DNA of 64,000 bases, from positions 23,870,001-23,934,000 of the forward strand of contig OZ004611.1 of the NCBI GenBank assembly GCA_963924565.1, written 5' to 3'. Below the pieces are notes generated by a model, which did not search any database, was not told the DNA's origin, and worked only from the letters and a program-made list of their open reading frames with translations. This document shows, in pieces, positions 1 through 64,000 of this stretch. This DNA is from Ascidiella aspersa (lineage: Eukaryota). The first letter of the stretch is position 1. Each line of letters opens with the position of its first letter. The translations under genes were made by a program, and so were the position numbers.

Positions 1-202
1 CTTGGCACTTATTTCTACAGACTGTTGATTGTAATAGACATGGACCTATACTTCAGTGAATATTTATTTGCTAATTTTGATTATTTATGTTACCAAGTGT
101 ATTTCGCTGGTTTGATTTTTTTGAATTAGCCTACCTTGTAATTAGGCCGCCACACCCAATTTGAACAATATGATACTAAATATTAATTCAGAGTTGTGTT
201 AC

Positions 203-318
203 CGGGTAATCTTTTTTCCACGCCAAAATGTCGTAAACGTCGTCCAGGTAGTCGATCTCAGCCACAGCGTCATCTGGTTTCGCGTGGAGCGACATGTAAC
301 TGAATGTGCGTTGATAAC
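203..318 (-). CDS. DNASE1: DNase I exon containing the catalytic His (YQRTFSYMSLHAKPDDAVAEID...)
   Basis: Acceptor CAAAG|GT, donor CCG|GTAACA; matches the LH.AP.DAVAEI motif. Confidence 0.88.
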
Positions 319-3298
319 CTTTGGAAGAAGATGCATTTCGGATTAGCGTTTGCACCAAATAACTATGCCCAGATTTAATTTTTTTGTGTGTCAAACGCGT
401 CATGTTGTGTCAATGCGATTAAGTCTTACCATTTAACGCCAGAAAGTGAAGCTGTTTTTTATTGATTTGACAACAATCAGGTAACAGCCTTATACGACTG
501 AAGAAAACCCTTTGTCGTGACACCAATTACAACTTAAGTAACAAATGGTTTTACAAGAACAACACGTATTAAATCAATAATGTACATTGCGAAAAATTAT
601 ATCAAAATGTACCAGCTAACAAAAAGTGACGCACAGCGTTAAATAAGTTGAGAGATTCAGAGTAATTAAAATCGGGATGTCCGAACACAATATAACTTAA
701 GAGGAGCAAGAGACAACGAAAAAACAAACAAATTAAAGCTGGAAATATCAACGCCATGTGCAACAGAAACATTTATCAGCAAAAGTGAATTTTTCAAACT
801 ATATGTTTCCAGGTTATTAACTGGTGACTGTATGATCAAAGTGTGCATTATTATTGCTTTTTATATGGATAACCCAAACCATTTTATTTACAAAACTTAA
901 ACACACTAACATAGTGGTGAATTGTATAGCATAAGGAAGATCACGAATCTAAGTTACATTAATAAAACAACCTACTTTAAAGTACAAATACACAAACTTT
1001 AAAATACAATTACTGTATATAGAAAAAAGTAAAATTCCAGTTTTTACAGCTACGTAAACTCCAGTTTTACAGCTACGAACTATTGCGAATAAGGCAATCC
1101 CGTTTCTTACCATCGACGGTTGTCCTCTCGAAAAGTACAGTGTATGGTTCCCTTTCAAACACGTCTTTGTTATCAGGATATTGATATTCAGCAATCACTT
1201 TCACTCTATCGCTTCTATATAAAAAAAAAGAACACTTGAGATGGAATATACACAAAAATGAATACCTCTAAAGCGGATTTAGCTATGGGTCAACAATAAA
1301 AACTGACAGACCAAGGAATAACAATGAAAACAGTATAGCACCTATAATAAAACTGGAATTTTTCGCAATCATACTTTCTGATCTCAGAGGTAATTTTCTG
1401 GCTCGTGATATGTGTATTCATGATAATCATGATACGACATAATCATGATTTGTGCTCCGTGCACCATACAATATAGGGTTATTGATGGTCAAAAGTACAA
1501 ATTCTGAACGGCTTTTGTGGGTAGCTTTCCACGTATGTACCGTGCCGTTATTGTTGATCAAAAAGACGACTTATGAAGGCTATAGTTCACAGTCGTCGTA
1601 CACATATGCAATATGCATGTTGCGCACGTATATTTCATGTTTGAATTCAGCTTTCATGGATAGATCCCGCGTTTTTACTGCGAGAGATTTCCCGCTGTCG
1701 CCATACCGCGTGCTCTTTCACGAGTTCCTAATCATTTATTGCGTTGTGCGTTGATTGTATCGCAATTTAAACCAACCAGACTACTTGCCTATAAATTGTG
1801 ATATACTGCTGCTTACTGTTGGCCCCATACGAGTTAAACCGTTTCCTTAGTTTGGGCTCTGTTACTATACTAGCAAGGCAAAAAAGACAAAAAAAAAAAA
1901 AAGAAACAAAAGAAAAAAGCGGAAAAAAATGTGGGAAAAAGAAACACACACACTGAAATCAAGGTTAGAAACACAACTTCAACTTTTAAGGTAAACCAAA
2001 TGAACACATCCGAACATCGGTGGTACAAAATGCCGGCACCTGAACAGGTATCCGTACTGCTCCTTACTACTGCTTCTTCCGGTCCTCGGGCTCACTACGA
2101 AATCGTAATGGTTGGGCCCGGCGGCGTTGGTCAGTCCGACCAGCTCAGGCAAGGCGGTTTCGGCCGCGTCGCGAATCTCCTGGATCATGACGATGTCATA
2201 CCTCTGCACGATCTGGCGATTCAAGAATCAATTAATTCTTGATCAACTAGAGAACATTGAGAATTAGGGGAGCACAAATATAGTGCATTAATTGAAAATG
2301 ACCTTTTTTGTGGGTTCAATAGCTGCCTCCATGGTTAAAGGAAAGAGCGCGTTGTGGTAGATTTTTATCCTTTTCATGCTGGGATTTTCGATGTTAACGA
2401 CGAGAAGCTAGTTTTTGTACTCAAATGTGAGGTTTTTGGCAAAAACTCTGTCGTTTAAGCTCTATTTCGTAATAACAGCTTTGGCCCATTAAATCATACA
2501 ACACAAACCGATACCTGCCAAATTCATAAAAACATAACTACTTAGGTTGGTAACTTTGTATCCTATAACCAGCTCTAAATTATATACTTTTATTAATGCT
2601 ATAACTCTAGGATCATGAAACGCTGACGAAAACCTTATATCCGCTTTTCCGCGATATACCCGTCCGTTTATGATACGAATGTATGACTTTTAAATACATA
2701 TATTCAGTTATTCACATCACGACAGTGCCTACACACAGAAATGGATTAATTTCGTCACCGTTTTGTTTCGATTATTCAAGAAGGCAGAAGACATGCAATG
2801 TGACAAACACATGCGATATTAACGCCATCAAAGCCATGGAATCTACATATAGATATATATGTGATCTTGTCGTGTTGAGTTGCTGAACGTTACGACATAC
2901 CTGTTATAATATACTAGGTACATTTAGAAAGTCTGTTACCGAAATCAGTTGGCCTAATTAAAAAAGCTGTAGTTCGAACTTACGATCTCGGTCATAAAAA
3001 TGTCTACACAAATATATGGCCGAGTTCGTGAATATAAACTTCACCACGGGACAGCTTTTTACTACCCTTGCTTTGCCTGTGCTACAATCCTTTTTAGGCC
3101 AACCGATTTAAATCATAGCATTTTCGAAGGCAATCGAGATACTATAGAGCTGTGTACCTTGACCAAGATGTCAACAACTTGAGGCTTGTCCATTTTCGAC
3201 TGTCCGAATATCTGAATGTTGAAAGCGCCGATCAGTAACGGCAAGGGACCGCCGTATGCCGAAGAGGCCAGCAGGACGAGCAAAATAATTCGCAACAT
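203..3298 (-). CDS. DNASE1: Deoxyribonuclease I family secreted endonuclease, 5' part only. Exons 3158-3298, 2040-2212, optional 1789-1869, 1111-1214, 203-318; continues off the window's left edge.
   Basis: Spliced translation MLRIILLVLLASSAYGGPLPLLIGAFNIQIFGQSKM...RYDIVMIQEIRD...SKEQYGYLFR-SDRVKV...DVFEREPY...LHAKPDDAVAEIDYLDDVY matches DNase I motifs (signal peptide, AFNI, QE.RD, REP, catalytic His in LH). GT-AG sites with consistent phases 0/2/1/0. The GDFN and SDH exons are not in the window. The symbol denotes the family; orthology within DNASE1/DNASE1L is untested. Confidence 0.93.
1111..1214 (-). CDS. DNASE1: DNase I exon (SDRVKVIAEYQYPDNKDVFEREPYTVLFERTTVD)
   Basis: Acceptor TATAG|A, donor G|GTAAGA, REP motif. 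Confidence 0.9.
1789..1869 (-). CDS. Candidate in-frame 81-nt cassette exon of DNase I, (S)IVTEPKLRKRFNSYGANSKQQYITIY(R), with a GC donor
   Basis: Long polypyrimidine tract + TAG acceptor, donor AG|GCAAGT, phase 2/2, no stop codon, similar to the 3' end of exon 2. Confidence 0.5.
2040..2212 (-). CDS. DNASE1: DNase I coding exon 2 (IVQRYDIVMIQEIRD...KEQYGYLFR)
   Basis: Acceptor CCAG|ATC, weak donor AG|GTGCCG, phase 0 to 2. Confidence 0.9.
3158..3298 (-). CDS. DNASE1: DNase I coding exon 1 (signal peptide + AFNIQIFG)
   Basis: ATG at 3298, 47 codons, donor AAG|GTACAC. Confidence 0.9.
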
Positions 3299-5184
3299 GT
3301 TAAGCGTTTTCTGTTTTCTAAACACAGCACAAAAATACTTTCTTGATTAAATGGGACATTTTGGTACACATTGTTCTGGCGAATCTTTGAGATTGGTATT
3401 TTTAGCTACCACAATTTTGTGCTGACATACATACATTTTAGTACGAGCCACTCTATTAGCTAAAATATTGATGATAAAAATATTTTTAAAACGTTTTAAG
3501 AAACGTGTAATCTTTACTCCTCTATATTTACCAGTATTTAGCATTACTTGATTTATTAACCATCCATAATCTAAGACCAAAATCAACTTTTACCAAAATT
3601 ATTTAAAAAATGAAATTATACACATCTTCACTTCAACGACCTATACTGAATCAGGATTTAGTTTTCAATTTTTTCTAAACCAAAATATATTTTCCAATGA
3701 AACTACCGATGGTTTGGACATCGGATTTCTACTTCAAGTTCAAACGTCTTCAAAGCTACACTTTGTAACTCACACTTTCTCAGTTCCCCTTAAGACGCCG
3801 ACAAACAACTTGCGATCATCGACCTTGTTTAACAAGCTAAAATGATATATGCTCGCAGTAAGGCTGTATTATAGCACCATCGCGTCACACCACCTGCTAT
3901 GTTCCCTAGCCGCTGTTTACCTGGCATATCTAAAATTGGCCCTACAATGTTTGGTCTTCTGAGTGTGAGACTTCTTTAGAACACGTTCACAAGTCGCAAC
4001 GATAGGGCGCAACGTTGGAGGGCTTGAGGTTGAACACTTACATCATATAACCATTAGTGCAGTTTTAAACAAAAACTCTTGCGTTTTACGCGTATTGTTG
4101 AATGTCAAAAACCATATAAAAATAGTTAGCATTTTGAATGTTTCAAATAAAACACAAAAAATACACATAGGCTTTGATAATCCTACTATAGGTCTAACTA
4201 AAACGTCCTACCATTATGGTCAAGAATTATTGTGCGTTATCCTGTCAGCAAACTGCAGATATGAGCATCGTACAATGACGACGTAATTCCAAATAACCCC
4301 GATTTCATTTGTCAGCGCTATACAAAACTGTATTGTCCCGCTTTGTAATTGAAGTCAATCAAAATGATAATTTGTTAGCATTTTTTTGTTTATTGAAACA
4401 GTAATTGTTTTCCATTTGATGCCACTATGTGTTTGGTTAGGATCCAACAAATTATCATTCACACAATATTTTGCCGTTATTTCCATGTTAACACGTGCTG
4501 TTGGGAGTTTTGCGAATAGTTAATATCACTATATAGGGCAGTACATTACATGGTGAAAAAAGTTTTTCAAACTGAGTGAAACAATTCAAGGAAAAATATA
4601 TCGCACCTGAAACGTCATAATGATGTCACCTTCTTTAGGGTAGGGGTTCCCAACCTGTGGGCCATAGCCCCTATAGGGCGAATTAAATTTAATTTAATGA
4701 ACCCTTGAAGCCGCAAGAAAAGACCGCAACCCGATTTTGCTTCGAATAGTTTATATTGAAGTAGTTTAAATTTTTGTTTTGCATTAGACTGGTAAAAAAG
4801 TAAGAAATATCACATTCTAAATATCGCACTTTTTGTTATTAACAGTTTGACAAAGAACAATAACAAATCGCCATGAATCAATATACCTGCATCTACACGA
4901 ACAAAAAGGTAAATATAAAGTTTTAGCAACAACCTACAAATGACAATTGAATGCGTAGGATTTATTGCGTTCTTTTTGTTGAGATACCTCCAAAGATGTT
5001 TGCTGTAAAATCGCTCATATTGGTTTGCTGTACAGAAATTTAATCGGTGTAAATAAACCAATACAAGGTATTTTTTAAAGTCTACTATAAGGTACCTAAC
5101 CATGCAGCTGAAGCTGACAAAATACCATAGTTTAAGACTAAGTTATGCAAATTTTAACAATTAATCCAGGTCTACAAAATAATA

Positions 5185-5266
5185 AAAAATGGCCTCAACT
5201 CCAGTTCCACTAACGTAATAAAAATAGCTCTCGGGTTCCCGCTCCGGCTCCGACCTCCCAGCCCTG
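5185..5266 (-). mobile_element. End of a GGAGCC/GGAGTC-type hAT-like MITE (CAGGGCTGGGAGGTCGGAGCCGGAGC)
   Basis: CAGGG terminus followed by GGAGCC repeats; only one end visible. Confidence 0.45.
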
Positions 5267-7461
5267 GTTGCAATTTGTTTAATATGTTTCCTTTGTTATT
5301 GGCCTTATTAGAAATAACCGTCTAAGTGGTGCAAAAGGCAAACCGACTACCTGTGGACCTGTGTGTGTGATAACCATCACTATATGCAGGAGTGAATGCA
5401 ATTGATGGTCACAAAGCAGCTTCCGAGGTGCTAATTTACGGTTGTTATTAAAAACATATATGTGTGTGACTTTCATTAAATGATACGGTACTGTTGATCC
5501 CCTTCAATGTGAAGTTAGAATGTAGAAAACAGTAACGCATGGCTGTTTCTCGAATCGCTTCTCTCTGTGTAGTACTATCGGTTAAGCGAAGGTTTCTGTT
5601 TGACCGGAGGTCATGCGTTCATACCTCACTGCAGGCTAGTTGTTTTTTGGCCTTCCTTGCTAGAATCTTTGACCAACAGATTCGGTGAGTCTACGATGGC
5701 TTTCGGTGTAGTATATGCAGAACTGTTAATAAAATTTTAAACTGTGTAAGCTTCTTGCCATTTATGCAAGATTATATTCGAGGTTGTATCGTTTGGCTCG
5801 CTCGTCCTTACGTTTCGATCATTGTAAAGTCTTAAAATTAAAACCCCTCCCTATATATCTCTCTTCAGACTACGCCCTTACACTTTCTGTCTGCGGATTA
5901 AAAAAGATTTCGACACACGGCAGCTATATAGTCTGATGTGTTCAACGAGATAACGGTCATCGTCTATAAGATACAACATTCCGAAGTACACGTATATGGG
6001 GATGCGCGAAAAATAGGTGCGGCTGCGTCGACTCGCAGGGTGGCGCCAGCGAGTCGAACTGAGAAAGTGGAACAAACCTAAAAACGCAATAGCACGGGAG
6101 AAACTTGATCTTAGAACGAATAGAAAGTGGAAAAAGAAGTGTCACTTTTACGGGCGCTGCGAGCAAATGTGAAAACGCTAAAAAAAACTGTTTCGCCAGT
6201 TTTTTTTTTTCTCTTCAATTTATTAAACCCTTCAGGTTTAACAGTGATAAACCTATAACGTTTCACGACTTCCAGTTTAAAACGCTTTGCTGTTGTATGT
6301 GTTCTTACTTAAAATAGCAGCACTTCAGTCACACAGAGAACGTTTGTTTAACGAAACGTCTCACCGTTAAAATATTGCGACACAATAATTAAGCTAAGAC
6401 GCACAGTTTTTGTTTACGTACTGTCAGCTGCTTCCGTTTGAATTGTTTGAAGGATGGTCGACTTTATAAAACGCAAACACTTGACGAACTATGCCACTAT
6501 GGGATAAGTATAGACATTAACGCCGTTGTGAATAGTGTATAAACCGAGACTTACGGTTTGCCGTGTACGCGCATAAAAAAAATAAAATGTTTCCAAGAAA
6601 GCGTAAGGACGAGTTTCTAAATAAAACGCGCGTAAAGATTGTCACGCAACGAGAGCTAGACAAAAATGCAATAATGAAGAAAACGCGCACATAAATAAAT
6701 ACTGGGAGGAACAAGAGCAACCATCGTTTCGAAAAAAAAGCTTTGTGCCTTTTTCAAATAGCGAAAATATACACGTTTGTAAGCTCCATGGCAGGAAAAA
6801 TTATTAAAAATCTGATATCGAACAAGATGTGCACCGTTTGTAAATGTGTGTTTGAAAGAGTATTAATTCAGTTCTAAATATGACATGTTTTATCAAAGTA
6901 TCCCCACATTCCCTTTTAAAATTAACCAGAACGTTTTACTTCGATTATTACAAACACTGAATTTTTTCTTCGTGGACTTCAATTTTAAAACCCTAGAGCG
7001 ATTTCTGATGTGCAAGTCGTTGTCCACAAATTTGTGAAAAATAAATAAAAACGCTACCGAAAGCTCAAAGTAACCGCGAAACAAGTCTTTCTGCTATGAT
7101 ACGATTGGCGACGAAATACGTGCCGGCGTACATTTGCGAACCTAACATTGCGAACCAACGGAAGTAAAACACGAATATATGCAAGATGCGCGTAGGTAAA
7201 GAGATGGCGGAGTACAGGGTGGCATGAAAACGGCATTTTCTTGTTGTCGGGGTTTTAATTACCCTGGAACCGCGATGCCTAAGGACTGGTTTCAATCGCA
7301 AGAGAAAAAAGCGGAATTTTTCGCACCAAAAATACGAAATCTCCGGCGGAACCTTGACCGTCCGTATGAGCGACGGCGCGCCCGTGTGTGTGCGGTGTGC
7401 GCGCGCCGGTCTCCTCGCTCGAGTGGGGCACACACGTTCCGCGCGCAGAGCAGAGCAGCAC

Positions 7462-7709
7462 TCAGCTGTAAGTTTCGCGCTTCTGGTTGGCGACCGCGCG
7501 CTGGTAAAAGTACATAAAGTTGGACACGATTACGGGCACGGGCAGCGCCAGGCACAGAATGCCGGTGAGCGCGCACACGCTGCCCACCACTTTGCCGGCC
7601 GCCGTGATCGGATGCATGTCGCCGTAGCCCACCGTCGTCATGGTAACGATGGCCCACCAGAAGGCGTCCGGTATGCTCTTGAAGTAGGTCGACTTGCCCG
7701 AGTCGATTT
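7462..7709 (-). CDS. KCNA: Kv1 last exon: turret, pore (TVGYGD), S6, stop
   Basis: CAG|AAATC...[23 protein letters not shown]...[28 protein letters not shown]. Confidence 0.96.
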
Positions 7710-10700
7710 CTGCCCGGGATAAAACGAAACGTGAAGAATTTGCGTTAGCGTTAATTTTAGTTACCTACAGCTGTTAACATGTTTTTTTTGATAGATTGGC
7801 AATTCAAGATTGAATCGCTGCATCGAATCACGAATCATAGCTCAGATTTCGATATTAATTTAGTATCAGATCAGCGACGATATCACCCTATTATCGGAAT
7901 GGTACCGATATTGTTACTTAGCATTTCGCTCCGATCCGATATTTCAAAACATTTCTAATATTATTTCAACAGCGAGATTAAGTATTTTGTTGTTTTTTGG
8001 AACCCTACCAAAGAAGGTGTTTTGGCCTTTGGGCACCCCTTGACCATTGGCTTGTGTCGATTTGATTCGCAGAGTACGTATATGCAGTGTAATTCACAAA
8101 TACGTTATTTTAATAGAAGCGTAACATTCGTTTTAATTGTTAGAATTCATTTAGATTTTCGCTTTACCCCTAATAAAAACGATCCCAGTTGAAGACTAAC
8201 CAAGACTTCTGGCGTTTTATTGTAGAAATGTTCGAAATTTGGAAAATCTCTATAGGTAATCTGAAGAAGCTTCGGTAAACATAACAGGTTTTTTTTACAA
8301 AATGCAACTGTGGCTATTGATTTCGCTGGTGCAAGGGTGTTTTATTTTGGTAAATATCTTTCGCTAAAGAGTTTTGTCAAATTAAACGGCTGCCCTTTAT
8401 CAAATATTCGGGTCGAAATTAAAAAAAAAACTAGAAGAATATTCATCAAACGAACGTAGTGCCTCACCTGCGAAGTAAACTGCGCTTGAGAAAAGGATTA
8501 CGCCGATAAGCACAAAGAAAAGCAGCAGTCCCAGCTCCCGGAAGCTTGACTTTAGCGTCTGCCCGAGGATCTGCAGCCCGGTCGAGTGACGCGAGAGCTT
8601 GAAGATTCGGAAGACTCTCACGAGACGTACGACCCTGATAAAGGCCAGAGAGATGCCCTTGTTTTGCGACACCACTGCGGAAAAACAACCGTTGTCAGTC
8701 GGGCGAGTTATTAGGCCCGAGGACCCTGTATTTGGGTGAACTATATGCACGGACCTGTAATGTAGCTTGATAATGAATCGCAAAGCCAAAAATGTCGAGT
8801 ATATCGACATCATCTTGATTAAGACGTTTCGTTACTATATAGCTTGTATCATCTTCAGTTAATGTGACTGAGAAACATATCAAGCAGAATTAGGGCAAGA
8901 ATTTATTTTTGTATTTCTACCCTTTAATTTTACTTGACCGCAACCAAAGTATTTATCAATTGTAAAATTTGTTCTTCTGTTAAATGTAACAACGTTTCGA
9001 TTACCGATACAGAAAATCTTCATCAGGGCAATAAACTACTGGGCGACAGAAATATATAGCAGCCAAACACTGAAGAAAAAACACGATGAAATATATTATT
9101 CACCCAGTTGCAAGTTTTTTTGAAGATTTACAATGCGAAACACAAATAAAATTGGCCGAATTCGTATAAAACTGCTTCTAGCGGTGATTTGCCAAATAAT
9201 TACAAAAAATGATCGCTATATGGTGTATTAGTCGACTATGACATTTCTGTTTTTCTTTCTTCCTAAAGTCCTAAACAGAAGGCACCGCTATTAAAAGGCA
9301 TACAACAACGCCGATTCGAAAAACGTCAAGCTGCGATTGGAATCAGAAAAAACAAAACAACAACCTCAGTCATCTAAACAAAACACGCTCGGCTCCGATG
9401 CGCGCCGTTAAATAATTAAAGTGCGTAAACAAGGGTTAAATAAAATACACGCACCGGGCGTTTCTTCCGATGCGGCCGCTGACGCAGTGGTGACAAAGTA
9501 GGGAACAATCGCCACCAAGTCGATGACGTTGAGCACGTCGAAGCAGAATTTTGTCTTCTCCGGGCAGCTCGCGAAACGACAGAGCAGCTGTATAAAAGGG
9601 GGTATTTTGATGTACTTAACTTCAAATACCAAGCAACGCAACGAAACTCGTTCCATTGTGGACCCTTTTGGCAAAAACGATACAATTTTCTTGCCTTACA
9701 TTCCTTCGACGAAATGACTAGATTTTGCGTAAGTCAATTTGATAAATGACTTTAACTTGGACTTGGAGTCATTTTTAGACAAATAAGTTTAGGCTGCTTA
9801 TCCAAAATGCCTTCATTAGGGAATGTAACAATACCACGCCCAACCACGAAAAATAAGAATTCTCAGATGAAGGCACCCTGGATAAGTGGCCGAAACGTCA
9901 GATAGTACAAATTAGTACCAGAATAACTTATTTTAGGTAACGTTATTTCAAGTCATTTCGTCCTATGTAAGTCAAGGCAAGTTACTTCAAAATAGTACTT
10001 AAGTCAAGCCATATAGGCTAAGTCATAACAATACTGAATATCGACATTCACCGCAATTATGCAGTAGGTGGTATAGGTGCCAATACAAACCAATTTTTGC
10101 TTGCATATAATCCGTGATTTGCAATCAAACACGAAACGACAAGGTAAACAGGGGGATATTGCAACTGCGGTAACTCACGAATGAAACAAATGAATCATTT
10201 TTTTAGTTATCATTGTTATTCACATATACAGCTGATGCCGGTTTGCGCCGCACGCATAAAATAGCGCATAATTGCATTTCGATGTTCTATTGCTAGAAAC
10301 TGTTTAGAGTAGACTGAGCAATGACAGTTTTTATGCAAATTGCAAATTGACTTAACAATAAAACATGGCCCGTATAGCAATAATGTGATCGGTCTCTGAC
10401 TCCCAAAAATCAGCGCCAAAACATAAGAAAACATAAAAAACGTGTTTTAAACTGAATGTGTGGTACAAACCGATTAAATAAAACTTCCAAACATGAAATG
10501 AATAAGCAATATAAATAGGATTGATATTATAAGCAATATAAATAGGTAATATATCTTATGAACGCCTAAACGTTTAAAAGGGAATGAGACCCGCAAAAGT
10601 TATACGGGTAGCGTAGTTGCGTCGTTAAAGCACTCAATATCAATTAAACACAACTAATTGTTTATCGCTTATGACATCTTCCTAAAATCTATAGATTAAC

Positions 10701-13700
10701 TGATGGAGGGTCATCCAAAAACCGGATACCTGTATTTCCGTGATAATACAGGAGGAAATTATCTCCCGATGCTTACGCCCCCTCAAGGTCTTTTCTCCTT
10801 TCAGGAACTTAGCCCTTAACAATAAGCAAATCCGCATCTTAAAGATAACGGCGAAAGATTAAGTCACGGCATTGCTGCAATCGACTAACCAGCACATAGG
10901 GACCCCGGTCGCAATTTGCCTGCATTATTGATAACCGGGCACACTGCGTCACTAACCTCAATCGTGAACCAGCAAATGCAGAAGGTTTCCACTACCCAGA
11001 AGGGATTGTTGGCGAACTGGCGCAACCGCTGGATGGTCACCGTCGATGTGATGTTGGAAGAGTTGGTCACCGTCATGTTGAACACTCGACTGCAACGTAA
11101 CGAACAACAGGCGTTTGTTTTCTCTTTAATTTATAAAACAATGGATCTTTTGGTGCCAAGATCCTCTTTGCTCGATTGTTGAGCAACTGTGGCGGGTATT
11201 TTCCGCAGTTATGTGTTCTACGCCTGAAATATGTACCAATATTATCAAAGCCCATACAGAAGTAGGTATCATTTTGAACGTTTCGAATCACTGTTTATTC
11301 ATTTTCAACATTGATGTATAACAGCCTCACATTTTCTCCAAACCGACCTATAACTTAGACCTGTTTATCCACTGAGAAACCTGTAATTGGTCTCCAGAAA
11401 TAACAGCCTCACATTTTCCCCAAACCGACCTATAAGTTAGACCTGTTTCTCCAATAGTGAGTGTCCTTACCTGAGAAACATGTAATTGGTGGCGGCGTCG
11501 GGCGGCAGCGGACCACTGTAGTTGGCGGGCAGCGGCTTGTTCCACACGGTTTCGTTCACCTCGTCGATCACCCAGCGCCGCTGCAGGTCGGGCACCGTTT
11601 CCAGGCAAAAGCAGATGATGGAAAGGAAGATAACGGTGATGGAGACAACGGCAACGACCCGGGCCGGATTCGAGCTCTCCGGCTTCTCGAAGAGGATCCA
11701 GATAGATCGCTGAAGCTTGTTCTCTGGCAGTTTCTCGCGCGCCCGGGCCAGCTCCTGGGGGGAGAGGCCGCCGTCGCCCATTGCTCGGTACTCTTCCTCT
11801 AGAATCGGGGGAAAGGCACAAAGGTCAGCAAAGCTATCGTTTAGAATCGAAGTCATTTATCCCGAAAATGGCGACTTTAATAAGAAGAAATATAATTGCC
11901 AGATGAGCTGTGTTTTCTTGATTAATATTACGCTTGGCAACAACAGCTTATATTATGTTGAATTTAAATGTTTGGGCAGCCGGAAGTGGCCGCAATTTTC
12001 ATAGGGACCCATAGTATAAACTTCAAAGCAAAACAAAAAAAAATCATGGTGAAGTAGATTTGTTTGGTAGCATTTCCCAAGAGAGCATTTTTAACTTTCC
12101 TAGGATCAAAAATGTTCCATACAGTGTTACTAAGTGGGATCGCGGATTACTGTACAAAACGTATAGCATTGGAATCATCTGTGCGCAAAAGTGAGGGGAT
12201 TCGATGCAAAGAGAAAAAAATAAGTTTATCCTGCAACAAACCCTGGTTTTAAGCGGGTTTGCAATCGATCTACCTACCGAATAACTTATCCAAGCTGTGG
12301 CTACCGGGGTATGAGTTTTTTTTTACTACAAAACAAGTAGATTTTCATAACATCCCAACAGCGTATAAACTTTGCCAGAATCAAAGTCATTACACACAAT
12401 GCTCCGCATCAAGTGTAATCGCGGATTTCTGTACAAAACATAATAGCAATGGTAATGTAGCTTATTGACCTTTAGGAAACTATAAATTTCCAAGCTGTAA
12501 GCAACCTATAAATTTTCAAAAATCTTACATCTGACCGTTTACGCTTTACACATAGACCACTTCCTAAACAACAGCGCCTAGTGGCTACTGAACTAATTTT
12601 AGGGGGTCCATGAAGGTAAATTGAAATATTAGTGTATAGTTAAAAATCTATTTTTCAAAGAAAAGAGTTTAATTGAAAATCAAACAGTTAAGCTCTGAAT
12701 GTATTTTTTACTCCATTTTGCTTAAAACATCAGCAGGTTTCTGAAAGTCGATTTAATTGTGACGTCATTTTTGACAACTTCTTGTGTGCCGTGGTTACAT
12801 AAATAAATTTAGGGGTCCGCGGTAGCTTTGAGGATGTTAAGTAAACCAGGGGCCGACGCCTAAAAGCTCGGATGCTGCTGATAAAGGTGACGTGCTTATC
12901 AATCATGCGCCTGTCAGACCTGCCCCCCTTCGAAGGGCCTTTGATTTATATAGATCAGGCTCATTAGGCGTCGAATCGCGATCCCGGTTTGATTTTGTGC
13001 CCCCGCCGTGCTTTCGCTTGTGCAAAGTTAAGGGATTTTTCTTGTAGTCTTATATCCTGGCAATCGATGCGCCTGCAAAAGCAGCAACGGCGCAAAACCC
13101 ATATCTACCCCGGCTGCAACCCTGATCCACCAATCGATAGCGATTTCTTTCACGCTGAGACTTCCACTTAATAATGAAAAATAGGCAATCAGTGGGCCGC
13201 TACTTCCCTAAGCACAAAAAGAGAGAAGGCAAGAGTGAAAAAAGAGACGCTACACCGAGGAAGGAACTTATTTTCGCCGCTTTCGTAAGGGCAAATAAGC
13301 TTCGGTATCGATCTTTTTAGGTAAATACAATAGATTATATTTAGCGTCCGAAGTCTTGCTGTTTACCGTCGCTGTCACATCCAGCTTTTTAAAACAGGCG
13401 CCTCCCGTACGGTCAGCTTCGAAATTTAATATATTAACGAAAAAAAAAACTACCGATGGACGCCATTGCTCAGTGCTGTGTAGTGTGTATGTCCGAAAGG
13501 GTAACGTAAATATAGAGATTGATGTTTAATTACCGCGATTTTTTTATCGAAAAAAAAGCTAAAATCTAATCAAACGATATTTTATAAATTTAAAAAATAT
13601 TGGTTATTGTTGTATGCAGTTTAAAAAAAAGTTTAAAATAGTGTTTATAAAAAAAAGACCTGTTAATAAATAACCCCGTAAAAATCTAGGACCACAAAAT

Positions 13701-16700
13701 AACATACCCAGACTATTCACGAAAAAACGGTCATTTTATAAACAGGCCATAAAAAAGCATTATCTTTTAAACGGGATTCACTTCGTATTAACGCAATTTT
13801 GAAAACTGTAACGATGTTGTTTTGAACATTTACAATGCTTTGGGCCAGGCACTTTGAGTATCACACATGGTTATCCACGAAAAACAGGTAAACAATTAGT
13901 ATTTTTTGTTTTAGGCTGAATTTTCAACTTATAGTTTCCTCAGAGGCTTTGTCATTATAAATGGACGCTAATCATAGACGTTTATACCGGATGGCAAAAG
14001 CGCTTTTCCAACATATTTTATCCCACTACAGTGACTTAACTATATACGTCATCACGTGGTTGTAGTGGCAATAAATCAACAACAAAAACAACGAATTACA
14101 TTACAGATTTAGTATAAATGAATTCGGCCAGTGATATATTATAGAATAGTGTTGCTGTGGCAAAGCCATCTATGTTTTTCCGATCGTGGCATCACGTGTA
14201 CTGTATGCCTGGATTTCCAAACGATGGCCTTCTACCCCCTTAGTAGGCCGCGATAATACAATTCATTTTAATTAAATTATTAGCCAGTTAAAATCAAATT
14301 TGTTGCTTTTATTTTGACTTCAGCGACCTTTCTTGTGACGCTTCGCACATAATTTTTTTAAACGTGAACAAGGGACATAAAGTGCATTTTGGGAGACAGG
14401 CTCCAAGGAATAGGTCCGACTAACTGAAAACTTCGACACAAAATCTATTAAATACCCTAGAGTATTTGTGATAAAATGAAAGAGCACCCACAATTTATAT
14501 AGTCTTACAAAAAATAGCTTAAAAACGCATTTTATCGCGCCCCACTTGAGTACCTTCAAATATAAAGCCTTCGATTTCTTGATATTTGGACATGGCTTCG
14601 GTTCCGAGTTGGAAAAACTTGATTTCGTCCGCAAAGACGTCCACGGGAACGTCCAACGGTCTTCGGAGGCGACCGCCGCTCTAGAAAAATATGTATTTTA
14701 GTTCATGAAAGAGTTTTTTTAGCTTAACAACAAAAATAGCCAACTGCGGTTGTCCGATCGAATACCGAACGGTTTAAAATAAGCCAAGTTGCTTAAATTA
14801 TAAAGCGCAATGGCAATAAGGCTTAATTTATTTTCAATCAGCACCGATACGAACCGACCGATACCGATACTATCGCTTGGTATCCTGATAGGTATTATCA
14901 GATTTTTAATAGACCAAATGATTTGGATTAGCCCAACTTGATGGCAGTGAACTATCAGCAACACATTTTTTGACACCTGGCCTCCATCCTAAAAGACAAT
15001 GAGAACTTTAGGATAAAACACTCTGTTTTTCTGAGAAATTAGAACAGTCCGCATTAGCGCCACATTGCAAGGCAAAACGTGAATAAAGATGGAGAGAGAG
15101 CCGAAAAGTTGCCCGCTCTCTCCTTCCAAGACAGTTTTATTTCACCGGCCCGGGAATCGATGGCTGACTTTGCAAGCGACCGCGTGACAAATCAATTAAA
15201 TCAACAGCAATGAATAAATTATAAGCGGCTGAAACTAACTACTCGCCGAGTGGCTTCGAGTAGAGTGGCCCCAGCCTTTGCGGTAACGGCAAATGGTGTT
15301 CGTCGGCGCGGCTTCGAAGTCGGATACACGCGCTACCCATTATCCGTTCCGGCCCTAATTTCGTCGCCATGTAAACGCTTAAAACACCGTTGGAAAAATC
15401 ACGCCGAAACAAGCGCCTTTCAATAGTGCAGGGTTTCTTAACCAGGCTTGCTCGCACCTCCAAGGGGTGCAAAAACTGTTCCAAGGGAGTTTGGGGATAC
15501 TGAATTGGACACAGAACTAACTCACATTTTGGTATTGTGGAATTGTGTTCAGTTGCTTTTTTATAAATAAAATTACAAAGGTTTTGTTATTTAAGCAATT
15601 CTAAAAGGTGGTGCGAGAATTGGTTGGCGATTTGAAATGATTTTTAAAATTGTTTTTAAAGTTCGGCATGTTTATTGTTTTAATTGAAAAAAGAAAATTA
15701 GTTTATAATTTATTAAACAGCGTTTCTGAGCAAATAAATCGCGGGTTGCTTTGCATTTGTAGTTGAGGCAAGATAAGTGTCCTTAATTTGTGAATTGTGG
15801 ATCACAATAGGTTAAAATATGACAAAAAATATCGAAATGTTTGATGCTCAGGAAGATATACAAATAAGTGTCGTCTTTTGTAACATTTTCTGTAGAGCGC
15901 ATTTTAAATAGTTAATCTGAACTAATCCTTTTGCAGTATAAAGCAAGTAAATGAGTTGACGCATTTATACCCCACTTGTTTGAATATGACAAAACATATT
16001 TTCAAATGCATAGCGGTTTTATTGTAGTTAACTCTGCAGTTTCTATGCATCGTTTCTCCTGATATAAAGAGCGTCTTTCAAAGATCTTTTGTTTTATCCA
16101 TTATAGCAGGGGGTCCTCACCTTTTTTTCAATCTCCCCAAAATATTTTTGCGTGGATCGTTGTCGGCAAGAAAACTATAATCCCTCCACCTTTTGATATA
16201 TAGGCTACACTTATATTCCCATGTCTTTGTGGAACCCAAAAACTATTTCATACACTCTAAGTAGTCCACAGACCTAAGTGGTCATAAAATAGGTGGTTTG
16301 GAAGAAATACTGATACGAAACTCCTAACTTAGCGTCCGCTTCAACTTATTTAAAAAAAGCATTTTCGACAAAATTAACGTTTCTGATACTCTTTTACATT
16401 TTTTTGCCTTCTTTAAAATAAAGCACCAATCAGATTCAAGAAAAAATGCCGCGAATTTGTTACGTCTACCGTACGACTGGAAATTCAGAAACTCTTTTGT
16501 CTATGCTTCTATTGATTGGGCTAAGCACATTAGTGCTTTAAATAAGCTTGCGTTATCCGAATTCAATACATCGATGAGCATACCACCAACTAAATATCCT
16601 GCAGGTAATTCTATTACGAACACAATTGTTATCCATCGCAAAGAATAGTTTTATACACGGCCCATTACAATGTAATTAATCGCTAATTTCGCTATTTTTA

Positions 16701-19700
16701 AATTCAACAATCAACGATAAAGCGAGGTGTGAAGACAAATGAGTCTTCTTTGATCAGCAAATGTTAAATTCTACATGGAATCATAGAGTTGTTTAACAAG
16801 CAAAACCACAGTTAAACAAAACATGTAAGGAACGGGGTTAAGAAGTTTGAGTAAATGCTTAATTAGCTTGGTTGAACTGTATTATGCGTGACAGCTTCTT
16901 AAGATTTTATATCAAGATAGGAAAAATATTGACCTAAATATTTGATGCAAGAAAAGCACGATTAAAGATATGACTTGATGAGTTGTTTCGCACATTACCT
17001 TAACCCAGGCCACCTTAACTCATTTAAAAGCGTGAAATTTTGTCGTACGTGAGAAAGTCCGTCAAACGGGATTGTTTCGGCGATAACGCGTAATTTACGC
17101 TAGTTTTTCGACTGGTTAAAATTTAAGCCCCTGACCGCACGTATAACATCAAACGATTAAGATATATAGATCATTTCGAAAAATCCGAGTAAATTCATTC
17201 GTACAACTTCCTCAAAGTCGATCACAACATTGAATGCAGTTATTTTAGTCTTTACAACACTGCCGCAGGGTTACATGTACGACGTATGACTTGCTGCATA
17301 CAGTCCATACCGAAAGAGAGTTGGGTATATAGTTCTGTTTCGTGCACATGGGGTGACACGAAACAAAACTGTTTTCTTTGAATACACCATCACCGTGTTG
17401 GAAAACCGCACACTCCTTCACCGTGTTCGAAAGGCCACCACACCAAGGCAGGGTAAGATAACTGCTCGTGCCAATCATTTTAAAAATAGTCGCTTTTCCA
17501 GGTCCAACAAGCAATGTGTGGTCGCCTCAGACCGCAAAACAGCCAGGCAGTTTAATTATAGTCGCCGTGAACCCGGTGTGCTATTAATCAACTCACACTT
17601 ACGCTGTAAACGCAAAATACCGGTGCTGATTGGTCTGCAAAGAAAGCCCAATGTCGTATCATGGCCAATGAGCAGCATTACGCTATGCGCCTGATGCATA
17701 CGTTTTGCCGTCCCAGTGGAATTAAACGCAGACGCCGTCCAGGCCAAGACCCCCTTTTTATAGAACGCTGGTCCCCTCGGGGGGCAACGGCTTTCATCGC
17801 GTGTAAAATGTTTTCCAGTTAGATGTCGCAAACTCGTGGTGCTGAACGCTAGTAACTACTATCGGTTGCGTAGCCTCTCTACTACACAAACTCGTTATGT
17901 AACACGTAATGACTTGGAATTGATTTGCTATATGACGATGACTTGTAGGCAACTTGACTTGCATAAATAAAGACTTTGATTTGGACTTGTTATTAATTAA
18001 AAAATCTAAAAGTGACTTGACTTGGACTCTAGTTCAGTGGTTCTTAAACTTTTGGAGACACGCCCCCTTTTACAATTCAAACAAAACTCGCGTGTTTCAA
18101 ATTCAAAAAAGAATAAAGCAGAACAGCAATTTATTTCCAGATAAGTTGCAATATTGCGAAGGATGTAACTGTTTTTTTTAATACCAAATATTTAATTCGA
18201 GGATCAGTAGCAGGGAACTATCACTTCGTCTTAATGTTTAGTCATAATTCAAACAGAGTTTGTCAATTACTCGCGCCCCCCTTGTGAACCTCACACGCCC
18301 CCCCCCCCCCCCCCCCATTCGGGTCAAAATACTTTGATTTAAAAACATTGACTTAAGTGCACTAAATTCAAGTCAATGACTTGAGTTATTACAACACTGG
18401 TTTACAGTACCACATCACTTCGTGAAAGATAGCCTACACACATACGTGTTGAACAACTGTGATTTGGAAAACTGCTCAAATATAGGTCTTAGAAAAAAAG
18501 CTTAACACAAGCGAACCTGGTAAAAGTGCAATATGGCGTCGAAGGAGGGCCGGCTCCGGTCGAAAAAGTACTGGTCGCGGGTCGGGTCGTAGAACCGCTT
18601 GCGCTTCTCAGGATGGCCGAGCAGCGTGTTGGGAAACTGCTGCAGCGTCTTGTTTTGCGTCTCGTACAGCTGGCCCGAGATGTTGATGACTACTCGCAAG
18701 CAGCAACCGCAGTTGGTGCCGCACGCGTGGAAGTTGCCGCCATTGACGTCTGTAGAGAGCGAGAGATCTTTTTATATTGTGTTTTTTTGCGTTTGCAGAA
18801 CTACCCTCGAAAACAGAAGCCGTAATCGTCGGTCAAAACGCAGCTTCCGAGGGGCTAGGTCACAGTTGTTATTCAAACACATATGTGTGCGTGTCTTTCT
18901 TAACTCCGATAAATTATATAGTTTGGGTGATAGTATCTGTACTAGGAACATCAGACACTTGATGTTTCACTCCAATACCGATACCCGATGTTTTGAAAAA
19001 AAGGTATCTCGATCCGATTCTATAGCAAATGACGTCATTACTATGCTCAAAAAGAATTGATCGGGTAAATGCTTCTCAACATGAAAGTAAAACTATTGTG
19101 TATTTAGCCTTTCTAGCCTTTAACAAGTCATATTGAACTAAAGATATTCTATTTACAAACAAACACCAAGCAAAATGTGGACTATTTTAAGCCAAACTCA
19201 AAAAACTATTCATTTTAACAGGGAGACACAACGTTTAATTGTGCTGTTGAATAATCAAAGAAAAACTAAAGCAGCACTTAGAAAGAATTAGTCCAAATAC
19301 GGTAGACATTTTGAGAACAAATCTAAACAATATATTAAAATAGGTTAACACTACTGTTTTGATCTCATCAAGATTGTAATACATTTATTGTTATTAGCCG
19401 TGCCACATGACATCCAGAATTAACGTTTTCCTACATTATATTACCTGTAAATTAATTTATGTCAGTCAGTATTTTTGTTTTTGTCATTCACCTTTGGTGT
19501 TGAGTGTAGTGCAAAATTAAATTAAAATTATGTTCTTTGGCGAATCAGGCATCTGGTCTGTGGTGGGTTAAAATATTTTTATTAAAATAAATGTACTGCA
19601 ATATCGACAAACACCACCTATTCAACGTTGGCCGAGAGTAATTGAAGTGGTACAAAGCCGCAAGCACAAATACAAGTGACAGACAAATGCACCGAGCCTC

Positions 19701-22700
19701 GGCTTTTCAGTTCCGCTTTCGCGCCTCCCATTACAAGTCGCTGATAAGCTAATGAGCCGCCGACAACAACCCGGTCTCATCAAATAATAATAACCCTGCG
19801 ACCTTGCGCCGGGCGAAAACGCCTCCAAGACCCGAGCAGTAATTAACACTCGGGCGTATATACCTATAATCAGCCGCCGGGTCGATGTGTGAAACAACTT
19901 CTGGAGTAAACCCTTACTATTCGGTTCGGAAATAAACTGTGTTGTTAACAATTCATTTTAAACTGACATAAGTCCCAAGTCATTTGTAAAATAACTTAGC
20001 TCGAAGTCAAGTCGTTTTGAATTAACAACAAATCCTATATACAAGCCTTCAGCTGCCCATGTTATGTTAACTTTAAGTCACGTCCTTGTCATAAAAAAGA
20101 AACTTAAACTACTGAGATTGTTAAACTCGCACGATTAAAAGCAACAACTAAACTAAAAAATAAGAACAACGCAACAAATAGCAAGCAAATTAATTAAGTG
20201 CAAAATAAGGGTTAATAGCTCAAGTTTACAAATAAATGCTGAAGGAAAACACTTTACTTCAAACCAAGTCATTTGTCCAAAAGACTTAATTCAAGTCAAG
20301 TAATTTGTCGAAAAGGCTTATATTAAGTCATTGACACTTATTATCAATGAAAGAACATTTTTTTATCTTAAAAAAGGTCAAACCTTGGTCAAAGTTTACG
20401 GTATGTAAATATATTTCAAATTATATCCCGAAGTCCGAATCGTTGACAACGTTGTCCTTGTGTCTTAAAGGTCGGATTCTCAATATTTTACGCTTTTGCT
20501 TATTTTCGTTAAGCATACATTTGTTGTTTAAATTTGTTTTTCTATTTTGTTTGTTTTTTCGTAGTCGAAAATTGATTTACTTCATCGCTAAACTTGGTTA
20601 CAGTATATAAGTTTAAAAAAATACATCACTTAAAATAAATTGATGTTTCAACTTATATTTATCAACATAAAACGCCTGACCAACAACACACTAAACCCCC
20701 CATCCAATCGAAATTGCCCCCCCCCCCCCCCCACACTCCACTCGCCAGCCGCAAAAACGCGCGCAAACATGTTTGGTGGCTTGGTCCAATCGCGTCCGCT
20801 CTATGGGTCCATTTGCGCGCGCTGGCCGACTTAGTTATATCGCGCTGCTGCGCTGAAAGAATCTGGCGCGCGATTAGTGAACCCAAGGTGAGCGGCGCGG
20901 CTCCGGCAGCCGCCATTAGGCCGGGGCCTAATTCAATTTGCGTGCTCGCTGGAAATTGTGGCGATTCGCGCGACGCCCCGTCTTGATAGAAAACAATTCT
21001 CGACGCAGTAATGCTTTTAGCGACGCTATTGGGGGGGTGAGGGGTCTGGGTACTGGTGGTGGAGGAGCTTGATTGGGACGAAATCGAGCCGTTGGGCTTG
21101 GCGGGGTTCTATTGATCAGCCAAGGAAACGGGAAGATTGCTTTTTCATTCTGCGGCCGAAAGCGACTCTTATTTCCTTACTATACGAAAACAATCGAATA
21201 ATTTCGTCTGGTTTGGAAGGTGGTCGCTTTTTAAGAGACTATACAGTACACGCTGCTGTCCTTATTGCAAAATCTGGCGACTCGGGTGAGTAATGAGTCA
21301 TACGCGTCGGGCACTCGGTTATCCGTTTGTTGTGACGCCATTTATCTACTTGTTGTTTTTGTTAATGACATCGTTTTGCCTATGGGGTTTTATGTAAACA
21401 CGTATACAAGTTTTAATATTATGTTATCTAGATCTATTACACTCGTTTTAGACATTTAAAACGAGTTTGCCAAGTTTTTCTGTCCTGTTTGAAGACAAGA
21501 TCAGCGTTGTGTTACTAGTCAGTTCTCTATTAATTTTCATGACCTGTTTTTACAAAGTCCTATGTTGTTTCGCTTCGTATATGGCACACTATTATGTTGG
21601 AGATAACGGGAAAAAGTTTACTTATACATCATTTTCTGGATTTGAAACAAAAGAAAGTTGTACGTTTGAATCGACATATTTATACGGAACTTAAATTCCA
21701 ACATAATATACACGCTTGATATAGTGGTATAGGCGCTAAAATTGTGTTGTTCAAACAAACATAAATGAAAAATCTAATGTCTTGTCCCTAATAGGCACAT
21801 CGGTTGCTGGTTGTACCTTAAAATTTTTATTTGTACCGCGTATTTGTGAACTATTTCGTACGACAAGCTACGTCGACAAAACGGAAATCATTTTTAAACT
21901 TGAAAGATTTTGGGTAACCTTTATGGATGGCTAAAGTTACACTTGCATGGCACCGACAGAAACAGCAAGAGGCTAACATAATAAAACTAGAAATCGATTT
22001 CTTTTAAAGTCGACATCGCAAAGCCTCAAGCAATTATTGTTTTGCAAATGACATTGTCAAAGCCGGATTCAACAGGCTTGACTGCCACAGGATCTAATCT
22101 ATGTAAAGTGGCCTAAACTAACAAACTGTATGTCAGTGCTGGGCAGTTTTGTAGACAAAACAAGCTGCTGCTGAAAACCTTAGAATTCAACTTAGGTAAC
22201 AATATTCCTTAGGCTACCGTATTGTTTTTTTATACGTATTTTCGCCACCACATAAAATTTCTACCGCCTATAGGCAGAATAAACGCTGGAAGATAGGTGG
22301 ATAAGAGATTTATCTAAAATTCTTTTTTTTTAATGTTTAACTTGGCTTTATATATATTTGCACGTTTGATTAGATAAATGTGTTTGTCTGGAATCATTCT
22401 TAAACATCCGTTTGCTGTGCCAAACATAAGCATAAAGATTCAAATACCAAAAGTACCACCAGATATCTCTCGACTTAAAAAAACACAAATGAAAACTGCT
22501 ACGAAAGAAAACACTCATTTCATACAACGCACTTATTTAGCAATTAAAAAAAAACATTCTGTGTCTCAATTTTATGTGCATTTTTAATGTTTTACAAAAT
22601 TTGCCTATAACACCCTCCTAATTTCGTTTCAGGCAATAGTATTAGTGTTTTGCATAAAATAGGTTTTGTGGCGTAAGACAATGTTATGAGATGCAGTTCA

Positions 22701-25700
22701 TTGGTAATTAATTGATAATAATTAATTGGTAGGTAATATTTTGGCTCAAGGTTTCATTATTTGTTATTGAACCCCGTTTCTGTGCCATTTTAAGAACAAC
22801 ATACAGCTCGATAAAAAAACTGTCAACCCATCATAAAATTTTCGAAAAAAATGGGTAAAATGAAACATTAGTAATTACCTCGTTGAATGAACCTTGCAAC
22901 CCACCAAGATTCATACAAAACATCAAACGATTGGTTTAAATGGGAAGTATAGACCTTTACAAAGTGGCGCCAGCAAACTGTCCTTCAACATTCAGTTACG
23001 CAACGTTGACTTTACGGTGCATATTAGACTTTTTGGCATCCCACTTGACGTTATGACATTAACCGGGGTTCATGGGAGCTTCCGTCCGTTTTACCAGCCG
23101 TGCTGCGTATTGATTAACTCCGCAAAGCAAAACGCGTCCGCTCACTATAGTTTTAGCATTGGAACCGATGCTGAACTCTTTATTGTTGAACGTTTACTTA
23201 TAGGATGGACGATCGTACCGGGTGGGAGTCAATACACAAAACCTATAGAGGTAGTGACATCTGGACTCCATGAATTTCTAGGGTGGTATTGCTGGAGATC
23301 CTATCTCAGGTTGTTGATTTCAGATAAATGCTGTACGCCTAAACGCAACGAAGTTGAACTCGAAAAATAGGAAAAGTGCAATCAAAAGTAGTTAAGGTTC
23401 TTTATGCTAAGCAAATTTAAGCCCAATAACCTAAAAATACTACTTATGCGCGTTTTCATTTTTTAATACATTTTCTAACTTAAATAGACGAATGCAGAGG
23501 TTTATAAACTGTACGCAGCGGTATACGTGGTTATAATATTTCAAGGACGTTGCGAAATGATTCTGTTAAGTATAGAAAAACTACATCAATTGATTTCGAC
23601 ATTCTGTTCCAAAAAAAACGAATGTTAAAGAAAATAATAAAATCCCTATCGCTTCGAACAAAGTGTTTAAACGACGTCAGCAAAAATGCTAGAACCATCG
23701 GATTAATAACTTCACTTGCTATCGAAACGGACAGCTGAACTTTTTGATCAAAATATCGGGCAGTGTTGTAATGACTTAAGTGACCTTGTTGGACTTAAAT
23801 CACTGTTTTCAAATGACTGGATTTTGACTGTCTTTTGGACAAATAATTTGGACTTGGACTTACGTGATTCACAAAATAAGTGATACTTATCTTAATCTCT
23901 TAAGTAAAACAAGTAGCTAGCTGTGTGTTCGTTTTTTTAGTTGACTTATTGCTCGTAATTGGGCAAGTTTAACAATTGTAACAGTTTACCGTATTGCTTT
24001 TATATTAATGACTTGACTTAAAGTTGACTTGCTCTAATAGCGACATGACTGACGGGACCTGAATTTTGAAAAGATTTGACTTTGTCTTAAATTGTTTTAC
24101 AGATGACTTAACCGGAACTTAAGTCATTTCAAAATGACTTGTATACAACACTGGTTTGTAGTATATCCACCCGGTAATAGAACACAAAATTTCGTACTTT
24201 GGTTGACATTGCGTCGGCCGTGCGTACATGCGTGTGCGTATACGTCGTCACGCACGTGCTGGACGGCCTAAGCGGCGCCCACGCTCTCTGCTGCGAGGAG
24301 AGTAAATCGAAAGGCGCTTCCCCGGCCCTTCCGTCATCAATAATTCAGTCGCTCCGAAAAGTGGCGGGGTCGTTTAGGCGCGACCCTGCCGATCGCGATT
24401 GGAGATGCCAAGGATAATCCGTACCTCGGGCCGGATTTGCGGGCGCAAGATGGAAGACCCTCGAGTTAATTTTTCCCTAATGTGTTTGCGCGTTGGCCTT
24501 GGCGCGTGCCCTTGCATCGACGGTGCCAAGGTGCAAAAGCGATTAGGCAGCACTCCCGTAGCACTTGGCCGGCTTGCTGTAGGCTACCTTATTTGCTCTG
24601 CCAAAAAACGACGAGCTAGCAGGGCAGCAATAGAAGGCCTGTCTGCTTTGAAACCGGTGAGCGAAAAAGCGATTAGGCACGACCCTAGCGCTTGGCCGAC
24701 TTGTGTAGGGGACCCTGTTCGCTGTGCCAAAAAACGAGCGAAAGCAGGGCAAAAAGTGGAGGCTTGTCCGCTTTAGAATCAGCCAGCGAAAAAGCGACTA
24801 TAGGATCTAGGCCACTCTTGCTTTGATTCGGCGACTGGATTGCAGTGCAAAAAAAAACAAAAAACAAAGCACTGCAAAAGCTGGACGAAAAAAAGTGAAA
24901 AAGCGGCCAGCGTATAAAAGCGATTAGGCTCTAGGCCGCTTTGGTTTGATTTCGGCGGCTGGATGTCAGTGCAATCTAACAAAAGCAGGAAAAATCTGGA
25001 CGGAAAAAAATGGCACGTCTACTTTAAAAGGCTCTGGGGCGCTATTACTGTGATTCGGTGACTGTATTGCAGTGCAATCTTACCAAAGGAGGGCAAAAAT
25101 TGACGGAAAAAAGGACGCCTGTCTGTTTTCTAAGCGGTTAGAAGACGCCGCTCAATGGGGGTAATGTAATACAGCACGGTGGAGAAATGAGCTTGGGGAT
25201 ATTTAAAACGGTTTGAAAACACTGGTTGAGCAATGATGTGTTGAAAAGGGGCATAATTCTTATAACCATTAAATCGTTGCCGAAAAGGAAATTGCGCAAT
25301 CTTTTTCTTTTAACGGACTTTAAAAGCTTGAGTTATGATGCAAACGTCCACCAAATCATAAAAAGATTGTTTTTATAAACCGCCCAGCAAAACGGATTGA
25401 GGAATGTTCAAATCCACTAAAATGAATATAGTGAATAGAAAGACAGGTGCTTTTAGACCAATGTTGTAACCGTACCCTATAGAAACAGGCGATTTTGGTC
25501 GGGTGGCCATACCATAGAAGCGGAAAATTAACGAACTAATTAAATACGAAAGCCGCGATCTTTACAAAATCTCTTCCAAAAAAACACAAAACCTTCAAAA
25601 AGACAAAAGTGCCCTAACCGTCTTCGTCCATGCCTCTGAGCAGGTGTGAGCAAGAGTGATCCTCGACCGTGTCGCGAGCAGTCTCCGACAGTACGGTGGT

Positions 25701-28700
25701 GCTATGACGTGGCGACTCGCCCAACACCGTTGCGCATTCATCCGTTTCGTCCACGTCAAAGAACGGGTTCGTCTGCACTCCGACTGTCACCAGCTCTAAG
25801 CGGCAAGTTAAAAATTTGTTGAAAAGTTTACCTAGACGTAATAAGAAGTTTAAAGCCCATACAACAGAAGTAACATCTTGATGTTGAAAATGAATAAAGA
25901 GTTATACGAAACTTTAAAAATGATACCTACTTCTGTATGGGCTTTGATATTCTTAATACGTCTTACTACAACCTCCAACCATTAGGCTCCAAAAAATGTA
26001 TCTAGTTTTCGAGGTTCGGGTTCGTGTTCGGTTTTCGTGATTCTAAGAACAGGTCTTTCCCAAATTCTTGATGTGCGACTATATTTATAGTTTATTTAAA
26101 ATCACAACAATAATCACGTTCCAATCAAAATTCATTTTAAACAGTATAAACAACTGTGCAAGATTTCAAGATTCACGAGGATCATTTTCTCAAACTTAGG
26201 CTTTTGTGACCTACAGGGCTTCCCAATTTTTTTGCCGTTTGACCAAATTTAGTTTGTTTCAAATTACAACAATAACCACAAATAAACATTCGTTTTGGAT
26301 AATAATACTTATATCCAAAGTTGGAACAACTGTTCAAGATTCTAAGATTTACGACTGTAATTTTGTTCGAGCTTCGGCTTTTGTGGCTGATTGTAAGGAC
26401 ATGGCTTCAATTTTTTGTTGTGCGACCCGAACTAGTTTGTTAAACTTTTTTGGCGTATGGCGATCGCAAACAGAAATCTGACTTTAACCTATTTCGAAAC
26501 TATTGGATTGAGTTAGTTTTTATATTGAAATTTGTATATAGAAAGAAAAGTACAACTTATTGAGTTAACACGAGCATAAAACTGTTATATGTGAACCTTG
26601 CGAACCCTGAAACTCGGCGCATTACCCCGAAATTTTTAGAAAGCTTTTGGTTAATTGGAAGACCATACTTTTCCAGTTGATATTATTCAGTTCAAGGTAT
26701 TGGTTTTCTTTATTCAGATAAACAAATATACCAAGCACGTTTGTGTTATACTGTTTCAAAATAAATCACCCGGTAGGAACACTTAACTATTTTAGTTGAT
26801 AAACCATTTTATTTCTATACCAAAGTAAATACAGCAATCCCGCAAACAATGCTTAAATATTTGGTGCTTAAACAGAATTAGGTTTTTCATGGATAAGTAG
26901 GCGAAATAATAATCTAAAGTACCTTAAACAGTTATACAATAATAGCAGTACATATTTTACCAAACAGATAACACCCAGAAGTTGCTTTTGTCGTGCCTGG
27001 TTTTGGATTGTTGACCAGAAATAATTTTATTAACTGAGACTTCCCAATTCTAACGAATATGTTTGACAAATTACAGAATGGTGTCGAACTAACTCTAACC
27101 AGCGTTAGTTTACAGTTACAGCTGAAATCAGTGTGCAAATTTCAATTGGCGTTCTTACTCACTGATCATTGTTTTAATGAAAAAATCTTTTCTCCTATGT
27201 TTTATTATAAATATTTCAGATCTTGTTTAATTAGTTTCTAAGAACCCTGGTTTGAATGTAAGAGTAGTTGGGGTATGACAATTTTTTAATTTTTCTTAAA
27301 TTACAATTTTAGGGTTAAAGTAATTTTCTCCCACCCTATCTTTACCTTTTCCGTTGGCCGATATTCTTCGCTTTTGTGACGCGCGTAGTTCCGGGCTTTC
27401 AATGATGACGTCGTGACCACGTGAGAACTTTCGATTACGGTCCGTCAGGTTTGGCGTGTAGCCCGAGAGCCCGCTCGAAGAAGTGCAGCTGTTGCGGCCT
27501 GCGTTCTGTAATACAATGAAAAAGCAAATAAAAGTCAAATAAGAAATGCGTTTGAAAAGAAGTCTAAAACGGATTTTATTAGTTTTAAGTAAAAATTATG
27601 TTTGCTTTGCAGCCCCCAAGTTATTTTGGTAACAGGCCAAAAAAATGATTTGATTGCAAGTCAATTGAAAATCATTTGGTTTTATTTGTTAATTGCTTTG
27701 ATTTAAAAACTTGTGATGTTTTCAGGGAAATATCTTTTTGATAGCAAGTCCAAACATGCGTTTCGGTTTCGCGTTTTTATAGAAAGTATAGGTTTCTGGT
27801 TATTGTTAAATACGTTTTCTAGACTAATCAGAAAAAATGTAGTAGGCCTTCGTCTAACTTAAAGTTCCAACCATTGTGCTCCCAAGTTTATTATCAGCCA
27901 CTATAAGAAAAATGCTTTGGTGATAAAACGGGTTTCAATATAAATGAGACTGAATTACACGGTCATTGTGCTGAAACGGTTAAACTTTGTTCGACAGAAA
28001 TAAGGACATCAAAATTTAAAAACGTTTGTTAGACCTGGAAAAATAAGGGTAACTAGATAGGAGTATATAGCTGTAAAGAAATAAAACAAAGACGTCACAC
28101 TATTGTTTTTTGTTCCCCAATTAGTGGCGCCTAGGGGTGCGGACTCCTAAACCTTTCAGAGAATACGCACATACCATTCTACGCCAAGTTTCTGAAAATT
28201 TGAAAGTTCCAAGATGTCTACTTTTTCTATAAGGTTTCGGACAAAATTCGGTCTGAAACATACCAAATAAATAACGGGTTAAACAAGATATGTCCCCAAA
28301 ATGTATTTTCGGTCCATATAAATTGGAAAAAACTTCGAGATGAGAATGTGTACATTTTAATTGCAGCAGCTTTATGCGGCAACACCCCTCGTACCGAATC
28401 CACAGCAGCGGCAAGTATACAGTCAAGGGCTTTGCCCCAATTACGCGTGTTTGTGTCCGACCGTCAGCGGTGTTATGCGGCGTAATTAACCGAGAGTCTG
28501 TCCTAACACGACGCGTCCCGAGGGGGTATTGCTTCTTGCAGCTAGCCCCCTACCAGAGAGTCACGTGAACCAACAGCTGGAACGCCTCCCCGTCTCTCTT
28601 TCTCTCTTGCTATGCTGGCAACATGCGACTTAGCCCACAACTTACAGCTACGAAGCCATCGTTGCCGATTGCGTGTTTACGGCAATGAGACGCAGTGTTT

Positions 28701-31700
28701 CGAATTCATGGAAGCTTCGATAAAGAAAGAAACAAACATCGATCGACCCCGCAACATTTGCGTCATTATTAGCGTCGCGTTATCATTAAAAACTCCGGCA
28801 AACATCCGCATGCAGATGTGGTTTAATGTTGAATTGTTACATTCCGGATTACAAAGGTTTATAGTTGGCAGGCGCACGCCAACTAAACTTGATATTGCGA
28901 AAAACGTGAAATGTTTGCTTAAATGGACTGTAAAATATTTTTTTTAATCTCTAAATGATACCAAAAAAAAAACGATTGCGGCATGTCAAAACATCTCGTT
29001 TCATTATAAAGTCCCACTTTAATTTCGCACCATCTGTAATCGACTACACCGAAAAATGCCAATGGTTTAAATCCTACAGAGATCATATTGTATTTTACAA
29101 TTTATAAAATGAAACCATATTCGTGAAGTGAAATCCAAATTAATTCGCCAATGAAGTGCATGCAGCACAAAAAACAGCAGAAATAGCACTTAAGGAGAAT
29201 ATCGAATTGACGGAAGTTTAAAATATGTTTTACTTTTATTTTAATCAGATTAGTTTGCTGTAACGCAACTAAACAGCAAAACTTACATCAATTCTATTTG
29301 GAGTATACATATCCCCATAACACAAAGTGACATAAATAGTTTAAAAAAAATTATAACGTGTTGAACATAACCTCCCTAAAACGACTTTCAAAATACGCAA
29401 ATTTAATGTTTCTCAGTCGTTAACAACACTCAATTTTAATGACACCATAATAACGTTAGGGGAAGGCCCGGTGCCCGTTCGCGTCTGGTATCGATTTTGA
29501 TTTGTCATAATTATGAAATATTTGGAACGAAGATTGATGCTTTCAAAGATTTAGACAGTTCGAAAATTGTAAGGCAAACGCTTGTATGTAACATCTTGAA
29601 AACAATGTTACTTTGTTTTATTCTTTAGGTGGTGAGAAGAGCCACATGTTATATGGGTTCACAATACTATCATTATTATGTTATAGTTTTTTTACACACA
29701 CATTACAACCCCGCGAAGTAATATTTATTTAATGTTCGTTTAATGGGTGAAATTGACTGTATTGCATTTAAGAGAAAACAGTTGGTGAACGCAAACACTT
29801 TTAAAACCGCCGGAGATTTTAAAATAAAATTAAAAAAAAGGCTTTACTACATTAAACAATGTTTTGCAGGCGACTGATTAATGATATATAACTGGGGGCC
29901 TACGTTTACACCATTCTGTTAATTCAGCAAAAAAAAAATTGCATTGGCATATATTTTAACTTATCCAACATCAAATCCATATATACAGCATACAAGATGT
30001 TCGACGTGTTTCGAAAATGCTTTTGTTAATCTTTCGAATCGAGTAAACCCCGACCCACGTTCTCGGGCGAGTTAAAGAACACTATACTCGTTTCGAATTG
30101 AAAACCAGCGAAGGTCAAACAAAGGTTCCATTTTTGTTTTTATGCGAGTAAAATTAGTTTAGCACAAAATCGAATTTGTTAAGCGAGTAACCTAACGCCA
30201 ATGATAGAAGTCGACCAATGGACCCGTACAGGCGATCTTAGAAAAAACGATTGGTGCTTTCAAAAAGCGACTTCGCGTTTTAGTTGCGTCGCATTGCAGG
30301 CCAAGCCCTGTGCGTCTGGTTCGATTTATTGATCCTAGGGACCTTTCGGTCCCCTTCAATACGCTTCAATAAGTAGCCATCGATTCGAATAAAGAACTTG
30401 TCAAAAGACAATTCATACGATTATACGCTACTGTTGTATCAGTATCCGAAATCGCACACTCCCGTTTGTAAGTTGTCCAAGACCAAAGCCTGCAAGCCCA
30501 TATCCGCCAAATTGCTGGGTCACTTTTTGCCAGTTGTGAAGCAAAATATTCTAAACTAATTTTGACACCCAACGTAAAATAATTTTTACACCAAACGTTT
30601 TGAGATTCGGCCGGCACTGATGTCTGCATGCGATTTTATGTATGCATTTCGTGCAAATTACAGCAGCAGGCAATGGTCTCAACAAAACATTATAAAAACG
30701 AGGCCATTAGCAATCAATGTTGGGAAAGTGCTGTTACCCCCGAAAACATATTGAAGAGATGGATTGTTTTACATAAAAACGTGTAAGATATGAAACAAAA
30801 CGAATGTATTCTGAGCACCTGCTGCGTACTAAAGTTCAACAAAGATGGCAAAATTAATTGCAAATATGAAAAGACAATGCTTGACTTTCTTGTCCTTTTC
30901 AAAATTTTAAAGTTACATTTATATAAGCAAGATACTTTTAGATGTACGATTAATATCACTATTTCAACTAATCCTTTAATAAACTGTTTTACCTATGGCG
31001 GGGTATTATTTAAAATTGTGTCTACGCTAAAACCCAGATTTTACCAACTTCAACCTAGCAAAAGAAGATTTCAAATCAAAGCAATGCAGAATGTTGTACC
31101 AAATATTTATAATGCTCCAGGTCGATTTTCCTAAAAGAAAAAAAGTCAACTTTTGCAAATTGGCAATTACCCTGACGGTAATTAAAGGTTCTGGCACAAG
31201 AACGCATTTATTTGCACGTCCAAGATATACACATCTAAATACCCCCAGGGGTGCTGCAACAAGGTTTAGGATGCATTGTTTGAACAATAAACACATCGTC
31301 ATTAAACAACTATTTTTGTAGTTTTTGCAGTAGGACACACTCTCACTTATTTGTCATATTTTTTTGAGCTTGGCTAACGTTAAAATGTGAAAAAATAGAA
31401 ACCATTTTATGTGAATAGGATATTTTTAAATTCAAAAAAATAAACTAACGACAGACAGAAATGAATATTATAGATTTAAACAAACAATATGTTGGATATA
31501 CCGTTTGCTTAAACAAGATCAATAACATAAATAGAAATGGAAATGGAATTGCAAATTAATTTATGTAGGCTATACCATCCAGATCATAAACCATCTGTTA
31601 GTAATATAGACTACTTGTTTGGTGCCCGTTATTGAACACAAGTCTAACATAATAAAATAATAAGCGTGCCGTAATTTTAGATATTATACGCACGACGTAC

Positions 31701-34700
31701 GGCTTGGTTTACGTTTTAGCTAATCGATGTAGCCAATTGAAGTAATCCTCATTGGATATAAAACGTCATAAGTCTTTAGTAGTAGTAGATTTTATCAGCA
31801 TTTGAGAAATCAATACGCTAACCCTTTGACTTACTATGTTGCAGTATCTGTGAAGTAAACGAAGTACATCAGATATGAGTGCCTTCAAAACACTGTTACA
31901 TGGTTTTTAATACACTTAGTTCTATCTGCTAAAGATTAGGTCTCAAAATCGAACGATTCAAAACGAAAATAGCGAAAATATGAGTGTTTCTTTATGCAAC
32001 CACCTTCTATAATTGCCTTAAGCTTGTATGTATTTTTTTTCGTTTTGAAACGTTCGTTTTTGAGACCTCATCTTTAGCAGATAGAACTAAGTGTATTACA
32101 AACCATGTAACAGTGTTTTGAAGGCACTCATATTATTTGTAATGTTATACGTTTGGTTGTAACAGTCATGCTGCTAGTCCACCGGCGTATTGATTTTGTC
32201 TTTCGCCGCAAATAACACGACTTCGTTACGGACGTACAAAGGCAGAAGAAACGTGACTACACTTCCGAACGAGTTTAGCTGCTGGTCAAGTGGTTCTTAG
32301 CTGTTTAACTCAAAGCTTAAAGCACATCTCAATTTACCTTTTTGTCTTCTAATATGCTATTATTCGGTGGGCTGGATCAAGCTAGTTGCGATAAGCTAAA
32401 CACGTAAACGCAGCCGTGCATAATAGCGGGATTAGGTTTTGCTCAGCTATACTATCTATGCAGGTTTGTCTGCGCCTTGCGGTATGAACTCGCCACATTC
32501 GGCTTCCTAGTCCCACTGCGAGCGTCATTAGGGCCGCTCCTAGGACTTGGAGCCGCCAAAATCGAGCCAATCAGTGTGGGCTTTAGGGCCGTTAAGTTGA
32601 TACCGCTCGTAAAAAGGCAAACGACAAAAACAGCAAGCAATGGTGACCTTGAGAAATCTAGCCGATATACCCTCGCTTCTAACTGATTTGTACTCAACTG
32701 CAGTTATATTCACTTGTTGCGTGGGGCACTTTTGAGTTGAAGGCTCTCGGTTGGTTGAAATGACTTGCGAAAAGTTGTCAATTTATAGGTTTCAACTTTT
32801 TCTGCTTTGGATTCGACAACTATCGAACAAAGCATATCAAAGATGCACAAATCCACTTTCTTAGCGGTTAGACCTACAGGGATTTTCCGACTGAAAACAA
32901 TACTAAACCAAAAACAGGTTCCAACACAAGGATACATCTTGTTAGTTTAACCGTCCCTTTAGTTATATTTTTTGCATCGTGCGCAGATTCTAAGTAAGAC
33001 AAAGTACGTCACAACCATCATTACAGCGCTTACTTGTTTTGGTGAATGCTGTTCCATGCTTTCGTTCGAGACGTGCATCTTTTTGCTTCCTTCCTTTCTG
33101 CGAAACGACTCGGCCGGCCTCGCTAGTCGACCATCGTCCGACTGTTGTTGGTTTTGTTTTGAGGTCTGAGTCGAAACAAACTTAATATCAATGCCTGGCG
33201 TTCGCGATTTCGTTCAGCTGCTCTATATGTACACGTGCTGATAAATCTAACGTTTGCACGCGGTTCGACTACAAAAGGCGCATGTCAATCGTGAATGAAG
33301 ATAGCGCGGAATGACGCAAGCACTAATTGGGGAAAGTCGTGAAATGTTGACTTTTTATATCGGGGAAGGCACTTGGCTTAACTCCGGATATGTATCGTCG
33401 AGTGGAATGGGTGATTACGCGCAGTCTCAGCATTGGGACGGTTTCTAAAATTGGCAACAGTTAACAAATGCATTGTTTTAAATAAAAGGAATCGAGGTAA
33501 AAAAAATATACATTTTATCCTGGTTCTATTTTCGCGCTTTAATGTGAAAGCACAAAACCCGTTGTTATTATTTTGTTGCCGTGTTTATCGTTTAAAGACA
33601 ACAAATATTCTTTGGCGCCGTTCTACGCCAAAAGTTAATTGCGGTAAAATGTCGGATGTATGTTTTTTCTTGGACGGCGGCGTCTTGCCCGGTAATAGTT
33701 CGTAAATAATTGATGCTCGAATTCTGCTGTTCTATTAATTAATGCATGCACGAAGAAGACCCACGTTATAGAGCGTCTGCATTTTGCCCGTGTACGCCGC
33801 GCCGTGCCTAAAATAGACCGTCGACAGCAGCCTCCACCTCTTTAAAATCCGATTGCAATCAGTCGGACATCTTTTAAGCAACGGCTGACTCACAAACGAT
33901 GGTAGCGTGTAAGACTCGTTCCCATTTTACTGTATACCGTGTGTAGGTTAGAAAACATACAGACACACTGTTGGCGCGGCCTTTCTCTGACCACCACAGG
34001 CTAAAAGCGTCGCCGGATGGAGAGAAATTAAACTTACGTTTCTTCTATTGGCGACTCGTTAGCCGGCTCCGTACGACGACTGCGCGCACAGCTCTCTCGG
34101 ATAACAAAGTATACGTCGACCTGCCCGGCTCGCAATAATATCTGTGCCCTCAAGACTAACGCTCCTACTGCTGCTACTGCTATAGCGTCACTGGTCCATA
34201 CGCGTATTGGAGGACACTGCTGCGACTTTAGGCCGTGAGCGCGCGAGCGCAGAGGCAGCACCTTTTTCTCGGGGGACCTGCGAGCGCCGCGCGAGACTCC
34301 GGCTTCTACAAATACCCAGTTCTTCGGGGAGCGACGCAACCTGAGGGCCAGGTTATTAGCCTGTCACGTTGCCGCAGCCGTTGCCTCCCTGTCCCGTTTT
34401 TTTTGGCGTTCACTTTGAGACGCTATAGCTTGCACCTCTCATTTTACCCGGCTACTATAAGGTATTTTTGTTAAAAATTGTTTGCGATTGCGTTGATTTG
34501 AAAATCTGTGAACGTTTGCGATGGTTGATTTTATATTCGACACATCCATTAATCACTTGCCGGCCTCTGGGACTTGGAGAGCAACGCGTTTTTCAATTTT
34601 CCACCATCAGCTATAGTTGCTAATTTTAATAAGGAATTCAACGCTGCCGAATTACAAAAACGCGGGGAATAAACTAAACTAAAAATGCGACTGTTTCCAG

Positions 34701-35273
34701 TTTAGATTTACTTTCCAGCACCCACCGAAATGGCCTAAACATTTGGTACATCAAAGCGCTTTTAAAAACACCGACAGTGTCTTGGGTAAATGAAAATTAG
34801 AGTTGGCAATAAGGAGAAAGGCAAAACTTGTCAATTGGACTCGATAGGGGTTTGTGGCCGAACGAAATTATACACAAGTTTTAACATCGTTGGTCTAAAA
34901 GTGCTGAAAATAAACGCAACCCGCACACAATGACCAAAGGGAAGTATATGCAGCTCCAAATTTCGACGCGTAATATCTCCGCAAGTAAACAAGATATCGA
35001 TCAGATATTTTACACATTACTTAAAGCAACCTAACTGAGCCAGCAATCAGACTTTTATCAAAAAATATTAATATTCATACTTAAATGCGGTTTCAGAAGA
35101 GATTGCGGATTAAACGTTCGCTTCTGCTCTAATTCGGCCCCGCCTCGAAAGACAACAAACAAACAGATACACAAAGCCCCACTTACCTGGTCTCTGTGAA
35201 AGGACATTGATGACGTGTCGGACATTCTACCATGCTGTGACGTCGCGGTGTTGCCAGCAGCAACCGAAATCAT
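7462..35273 (-). CDS. KCNA: Shaker/Kv1 (KCNA-family) voltage-gated potassium channel alpha subunit, 10 coding exons, about 610 aa
   Basis: Exons 35187-35273, 27346-27505, 25619-25795, 18517-18749, 14554-14680, 11471-11798, 10957-11089, 9455-9587, 8468-8674 and 7462-7709 join in frame (1833 nt). T1 domain [42 protein letters not shown]; S4 [17 protein letters not shown]; pore [14 protein letters not shown]; S6 [11 protein letters not shown]. The three 5'-most exons rest on splice sites and phase only. Confidence 0.95.
8468..8674 (-). CDS. KCNA: Kv1 exon: S4, S4-S5 linker, S5
   Basis: [43 protein letters not shown]...FSSAVYFA; CAG acceptor, GTGAGG donor. Confidence 0.96.
8986..9031 (-). ncRNA. 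Degenerate minimal hammerhead ribozyme-like motif (Penelope-like element type)
   Basis: CUGAUGA-A-GAUU...AAUC-GAAACGUU; core and stem II intact, stem I poor. Confidence 0.45.
9455..9587 (-). CDS. KCNA: Kv1 exon: S2-S3 linker and S3
   Basis: [33 protein letters not shown]; CAG acceptor, GTGCGT donor. Confidence 0.95.
9716..10036. mobile_element. Degenerate GACTT-family MITE copy interrupted by an inverted hammerhead-like pair
   Basis: Repeated GACTT/AAGTCA motifs, ends ...AACAATACTG. Confidence 0.55.
9861..9902 (+). ncRNA. Degenerate minimal hammerhead ribozyme-like motif with an inverted partner at about 9786-9825
   Basis: UCU-CAGAUGA-A-GGC...GCC-GAAACGUC-AGA; one core mismatch (U4 to A). 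Confidence 0.45.
10957..11089 (-). CDS. KCNA: Kv1 exon: end of S1-S2 loop and S2
   Basis: [17 protein letters not shown]; CAG acceptor, GTTAGT donor. Confidence 0.94.
11318..11490. repeat. Local tandem duplication (83-bp offset) spanning the end of a Kv1 exon and the adjacent intron
   Basis: TAACAGCCTCACATTTT..CAAACCGACCTATAA..TTAGACCTGTTT at 11318 and 11401; CTGAGAAAC(C/A)TGTAATTGGT at 11372 and 11471. Confidence 0.85.
11471..11798 (-). CDS. KCNA: Kv1 exon: T1-S1 linker, S1, start of S1-S2 loop
   Basis: [47 protein letters not shown]; TAG acceptor, GTAAGG donor. Confidence 0.95.
14554..14680 (-). CDS. KCNA: Kv1 exon: C-terminal half of the T1 domain
   Basis: [42 protein letters not shown]; not in the ORF track, read directly from the sequence. 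Confidence 0.94.
17900..18399. mobile_element. GACTT-family MITE copy with a nested hAT/Charlie-like MITE fragment (starts CAGTGGTTCTTAAAC at 18035; poly-C tract)
   Basis: Right TIR TACAACACTG at 18390-18399; GACTT motifs on both sides of the insert. Confidence 0.65.
18517..18749 (-). CDS. KCNA: Kv1 exon: N-terminal half of the T1 domain
   Basis: [53 protein letters not shown]. Confidence 0.95.
19965..20339. mobile_element. Degenerate GACTT-family MITE copy
   Basis: AAGTCATTTGT/AAGTCAAG motifs, similar to the reverse complement of 23761-24153. Confidence 0.55.
23761..24153. mobile_element. hAT-like MITE (termini CAGTGTTGTA...TACAACACTG) rich in GACTT/AAGTC subterminal motifs
   Basis: Perfect 10-bp TIR. 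Related copies at about 9716-10036, 17900-18399, 19965-20339 and 51505-51660. Confidence 0.75.
24535..25140. repeat. Degenerate tandem repeat, about 5 units of 110-130 bp
   Basis: AAAAGCGA(T/C)TA..G anchors at 24535, 24665, 24790, 24916 and a partial one at 25026. Confidence 0.8.
25619..25795 (-). CDS. KCNA: Kv1 N-terminal exon 3 ([17 protein letters not shown]...RGMDED)
   Basis: GC-rich 177-nt open block, TTAG acceptor, G|GTTAGG donor; phase 1/1 joins both neighbours. Confidence 0.75.
25834..25963. mobile_element. Small (~130 bp) inverted-repeat element
   Basis: Arms AGACGTAATAAGAA..AAAGCCCATAC and GTATGGGCTTT..TTCTTAATACGTCT. A 32-nt block (25917-25948) recurs inverted at about 11243-11275. 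Confidence 0.6.
27346..27505 (-). CDS. KCNA: Kv1 N-terminal exon 2 ([12 protein letters not shown]...KRRISANGK)
   Basis: TTACAG acceptor, AAAG|GTAAAG donor, phase 0/1. Confidence 0.7.
31876..32130. mobile_element. MITE with ~95-bp terminal inverted repeats and TA flanks (Tc1/mariner-type)
   Basis: TGAGTGCCTTCAAAACACTGTTACATGGTTT...TTCAAAACGAAAA at the left is the near-perfect reverse complement of about 32037-32130; TA on both sides. Confidence 0.85.
35187..35273 (-). CDS. KCNA: Kv1 first coding exon ([29 protein letters not shown])
   Basis: ATG followed by a perfect CAG|GTAAGT donor in phase 0; the N-terminus resembles Shaker MAAVAG and Kv1.2 MTVATG. Confidence 0.65.
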
Positions 35274-38200
35274 TACAAGGCGATCGGGAGGGACTGCGGC
35301 TTGGCGGCCTCACACAGTCAGATCAAATAGATGCGAGCCATAACTGCTCTTAGCCGACCTAAAAGGGCCTATTGTGTTCCTCGGGAATTGTTCTTTTCTC
35401 TTAAGCAAGTATAAAAAGCAGATATAGATTAGGAAAAAAATCCAAGAATAGATTTTTGCGAGCCAAACGTTTTCATGCGGAACAAATTTTTTTAAATATC
35501 ACTGATTTTAAGTGATTTAGCAAGTTTATTTTTTAAACTGAACTGTTGCTGTTCTTACTTTTTCCATAATAGCTTTAAAAGCGCCTTAAACTGGATACAC
35601 TATTTTCGGACCCTCGCACTATAACACTGGTTCCCCAAGTGTTGGGCGAGATAGACCGTATGCACCGGCCCAAAACGTTTTTCAGGGCACTGTTTTGTTT
35701 TTAATATAAATTACACCCTTCGTGAAACTAAACTCGTTGATTGGAATCACTTTTGTAAAGCTATAGGAGGACTATTTTCAACGCTACGTTTAACTCTTGC
35801 ATTTGTCCTTTTGGTGCAATTCCTCGACGCAAAAATCGCTTTAGTCTGCGTTAACAGAATTTTTTTTGTTGGCATTTTTAAGTGCCATTTTCGTTAACAG
35901 CGAAATGTATTGAATGAAGCAAATAAACAATTACAAAAAGCAATTTAATTTATAAAGCACAGTATATATAAGTCATTCAATCGTGGGCTTAAAACACTAC
36001 AAAATAAGATGAAACAGTTTGAGTGCCATTTGGATTTATGCTTTTTAACTTGAGAATGCTACTACATATTTGGGTACACTATGCACGAATCTATAATTTA
36101 GCTTTGACTACTACACATGTTGTGCAAAAACAAAAGAGTTTATCAGCAGGTATATTTTAGAAATGTCTTGGCAGTCCTTTTCCATGTTTTCATCCAAAAA
36201 TCACATAAATGCTGTTTGGAACATTCCAGAAGTAAGATTCTGTCACTTGATCAAATTCTTCCTGGGCTAAAACCGAAAGTTTGACCGACCGCGACTCTCA
36301 GGAGCAAGGGCCAAAAACGCAGGCAAAGCGCACCGAGGTTATATACCGGGAAATGACGATCATCGATTCGAAGAGCAGCGCGCAATATGCGACCCGTCGC
36401 ACGGTCGGCCGGATAGCAATATTATCGACGCACCTGGCCCTGACGCTCCTCGTTACAGTCGTCGCCTGTTATTGGCAACGGAGAAACAAACGCCGCTCGC
36501 CATTACCAGGTCACTTATTGTTACGCCGTTTGCTCGACAGCCCACAACGCGGACAACACTCCCTTCCTGGACATTGGCAACCATACTTGTTTTTTTGGTG
36601 TTTTTTTTTTTATTGGTCTTATATTTGCCGTTGAAAAAACATTTTTAAGCAAAAAAATAGATTTCGCCAGAAAAAAACGAGCGCTGTTTTGCAGGCATGC
36701 AAATAAGACACAATGACCATGTCGCATCACTATTATAATATATTGAAAAACGGCTTTTTAATCTAATCTGGTTAGTGCAATATAATAGGTAATTCACTTG
36801 AAGAATTGCGATAATACCGATTGGAGTCGTTTATCCGAAATAAGTAGACCCATTCCTTGTTTGCATATTAGATTAACAGGCAAACCTCAATTTGTGATTT
36901 GGTGGAGTTTTTGTTTATAGTTTAAAAAATAGGTAATTCTTAAGGGGAGCAGCTTTGAAAAAAATTATGAAACAGCAAACCGTCGTTGCCTTTGCGATTT
37001 ACTCTGCAAGTCAGTGTTACAAAAAAATAAACCTTTTTTTAAGTTTGAAAGATTGTGCTTTGACTGATATTAAATATAAACTCCTCAAAAAATCGCTACA
37101 AGCAAGATATCTTGAAACTGATCATTTGCCTCTTGAGGACTTATACGTAATTTATATTCTTGTGTGCGTTGCAGCTCAATAAAAATATTCACTTCTCTTT
37201 ACACGCCTACAGCTAAATAAACTACCACTATTCATACATACAATAGCCAAAGCATCCAAAACTAACTATAATCTACCCTTTTGGTCGCAGAAAGCGAAAC
37301 GAACCCCAATACCTTCCGTCTGCCAAACGCACTGAACCCATTGCTTACAGTCAATGTGCGGTTGGCCTTTGGCACCTTTTTGCGTTTTTTATCGATTCCT
37401 TGTCACAGAGAAGGCGCTCGTAGAGACCCGGATAAAAATTGCCTTGCGTCGCGAGGGTCCTTGCTGGCCGCTGAGCGCTGTTTAATCGCTATAGGCGAGG
37501 CACTCGTTTTTAAACTACCCCACTGAATCGCGAAACACGGGGATTTTAGGCTCAAAACCACACGGTTGTAACGCATAAATTTTTGCCTGAAGTTTGCGTT
37601 GTAAACCTCTATAATAGATGTTTCGTTTCAAGTTTAAAACTTGCTGTACGGAAGGGTGCATTGTAAATCCTAATGGTGGAAAAAAAGGTGGCAAAAATGT
37701 GGAAAAATACCACCATTTAAGGTGAAGTTTTTTCGTTAGGGTGTTCAGCAACACCTCTATGTGTGGTTTATGCCACCGGTATAGATTTCCACCCCATTTT
37801 TAGCAGTAAATGAATACGGTAATTGTGATCGAAATTCAGCCGCCTTGAAAAGTTCTTTAGCGAGAGGAAGCAAAGTTCAGCGCACATGATGAACTTGGCA
37901 ATGGTAGCAGGGGACTGGACGCAAATTAAAGCCGAGCCGACTGTAAGGCAACGACCGACGACGACTGTGGAAAGAGCCTCGGCTCGCATTCATAATTGAT
38001 GCCGACCCTCACCCCCCAATCTGAGCGAGCGCATCATTATAGCTTATAGGGAGAGTTGGCTCTTCGAAAGCGCGCCGGCGACTTATACACAACCCTATAG
38101 AAGAAGTCGTAAAACGGTCATAGCCGGCACTTCTGCAGCGGCCAACTAAAATACAAGCGACATAATGACCGTCCGCTGCAAGGAATCGTATAGGTTTAAT

Positions 38201-41200
38201 TATGCATACGCCCCTGCGGCCTTTTTGCTCTGTTTAGATTCGACTTTGTTTGCAACCCGACACGAGAATTGTTATGAGCGAGTGGGTTGTTGATATTAGG
38301 AGTTTCTTACGGCCGAGCATCGGGCCCCGTTTTGTCTCTTCAGATTGGCGTACAATATATACGGAACAAGATTTTCACGAAATCTATTTTTACTCGTGAC
38401 AGCTGGGGGGAAAATGTGGACATTCACTTACAACGGTTGTTAAACTTAATTTGTATGGCGGATCCTATTTTTAGTTGTTTGCAACCAAACCAATGCGGAC
38501 CGTTTTACTTCTAGCTATATGGAGAAAAAAATACTGCAGTATATATAAAATACTTTAAAGTTCGAATTAAATGATGTACACAGACTGCCAAATGATTTTT
38601 TCGAAAGATGTTTCGCGGAATGCTAACAACTTTTTTACGGACCCCCAGGAGTCCGCGAGAACCATTTCACTGCCTTAAAATAACACTTTCCTCGTGGCCC
38701 AAGGTTTGGATTTAAAACTCTTTATTTTAATCTATTTAAATGCAAATTTACGCAATATACATTTATTAGAAAAAAATTATTATTGTTGCAGAAAAAAGAT
38801 TTGGTCAACCGCTTTGGTAAATAGTTATAATAAGAGCGCCTTTTAACCAAAGACAATGAAGTAAATTTGTCCACAAACTATGTTTTCTGTTTATTTTTGT
38901 AGCTCGCTTTAGTAATATATATTAGTTGGATTCAGTATAGTGTTTGCAATTGGATCATATTTACGAACTGCGTATATGACGCAATGAAATCTTGCCTATA
39001 TCCCACCTGAAATTGTTTGAATATAAATCCTCTGTTAAGTAGCCTAGTTAACAATACACTATTCTGACCTGAAAGGTCACATAACCTAGGCTGCACGAAC
39101 CATTTTGAAAGCCTGACACGAAATAAACAGATTTCTTCTTTTCAGCGATATACCTCGTTCGTAAATTGTTACGCGGCTACTATAACTGTCATCGTATTTT
39201 TTTCTTAAACTAAAGAAACGCCCTATGTATAGGCAATTAAGCATTTTACAAAATGACCGGCTTGTACCTATATAAAAGCTGTTTTCTAGCACAATTTAAA
39301 ACTGTCGTTAACTGTTGCCTGATGAACCGTGCTCTAAACCTAGGCTAACTATACGTTATTAAAGTATTTGTTGCAACTTGTGTTGCAATGCACTGTATGA
39401 GACACAAACGTACTTTTAAACTGTCTCAATCAACATATAAACGACCAGGACGAATATCTTCAAATCTGTCATAACATTGAGTATTTCTGCATTAGTATAA
39501 CCGTCTTCCAACACATTCACAGTTCAGAAAGTCAAAGATCTTGACAAATGAAGCATGAAATCTAAATTACCATGTCGTCAGGCCACGCTAGAATAGCTTG
39601 ACATTACAACTTTGCCATTTCTTGCACTGCGTAACCCATTGACTCGTGTATGCGTGTTGTTACATTACAGGCTTGTGATCGACGGGAATGCAATTATATA
39701 CAATTTGGAAATGAAAAACGTGTATTGTACCGCCTACACGAATCGCCATAGAAAAGGTGGGGGCGGTCGTTCAACTTCATGGACAAATCCATTTACGACT
39801 TTTTTACAATCATGCCGACGGAGAATAAAACTCTAAGCGTGTGTAGTCAAACCAAGGTCAATACAGTACTTTCATTTGTGTCCGTTTACAAGACTGCAGC
39901 CTATAGTCAGAAGATAAGTAAAACTAGTAGTGTCTTTTCAAAATACGTCTTTGCCTTTACGGTTTACGTGTTTAGTGACGCGAACGAAATCTAAAGCTGT
40001 CAAACCAATTTGTCGCGTCGCCACACCGCTCATTCACCTCGAATAATTGCGCAGCTATAGGGCGTCATAAAATTCGCGTATGCCTCCAGCCGAACGTCAC
40101 AGCGCGCAAGACCCTTTGCCAGAGGTATACGGTCTTTGCAAGTTTGATCTATGTGTCCATACTTGAGGGAGTTGAACACAGCAGTCGACATGCATTTTCC
40201 CTGCAATGTTCAGGTGAACTATTGTCATCAGTCTACAGACAATGTTACCAACGCAATTGAGCACCAAAAGAGCTTTAGTTTGTGAAGTGCTTACCTACCG
40301 AACACCTAAGTCATTCTTCAAGCTTGTGTTGAACCTTAACTTTTTGCTGACTTACAAAAATAAAAATTTACGGCGTAAGTCTGTTAGATTTAATACATAA
40401 AAAGTTCTGTATAAATGCGACTTTTTTTTAAGCTTTAATGACACGAGTCAATATTAAAATTCTACCAAGGATAAGTAAAATGGATCTAGTTGTTTTTGGC
40501 ATAGCAGCTATCTTTAGGCTGTAAAAAAATACATAAGATATTCATATAACTTTAGGTGGGCCGTGTGCTGATGTTTCAGGGCAAGTTCGCGCTGAATCCC
40601 TGAAACAACTTTAAGATTTCGATCGAACCCTGGTTAAGAACCACTGGGATAGGGTGACCAACTGTCATGTGGTCGAAGCAATGTTCTCCCCCCAAACACA
40701 TCAGTTTTTGTAAAATGATATGGCGACGGGGTATTTTCCGTTATGGCCTAGCGATTTGCTAAAGCTTATATTTGCTGTGAAACACCGCGATTAATTTTAT
40801 CGGTCCGAGATGTATCAAATACACTTCTATGCGTATGTTTTAAAGCCTTACTGACATGGCAAAACAGATGCGTCATTCGTGAGTTCAAAAACAAGTTCCG
40901 AATTTGTTTTATACATTACCAGACCGAAACATTTTTCAACGACGAACAAAGCAATGGCTCTCTCAATTTGATAAACCTACAGCTTTAACCCTTATTAAAA
41001 CGCAGATTCTAACTGCAAAACATTGTCCACAATTTAATCACGTCAAACGACAACTGTAAACGCGAGAATGACACAACATTCAATCTAACACTGAAACTTA
41101 CAGACTTGCCCGTATTTACCAGCGCTTGTAACATTTCTATTTCCTGCTCGCATAGCACAAGCGGTTGGCGCCTATAGTCTACAACCTAATTCAAGTGGGC

Positions 41201-42399
41201 AGTAAATTCAAGTGGTCTAAAACTGACGCAAATACACAGACCGCACACCTGTTAAAAGTGGACTGATGGAAGCGTCCAATAATGCATATATTGCTGCAAA
41301 AAATGGCAACCCTGCAGATGCCAAAAATGCATTTCAGGAAGTAAAATAAAACAACTTCACAACTAGATTGGTCGTATAAAGACATGACTTTCTTTTGTGG
41401 TAAATCTGATTTAACTTGTGGCAAAATTAATTGCCGATAAACTTCCATTATTTTCACAGTAAGACGTACTATCAGTTTTCGCACTAAGACGTGCACCAAA
41501 TTAATATTTTTATCGCTTTGGCAAAAGCAAACAAAAACCAGTCAGTATTTTCTAAATCAGCTTTGTAAAATGAGACGCCTGTAATACTCTTTCAGTGTGG
41601 AAAGATTGTCTGAAGTAAGCCTCTTGTTTGAATCCAAAATGCCTCTTGTTTAAGGTAGCTACTGAATCAGCAAACGACGCATCAAAACGCTACAGGCTTT
41701 TAATCGGTCCTGGTCCGATGTTATCAGTCAACCCTGGCACTCTATAGCGATCGGCGTTAGTTTCAGCAATCCACAGAGCTCGACCACGACGGCAAATATA
41801 GGTTCCCGCCATTTTCTCGTCGTATTTTCCATGAAACGCCAAGACTGCGCACATTCGCAAAATAATAATTCGCTTAATAGAAAAAAAATAATAAGAGCGG
41901 TGCCTACAGAGTCAAGGTGTATCGCCTAATTCTCAACGTTTGATTTGTTTTGGCTACAAACAACAGCAGCCAAATCAATTGAGTAACTGGGAACGCTTCT
42001 CTACCAAATAACATTTGACGTCGGCAGCATTGTAAGTGAGTAAACATACAACCCTCGAATTTGCATTTATCTTTTAGACAATTTAAGATCGAACGAGGCG
42101 AAATATAGGCTCAACATTTTACGCCATTCAAGTGCATCTCGAAAAGTCTATATTCCTATTCTAAAAAGGCCATAAAATCACTTAACCATGACAAATTAAA
42201 TATAATTTTGGAGATTTTGCACACACGCCTTGAACTAAACTGGACTTGTATCAAACTCAACATGATTCAAAACAACCAACGTGAAAACAGCTTGCGAACA
42301 CAAAGGCAAAAACTAGACTTGCTGTTTATCAAGAACAAAAACAAAAAACATTGATCCTAGCAGACGTTCGTAACCCCTTTTGAAGAAAACACACGCTTG

Positions 42400-43170
42400 C
42401 TCGGGGCCGCTGTTTTGGCAACGCGCGAACCTAATCAAAAGCGAAAAGGAAAGCTGGCCAGCAACAACGAGGGACCTATAGAGAGCGTGGTGTGGTGCCC
42501 GGCCCGGCGCCAAGAAGTCACGGCCCGGGCCAAAGGACCCCGGTCACTGGTCCTTCTCCATAGTTTCGCGGGCCTGAGGTTGCGGAGCGGCCCTGTGTAG
42601 CTCATTACCCGGCGGAACGCGGACGTTTGCGCGTCGCCGCCCGCCCGTAAATTAAGGACGCCCTTATTTAAAATTAATAAATTATTTAGTGCGCACGGAC
42701 TCGCGCATAATAAGCATCGCCGCTCGAGAACCGCTCTCTTTTCATCTTTCTTCCTTTCTTTCTTTTCGCGCATTCTCTCCATCGGTATCTTTCTTTTATT
42801 CTCTCGCGAGCGCTGCTCATCGTTGGAACCTGTCGCTTACTTTAATCTAAACAGGTACATGTACGTCTCTATACGTACAATCATATGATCACCGCTGCTA
42901 CTGCTGCTGCTGAGACAACCCTAACCAACTTGCCTCGCTTTTGCCTTCGCGAATTTCGCCCAAAACACTCGCTCGTCGCGCGGATAAATGCGACGCGACG
43001 CGCGTTAAACCAAAAGAGAGGCCGGCACTTTTGTTTTGGCGAAAACGCAGCCCCCCTCCCCCTTCTTTCGCTCCGTTGCCGTGTTTTTCGTTTTTTTGGC
43101 CCGCTCGCCGGGAAATCAAAAATCGATTTTTCCCGTTTTACGGTCGATTGATGACGAACTGAGCGACCGT
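42400..43170. promoter_or_regulatory. CpG-rich island upstream of Kv1; candidate promoter or non-coding first exon
   Basis: High CpG/GC content against an AT-rich background, a CT-rich tract, and a minus-strand donor-like AAA|GTAAGC at 42840. Confidence 0.35.
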
Positions 43171-43334
43171 GTGGCCCGGTTAAGTTTAAGCATGCACTTC
43201 GACAAACTAAGTGGGTGGATGAAGAACACGTGGTTGGTTATGCATTTAGGCGGCAAACAATTGTTAGGCTTTTGTGGTCATTTCGACGGTTTATCCGCTT
43301 TTGTATAATCCCAACAGTTTTAAATCTTACCAAA

Positions 43335-43690
43335 GTGTCGAGTACTAAATTCTGATTTTTACTGTATATTTGCCCAGTTTAAAAATATATGATACCTGAC
43401 ACTTTATTCCGGCACGAATATCAAAACCCGATAATTCAGAGAAAAGTACCGCGTACGGATCTGATACTAACTGACTTCATTACAATGCTTAAACTAGCAA
43501 TTAGTAATTAAAAAAATATAACGTTAAAAATATGTTTTTTCAGGGTTTTAGGCCCAAATTTTCAAAAGCGTTAGGAAATTTGATTACCTTATTCTATTGC
43601 GTCGATACCACCCTATAGTATCGGTCAAGTAGCGATACTACCACTTGCCATCGGGTATCGGCGCTGATCCGATAATATCGGACGTCCCTA
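43335..43690 (-). mobile_element. CCGATA/TATCGG-rich hAT-like MITE (terminus TAGGGACGTC)
   Basis: Clustered CCGATA motifs. Related patches at about 7860-7945, 14750-14900, 18940-19020 and 61130-61235. Confidence 0.55.
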
Positions 43691-45683
43691 ATAATTCAGT
43701 TTTGGCGTCCGCTTCTAAACAAAGCGTTTATAAAGCAGGTCGTATAGCTGACCGAGATCATCCTCGAAAAGCGCACGTTTATCTCTGTATAGTGGCCTGG
43801 CGTTGACTTAGAAAATAATGACTTGGAACGATGACCGCAATTGAAGATACAAATGCGACCAAACGTGCCTTTTTCAGGGCCTGGGGATACCATTATTTTA
43901 GAACGCTATTGTTTTCATATTTTACCGAATTTTAGTTTGTTGTTAGTTAGCTTCTTAGCGGTTCACTTGTCAAACTGCCAAAATTGTATATTCGCCATGT
44001 TTAACTATAGATGCTCTTGCCAATAAATTATAACCTACATGAGAGAGCAGGCTTCATATACCTGCCTTGACCGAGACTCAGTTAATTTACGCTAAACTAC
44101 TAAGATGTCTTAAATCCACTTAAAATTCCATCGCCCCCAGTTCAAAATGAGCTTTACGTCTTTTCCACAAACCTTACCAAGCTATAATTCTGTGCTATTT
44201 GTATAAAGTCAATTTTGGCGAATGCATCTTAAATTCTATTAAATACGCCTGAACCATAACGGCCCTTCCTTCTTATCGAGTGTCATTTGAAAACTTTACA
44301 ACCACTTTGGCAAAGTTTTACAGCAGCCCGTTTTGGAGTCACTCCCCCAATTCGGGAAAGCAATTACCGATGTTTCATTTTTGTCGAGTATTTTTAGGGA
44401 GGGGATGCGCTTAGGGGAAGAATGCCTACAATCCGTTATAGAGAAGCGAATTCTAATGTATAAGAAATTATGATAAACTGTATAGATCTAAATAAATGAA
44501 AAAATATAATTTCCAACCAATCCAGATTTTCTTTGTATTATGACCAGAGCAGCGCACAATCACGAGGAATTGTAACATAAGATCCTGGATCGTTGATTTT
44601 ATAAAAAATGCTATGGACATCATCCGCCCTGCTCATCTTTTGCTACGCTCTAATGTCCTTTTCTTATGTCATTGTCTAATTTCCTGTCATCCTCTGCTTC
44701 AAAGCGACATCGCTTATATGCTGGAACTGGTTCGATTTGCACGGAACTAATCTGAAATCTAGCTATTCGGTTTCAATTGGTTCAAATTGGAGTGCATGGG
44801 TCTTTTCAAACGGAAAACACCGCGCACGGTTCAAGGCTCGAGTGCTTCCAAGCCAAGACTCGAGATGAAAGCGTTGTGTTGTGCATCTACAATAATCAAC
44901 GCCCATCGAAAGCCGAATTAATCGGATTCGAGGACAACAAACGAATTAGTATTGACTGATTGCGGGATTTTGAATCACTGCCGGCCCGAGCCAGGGCGCC
45001 CCTTTTTTATTGATTTCTTTTGGAAAAAGGCGAGGAAAACACAATCTCGAAGTGCATCGCCTGTCTCTTTGCCCTGTTTGCACACTATTACGAGTTGCCG
45101 GTATTCCCGGAGCCTTACAAAGGGTAAACAATTGGTTTGATTGATTTGCTCGGCACGCCAAAGCTCTAAGGCAAGTGCACGGCGAAACATCAAGGCGTTA
45201 CTCCAGGAAAGCAGTTTCGGGAAAATTACCCCCCACACACGACTAGACGCTAAATGATCATGCGAATAAACAAAGACAGCAATATCTTGTTACTTGAAGT
45301 CCACAACAACCTTTTTGACACAAGTTTGTTTGCTTAGCATTTAGCATTTTAGAGGCCTATTTTTGACCGTCTGGCGTCTGTCATGTACAAACCGACAAAG
45401 CTAACACAGTTCGTCCCCAGCCGCCAGTAACACGTGGACATGATCCTAAGGAGAGAAAAAAATGTTTTGTGTAACTTGACGCAACGCTTGTTGTCAACAA
45501 AATCTTGCCACGAAAAACTCCGATTTAAACCCGTGTCACCCGCAACTGAAACCGGCCTCTTTTAAAAGGCTTGAATAAACTAAAACGACGGTCGCAGCTG
45601 TCAGCATTTCAATCTTGCGCATCCTGCGTGACTAAGATTCTGTTAACGTACACGCACGGAAATCGCAACTGGGCTAAATACGC

Positions 45684-45731
45684 GAATCTAAACCATGATG
45701 GAATCTAAACCATCTCGAATCTAAACCATCT
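45684..45731. repeat. 3x GAATCTAAACCAT minisatellite
   Basis: Read directly from the sequence. Confidence 0.8.
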
Positions 45732-47533
45732 TGCTCAAGGGTAAAATTGAATGATTTTTTTCCTTTTTTTGTTTAAATTTCCGTTTTTGTTTATCTTTCG
45801 CTGTGTAAAGTTTGTACACTTGGCCTACCAACGTTTTTTACCAATTGCCCCCTTTCTTGACGAATGCGACTGCGGTCTGCTGCAATTTGCTAAATAAGAA
45901 GTAACTTTTCAGCAAAAACGCTTATATTTTTCTTAGAAATTTTTCGTTTTCTTGGATTAAATCGTAAAACCGTTAAATAAATCGAAAGCCAAAGCAGAAA
46001 AAATATTTCGATAAAGCGGATAAAAGCGCATTTGACAAACAGTCCTTATAATTTCAATGATTTAAAAAAAATATGATTTTATTGAACAGTCTAAAGACCA
46101 ATTTTAACAAAAAATAAAATTTATAAAAAAAAAAATATTTATTATAAAAAATTCGCTCAAAGAAAACACTTTATTTGAACCCACAATTTTCGTCCAAAAG
46201 AAAGTCAACAGCCACTTAAGTCAGATTATTGACTTGGCTCATAACTACACTGCTGCTGGAAGTATGGTGCAGTGCAGCAAACCTTACGCGGCCAAATTCG
46301 ACGCCTGCCTTTGCTGTTGTATACTAATCGATTCCGACACACGTCTGCTCGTTAGGCGTCGCAAAACACTCGAAGAGGGTTGTGGTTTTCAGCCATTTAA
46401 CAATGCGAGGTCCATTCATCAGCGGCGCCGACAGGCCGTGAAGTATTGTTTCCACGGCCGGTGACAGGTGGGTAGGACTGCCCTCTTGTAATTCATTGAA
46501 CTGACACGTGTTTTCCCACTTTGATTAAGCGACTGTTGTTGTTTTTGTTGTTATGTTGGCAAACTTGCGGGCTGCCGTTCGTCTGGTCGAGATATTTAAA
46601 TTGCCAGGTCGTTAAATTTTTGGCGTCGGGTTTCAAGCCGTCTCGACCCGAGACATTGTGTTTTTGTTCAGTCCAAAATATCTGTTGATATTGACGAGCT
46701 AAAGGTATTTTGTTTACCTCAATCAGGCAGCAAGGACAGTTTCCTGAAAAGAGTAAAGTCACATTTGTTGCTGGTGTTTTGTAGTTCAAATTCTGACACT
46801 GTTTTTTGTTTACATAGTTTGTTTTTTGTAAACGTTATGTTAGATCAGTGGTTCCCAACCGAGGTGATTTTATATGTACCGAGTCTGATTTTAAGATCAT
46901 AAAAAAATTGGGTATTTTATTTTATTTTTTATAATTTCTGGTGGAAGTACGGCAAGCCATAAATAGTGGAATCTTTGCGCAAAATAGCAATAAGTGTTGA
47001 CCGATAGAAACCTAATTTAAAATAACACATATAATATCTTTTGCGTTTAAATTTGGAATTTTTTTGTATGGCGATTGAGAATTATCACAACTGGGCTTGC
47101 AATGTTAAAATGCTATGTTCGACCGTTTGTTTTGACAACCCCTTTAAAACTGCTTCAGTGTCAGCGTAAGTCATTCCCCACTCTTTTTTGTCAATCTTTT
47201 TTACCACACGGCGCAGCTACAGACCTTTAAACACGTTGAGGCGCACCGGACGAGCCAAGTGAGCGCGAAATATGTTGTATATATGGTATTTATACCATAA
47301 TTGCGTGCATTTTGTTATTACATTGGCATCGTTGTTGCCTATCTTAATAGTAGCCTACTGTAGGATCAATGAGCTAGTTCAAGATATAAACCGACATATT
47401 CAAATAGATTGTCCTTTTGCCCGCGGCTCATCTGTCAACCTTCCATGGCGCAACAGTGCGTTTGCTAAGAAGAGCTGGTTTACCCAAGTACGCTTCAGTT
47501 AAGTAAAAGACAACTCGTTTTATATGTACTCGA

Positions 47534-47539
47534 TTTATT
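47534..47539 (-). promoter_or_regulatory. Putative polyadenylation signal AATAAA of the four-TM gene
   Basis: tttatt on the + strand, downstream of the predicted stop. Confidence 0.5.
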
Positions 47540-47783
47540 ACACAAAGAAAAAGAGCGAGTGAATGTTTTTTCATCAACAATATCAATAACATGCTAATTT
47601 TATGGATAACTACTAAAATTAATAATCATTATTTTATCGGTTATAACTGTATAAATGCAAAAAAACCATAGTGCGTATTATTCGCACAAATTTGTTTTAG
47701 TGCATAAACAACAAGTCAAATAATATCCAATCGTTCAGCAATAGTTGGAACCTCATACTGCATGGTCGCTGTTCGACGCTCAT

Positions 47784-47822
47784 TTAGATGTGGTGCAAGT
47801 TTGGAGAGCTGCCGAATTTCAC
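47784..47822 (-). CDS. Four-TM protein last exon (VKFGSSPNLHHI*)
   Basis: TGAAG acceptor, TAA stop, AATAAA about 245 nt downstream. Confidence 0.65.
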   Translation of the reverse strand: MKFGSSPNLHHI

Positions 47823-50800
47823 CTTCAGTAAAATAACAAAAATGTGATTAGTTTACTTTTCAAGTTTAATCAAAGTAAATAGAGTACGTAACAAATAGAA
47901 AAAATATTTTAAGTTTTAATCCCTAATACATTTCTTGAATATACTTGTCAATGTTTTAATGCATACTAAGAAATTATTGATCTGCAGACTAAGTCGTTAA
48001 CAAAACGAGCGCATTTCTGATTTTACCTGTTTGTTTGACCTTCTGTCGCTGCTTGATTTTGTAAAACGCAACGATTCCGATCTTCCAAAACGATCATCGT
48101 TTGTGAATACCTAACAAACGATAGGGGCAACTTTTTTATTATTTTTTTTTAAATAATTATAAATTAATTTACTTGACTGTTATTACGGAATTGTTTACAA
48201 AGTTACAAACACAAAGATTTCATCCAAAGACAGTCAAACATTCAAGCACTATCTACAGGAACCATTTTTTGTTAATCAACTTAAGAGTTATTTTTATGAT
48301 ATACGCCCAAATAGTGATATATTTTGGTATTACAATAGCAAAGGTTTCATGCAGCCAACGACCATGTTTGTGTAAAACTAAAATTAGTTTTCAACTTTTA
48401 TGTGCAAGATATGCCATTTATCCATATCAATTTGCCAAAAGTACCCTGACTACGAGCGTCCATCAGTGGAATGTTGTTAACATATATTTCTATTATTAAG
48501 ATCCGCGAGGTTTTAGGTAGTCAGAACATTTCTTTAATACATTGAATCGAATTGCTTTCAGCCTAACTTGACGTCATTTTTTGCATTAACACGGTGTCGA
48601 TACAAGAGAATGCCAACCTCGTCTCTTCTTCCGGACATCCTCTCCTGCGACTTGCTCCTTTGCCTCCCGTCGCTGGCGCTTCTTCCGCGCGACGAAAACC
48701 GCTCACTCCTCGCTCCGACGCGATCCCTGGAAGACGAGGTCCTCCTCGAAAACCTCCCTTTGTCATCTTCATCCCTGTTCCTGCGCCGCGAAGAGCGTCC
48801 TCTTTCCATCCTCGGAGCATCGCGCTCAAAGTCCCTGAATCTCTCTCGATCATCCTCACCTGATCGCGTCCTACTCGCTCCTCTTGTCGAGCTCCTCCGG
48901 GAGTTCCGGGACTCGAATCCATCTTCCCGAGGAGGCAGCGACCTGTTCCGGCTCGGACGTCGATCCAGCGCTCTTCCTGACTCGAAAACGTCGTCTCTCA
49001 TCGACTGCTGCGATCTTCGGTTCCTGCTCAAAGATCTCTCCCGATTATCATGCGTGGATCGCGACCTTGAGTCCGGAAAGGAACCGCTCCCTCTTCGATC
49101 CGTGCTCCTCACGTTAAAGTTGGATCCCGAGTTGTTGCTCGTCCTTGTTCTAATAGACTGTCTTCTGTTGCTGCTTGTCCCCGCCTGCATCGCGCCGTAA
49201 GCGGAGTAGACGCTACCCACGTCCTCGTAGAATGAAGAGGCCGCATCTGATGCTGCTGCTTGCTGGTCCCGTGGAGGCAACTTTGGCCCGTTCGAGTTTC
49301 TGCTCTGCGGCCTGCGCTCGTGCGTAAATTCAGATTTGTTATTTTATGCGCAACCCGAATAGGAGACAATCAACGTAAAGAGAAACCTACAATCGTAAAT
49401 GCAAATATAATGTGTATGAGTAGCAATTTGTATGTTAGGACTGGGGAATCAGCTTTGTTAAAACCGCCGGCTTTCCCTTACTTTTTTTTGTTAATAACAG
49501 AAAGCACTACTTTTGCGATTAGCTTTTTTGATTAAGTTTCTATTTAGTTGCTTTTTGATTAAGTTCTATTTCGTCCCAATCAATCCAAACGTTATTATAG
49601 CACAGAAACATCCATAGAACCCTTGGTCAGATATATAAAAGGTAATGGTGTGCAGTGGTAAATATTAGACAATTAACAGAAATTAATGCACTTTTTCAGA
49701 CATTTTGCTTGCCAAATTTGCTCCATATTTAATTTAATATCTCAACGTAGTTAGTTTGACTTTTATGCAAGACGGTCGCACATAACATTCGGTCCTATGC
49801 AAGACATGCATAAGTATTTTGGGAGCACTTAAGGACTTTAAAGCAAATTGTGAAAAAAAAGTCAAGTTCATTTTTCGGCTTTAAATTCTGGGAGACGGCT
49901 ATGGAAAACGATCATATCCAGAAAAACAAATAACAACCTAGACCGTGCGCTGTTCCTGGAAGCAGCCCATTCACTTCTGGTCAGAGGCTCCCCTGCTGTG
50001 TAGGATGTCCTTCGACGCAAATCCCCGCTGTGGTATCCCTTGTAGTTTCGCATCGACTGCGACCTGCCTCCTCTCGTCAGCGTCTTGCTTCCGTCGCGAC
50101 TCTGTACGTTTGACCACGAAGAGGAGCGGCTGATCATTCTTGCCTCTCTGGCGAAAGTAAAAGTGTCGTGTTTTTTAATTGAAAGTCCGTTCGTTTCAGA
50201 GGTGTAATCTTGACTTATGTGAATGAGTCGATTTTGTACAGAAAAAAGTTTGAGTTGGAATTGATCATAATTCACGCACGACAAAGCGGCTCACACTTAA
50301 CCGACGTATACGATTTTGTGTTTTTTTTTCTCAAGAAACTGTAATTAAAACGCCGATTACTATTTTTGTATAGAACCGACGTGCGTTTTTAAATATCGAG
50401 TCAAAATATAATACGAAGCATCCCCAAAGCAGGAACTGTCTAAAGTTATACTGATACAGGAGGGGACGTAGGAATTATTTAAAATGATTTAGGTTGGATT
50501 TCATAACCAAACTAAATTTGCCATTTGAGAATCGAATCCCCATGATTTGCACAGTTAGACGATCACTTCGAATGGAAGAAGTGATGATTTTGGGATAACA
50601 GATAAATAAAATTCGTAAATAAAAGCTGAATTTGATTCAAAATAACCCACTTTTAGCAGAAAGATTCTGCCTTCCTTATGTATTTCGAATGCAGAGTATT
50701 GAGACATTACAATCCAGAAACAACTTACCTTGGTGACGGAATCGTAATTTCGGGACTGACCAGCAGCTGCGGGTCGATTTCCTCGTCAGAAACAACCGAA

Positions 50801-53800
50801 CCGTGGCGACCCTTGGAAGCCCCGGGCGCCAGATTGGGCATGCTGCGAGTCCTGGTCGACATCGAGTAGGCTTCGCTGGGCAAGTAAGTCGAGTAGTCGT
50901 CGTTCATATTCAACGGAATCCAGGTAGAGTTGCTGTTTTTCGACCTCGGCCTGCGGATGTCTGACATGGCCGAAAACTGCTGCATGGAAGGATCGTAGCG
51001 GGGCGGGCGCGATGGAGTCGGGGTGTAGACCGGTGGGGGCTCCATTGGGGGAGGTGGGTAACCCCCGTCACCCCGGTACGAGTAGTAGCTGCCGTAATCT
51101 CCATAGAGGCTGAAATCGCCGTAGCAAGTGCTGCAAGCCCCGTCGTAGTAGATGCTGTTGTTGTCGTGCTGGTGATGATGGGGGTTACCAGGGTAGGGGT
51201 AAGATTGGGGGTAAACGTGCGTGCGGCCCCTGGGCCTGTTGGGCGGCGGTGGGTAGCGGGGGTAGTTTTTGTCCCTGGTCTGGGGCCTGTAGCCGTATAT
51301 CGGCTCAGGTCGGTCGGTGGATATGGACTGGTGGTGGGGTATAGGGTGGTGCGGGGCGGCGCCGTACATTGAATAGGCGTTGAGGCTGTACGGGCCCTCG
51401 TCTGCAATGACAAAAAGCGCAAGTTGATATGCAAGAAAGAGTTTAATTAAAAACGCTTTAGTGCAAGGTTCTTGAATATATATTTCGAGTTAGACTACAT
51501 TTAGCAGTGTTGCAATGGATTACGTCAATGACTTACTAACTGCTCTTAATACATTGTTTTTAAATTTCTTGGACGTGAAAAGACTAACTGGACTTGACCT
51601 AAGCCTTTTGGAAAAATACTTGACATAGACTTAAGTAATTGGGTCAACTAACATGAGTGGAAATTAAGTGTTTTCTTGAAATATTTTTTATTAAAATTAG
51701 GTTATTTTTCATCTCAAGTTTAAGGAATTTAATTACTTTTAATTTATAGGTTAATCAAAAAGATCTTTGTAGTCGAATCGCAGCACTTTTATTACGTACC
51801 CAGCGAAAATTCTTCTGGAAGGTTGCTTATTTTCGGAGTAGTTGCCGATTTGCGAAGTCCCTCAAACTCGTAAGCATCTCTCGGCGAATTGATGTGGCTG
51901 GTTTTTGACCTGTCGACAATTAAAGGCATTTTAGACTAAAAGTTTAGGATAAGTAAAAGCTGCAAGTTAATTTTAGCATTGCAGCAAGGAAAAATGCCAA
52001 CTAGTTTTTGCTGTTGAGAAAACGTAGTGTATTGTAGTGTGCAAAGTCTTTACTGTAGTAAGGTACGAAAGCTTTTCATCGAACTTAATTTTTCAAAGGC
52101 GAATTTTAGCAAACAGTATCAAAGACGTAAGGTCGAATTCGTCCTGCGGGGTAATTTTTTCCGGCGCGGCTAACATAATTTCAAAAAATGTTTATAATTA
52201 ATTCATTAACAGAGCTGTTTCTAGGGTGCAAATACAGACCGAATTTTGATAACATTTTACACTAAACGACGACAGAATTAGTAAAGTCTCAGGCCGAATT
52301 ATCAGATTGATCACCAAAATGACAAAATGCAGTTATCCGCGAACAACGTAACCTAAATTACCACAACAAAAACATCAACAGCAACAGAGTGTCCGTCGGC
52401 CCGCTTACCTTATGTCCTTGTACGACCTCAGGTAGCGGTCGCAGTTCTCCGGATGTTTAGCGCACAAATCGCTTCCAAAGAGCCGGAACATCTCCTCCAT
52501 TGGATTGGAGCTCTCGCTCGGAAAAACAGTCCGCGTCTCGGGGCCGTTAAGTCGCTTGAAGAAGCTAGAAACAGCAGCGGGCTCCAGCTGTGGCTTCTGC
52601 GGTTCTCCCGGCTTTCCTTGGTGCTGTTGTTGCTGGGCATTTGGCCGAACGGTCGATTGGCTGGTTTTCGACGAAGCCCTGGACGGCGGGGCAGCCTGCT
52701 GGTTCTGTTGGTTTGGATTGGCTGCTGCTGAGCGATTCTGGGGACCAGCTCTTCGCTGTAGGGGAACCGGAGCGGCGTTTTGCAACTGAGCGAAATTGGA
52801 AGAGTTGACATTGTTTGTATCTTGATATGTAAAATTTATGATGGTTTGTAACGATTCCTAACCGGTGCGACATGGGATGTTGGCAAGTAGGCCGCAGGAA
52901 ATAATATAAAGCAGGATTTTGTAAACTGATTTAGTTTATTATTTGGCTTAGATCGATTTTCTCCACTATAGTACTTAAAATAATGTGCAACCATAAGACC
53001 TGTGTAATTAAACTTGCATAACATTTTACGAAATAGCGGTATACCAACAAAAAAAATCGAGTTCGATCCACTCTGCAGGTGCGCCCTGACTTAAAGGGTT
53101 AATAAACACTGCTTAAAGTAGCAAAAATTACAAAAAAAACAACCCAACTTTCAGGATAAATCCTAAAATATCGCAACAGAAATGTTTAGATCAGTAGCCT
53201 TTTTGTGCACTCAGAAAGTCTTCCAAACCCTATTTTAGTCAAAAGGAAATATCCCAATCAAACCAAATATTGTTGTGAACGCTTTGCGCGAATCGATTCG
53301 GTCAACTATATGCCATGGCGAGACTGGGGGCCAGGTTAAACACTTTATAGGACCCTTGACATTCATAAACCTCCCATAAACGCAACTATATAGGTGATTT
53401 AGTCTACGAAGAGACGATTCAGTTTCGCCTTGCGGTGCTTTTAGCCGGAAGCCGTTTGTCACAATTTGTCGCAAATGCAAAACATCCTTACACTAATGGA
53501 AAATGACACCATTGTTTTTATTTAAGCACTATGTATAAGGTTACTTGTGGGAATAAATAAGTGGTATGTTGTTGGATTTTTATCAGTATTGCCTAGTGCG
53601 TTATAGGTACCTTGTCGTCTCTCTTCGGTATGCTTGGCAGAATATCGTTGTGCTCCGGGGTTTCTGCAAATATTTCACGATTTGTTAGAGTAATGTAGCG
53701 AAATGAACAACTTACTAAGCGAAAAATGGCCAACTTACAAAGGCTTTTAATATGATTTTAAGTGACAAGAAATAAAGCATTTCACTATGGTTAAAGTGAC

Positions 53801-56800
53801 AAGAAATGAAGCGTTAACATAAATAGGAACATTTTATTGACATTTGGTAGCAAAGTGGCAATTTATTGTGCATTGGTATAACCTATAGGAATAAATGTAT
53901 AATTGAAAATTTGTGTAGGCCTACAATGTGCGTATATCTTAACAGTTTAACACAAAACTGTTATAGCTAGCGGCCGACCTTTTTTTCGTAATACTCACCA
54001 TCGTATACATTTCCCGGGGGCAGGTCATAGAACGATGACGCAACCGTTTGTGTGTCGTCATCATTTTTGACGTCAGACTCGGGCACGTAAGCTCCGTTCG
54101 TCATCGGCCAGTTCATGTAAGCCGTTCCATTGGAGGTTACGCCGGATCTTTATAATAGATTGAAAATGGTTACGGGCTGATTGATACAAAAATATTACGA
54201 ACATAATCTCAAACTGAGGCTTTAGGGATCCTGAATTAGGCAAATCATCATATGTCATCAACGAGTTTTAGTTTTTCACTTTTGATGTGCAACTGTAAAT
54301 CAAAAATTCAATCCCCCAAATTTATGTATTTTCGAACAATTGAACCGTTTTTTAACGGTTGCGATGTTAAGGAATGCTCGTTTAAAGCATTCATGTTTAT
54401 TGCTAAAACTTGACTTATGGGAATGCCTTGGTTTCTGTCGTTTGCAACAGACTAGACTGGGACTTGTTTCTAACACTGGTAAATTCTCAAGAACGTGTGT
54501 TTAGATGCAAGATACACCGAATTCGGCCATCGGCAGAACTGGTGTGGCAACATGATTAAGATTGCGAGTGACGCCGCTTGCACACGATTTGCGGTTTGCG
54601 GTGAGTAAAGTCGAGCATACGAGATTACGAGTTGTAAAAGCAAACTGCATTCTGAAAACTGATGCACGGTGATTTCAGTCGCTTTGCGTTCTACATAGCA
54701 GTCCTTCATAGTTCAATTGTACAATTCTCTATGTAGGGTTTTCTAAAAAAAATCCAAATTTTTAAGTGTAAAATGCCCCGCGTGTCACCCTGCGATCATC
54801 TTTTTCCAACCAATCGTAACTTGTCTAACGCCTAGTTTGAATAGGGTACTTGGCACGAAATTATCCACCGGTGATGGCAAAATTGGTAAGTAAAATTTTC
54901 GGTAAATCAACAAATAACTGATGATTTTTTAAGCGACTCTTTAGCTATAGGCCCACGCTACAAATACATCCAGTCTGGTTTAAACCACTCTGCGAAAGAT
55001 TCCACTGATTGAACCCTACATTTTTGCTACCTTTACGTTTTTTTGTCAGCGAAGTACCAAATATTAAACGAGTAAAATCGTCAACCTGAAATCGTATGTA
55101 GCCACCTTAAGACGTGCTAAAATTATTTGTCGACCTATCGCCGGGTCTCGATAGCAACCACACACATTAGATTACCAACCTTCCAGTTTCCACGCTGAAA
55201 CCACTTTGAGACGAGGGGAGTCTTGAATGGCGAAATGACGAAGACGCCCGACCTGAAAATCGAGAATAGTTTTGAAATATGCTTCTTTACGATGCCTATC
55301 TCGGCGAAACAGAAACGATGAATGGTTTGCGGCAAATAGTTTTAAAACATCTGAAGACCTGTAAGGAATATTGGCAACAAATAGAGAACTATTGTAAAGA
55401 CACTTAAAAAAAGCTGAAGGGTTTCACAATAAAGGTCTGGTCATCTCAAAATTTGAATTCGTGTCAGGATTTCAACAGTGAATTTCGCATTTTGACTAAC
55501 AAAGTCTTATACTTTTGAAAAAATGACCATAAAAAATTCATCATTTTCCCAAGAGAAACGGGAAGTATTTTGCTTTCTAAATTTTGCACTAATTGTCAAT
55601 CAAGACCAGTTTCGGAAAAGGTCTTAGGCCTAACCTGAAAATACATTTAGTTAAGTCCGGTCAAAGCGTTTAAAAATATTAAACCATTGGAATGCAGCAT
55701 GTCTCGGAAGAACAAATCGGCCTTCTTTAATCAGGTCGTGAGAGAATCATCTCGTTTTCATTCCTACAAAGTGCCACCTAATCGTACGGTAAAGTAAATA
55801 AAAATTTTGTGAGTAAATTGGACATTTGCTGAGATACACATTTAACTTTTCAAAGGATTACGAACCGCGTTTCGTCAGTTGTGCAGCCCTAATATAAAGC
55901 ATCTTTGTACAAAAATACAAGATTATAAAATTCCAGGGTCGTTGATTTACAAAACGCGATAAGATTACAATGTTATGTACTTACTCGCAGTTTTGCCCGC
56001 ACCAGTCGACGAGTAAAAAACCCCTCCCGCAAGGGAGGGGAGGGATATTTCCTCGTCGTCGTCGCTTCCGTCCGGGTTAGTGCCGACCTTTGGAGCATTC
56101 CTGTACTTGAGAAGTCTCAGGTAAGAAACCAGCACTATCATCAGGTAGACCTGCGATGTTTTGCTTCAGTTTGGTAAATGTGCATTTATTACAACACAGG
56201 GCTACCAATACCAACGTACGGCTGAAATTTTTATATTGACCCAAGATTAGAGTTGGAGAGATAACTATGACGCTTTCCGTTTAAGACCTTCTTGGCCCAA
56301 AACCTTATCGCCATAAACTTAATAGGACATCATGGAGATTTAACCTTAAGAGTATTCTTTGACCAACGATGCGCTTTTACTAATATCGCCTTGTTCAAAA
56401 ACGAAATATATCCAGACTTATTTAGGAAATGTTTTACCCTTCAACTTTCATAAATGTACGTATACATTTTTTTAGAAATTCATGGTTTTAAATTATTCGT
56501 TGGAAAATCATGGTTTTATAGACTTGTTTAAATAAGCAAAAATATTCTAAATATCTATAAAGAATAAACCTAAAAGTATTTCTTTGTTGTTACTTATTTT
56601 TGTTTGCTTTCCAAATCCCTAGTAAGAATTTTTAAGTTAATAATCTGAAATAAAAATTAAACTAACATAGCCAAGTGCATGGACACCAGTCAGTGCCCAA
56701 GAAGTCACAAGGTTGTCCTTGATCTTGTCGTTGGTCTTCGGGTTCCTGACGATAATCTGATTGCCATAGGGTTGATAGCCCTCGTCGTAGGCGTAAGAGT

Positions 56801-59800
56801 CTTCTTCCACTTTAAGCGGGATGACCGTGGCGAAGATAGCCTCGCCCAGATTGACCACGATCGCCAGACCGGTCAGAATGGCGAATACCGCCACCGAGTT
56901 TCGGATCTTTTTGTAGTGCTCCTGCTCGAAAAGTAAATAGACGCGATTAGGCGCCGGTGTATAGGCTGACAACGAGTGCGTATAGGAAAATCATTTATTT
57001 TTCAACAATTATGTCTCGAAATACTCCCCCCCCGTTAAGTAAACCCAAAAAAGAACCTGAACTTTCGGTAAGCTAACTTCAAATCAAAATTTTATCATAT
57101 ATTCACTAACAGTCTTTTTACAAGTTATAATAACAAAACTTCAACTTTCTTGGAACGAGTTCGTAATACTGATTTTTTGCAGATATTCCGTACCGGTAAA
57201 AAAAAACGAAAAAATATAATAAAAATACTCTTTTGTTACCACCCATCAGGCCTGCCATCTCTTTAAATGTATTTGAAAAATATAAGAACTATACCCTCAG
57301 GTTTTATAAGTTTACTTGTTTTAGACGCCACGTTGTGACGTTGTTTTAGACGCCACGCTGTGATCTAAAATTTGTAATGCGTTTCAAGAAGAAAATTATT
57401 CTACTTTCACCCCTGGTTGTTAGTCATGACTTCTTTATAATTTTAAATGTTGCCGTTTCATGAAATTTTTAACACTAACATTCAACCCAACATTCACCGT
57501 TAATTTATTGCCGAGTAACATTTTCAGACCTTACTATTTCGATTGTCATCTTTCTCGTTCGTTTCTAATCTGATCGTGGTTTTAGTTGTACGCGATTTTA
57601 GCCGATCAAACTACATTTAAAATTTAGATGTTTGCCTTAAAACTTTCGGGGTGATATCTCCAGCGGTCACAATTATGATTTCGTGTTTACTCAACGCAAA
57701 GCGGAAACACACGCGCCCAAGGGAAAACCAATAACTATATAGGTCGGCTTCTAACCTAAATAACGCGGCTGGGAACATGCATATATAGTCGAACGGAGCC
57801 AGTTGGTTAGGTTGATACGAATAGAAAACATTAACTGCTAGACAACCTGAAGTTTGCGGCCAAATGCAAAGTGCGTCATATTTCGGCCTCGTAAACGTTT
57901 TTGTTCAAACTTGCAAATCGTTAACATTTCGTTTTCGATGTGCGCTGTAAAGTTTTCGATCTATGCTATATCATGTTTATGACCCTCGCCAACATCTCCT
58001 CTCGTCTAATTGGGTTTGTCCCTATTTTCCTGTGCATTTATGGTGCAGAAGTCACTTGTGGCTTTGTGCAGACTTTTAATGGGTGAGTGGGCGGATCCCT
58101 GTCAGCTGTATTGCCACGTATTTCTCTTAGGCAGGAAGCGGGTTTTCCGGAACGTGATACGACCAACCCTTCCCTAAATAGACACACGCGTTGTAAAAAC
58201 CTGAGGTAAACAACAACAACAGCTCAGACGCCACTGTTCGGTAATTTGGATTGTACATTTCGAAGGAAGGTTAATTGAAATTCCTCTGCCCCCACCCCAT
58301 GTCTCGCTTGCTTGGTCTTTAAACAGCTGCCCGACGTATAATATATAGTATTTTCTGTTACATAAATGGAGTCGGGAAGGTTAAAGAGCTTACATATTGT
58401 TCAGCCTCCTGTTTGCTAAACATGTATCGCTTTGCATACCACTGAAATATAAAACGTATTTTTATATTAATCGTACTCCAACGAGTTCTTGTTTGAGTTT
58501 TTGTAATGACAATGCGTCTAGGAAAGGTTGAAATGACAAATATTATTTTTACAAGCGTCAAACCAAAAGCTTAAACTTTGCTGTCAAACTGAATTTAAAC
58601 ATTAACCTCCTTGTTCGTTTTTTTTTCTATTTTTCTTCACCCCGAATATCCAAAAATGCATATTAAAGGCCGGGTCACAAAATCGTGGGAAAAGGGAAGA
58701 ACCAGCCACAAAATACTAGTTCAGTATGGCTGATTGAGCATGATTGAAAAGCATTCAATACGATAAGTTTTTGTCCGGTAATGTTAGGTTTAACGAATTG
58801 TCAGTTTACGTCAAGCATCAAAAGAGACGGTTTAAAGTAATTTGGGTTAAAAATGCACCCTTCAACTTATTAATAAAACAACAAACGAAATACCTTTCAG
58901 CTAATTGCCACCACGCCACCATGCGACATTTTAAATATTTTTATATACATTACAACTGTATATCATATAGTATATTATTGATTTAATCTTTCCAATATAT
59001 TGGCTACCAATATGCCAACACAGTCATATGGTGCTAACCCGTCTCAGCTAATAAACTCGTTTCACTAATGTACGTATATTCTTATGTTGTTTCAGCATCG
59101 ATAAAAATAACTCTTTTAATTATACAAGAAACTCATGGGTTTAACTTATACCTATACAAAGTAGTAGGCAAATTTCGGACCCCTAAAACTTAATGTTTGA
59201 CGTCCACCCACCTTCTGGCCCCAGAGGCAAGACGCCACTAGGAGCACCAGAGCGCCGACCATAGAAATCGCAGCCATGGCGATACCGACGATAAGCAGAA
59301 TTCTCCAGATGTCCATATGAAGGTGATTTCCAGACCAGATGACCTTGTGCTTGCCAATTTTGCTATTAAAATCTCCGATGCGATACACCAGAAAACCGAT
59401 ACAAAGGCCCTATAAATGGTTCAGGGCATAACGATTTGAAAGCGAAATTTTCACACCTTTTTGTCGTAAGAATTTTTTTTTAAGTAACGAAAATCTTGCG
59501 TCAGACTTTTTCTATCGCCGCCCAAAATACCCTTTCAAGGGCTATTGAAGGCTATAACACGTGAAACTACTAGGCCTACCACGAAAGGGGTGGAATCTGG
59601 GGTGAGGGGAATGACACAAAGATGCGTCGTAAAAATAACACAAAGTTACGTCATAATACAATTAATCTCAAATGGACCTGTTATTCTCGAGCAAACTCTG
59701 CGCAAATGTGCAGCTAAATTTAAATCTAATCGCACGGAGCGCGAAAAATATGCGGAAAATTGTTTTAAATTGGAAAAACTTTAATGAAAAGGGGGCGTAA

Positions 59801-62030
59801 CGCACGAGGCACATAAAAGAGATTCGATTAACGCTGAAAATATCAGCATTTATAGCACAATTTAACAGAAATTGGACCAGAATTTATAAGTCACGCGAGG
59901 CAACATGCCATATGAAGCCTAGCGGATTTGGCCTGAATAGATTTCCTTGAAACTGACAAAGTTTCGTGCAAACTGCAAAGAATCAAAAAGTTGTGTTTAT
60001 ATGAATAAACTTGGCTCAAAGCATATTTGGTGGTTTTGGCCTGGTGGGCCTGTAATGCTTTTAGCTATACATCGAATTTTAAACACAATATAATTATTGT
60101 ACGGCTATCCCGCGGCCCACAACCACATGGCAAAAGTGAAATCAAAATATTATTTGCTGACAACCCATTAAAATATTGTTTGCGAAAAATATTTTTAAAT
60201 CTTTCTTTCTCGTTACCTTTGTGACGTTTAATACTTTCTAAGGTGACACTGGGTTTTTCAAAAGGCACAACCAGAGGCGCCTGCAGAAAATTTTTAGGGG
60301 GGGATTTTATATCAGTATAAATTGATATACAAATCAATATTATTCCATTAGTAAAACTGAAGTATTGTAAATATGAATAAAAATAATAATCGCATTTTGA
60401 AATTTCAGGGGAATAATTTACTCACCACGGGATGCCCTGTTCACCATGATAACAGTTTAGATATAATTGTAAACAAAAATCCTTTGTACAAAAATGCAAT
60501 TCTAAATGCAACAAAAAAATTGCAGTGTGTGCTTGTTTCTGCGGTGGCAACCACCAATTTAACTTACGACGTATATAAGGGCGGTCAGGAGGCTTCCAGC
60601 TCCGAGACTGCAGAATCCGCAGCAGGAGTAAAGGATCGGGTTCTTCCGCTTGCTCTTCTTCTTCTTCCAAGGTCGATCGTTACTCAGATCGCTCATGGAA
60701 GAAGCTCTTGAGCTGATCACGCTCGAGTCTCGGATCGTAGTCCTATAGTGAAAAAACAAATGGTGTCACTACAGCTTGAGGTTTTACTAAGCGTTGAAAA
60801 GCTATTGAGTCCCTAAAGCTATTAAAAAACAAAGTTCGCTGAATTGGCAAACTATATAGGATGTTCTGACACTTTTCTATTTCGATGCCGACAAACAATT
60901 TAAAAAAGATTCCGATTAGGTGCCAAAAGAGTTTATTACTATATAGGGTCAAATTGGCAACTTTGCGGAAACTGAAACTTTTAAATTTAAATGTGTTCTA
61001 AATCAATTCGGGTTTTGCTGGTAATAAATCTAAAATTAGCTACAGGAAACTTGTTTAATTTTAGTTAAATTTTTTTAACAATAACTTGTGATGTAAATAT
61101 GGCTGCGTTATATCGCAAAGCATTAATTAGATTGGTATGGGATAGGCACCTATTTTAAACTAGTATCGAAGGTGTACTGATACTATACATTGATGTCCGG
61201 TATTAGCTCGAATTTAAAACAATAAGAGATCCCTAATGTTAACTGCAGTTTTCTATTTCAAGGTCAAAATATGTAGTAGAATGTTTCTCACCAACCGATG
61301 TGGGTCGAGTTAGGGTTAGTTATGCGTTTCATACTAATCTACCACTACAATAATATCCTAAAGTATGCTTCCTTGAGCAAACGTTTAAATACTAATTTAT
61401 GGTCCCAGTTGGAAAGCACCCCATTTACACCCTTAAAATAAAGCTTTAATCGAAAACTACGTTCCTTCAAATTGTCAAGATATGCTGGTTTAAATGATCG
61501 CACTCATAGCTTATACAACTTTCAAAAGGGTGCATAATTTTACAGAAAATCCAGTTAAGTGAAATGACATTTCAGATACATGTGACTAATACACACAAGA
61601 TAGTGACGCTTCGCTTGAATTAAAGCTTTCAGTGTCAACTTGCAAAAATTACCACGAACCTTGAAATAGTCGATTCATCTCCGTCAGCATCCGCTTTGGT
61701 TCTTCGTTTAGGCGATCTTCCCCTCGATACTGAGGAAACGGAAGACTCTCTCGACACCGGACGTTTTTTGCCCTTTTTATCATTTTTCTTCTTTTGCTTC
61801 TTTTTGTTTTTCTTATCCTTTGCAGGCTTGCTTTTCGTAGCTGGTTGCTTGACCTTCTTGGCGGGTTTGGTCCTTTTTACTTTCTTTTTGTCTTTTGATT
61901 TTGATCTACCTCGTTCCACGGAAGACTGGCTGGAGTCGCGTTTTCTCTTTTTCTTTTCCTTCTCCTTTTTGGCTTTCTCCTTGCCACCTTTGCTCTTGTT
62001 TATCGTGAATTCTGCCGCTTTCAGCTTCAT
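47784..62030 (-). CDS. Uncharacterised four-transmembrane protein (LAPTM4/MTP-like core) with basic N-terminus and long disordered Pro/Tyr- and Arg/Ser-rich C-tail; 15 coding exons, about 1208 aa
   Basis: Exons 61660-62030, 60568-60742, 59212-59409, 56667-56921, 55985-56150, 55180-55252, 53999-54147, 53611-53663, 52409-52785, 51800-51909, 50729-51401, 49938-50147, 48618-49311, 48027-48110 and 47784-47822 all join GT-AG in frame (3627 nt). CCGFCSLGAGSLLTALIY precedes four hydrophobic segments. Confidence 0.8.
48027..48110 (-). CDS. Four-TM protein exon 14
   Basis: GTTAG acceptor, CAG|GTAAAA donor, 28 codons. Confidence 0.75.
48618..49311 (-). CDS. Four-TM protein exon 13, Arg/Ser/Asp/Glu-rich
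   Basis: 694-nt open exon, GCGCAG acceptor, GAG|GTTGGC donor. Confidence 0.85.
49938..50147 (-). CDS. Four-TM protein exon 12
   Basis: CGCCAG acceptor; donor at 49938, or 6 nt earlier at 49944 in the same phase. Confidence 0.8.
50729..51401 (-). CDS. Four-TM protein exon 11, Pro/Tyr-rich with PPxY motifs
   Basis: 673-nt GC-rich open exon, TTGCAG acceptor, AG|GTAAGT donor. Confidence 0.88.
51800..51909 (-). CDS. Four-TM protein exon 10
   Basis: GACAG acceptor, G|GTACGT donor, phase 2 to 1. Confidence 0.78.
52409..52785 (-). CDS. Four-TM protein exon 9, Q/P-rich
   Basis: CTCAG|TTG acceptor, AG|GTAAGC donor. Confidence 0.85.
53611..53663 (-). CDS. Four-TM protein exon 8
   Basis: TTGCAG acceptor, AAG|GTACCT donor, phase 1 to 0. 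Confidence 0.72.
53999..54147 (-). CDS. Four-TM protein exon 7
   Basis: SGVTSNGTAYMNWP...ASSFYDLPPGNVYD; G|GTGAGT donor. Confidence 0.8.
55180..55252 (-). CDS. Four-TM protein exon 6
   Basis: TTTTCAG acceptor, AG|GTTGGT donor; required to bridge phase 1 to phase 2. Confidence 0.75.
55985..56150 (-). CDS. Four-TM protein exon 5, end of TM4
   Basis: VYLMIVLVSYLRLLKYRNAP...; GTAAGT donor. Confidence 0.85.
56667..56921 (-). CDS. Four-TM protein exon 4, TM3, loop, start of TM4
   Basis: CAG|GAG acceptor in a NAGNAG context, TAT|GTTAGT donor. Confidence 0.85.
57317..57363. repeat. 2x 25-bp tandem duplication (TGTTTTAGACGCCACG.TGTGA)
   Basis: Read directly from the sequence. Confidence 0.8.
59212..59409 (-). 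CDS. Four-TM protein exon 3, end of TM1 + TM2
   Basis: GLCIGFLVYR...ILLIVGIAMAAISMVGALVLLVASCLWGQK; AAG|GTGGGT donor. Confidence 0.85.
60568..60742 (-). CDS. Four-TM protein exon 2, Cys cluster + start of TM1
   Basis: TATAG acceptor, GTC|GTAAGT donor. Confidence 0.85.
61660..62030 (-). CDS. Four-TM protein exon 1, Lys-rich
   Basis: ACAATG start, 123 open codons, AG|GTTCGT donor. Confidence 0.8.
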
Positions 62031-64000
62031 TGTTGTTGATATAGTTTGTTTTCAATCTTAACCAGGAGTAGCCTAAGTGTTTGCTGTCAACTTTAGGCGC
62101 ATGGGAACATCACTCGCTAGTTTTCGCTGTTCAAACATAAAAAACAATAGAAATATTTGGTTTTTAAGTTATATAAAAACAATCGCTTCTGAGGTCGATA
62201 ATACTAACATAATAATAGTCCGCCGGAAAAAATCAGTTTCGCCATAATCATTCAAACTTTTGGTACAACGACTTTAGGCAACAGTATATTTTATGTTAAT
62301 ATGTATTTTACAAATAGTTCCCTTTCGGCACTTTAAAAAGCTACACTGGTAACCTGGCGCTAGATAGACGGGGTCAATTTTACAATAACTTTATAAATCA
62401 GTTTATTGTTTAGGCTTAGAAAAGAAAAAGCCGATACAGGATATACAACAATTCTGAATATTTTGCTTTCTTCTAATATCTATTGGGGTTTAACAGTTTT
62501 CCAGACCTAAGTAAAACCTGGTAATCATAATAAATAAAACTCATTTCCGAACTGTTCTAGCTATATGGTCACCTCCAAGGTCAACTCCATGAACCTAAGT
62601 CATTTAAACTGCTTACTTTTTAGTTTTAACACCAGTTACAATCCCTGCAAGTTGTCGGTTTGTCATAAATCACTTCGCAACCGACCTAGTTTAGTGCCTC
62701 TTGTTATTTCCCGTGATTAGGTCGGCTTGTAGTCATTGTTACCGACGAGCGAGCGCGTCAAAGAAAAGTTGAAAGTCAACTTGGTGTCCAACGCCTCCGG
62801 GCAGAAATCGTGTTGTCCTTGCGAAAAGTTCCGACGCTGCCTTCGGGCCCTCGAAAGTCGCTCGGCGCTGGAAAAGTTTATGTTTTTCTGTCGATTTGCC
62901 GCTTCTGTTTTGTATCGTGTTTACGTAGTGGCGTTGTGTAATTGCCCGTAATGCCATGATTTTGTGCACTTGTCGTTTACGTTTTACCTACGTCACGTGG
63001 ATCGCGGTTATTAGCTATTGATTTTTGTTTAACTTTCCAGCAACTAAACCCCTGACCTTATCAGCGTAGAAAACACATTTCTATCATACACTTCTACCAA
63101 GTTGTCATGTTGATATCAAATCTTTTCGTTTTTAAGACACAAAATGCTTGCAATTTATTGATCAGTTAGACATCATTGAAAGTAAAAACAAATACCGTAG
63201 CTAAAAACTGCTACTATATAAATTTTACGCAAAATATTTAATGAAACACCAAAATGATATTTGAATCAAGTCGAATATTGAAAAACACTGACTAATGTGC
63301 AATTCAAGTGATTCACATACACAATTTATCCTAATTAGTTTGCCTATTTAATTGACACGCATTGGAAGCACCTTAACTTAACTAATGGCAGAGCATGTAA
63401 AGTTTTATGGGGCCAAGTATTGCATCTTTTTACTTTTGGTTTCTTTTCATTTTATTTTTAGTCAATTTGACGAACAGGACAAAATAAAACATTTGCGACC
63501 ATAGGAGCGATTTTTTGACAATACGTTAAGCACGATACATCGATTTAATTTTATAATAAAGAATCGCAACTTTGTTTCCATCGTAGGTTCCAAAATGATA
63601 TAGCCTAGGCTTTAGTGTTTTGTAACGATTTTTTAATGTTTAAATGTTTGTAATCGCCAAAAGCAAAGAACATGGAATAATATCTAATCTTTAAAACGCG
63701 TCATCTTGTGGCGAAGTAAACAGTAAAACATCACAATCTTTACAAAACTAAAATTAAGTTTACCAATAAAGGTAGATGTATAGGCCTATGCCTCTCACCA
63801 AATAACAGCTTCATGAGATTTTAGTGTGCAGCTAACACCTGTCCAATCTAAAACTTTAACAAGATAAACGAACTGTGTTATGTTGATAGGGTTACTTTTT
63901 ATGACACGTTGAGATATAATTTTGTGACGTCACGTTATGGCGTAACTTTGTGAGGTTTAGAATGAAATTGCCTTATGACGTCATCTCTCAAAAATTGTCA

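What the first reader, a model, noticed from the sequence alone, without database searches (positions are those of the whole stretch)
47784..62030. Unrecognised ~1208-aa four-TM protein: LAPTM-like core flanked by very large charged cytosolic arms
Seen: about 160 aa of K/R/S-rich N-terminus, then CCGFCSLGAG and four TM helices (the last ends YVYLMIVLVSYLRLL), then about 850 aa of low-complexity tail organised as Q/P-rich, P/Y/H-rich and R/S/D/E-rich blocks. Known: LAPTM4/5-type proteins are about 230-320 aa, have a Cys cluster before TM1 (LAPTM4) and short PY-motif tails. RS/RE/RD mixed-charge regions are typical of nuclear-speckle and condensate proteins, not membrane proteins. Inference: a lineage-specific membrane-anchored scaffold that may nucleate condensates or tether nucleic acid at a membrane. 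I do not recognise this architecture.
Basis: partly seen in the sequence, partly recalled or inferred. Interest (0 to 1): 0.7.

Follow-up and report, generated by a model that had tools for sequence, protein, structure and literature searches.

The report
Sea-squirt membrane anchor for phosphatase PP1
This is one spliced 15-exon gene, with uncharacterised counterparts in sea squirts, for a 1,208-residue protein with four predicted membrane helices and a long tail whose conserved last residues match the docking motif of the phosphatase PP1, so it likely tethers PP1 to a cell membrane.

Summary
The gene is real: 15 GT-AG exons give 1,208 aa, and all 14 introns appear as joints in one public run's contigs. 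Full-length uncharacterised orthologues exist in Ciona intestinalis (1,058 aa) and Clavelina lepadiformis (1,160 aa), colinear to the last residue.

The four-helix core resembles the LAPTM/Pasiflora tetraspan group (language-model lead, Cys cluster, one shared intron). It fails Pfam Mtp and lacks the PW motif, and the genome has a separate Mtp-like gene.

Conserved instead are short islands: a new three-helix domain, a Tyr/Gly/Cys block, PPxY and RxSxP motifs, and the C-terminus KQVKFGS[ST]PNLH (12 of 14 invariant). KQVKF is the only RVxF motif in each of three tails; two also carry SILR upstream.

Best reading (0.5): a membrane-anchored, phospho-regulated scaffold that likely recruits PP1. 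Binding, location and tissue are untested, and one divergent full-length relative lacks the motif.

The parts
47784..62030 (-). whole coding span, 15 exons, 1,208 aa
61660..62030 (-). exon 1 (aa 1-124): Lys/Arg-rich N-terminal arm; 5' UTR reaches at least 62126
   Evidence: table 8, record 6
60568..60742 (-). exon 2 (aa 124-182): basic stretch, Cys cluster CCGFC (60610-60624), start of TM1
59212..59409 (-). exon 3 (aa 183-248): end of TM1, loop 1, TM2
56667..56921 (-). exon 4 (aa 249-333): TM3, loop 3, start of TM4
55985..56150 (-). exon 5 (aa 334-389): end of TM4 with invariant SYLRLLKY
55180..55252 (-). exon 6 (aa 389-413), Ser-rich linker
53999..54147 (-). exon 7 (aa 413-463): conserved Y.NWP and YDLPP motifs
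53611..53663 (-). exon 8 (aa 463-480)
52409..52785 (-). exon 9 (aa 481-606): Q/P-rich linker, then from 52578 the conserved three-helix island (aa 550-622)
51800..51909 (-). exon 10 (aa 606-643): end of the helical island
50729..51401 (-). exon 11 (aa 643-867): Tyr/Gly/CxxC island (from 51159), two PPxY motifs (50995-51036), RTRSMPNL (50830-50853)
49938..50147 (-). exon 12 (aa 867-937): conserved GYH[ST]GDLR.RTS island
48618..49311 (-). exon 13 (aa 937-1168): R/S/D/E-rich block, not conserved
48027..48110 (-). exon 14 (aa 1169-1196): RS.S.R[FY] motif and KQ of the RVxF motif
47784..47822 (-). exon 15 (aa 1197-1208): VKFGSSPNLHHI and stop; completes KQVKF

Best explanation
This is an ascidian-type four-helix membrane protein, likely descended from the LAPTM/Pasiflora tetraspan group, whose long and probably cytosolic tail likely acts as a phospho-regulated scaffold that recruits protein phosphatase 1 through the conserved C-terminal RVxF motif KQVKF. 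Shown: one spliced gene, four hydrophobic segments, orthologues in two ascidian orders, and conservation concentrated in short islands and at the terminus. Inferred: both ends are cytosolic, and the Cys cluster and basic arm hold it on anionic membrane. KQVKF, helped by SILR in Ciona and Clavelina and by the hydrophobic pair after it, docks PP1. The Ser/Thr directly after the motif (GS[ST]PNL) and the RxSxPN[LI] site upstream would let kinases switch the tail between PP1 and 14-3-3. The PPxY motifs would bind WW-domain ligases for sorting or turnover, as in LAPTM4.
For: The last 14 residues are invariant at 12 of 14 positions across the window's protein, Ciona and Clavelina, tied for best window in the 858-aa tail, against 21% for the whole tail. 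KQVKF fits [K/R]x(0-1)[V/I]x[F/W] (PMC6406801, passages) and shares VKF with the solved ASPP2 motif RVKF (PMC6377682, passages). It is the only such motif in each of the three tails. Chance of one in the last 20 aa of a shuffled tail: 0.008-0.009 per protein. Chance that any invariant run holds one when the letters of those runs are shuffled: 0.012. The motif is split over an exon junction and closed by a dedicated 39-nt exon. SILR lies 46-50 aa upstream in Ciona and Clavelina; SILK plus RVxF is a known pairing (PMC11536154, passages). RxSxP is kept in 4 of 5 lineages. The genome encodes a PP1 that keeps the groove residues I169, L243, F257, R261, V264, L266, M283, L289, C291, F293 (residue list recalled).
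Against: RVxF is degenerate: 32-40% of shuffled tails hold one somewhere. Only three lineages with the motif were available, and they are related. The divergent full-length relative P0019 keeps the core and the helical island but has no RVxF, SILK, PPxY or basic arm, so PP1 docking is not needed family-wide. The window's own protein lacks SILK. PPxY is absent from fragment P0020, which covers that region. The terminus also reads as a second S-x-P-N-L phospho-site, which could explain its conservation without PP1. The family profile scores the genome's own Mtp-like protein no better than shuffles (-4.7 bits).
Confidence: 0.5

Rival explanations
1. It is a LAPTM-like endolysosomal or junctional tetraspan adaptor whose tail mainly binds WW-domain ligases and 14-3-3. 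The terminus is kept as a 14-3-3 or other ligand site, and PP1 is not bound.
For: Nearest Atlas clusters are LAPTM4B/Mtp, DUF7807 and DUF4728 (0.84-0.87). Two PPxY motifs sit at matching places in three lineages. S-x-P-N-[LI] occurs twice in each of the three proteins. LAPTM4 sorting depends on PY motifs and Nedd4 (PMC3214061, abstract).
Against: No Pfam Mtp match and no dileucine signal in the tail. PPxY is missing in P0019 and P0020. A 14-3-3 site would not need the invariant K-Q-V-K-F upstream, nor SILR.
Confidence: 0.25
2. One reading: a membrane anchor (for example inner nuclear membrane) whose basic arm and RS/RD/RE block tether nucleic acid or nucleate a condensate.
For: A basic N-arm is kept as composition in the window's protein, Ciona and Clavelina (62, 55, 47 K+R) and in L028. 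The Tyr/Gly-rich island is aromatic and low-complexity.
Against: The RD/RE block is 5-7% invariant and largely missing in orthologues. P0019 and P0003 lack the basic arm. The basic arm fits anionic-lipid binding equally well (inference).
Confidence: 0.12
3. It is mainly a structural gamete or ciliary membrane protein (a TMEM225-like role) whose tail links membrane to cytoskeleton through the conserved three-helix island; PP1 docking is secondary.
For: The island is the one tail block kept in all 9 sequences that cover it, P0019 included. Expression is very low in RNA run X4 (110-113 laid reads, 1 joint read) while run X3 holds all joints, which hints at restricted expression. TMEM225 is a testis-specific four-TM protein (PMC10875271, passages).
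Against: The tissue of neither run is known and depth is a poor measure of expression. The island has no fold match (best Z 5.2).
Confidence: 0.1
4. Two or more neighbouring genes were fused by the reader, or the model is an artefact.
For: No single contig or long read spans the whole transcript.
Against: 14 of 14 joints seen. Two independent annotations give colinear full-length proteins. L028 has the same introns in the core.
Confidence: 0.02

Closest known systems
Ciona intestinalis LOC100181251 (XP_002123604.2) and Clavelina lepadiformis LOC143471342 (XP_076825913.1)
   Same: Same architecture end to end; core 55% and 49% identical; same tail islands and terminus.
   Different: Both are uncharacterised; both carry SILR and lack the RD/RE expansion; 150 and 48 aa shorter.
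LAPTM4A/4B/5 (Pfam PF03821 Mtp)
   Same: Four helices, Cys cluster before TM1, PPxY motifs in the tail; nearest by language-model features; intron in TM1 at the same aligned column and phase as in this genome's own Mtp-like gene.
   Different: No Pfam match, no dileucine signal, tail about 860 aa (Atlas LAPTM clusters are 235-272 aa in total); the genome has a separate Mtp-like gene on contig C4.
Pasiflora/Fire exit/Ikebana tetraspan family (DUF4728 and kin)
   Same: Tetraspan topology; invariant Ser-Tyr at the TM4 boundary; Trp at the start of TM3 in 5 of 6 sequences.
   Different: The Pro of the PW motif is absent in 6 of 6; VxS only in the 2 Ciona sequences; very long tails.
TMEM225 (possible PP1gamma2 regulator of mouse sperm)
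   Same: Works-like analogue: four-TM protein proposed to regulate PP1 (title of Matsuura and Yogo 2015 seen in reference lists; its C-terminal RVxF is recalled).
   Different: No homology found or tested; small protein without long arms (recalled).
PP1-interacting proteins with SILK + RVxF + hydrophobic-pair motifs (KNL1, inhibitor-2, PNUTS, ASPP2)
   Same: Linear motifs in a long low-complexity region, with a phospho-site beside the RVxF.
   Different: Those are soluble; here the motifs end a polytopic membrane protein; binding untested.

Membership tests
LAPTM / Mtp (PF03821) | four (or five) membrane helices | tested here: met
   hydropathy; AlphaFold2 of relative P0003 gives four long helices, pLDDT mostly 80-89
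LAPTM / Mtp (PF03821) | Pfam PF03821 score over the cut-off | tested here: not met
   no Mtp match for 9 window exons, 7 hits or 3 more full-length relatives; the genome search rang on C4 and C8, not here
LAPTM / Mtp (PF03821) | detectable sequence homology to an Mtp-family protein | tested here: inconclusive
   Atlas features 0.87 to LAPTM4B clusters, under the 0.9 lead threshold; family HMM against the genome's own Mtp-like protein -4.7 bits, 966 of 1000 shuffles as high
LAPTM / Mtp (PF03821) | shared intron positions with the genome's Mtp-like gene | tested here: inconclusive
   TM1 intron at the same aligned column, phase 0; the phase-0 intron after TM2 matches only when helices are paired by hand; the others differ
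LAPTM / Mtp (PF03821) | C-terminal L/PPxY motifs | tested here: met
   2 here, 4 in Ciona, 2 in Clavelina; none in P0019 or P0020
LAPTM / Mtp (PF03821) | dileucine sorting signal in the tail | tested here: not met
   no [DE]xxxL[LI] in the tail of any of 6 proteins scanned
LAPTM / Mtp (PF03821) | late-endosome/lysosome localisation | not testable with these tools
   needs tagging or antibody
Pasiflora family | PW motif at the start of TM3 | tested here: not met
   Trp in 5 of 6 (Phe in the window's protein), Pro in 0 of 6 (definition from PMC4582180, passages)
Pasiflora family | VxS(QYQ) at the TM4 boundary | tested here: inconclusive
   Ser-Tyr invariant in 6 of 6; Val two residues before Ser in 2 of 6; QYQ absent
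PP1-interacting protein (RVxF type) | motif [K/R]x(0-1)[V/I]x[F/W] | tested here: met
   KQVKF at aa 1195-1199, sole match in the tail
PP1-interacting protein (RVxF type) | motif conserved in orthologues | tested here: met
   identical in 3 of 4 full-length lineages; absent from divergent P0019
PP1-interacting protein (RVxF type) | second docking motif (SILK or hydrophobic pair) | tested here: inconclusive
   SILR in Ciona and Clavelina, not here; LH[HV]I follows the Phe at a spacing recalled from GADD34, not tested
PP1-interacting protein (RVxF type) | motif lies in an accessible disordered region | not tested
   inferred from composition and terminal position; no fold of the terminus was run
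PP1-interacting protein (RVxF type) | binds PP1 in a motif-dependent way | not tested
   no complex model or assay
mixed-charge / RS condensate proteins | conserved RS/RD/RE-rich domain | tested here: not met
   14 of 257 positions invariant; RD/RE-type dipeptides 22 against 6, 5, 8 in relatives

The most novel reading that the evidence does not exclude
An undescribed tunicate family of PP1-targeting subunits built by grafting an 860-residue signalling tail, with a new three-helix domain and a terminal PP1/14-3-3 phospho-switch, onto a LAPTM/Pasiflora-type tetraspan anchor.
Probability: 0.35. Interest if true: 0.6.

Novelty: new variant of a known kind. Interest (0 to 1): 0.42.

Why it matters
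Polytopic membrane proteins that target PP1 are few among those I know, and LAPTM/Pasiflora-type tetraspans are otherwise small. If right, this names a function for an unstudied gene of Ciona, a genetic model, with a two-residue test. It would also show a small tetraspan becoming a signalling scaffold in the sister group of vertebrates. It defines two domains with no Pfam match here (the core and the tail island). It answers no long-standing question by itself.

Tried and rejected
Exon 4 as a query among longer proteins found nothing (737 candidates) although relatives were in the collection, so that blank was a sensitivity limit. P0007 (E 7e-4) is a repetitive unrelated sequence and was dropped. 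P0015 is a Clavelina annotation that departs after KQV; I read it as running on at the same junction and did not count it.

Pfam gave no match near a cut-off for the exons or relatives. PDB sequence search gave 0 hits for P0002 and 1 compositional hit for the island alignment. DUF4728 rang nowhere in the genome or controls, which is uninformative.

Fold search of the core: best VIA rows were synaptophysin (Z 12.7, rmsd 3.0, 140 aligned), PRPH2-ROM1 (12.4, 3.6, 162), a bacterial four-helix protein (11.8) and a dystrophin-complex chain (11.3). These are at the level of a common helical bundle. Foldseek had none at E <= 0.001, and no LAPTM chain was listed. Island fold: best Z 5.2, no match; Atlas no usable hit.

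No model of the PP1-tail complex was obtained, so binding is open. No RNA holder was indexed, and X4 gave too few reads to list joints alone. The first metagenome scan found nothing (183 stretches); the second gave 4 loci that look like one further species, and L028, the one I read, ends before the far tail. Earlier-findings look-ups were empty.

Literature: 'LOC100181251' 0 papers; 'LAPTM' + 'ascidian' 2, neither about this gene by title, one read in passages; Ciona/testis/PP1/sperm/transmembrane 6 listings, none about it by title; 'TMEM225' + 'PP1' + 'RVxF' 0. LOC143471342 and Ciona KH/KY model ids were not searched, and no supplements were read, so expression tables may mention the gene. 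Two papers (PMC3131691, PMC6454879) were not held.

Full report
OBSERVATION. The window lies on contig C5 of a 308.6-Mb genome. Reading both strands and fitting splice sites gave 15 minus-strand exons from 62030 to 47784, all GT..AG and in phase, encoding 1,208 aa. Exons 3, 4 and 9 each match one place in the genome. Contigs of run X3 show all 14 introns as joints: 13 with exact size, one off by a base at a variant letter, one placed two bases off. Run X1 shows none of them, and raw RNA run X4 adds one joint read. X3's kind is not on record and no contig spans the gene, so a single transcript is strongly supported but not shown on one molecule. Of the 20 exonic variants in the displayed rows, 14 are synonymous (104 and 77 further rows were not shown).

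RELATIVES. phmmer of exon 3 against 1.84 billion representatives gave 7 hits, one spurious. Named ones are Ciona intestinalis LOC100181251 (1,058 aa), Clavelina lepadiformis LOC143471342 (1,160 aa) and a Ciona savignyi fragment, all uncharacterised. Ciona and Clavelina belong to two ascidian orders. The window's core is 55% and 49% identical to them, less than the 71% between the two Ciona species, so it is a third lineage; that the host is an ascidian is inferred from this. Further searches gave a divergent unnamed full-length protein, P0019, six tail fragments and four metagenome loci; the one I read, L028, has the same core introns. No named hit lies outside ascidians, within the limits of these searches.

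THE MEMBRANE CORE. Four hydrophobic segments fold as four long helices in an AlphaFold2 model of relative P0003 (11-row alignment; pLDDT mostly 80-89 over aa 41-190, under 50 in most of its tail). Structural matches are generic tetraspan or four-helix bundles. The Atlas puts the Ciona core nearest LAPTM4B/Mtp, DUF7807 and DUF4728 clusters at 0.84-0.87, a lead only. Those families are grouped with Pasiflora in bioRxiv 10.1101/2024.04.13.589362 (passages). Pfam finds no Mtp match. The genome has its own Mtp-like gene on C4 (E 5.9e-5 for one exon), next to a VWA-domain gene; this recalls the vertebrate LAPTM-matrilin neighbourhood (PMC1464127, passages). Both genes have a phase-0 intron 14 codons after the last Cys of the cluster, but the family HMM does not recognise that protein. 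Of the Pasiflora motifs (PMC4582180, passages), PW is reduced to W in 5 of 6 sequences and VxS holds in 2 of 6. The core therefore probably descends from this group but cannot be filed as LAPTM or Pasiflora. Cytosolic ends are inferred by analogy (PMC13170719, passages) and from basic flanks, which alone are weak evidence.

THE ARMS. Invariance across the three lineages: N-arm 12 of 143, core 68 of 187, whole tail 179 of 858, Q/P block 7 of 69, island aa 550-622 39 of 73, Tyr/Gly/CxxC block 27 of 57, RS/RD block 14 of 257, last 14 aa 12 of 14. The mixed-charge block is thus a local expansion, which undercuts the condensate idea. The island is kept in all 9 sequences that cover it, with two invariant Cys. 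It folds as three helices (pLDDT 81-89) with no fold or family match. Two PPxY motifs, the Nedd4-binding signal of LAPTMs (PMC3214061, abstract; PMC2064599, search listing), align in three lineages but are missing in P0019 and P0020. RxSxPN[LI], which matches the 14-3-3 mode-I consensus (recalled), is kept in 4 of 5.

THE TERMINUS. All three lineages end KQVKFGS[ST]PNLH[HV]I. KQVKF fits the PP1 RVxF consensus (PMC6406801, passages; PMC10807198, passages) and resembles ASPP2 RVKF (PMC6377682, passages). It is the only match in each tail. Shuffled tails put one in the last 20 aa in under 1% of trials each, and anywhere in 32-40%; shuffled letters of the invariant runs give one in 1.2%. Ciona and Clavelina add SILR 46-50 aa upstream; the window's protein does not. 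Phosphorylation of PP1-docking motifs can block binding, and the motif here is followed at once by a second S-x-P-N-L, which suggests a PP1/14-3-3 switch (inference). The genome encodes an intronless PP1 with the docking groove intact (groove residues recalled). Against: P0019 lacks the motif, the three carriers are related, and the terminus might be kept as a phospho-site alone. No complex model or assay exists.

MECHANISM. Shown: gene, splicing, conservation pattern. Predicted: four-helix core and three-helix island. Inferred: cytosolic arms, lipid anchoring by the Cys cluster and basic arm, PP1 docking, 14-3-3 and WW-domain binding. The nearest working analogue is TMEM225, a testis-specific four-TM protein (PMC10875271, passages) called a possible PP1gamma2 regulator in a title seen only in reference lists (PMC6930163, passages). 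No homology to it was found or tested.

NOVELTY. The gene is already annotated, without function, in two ascidians, and my searches found no paper on it (library limits apply, supplements not read). It is best called a new variant of a known kind: a tetraspan anchor with an unusually long motif-bearing tail. Interest 0.42.

Noticed in passing
window 7292-18771, minus strand: Intron-containing Shaker/Kv1-type channel gene (Ion_trans, BTB_2) with an Rfam potassium-channel RNA-editing signal at 7519-7632 (75.3 bits, cut-off 51); may reflect coding conservation only.
   Followed up: partly
L010:1477-2466 (G000:C2): Intronless full-length PP1 catalytic gene, probably a retrocopy; two more PP1-type matches in short frames on C3 and C9.
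   Followed up: partly
G000:C4:29298004-29301069 (L006/L007): Mtp/LAPTM-like gene directly downstream of a VWA-domain gene, echoing the vertebrate LAPTM-matrilin linkage.
   Followed up: partly
window 51861-52578 (aa 550-622): Small three-helix domain with two invariant Cys, kept in 9 of 9 sequences, with no family or fold match.
   Followed up: yes
P0019 and P0003: Divergent unnamed members lacking the basic arm; P0019 has an acidic DEDEAME repeat and an Asn-rich run and lacks the RVxF end; orthologue or paralogue not settled.
   Followed up: partly
L013-L027: Fifteen viral-contig loci, mostly giant-virus bins, encode PP1-like phosphatases 46-58% identical to the host-type PP1.
   Followed up: no
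window about 59550-60420 and 63830-63950: Intronic and intergenic repeats with very high contig depth in run X1.
   Followed up: no
L009:8163-8444 (+) and L009:3050-3265 (-): Upstream neighbours beyond the window: a CUB-domain exon and a frame that reads like an LSm exon (recalled; no Pfam match).
   Followed up: no
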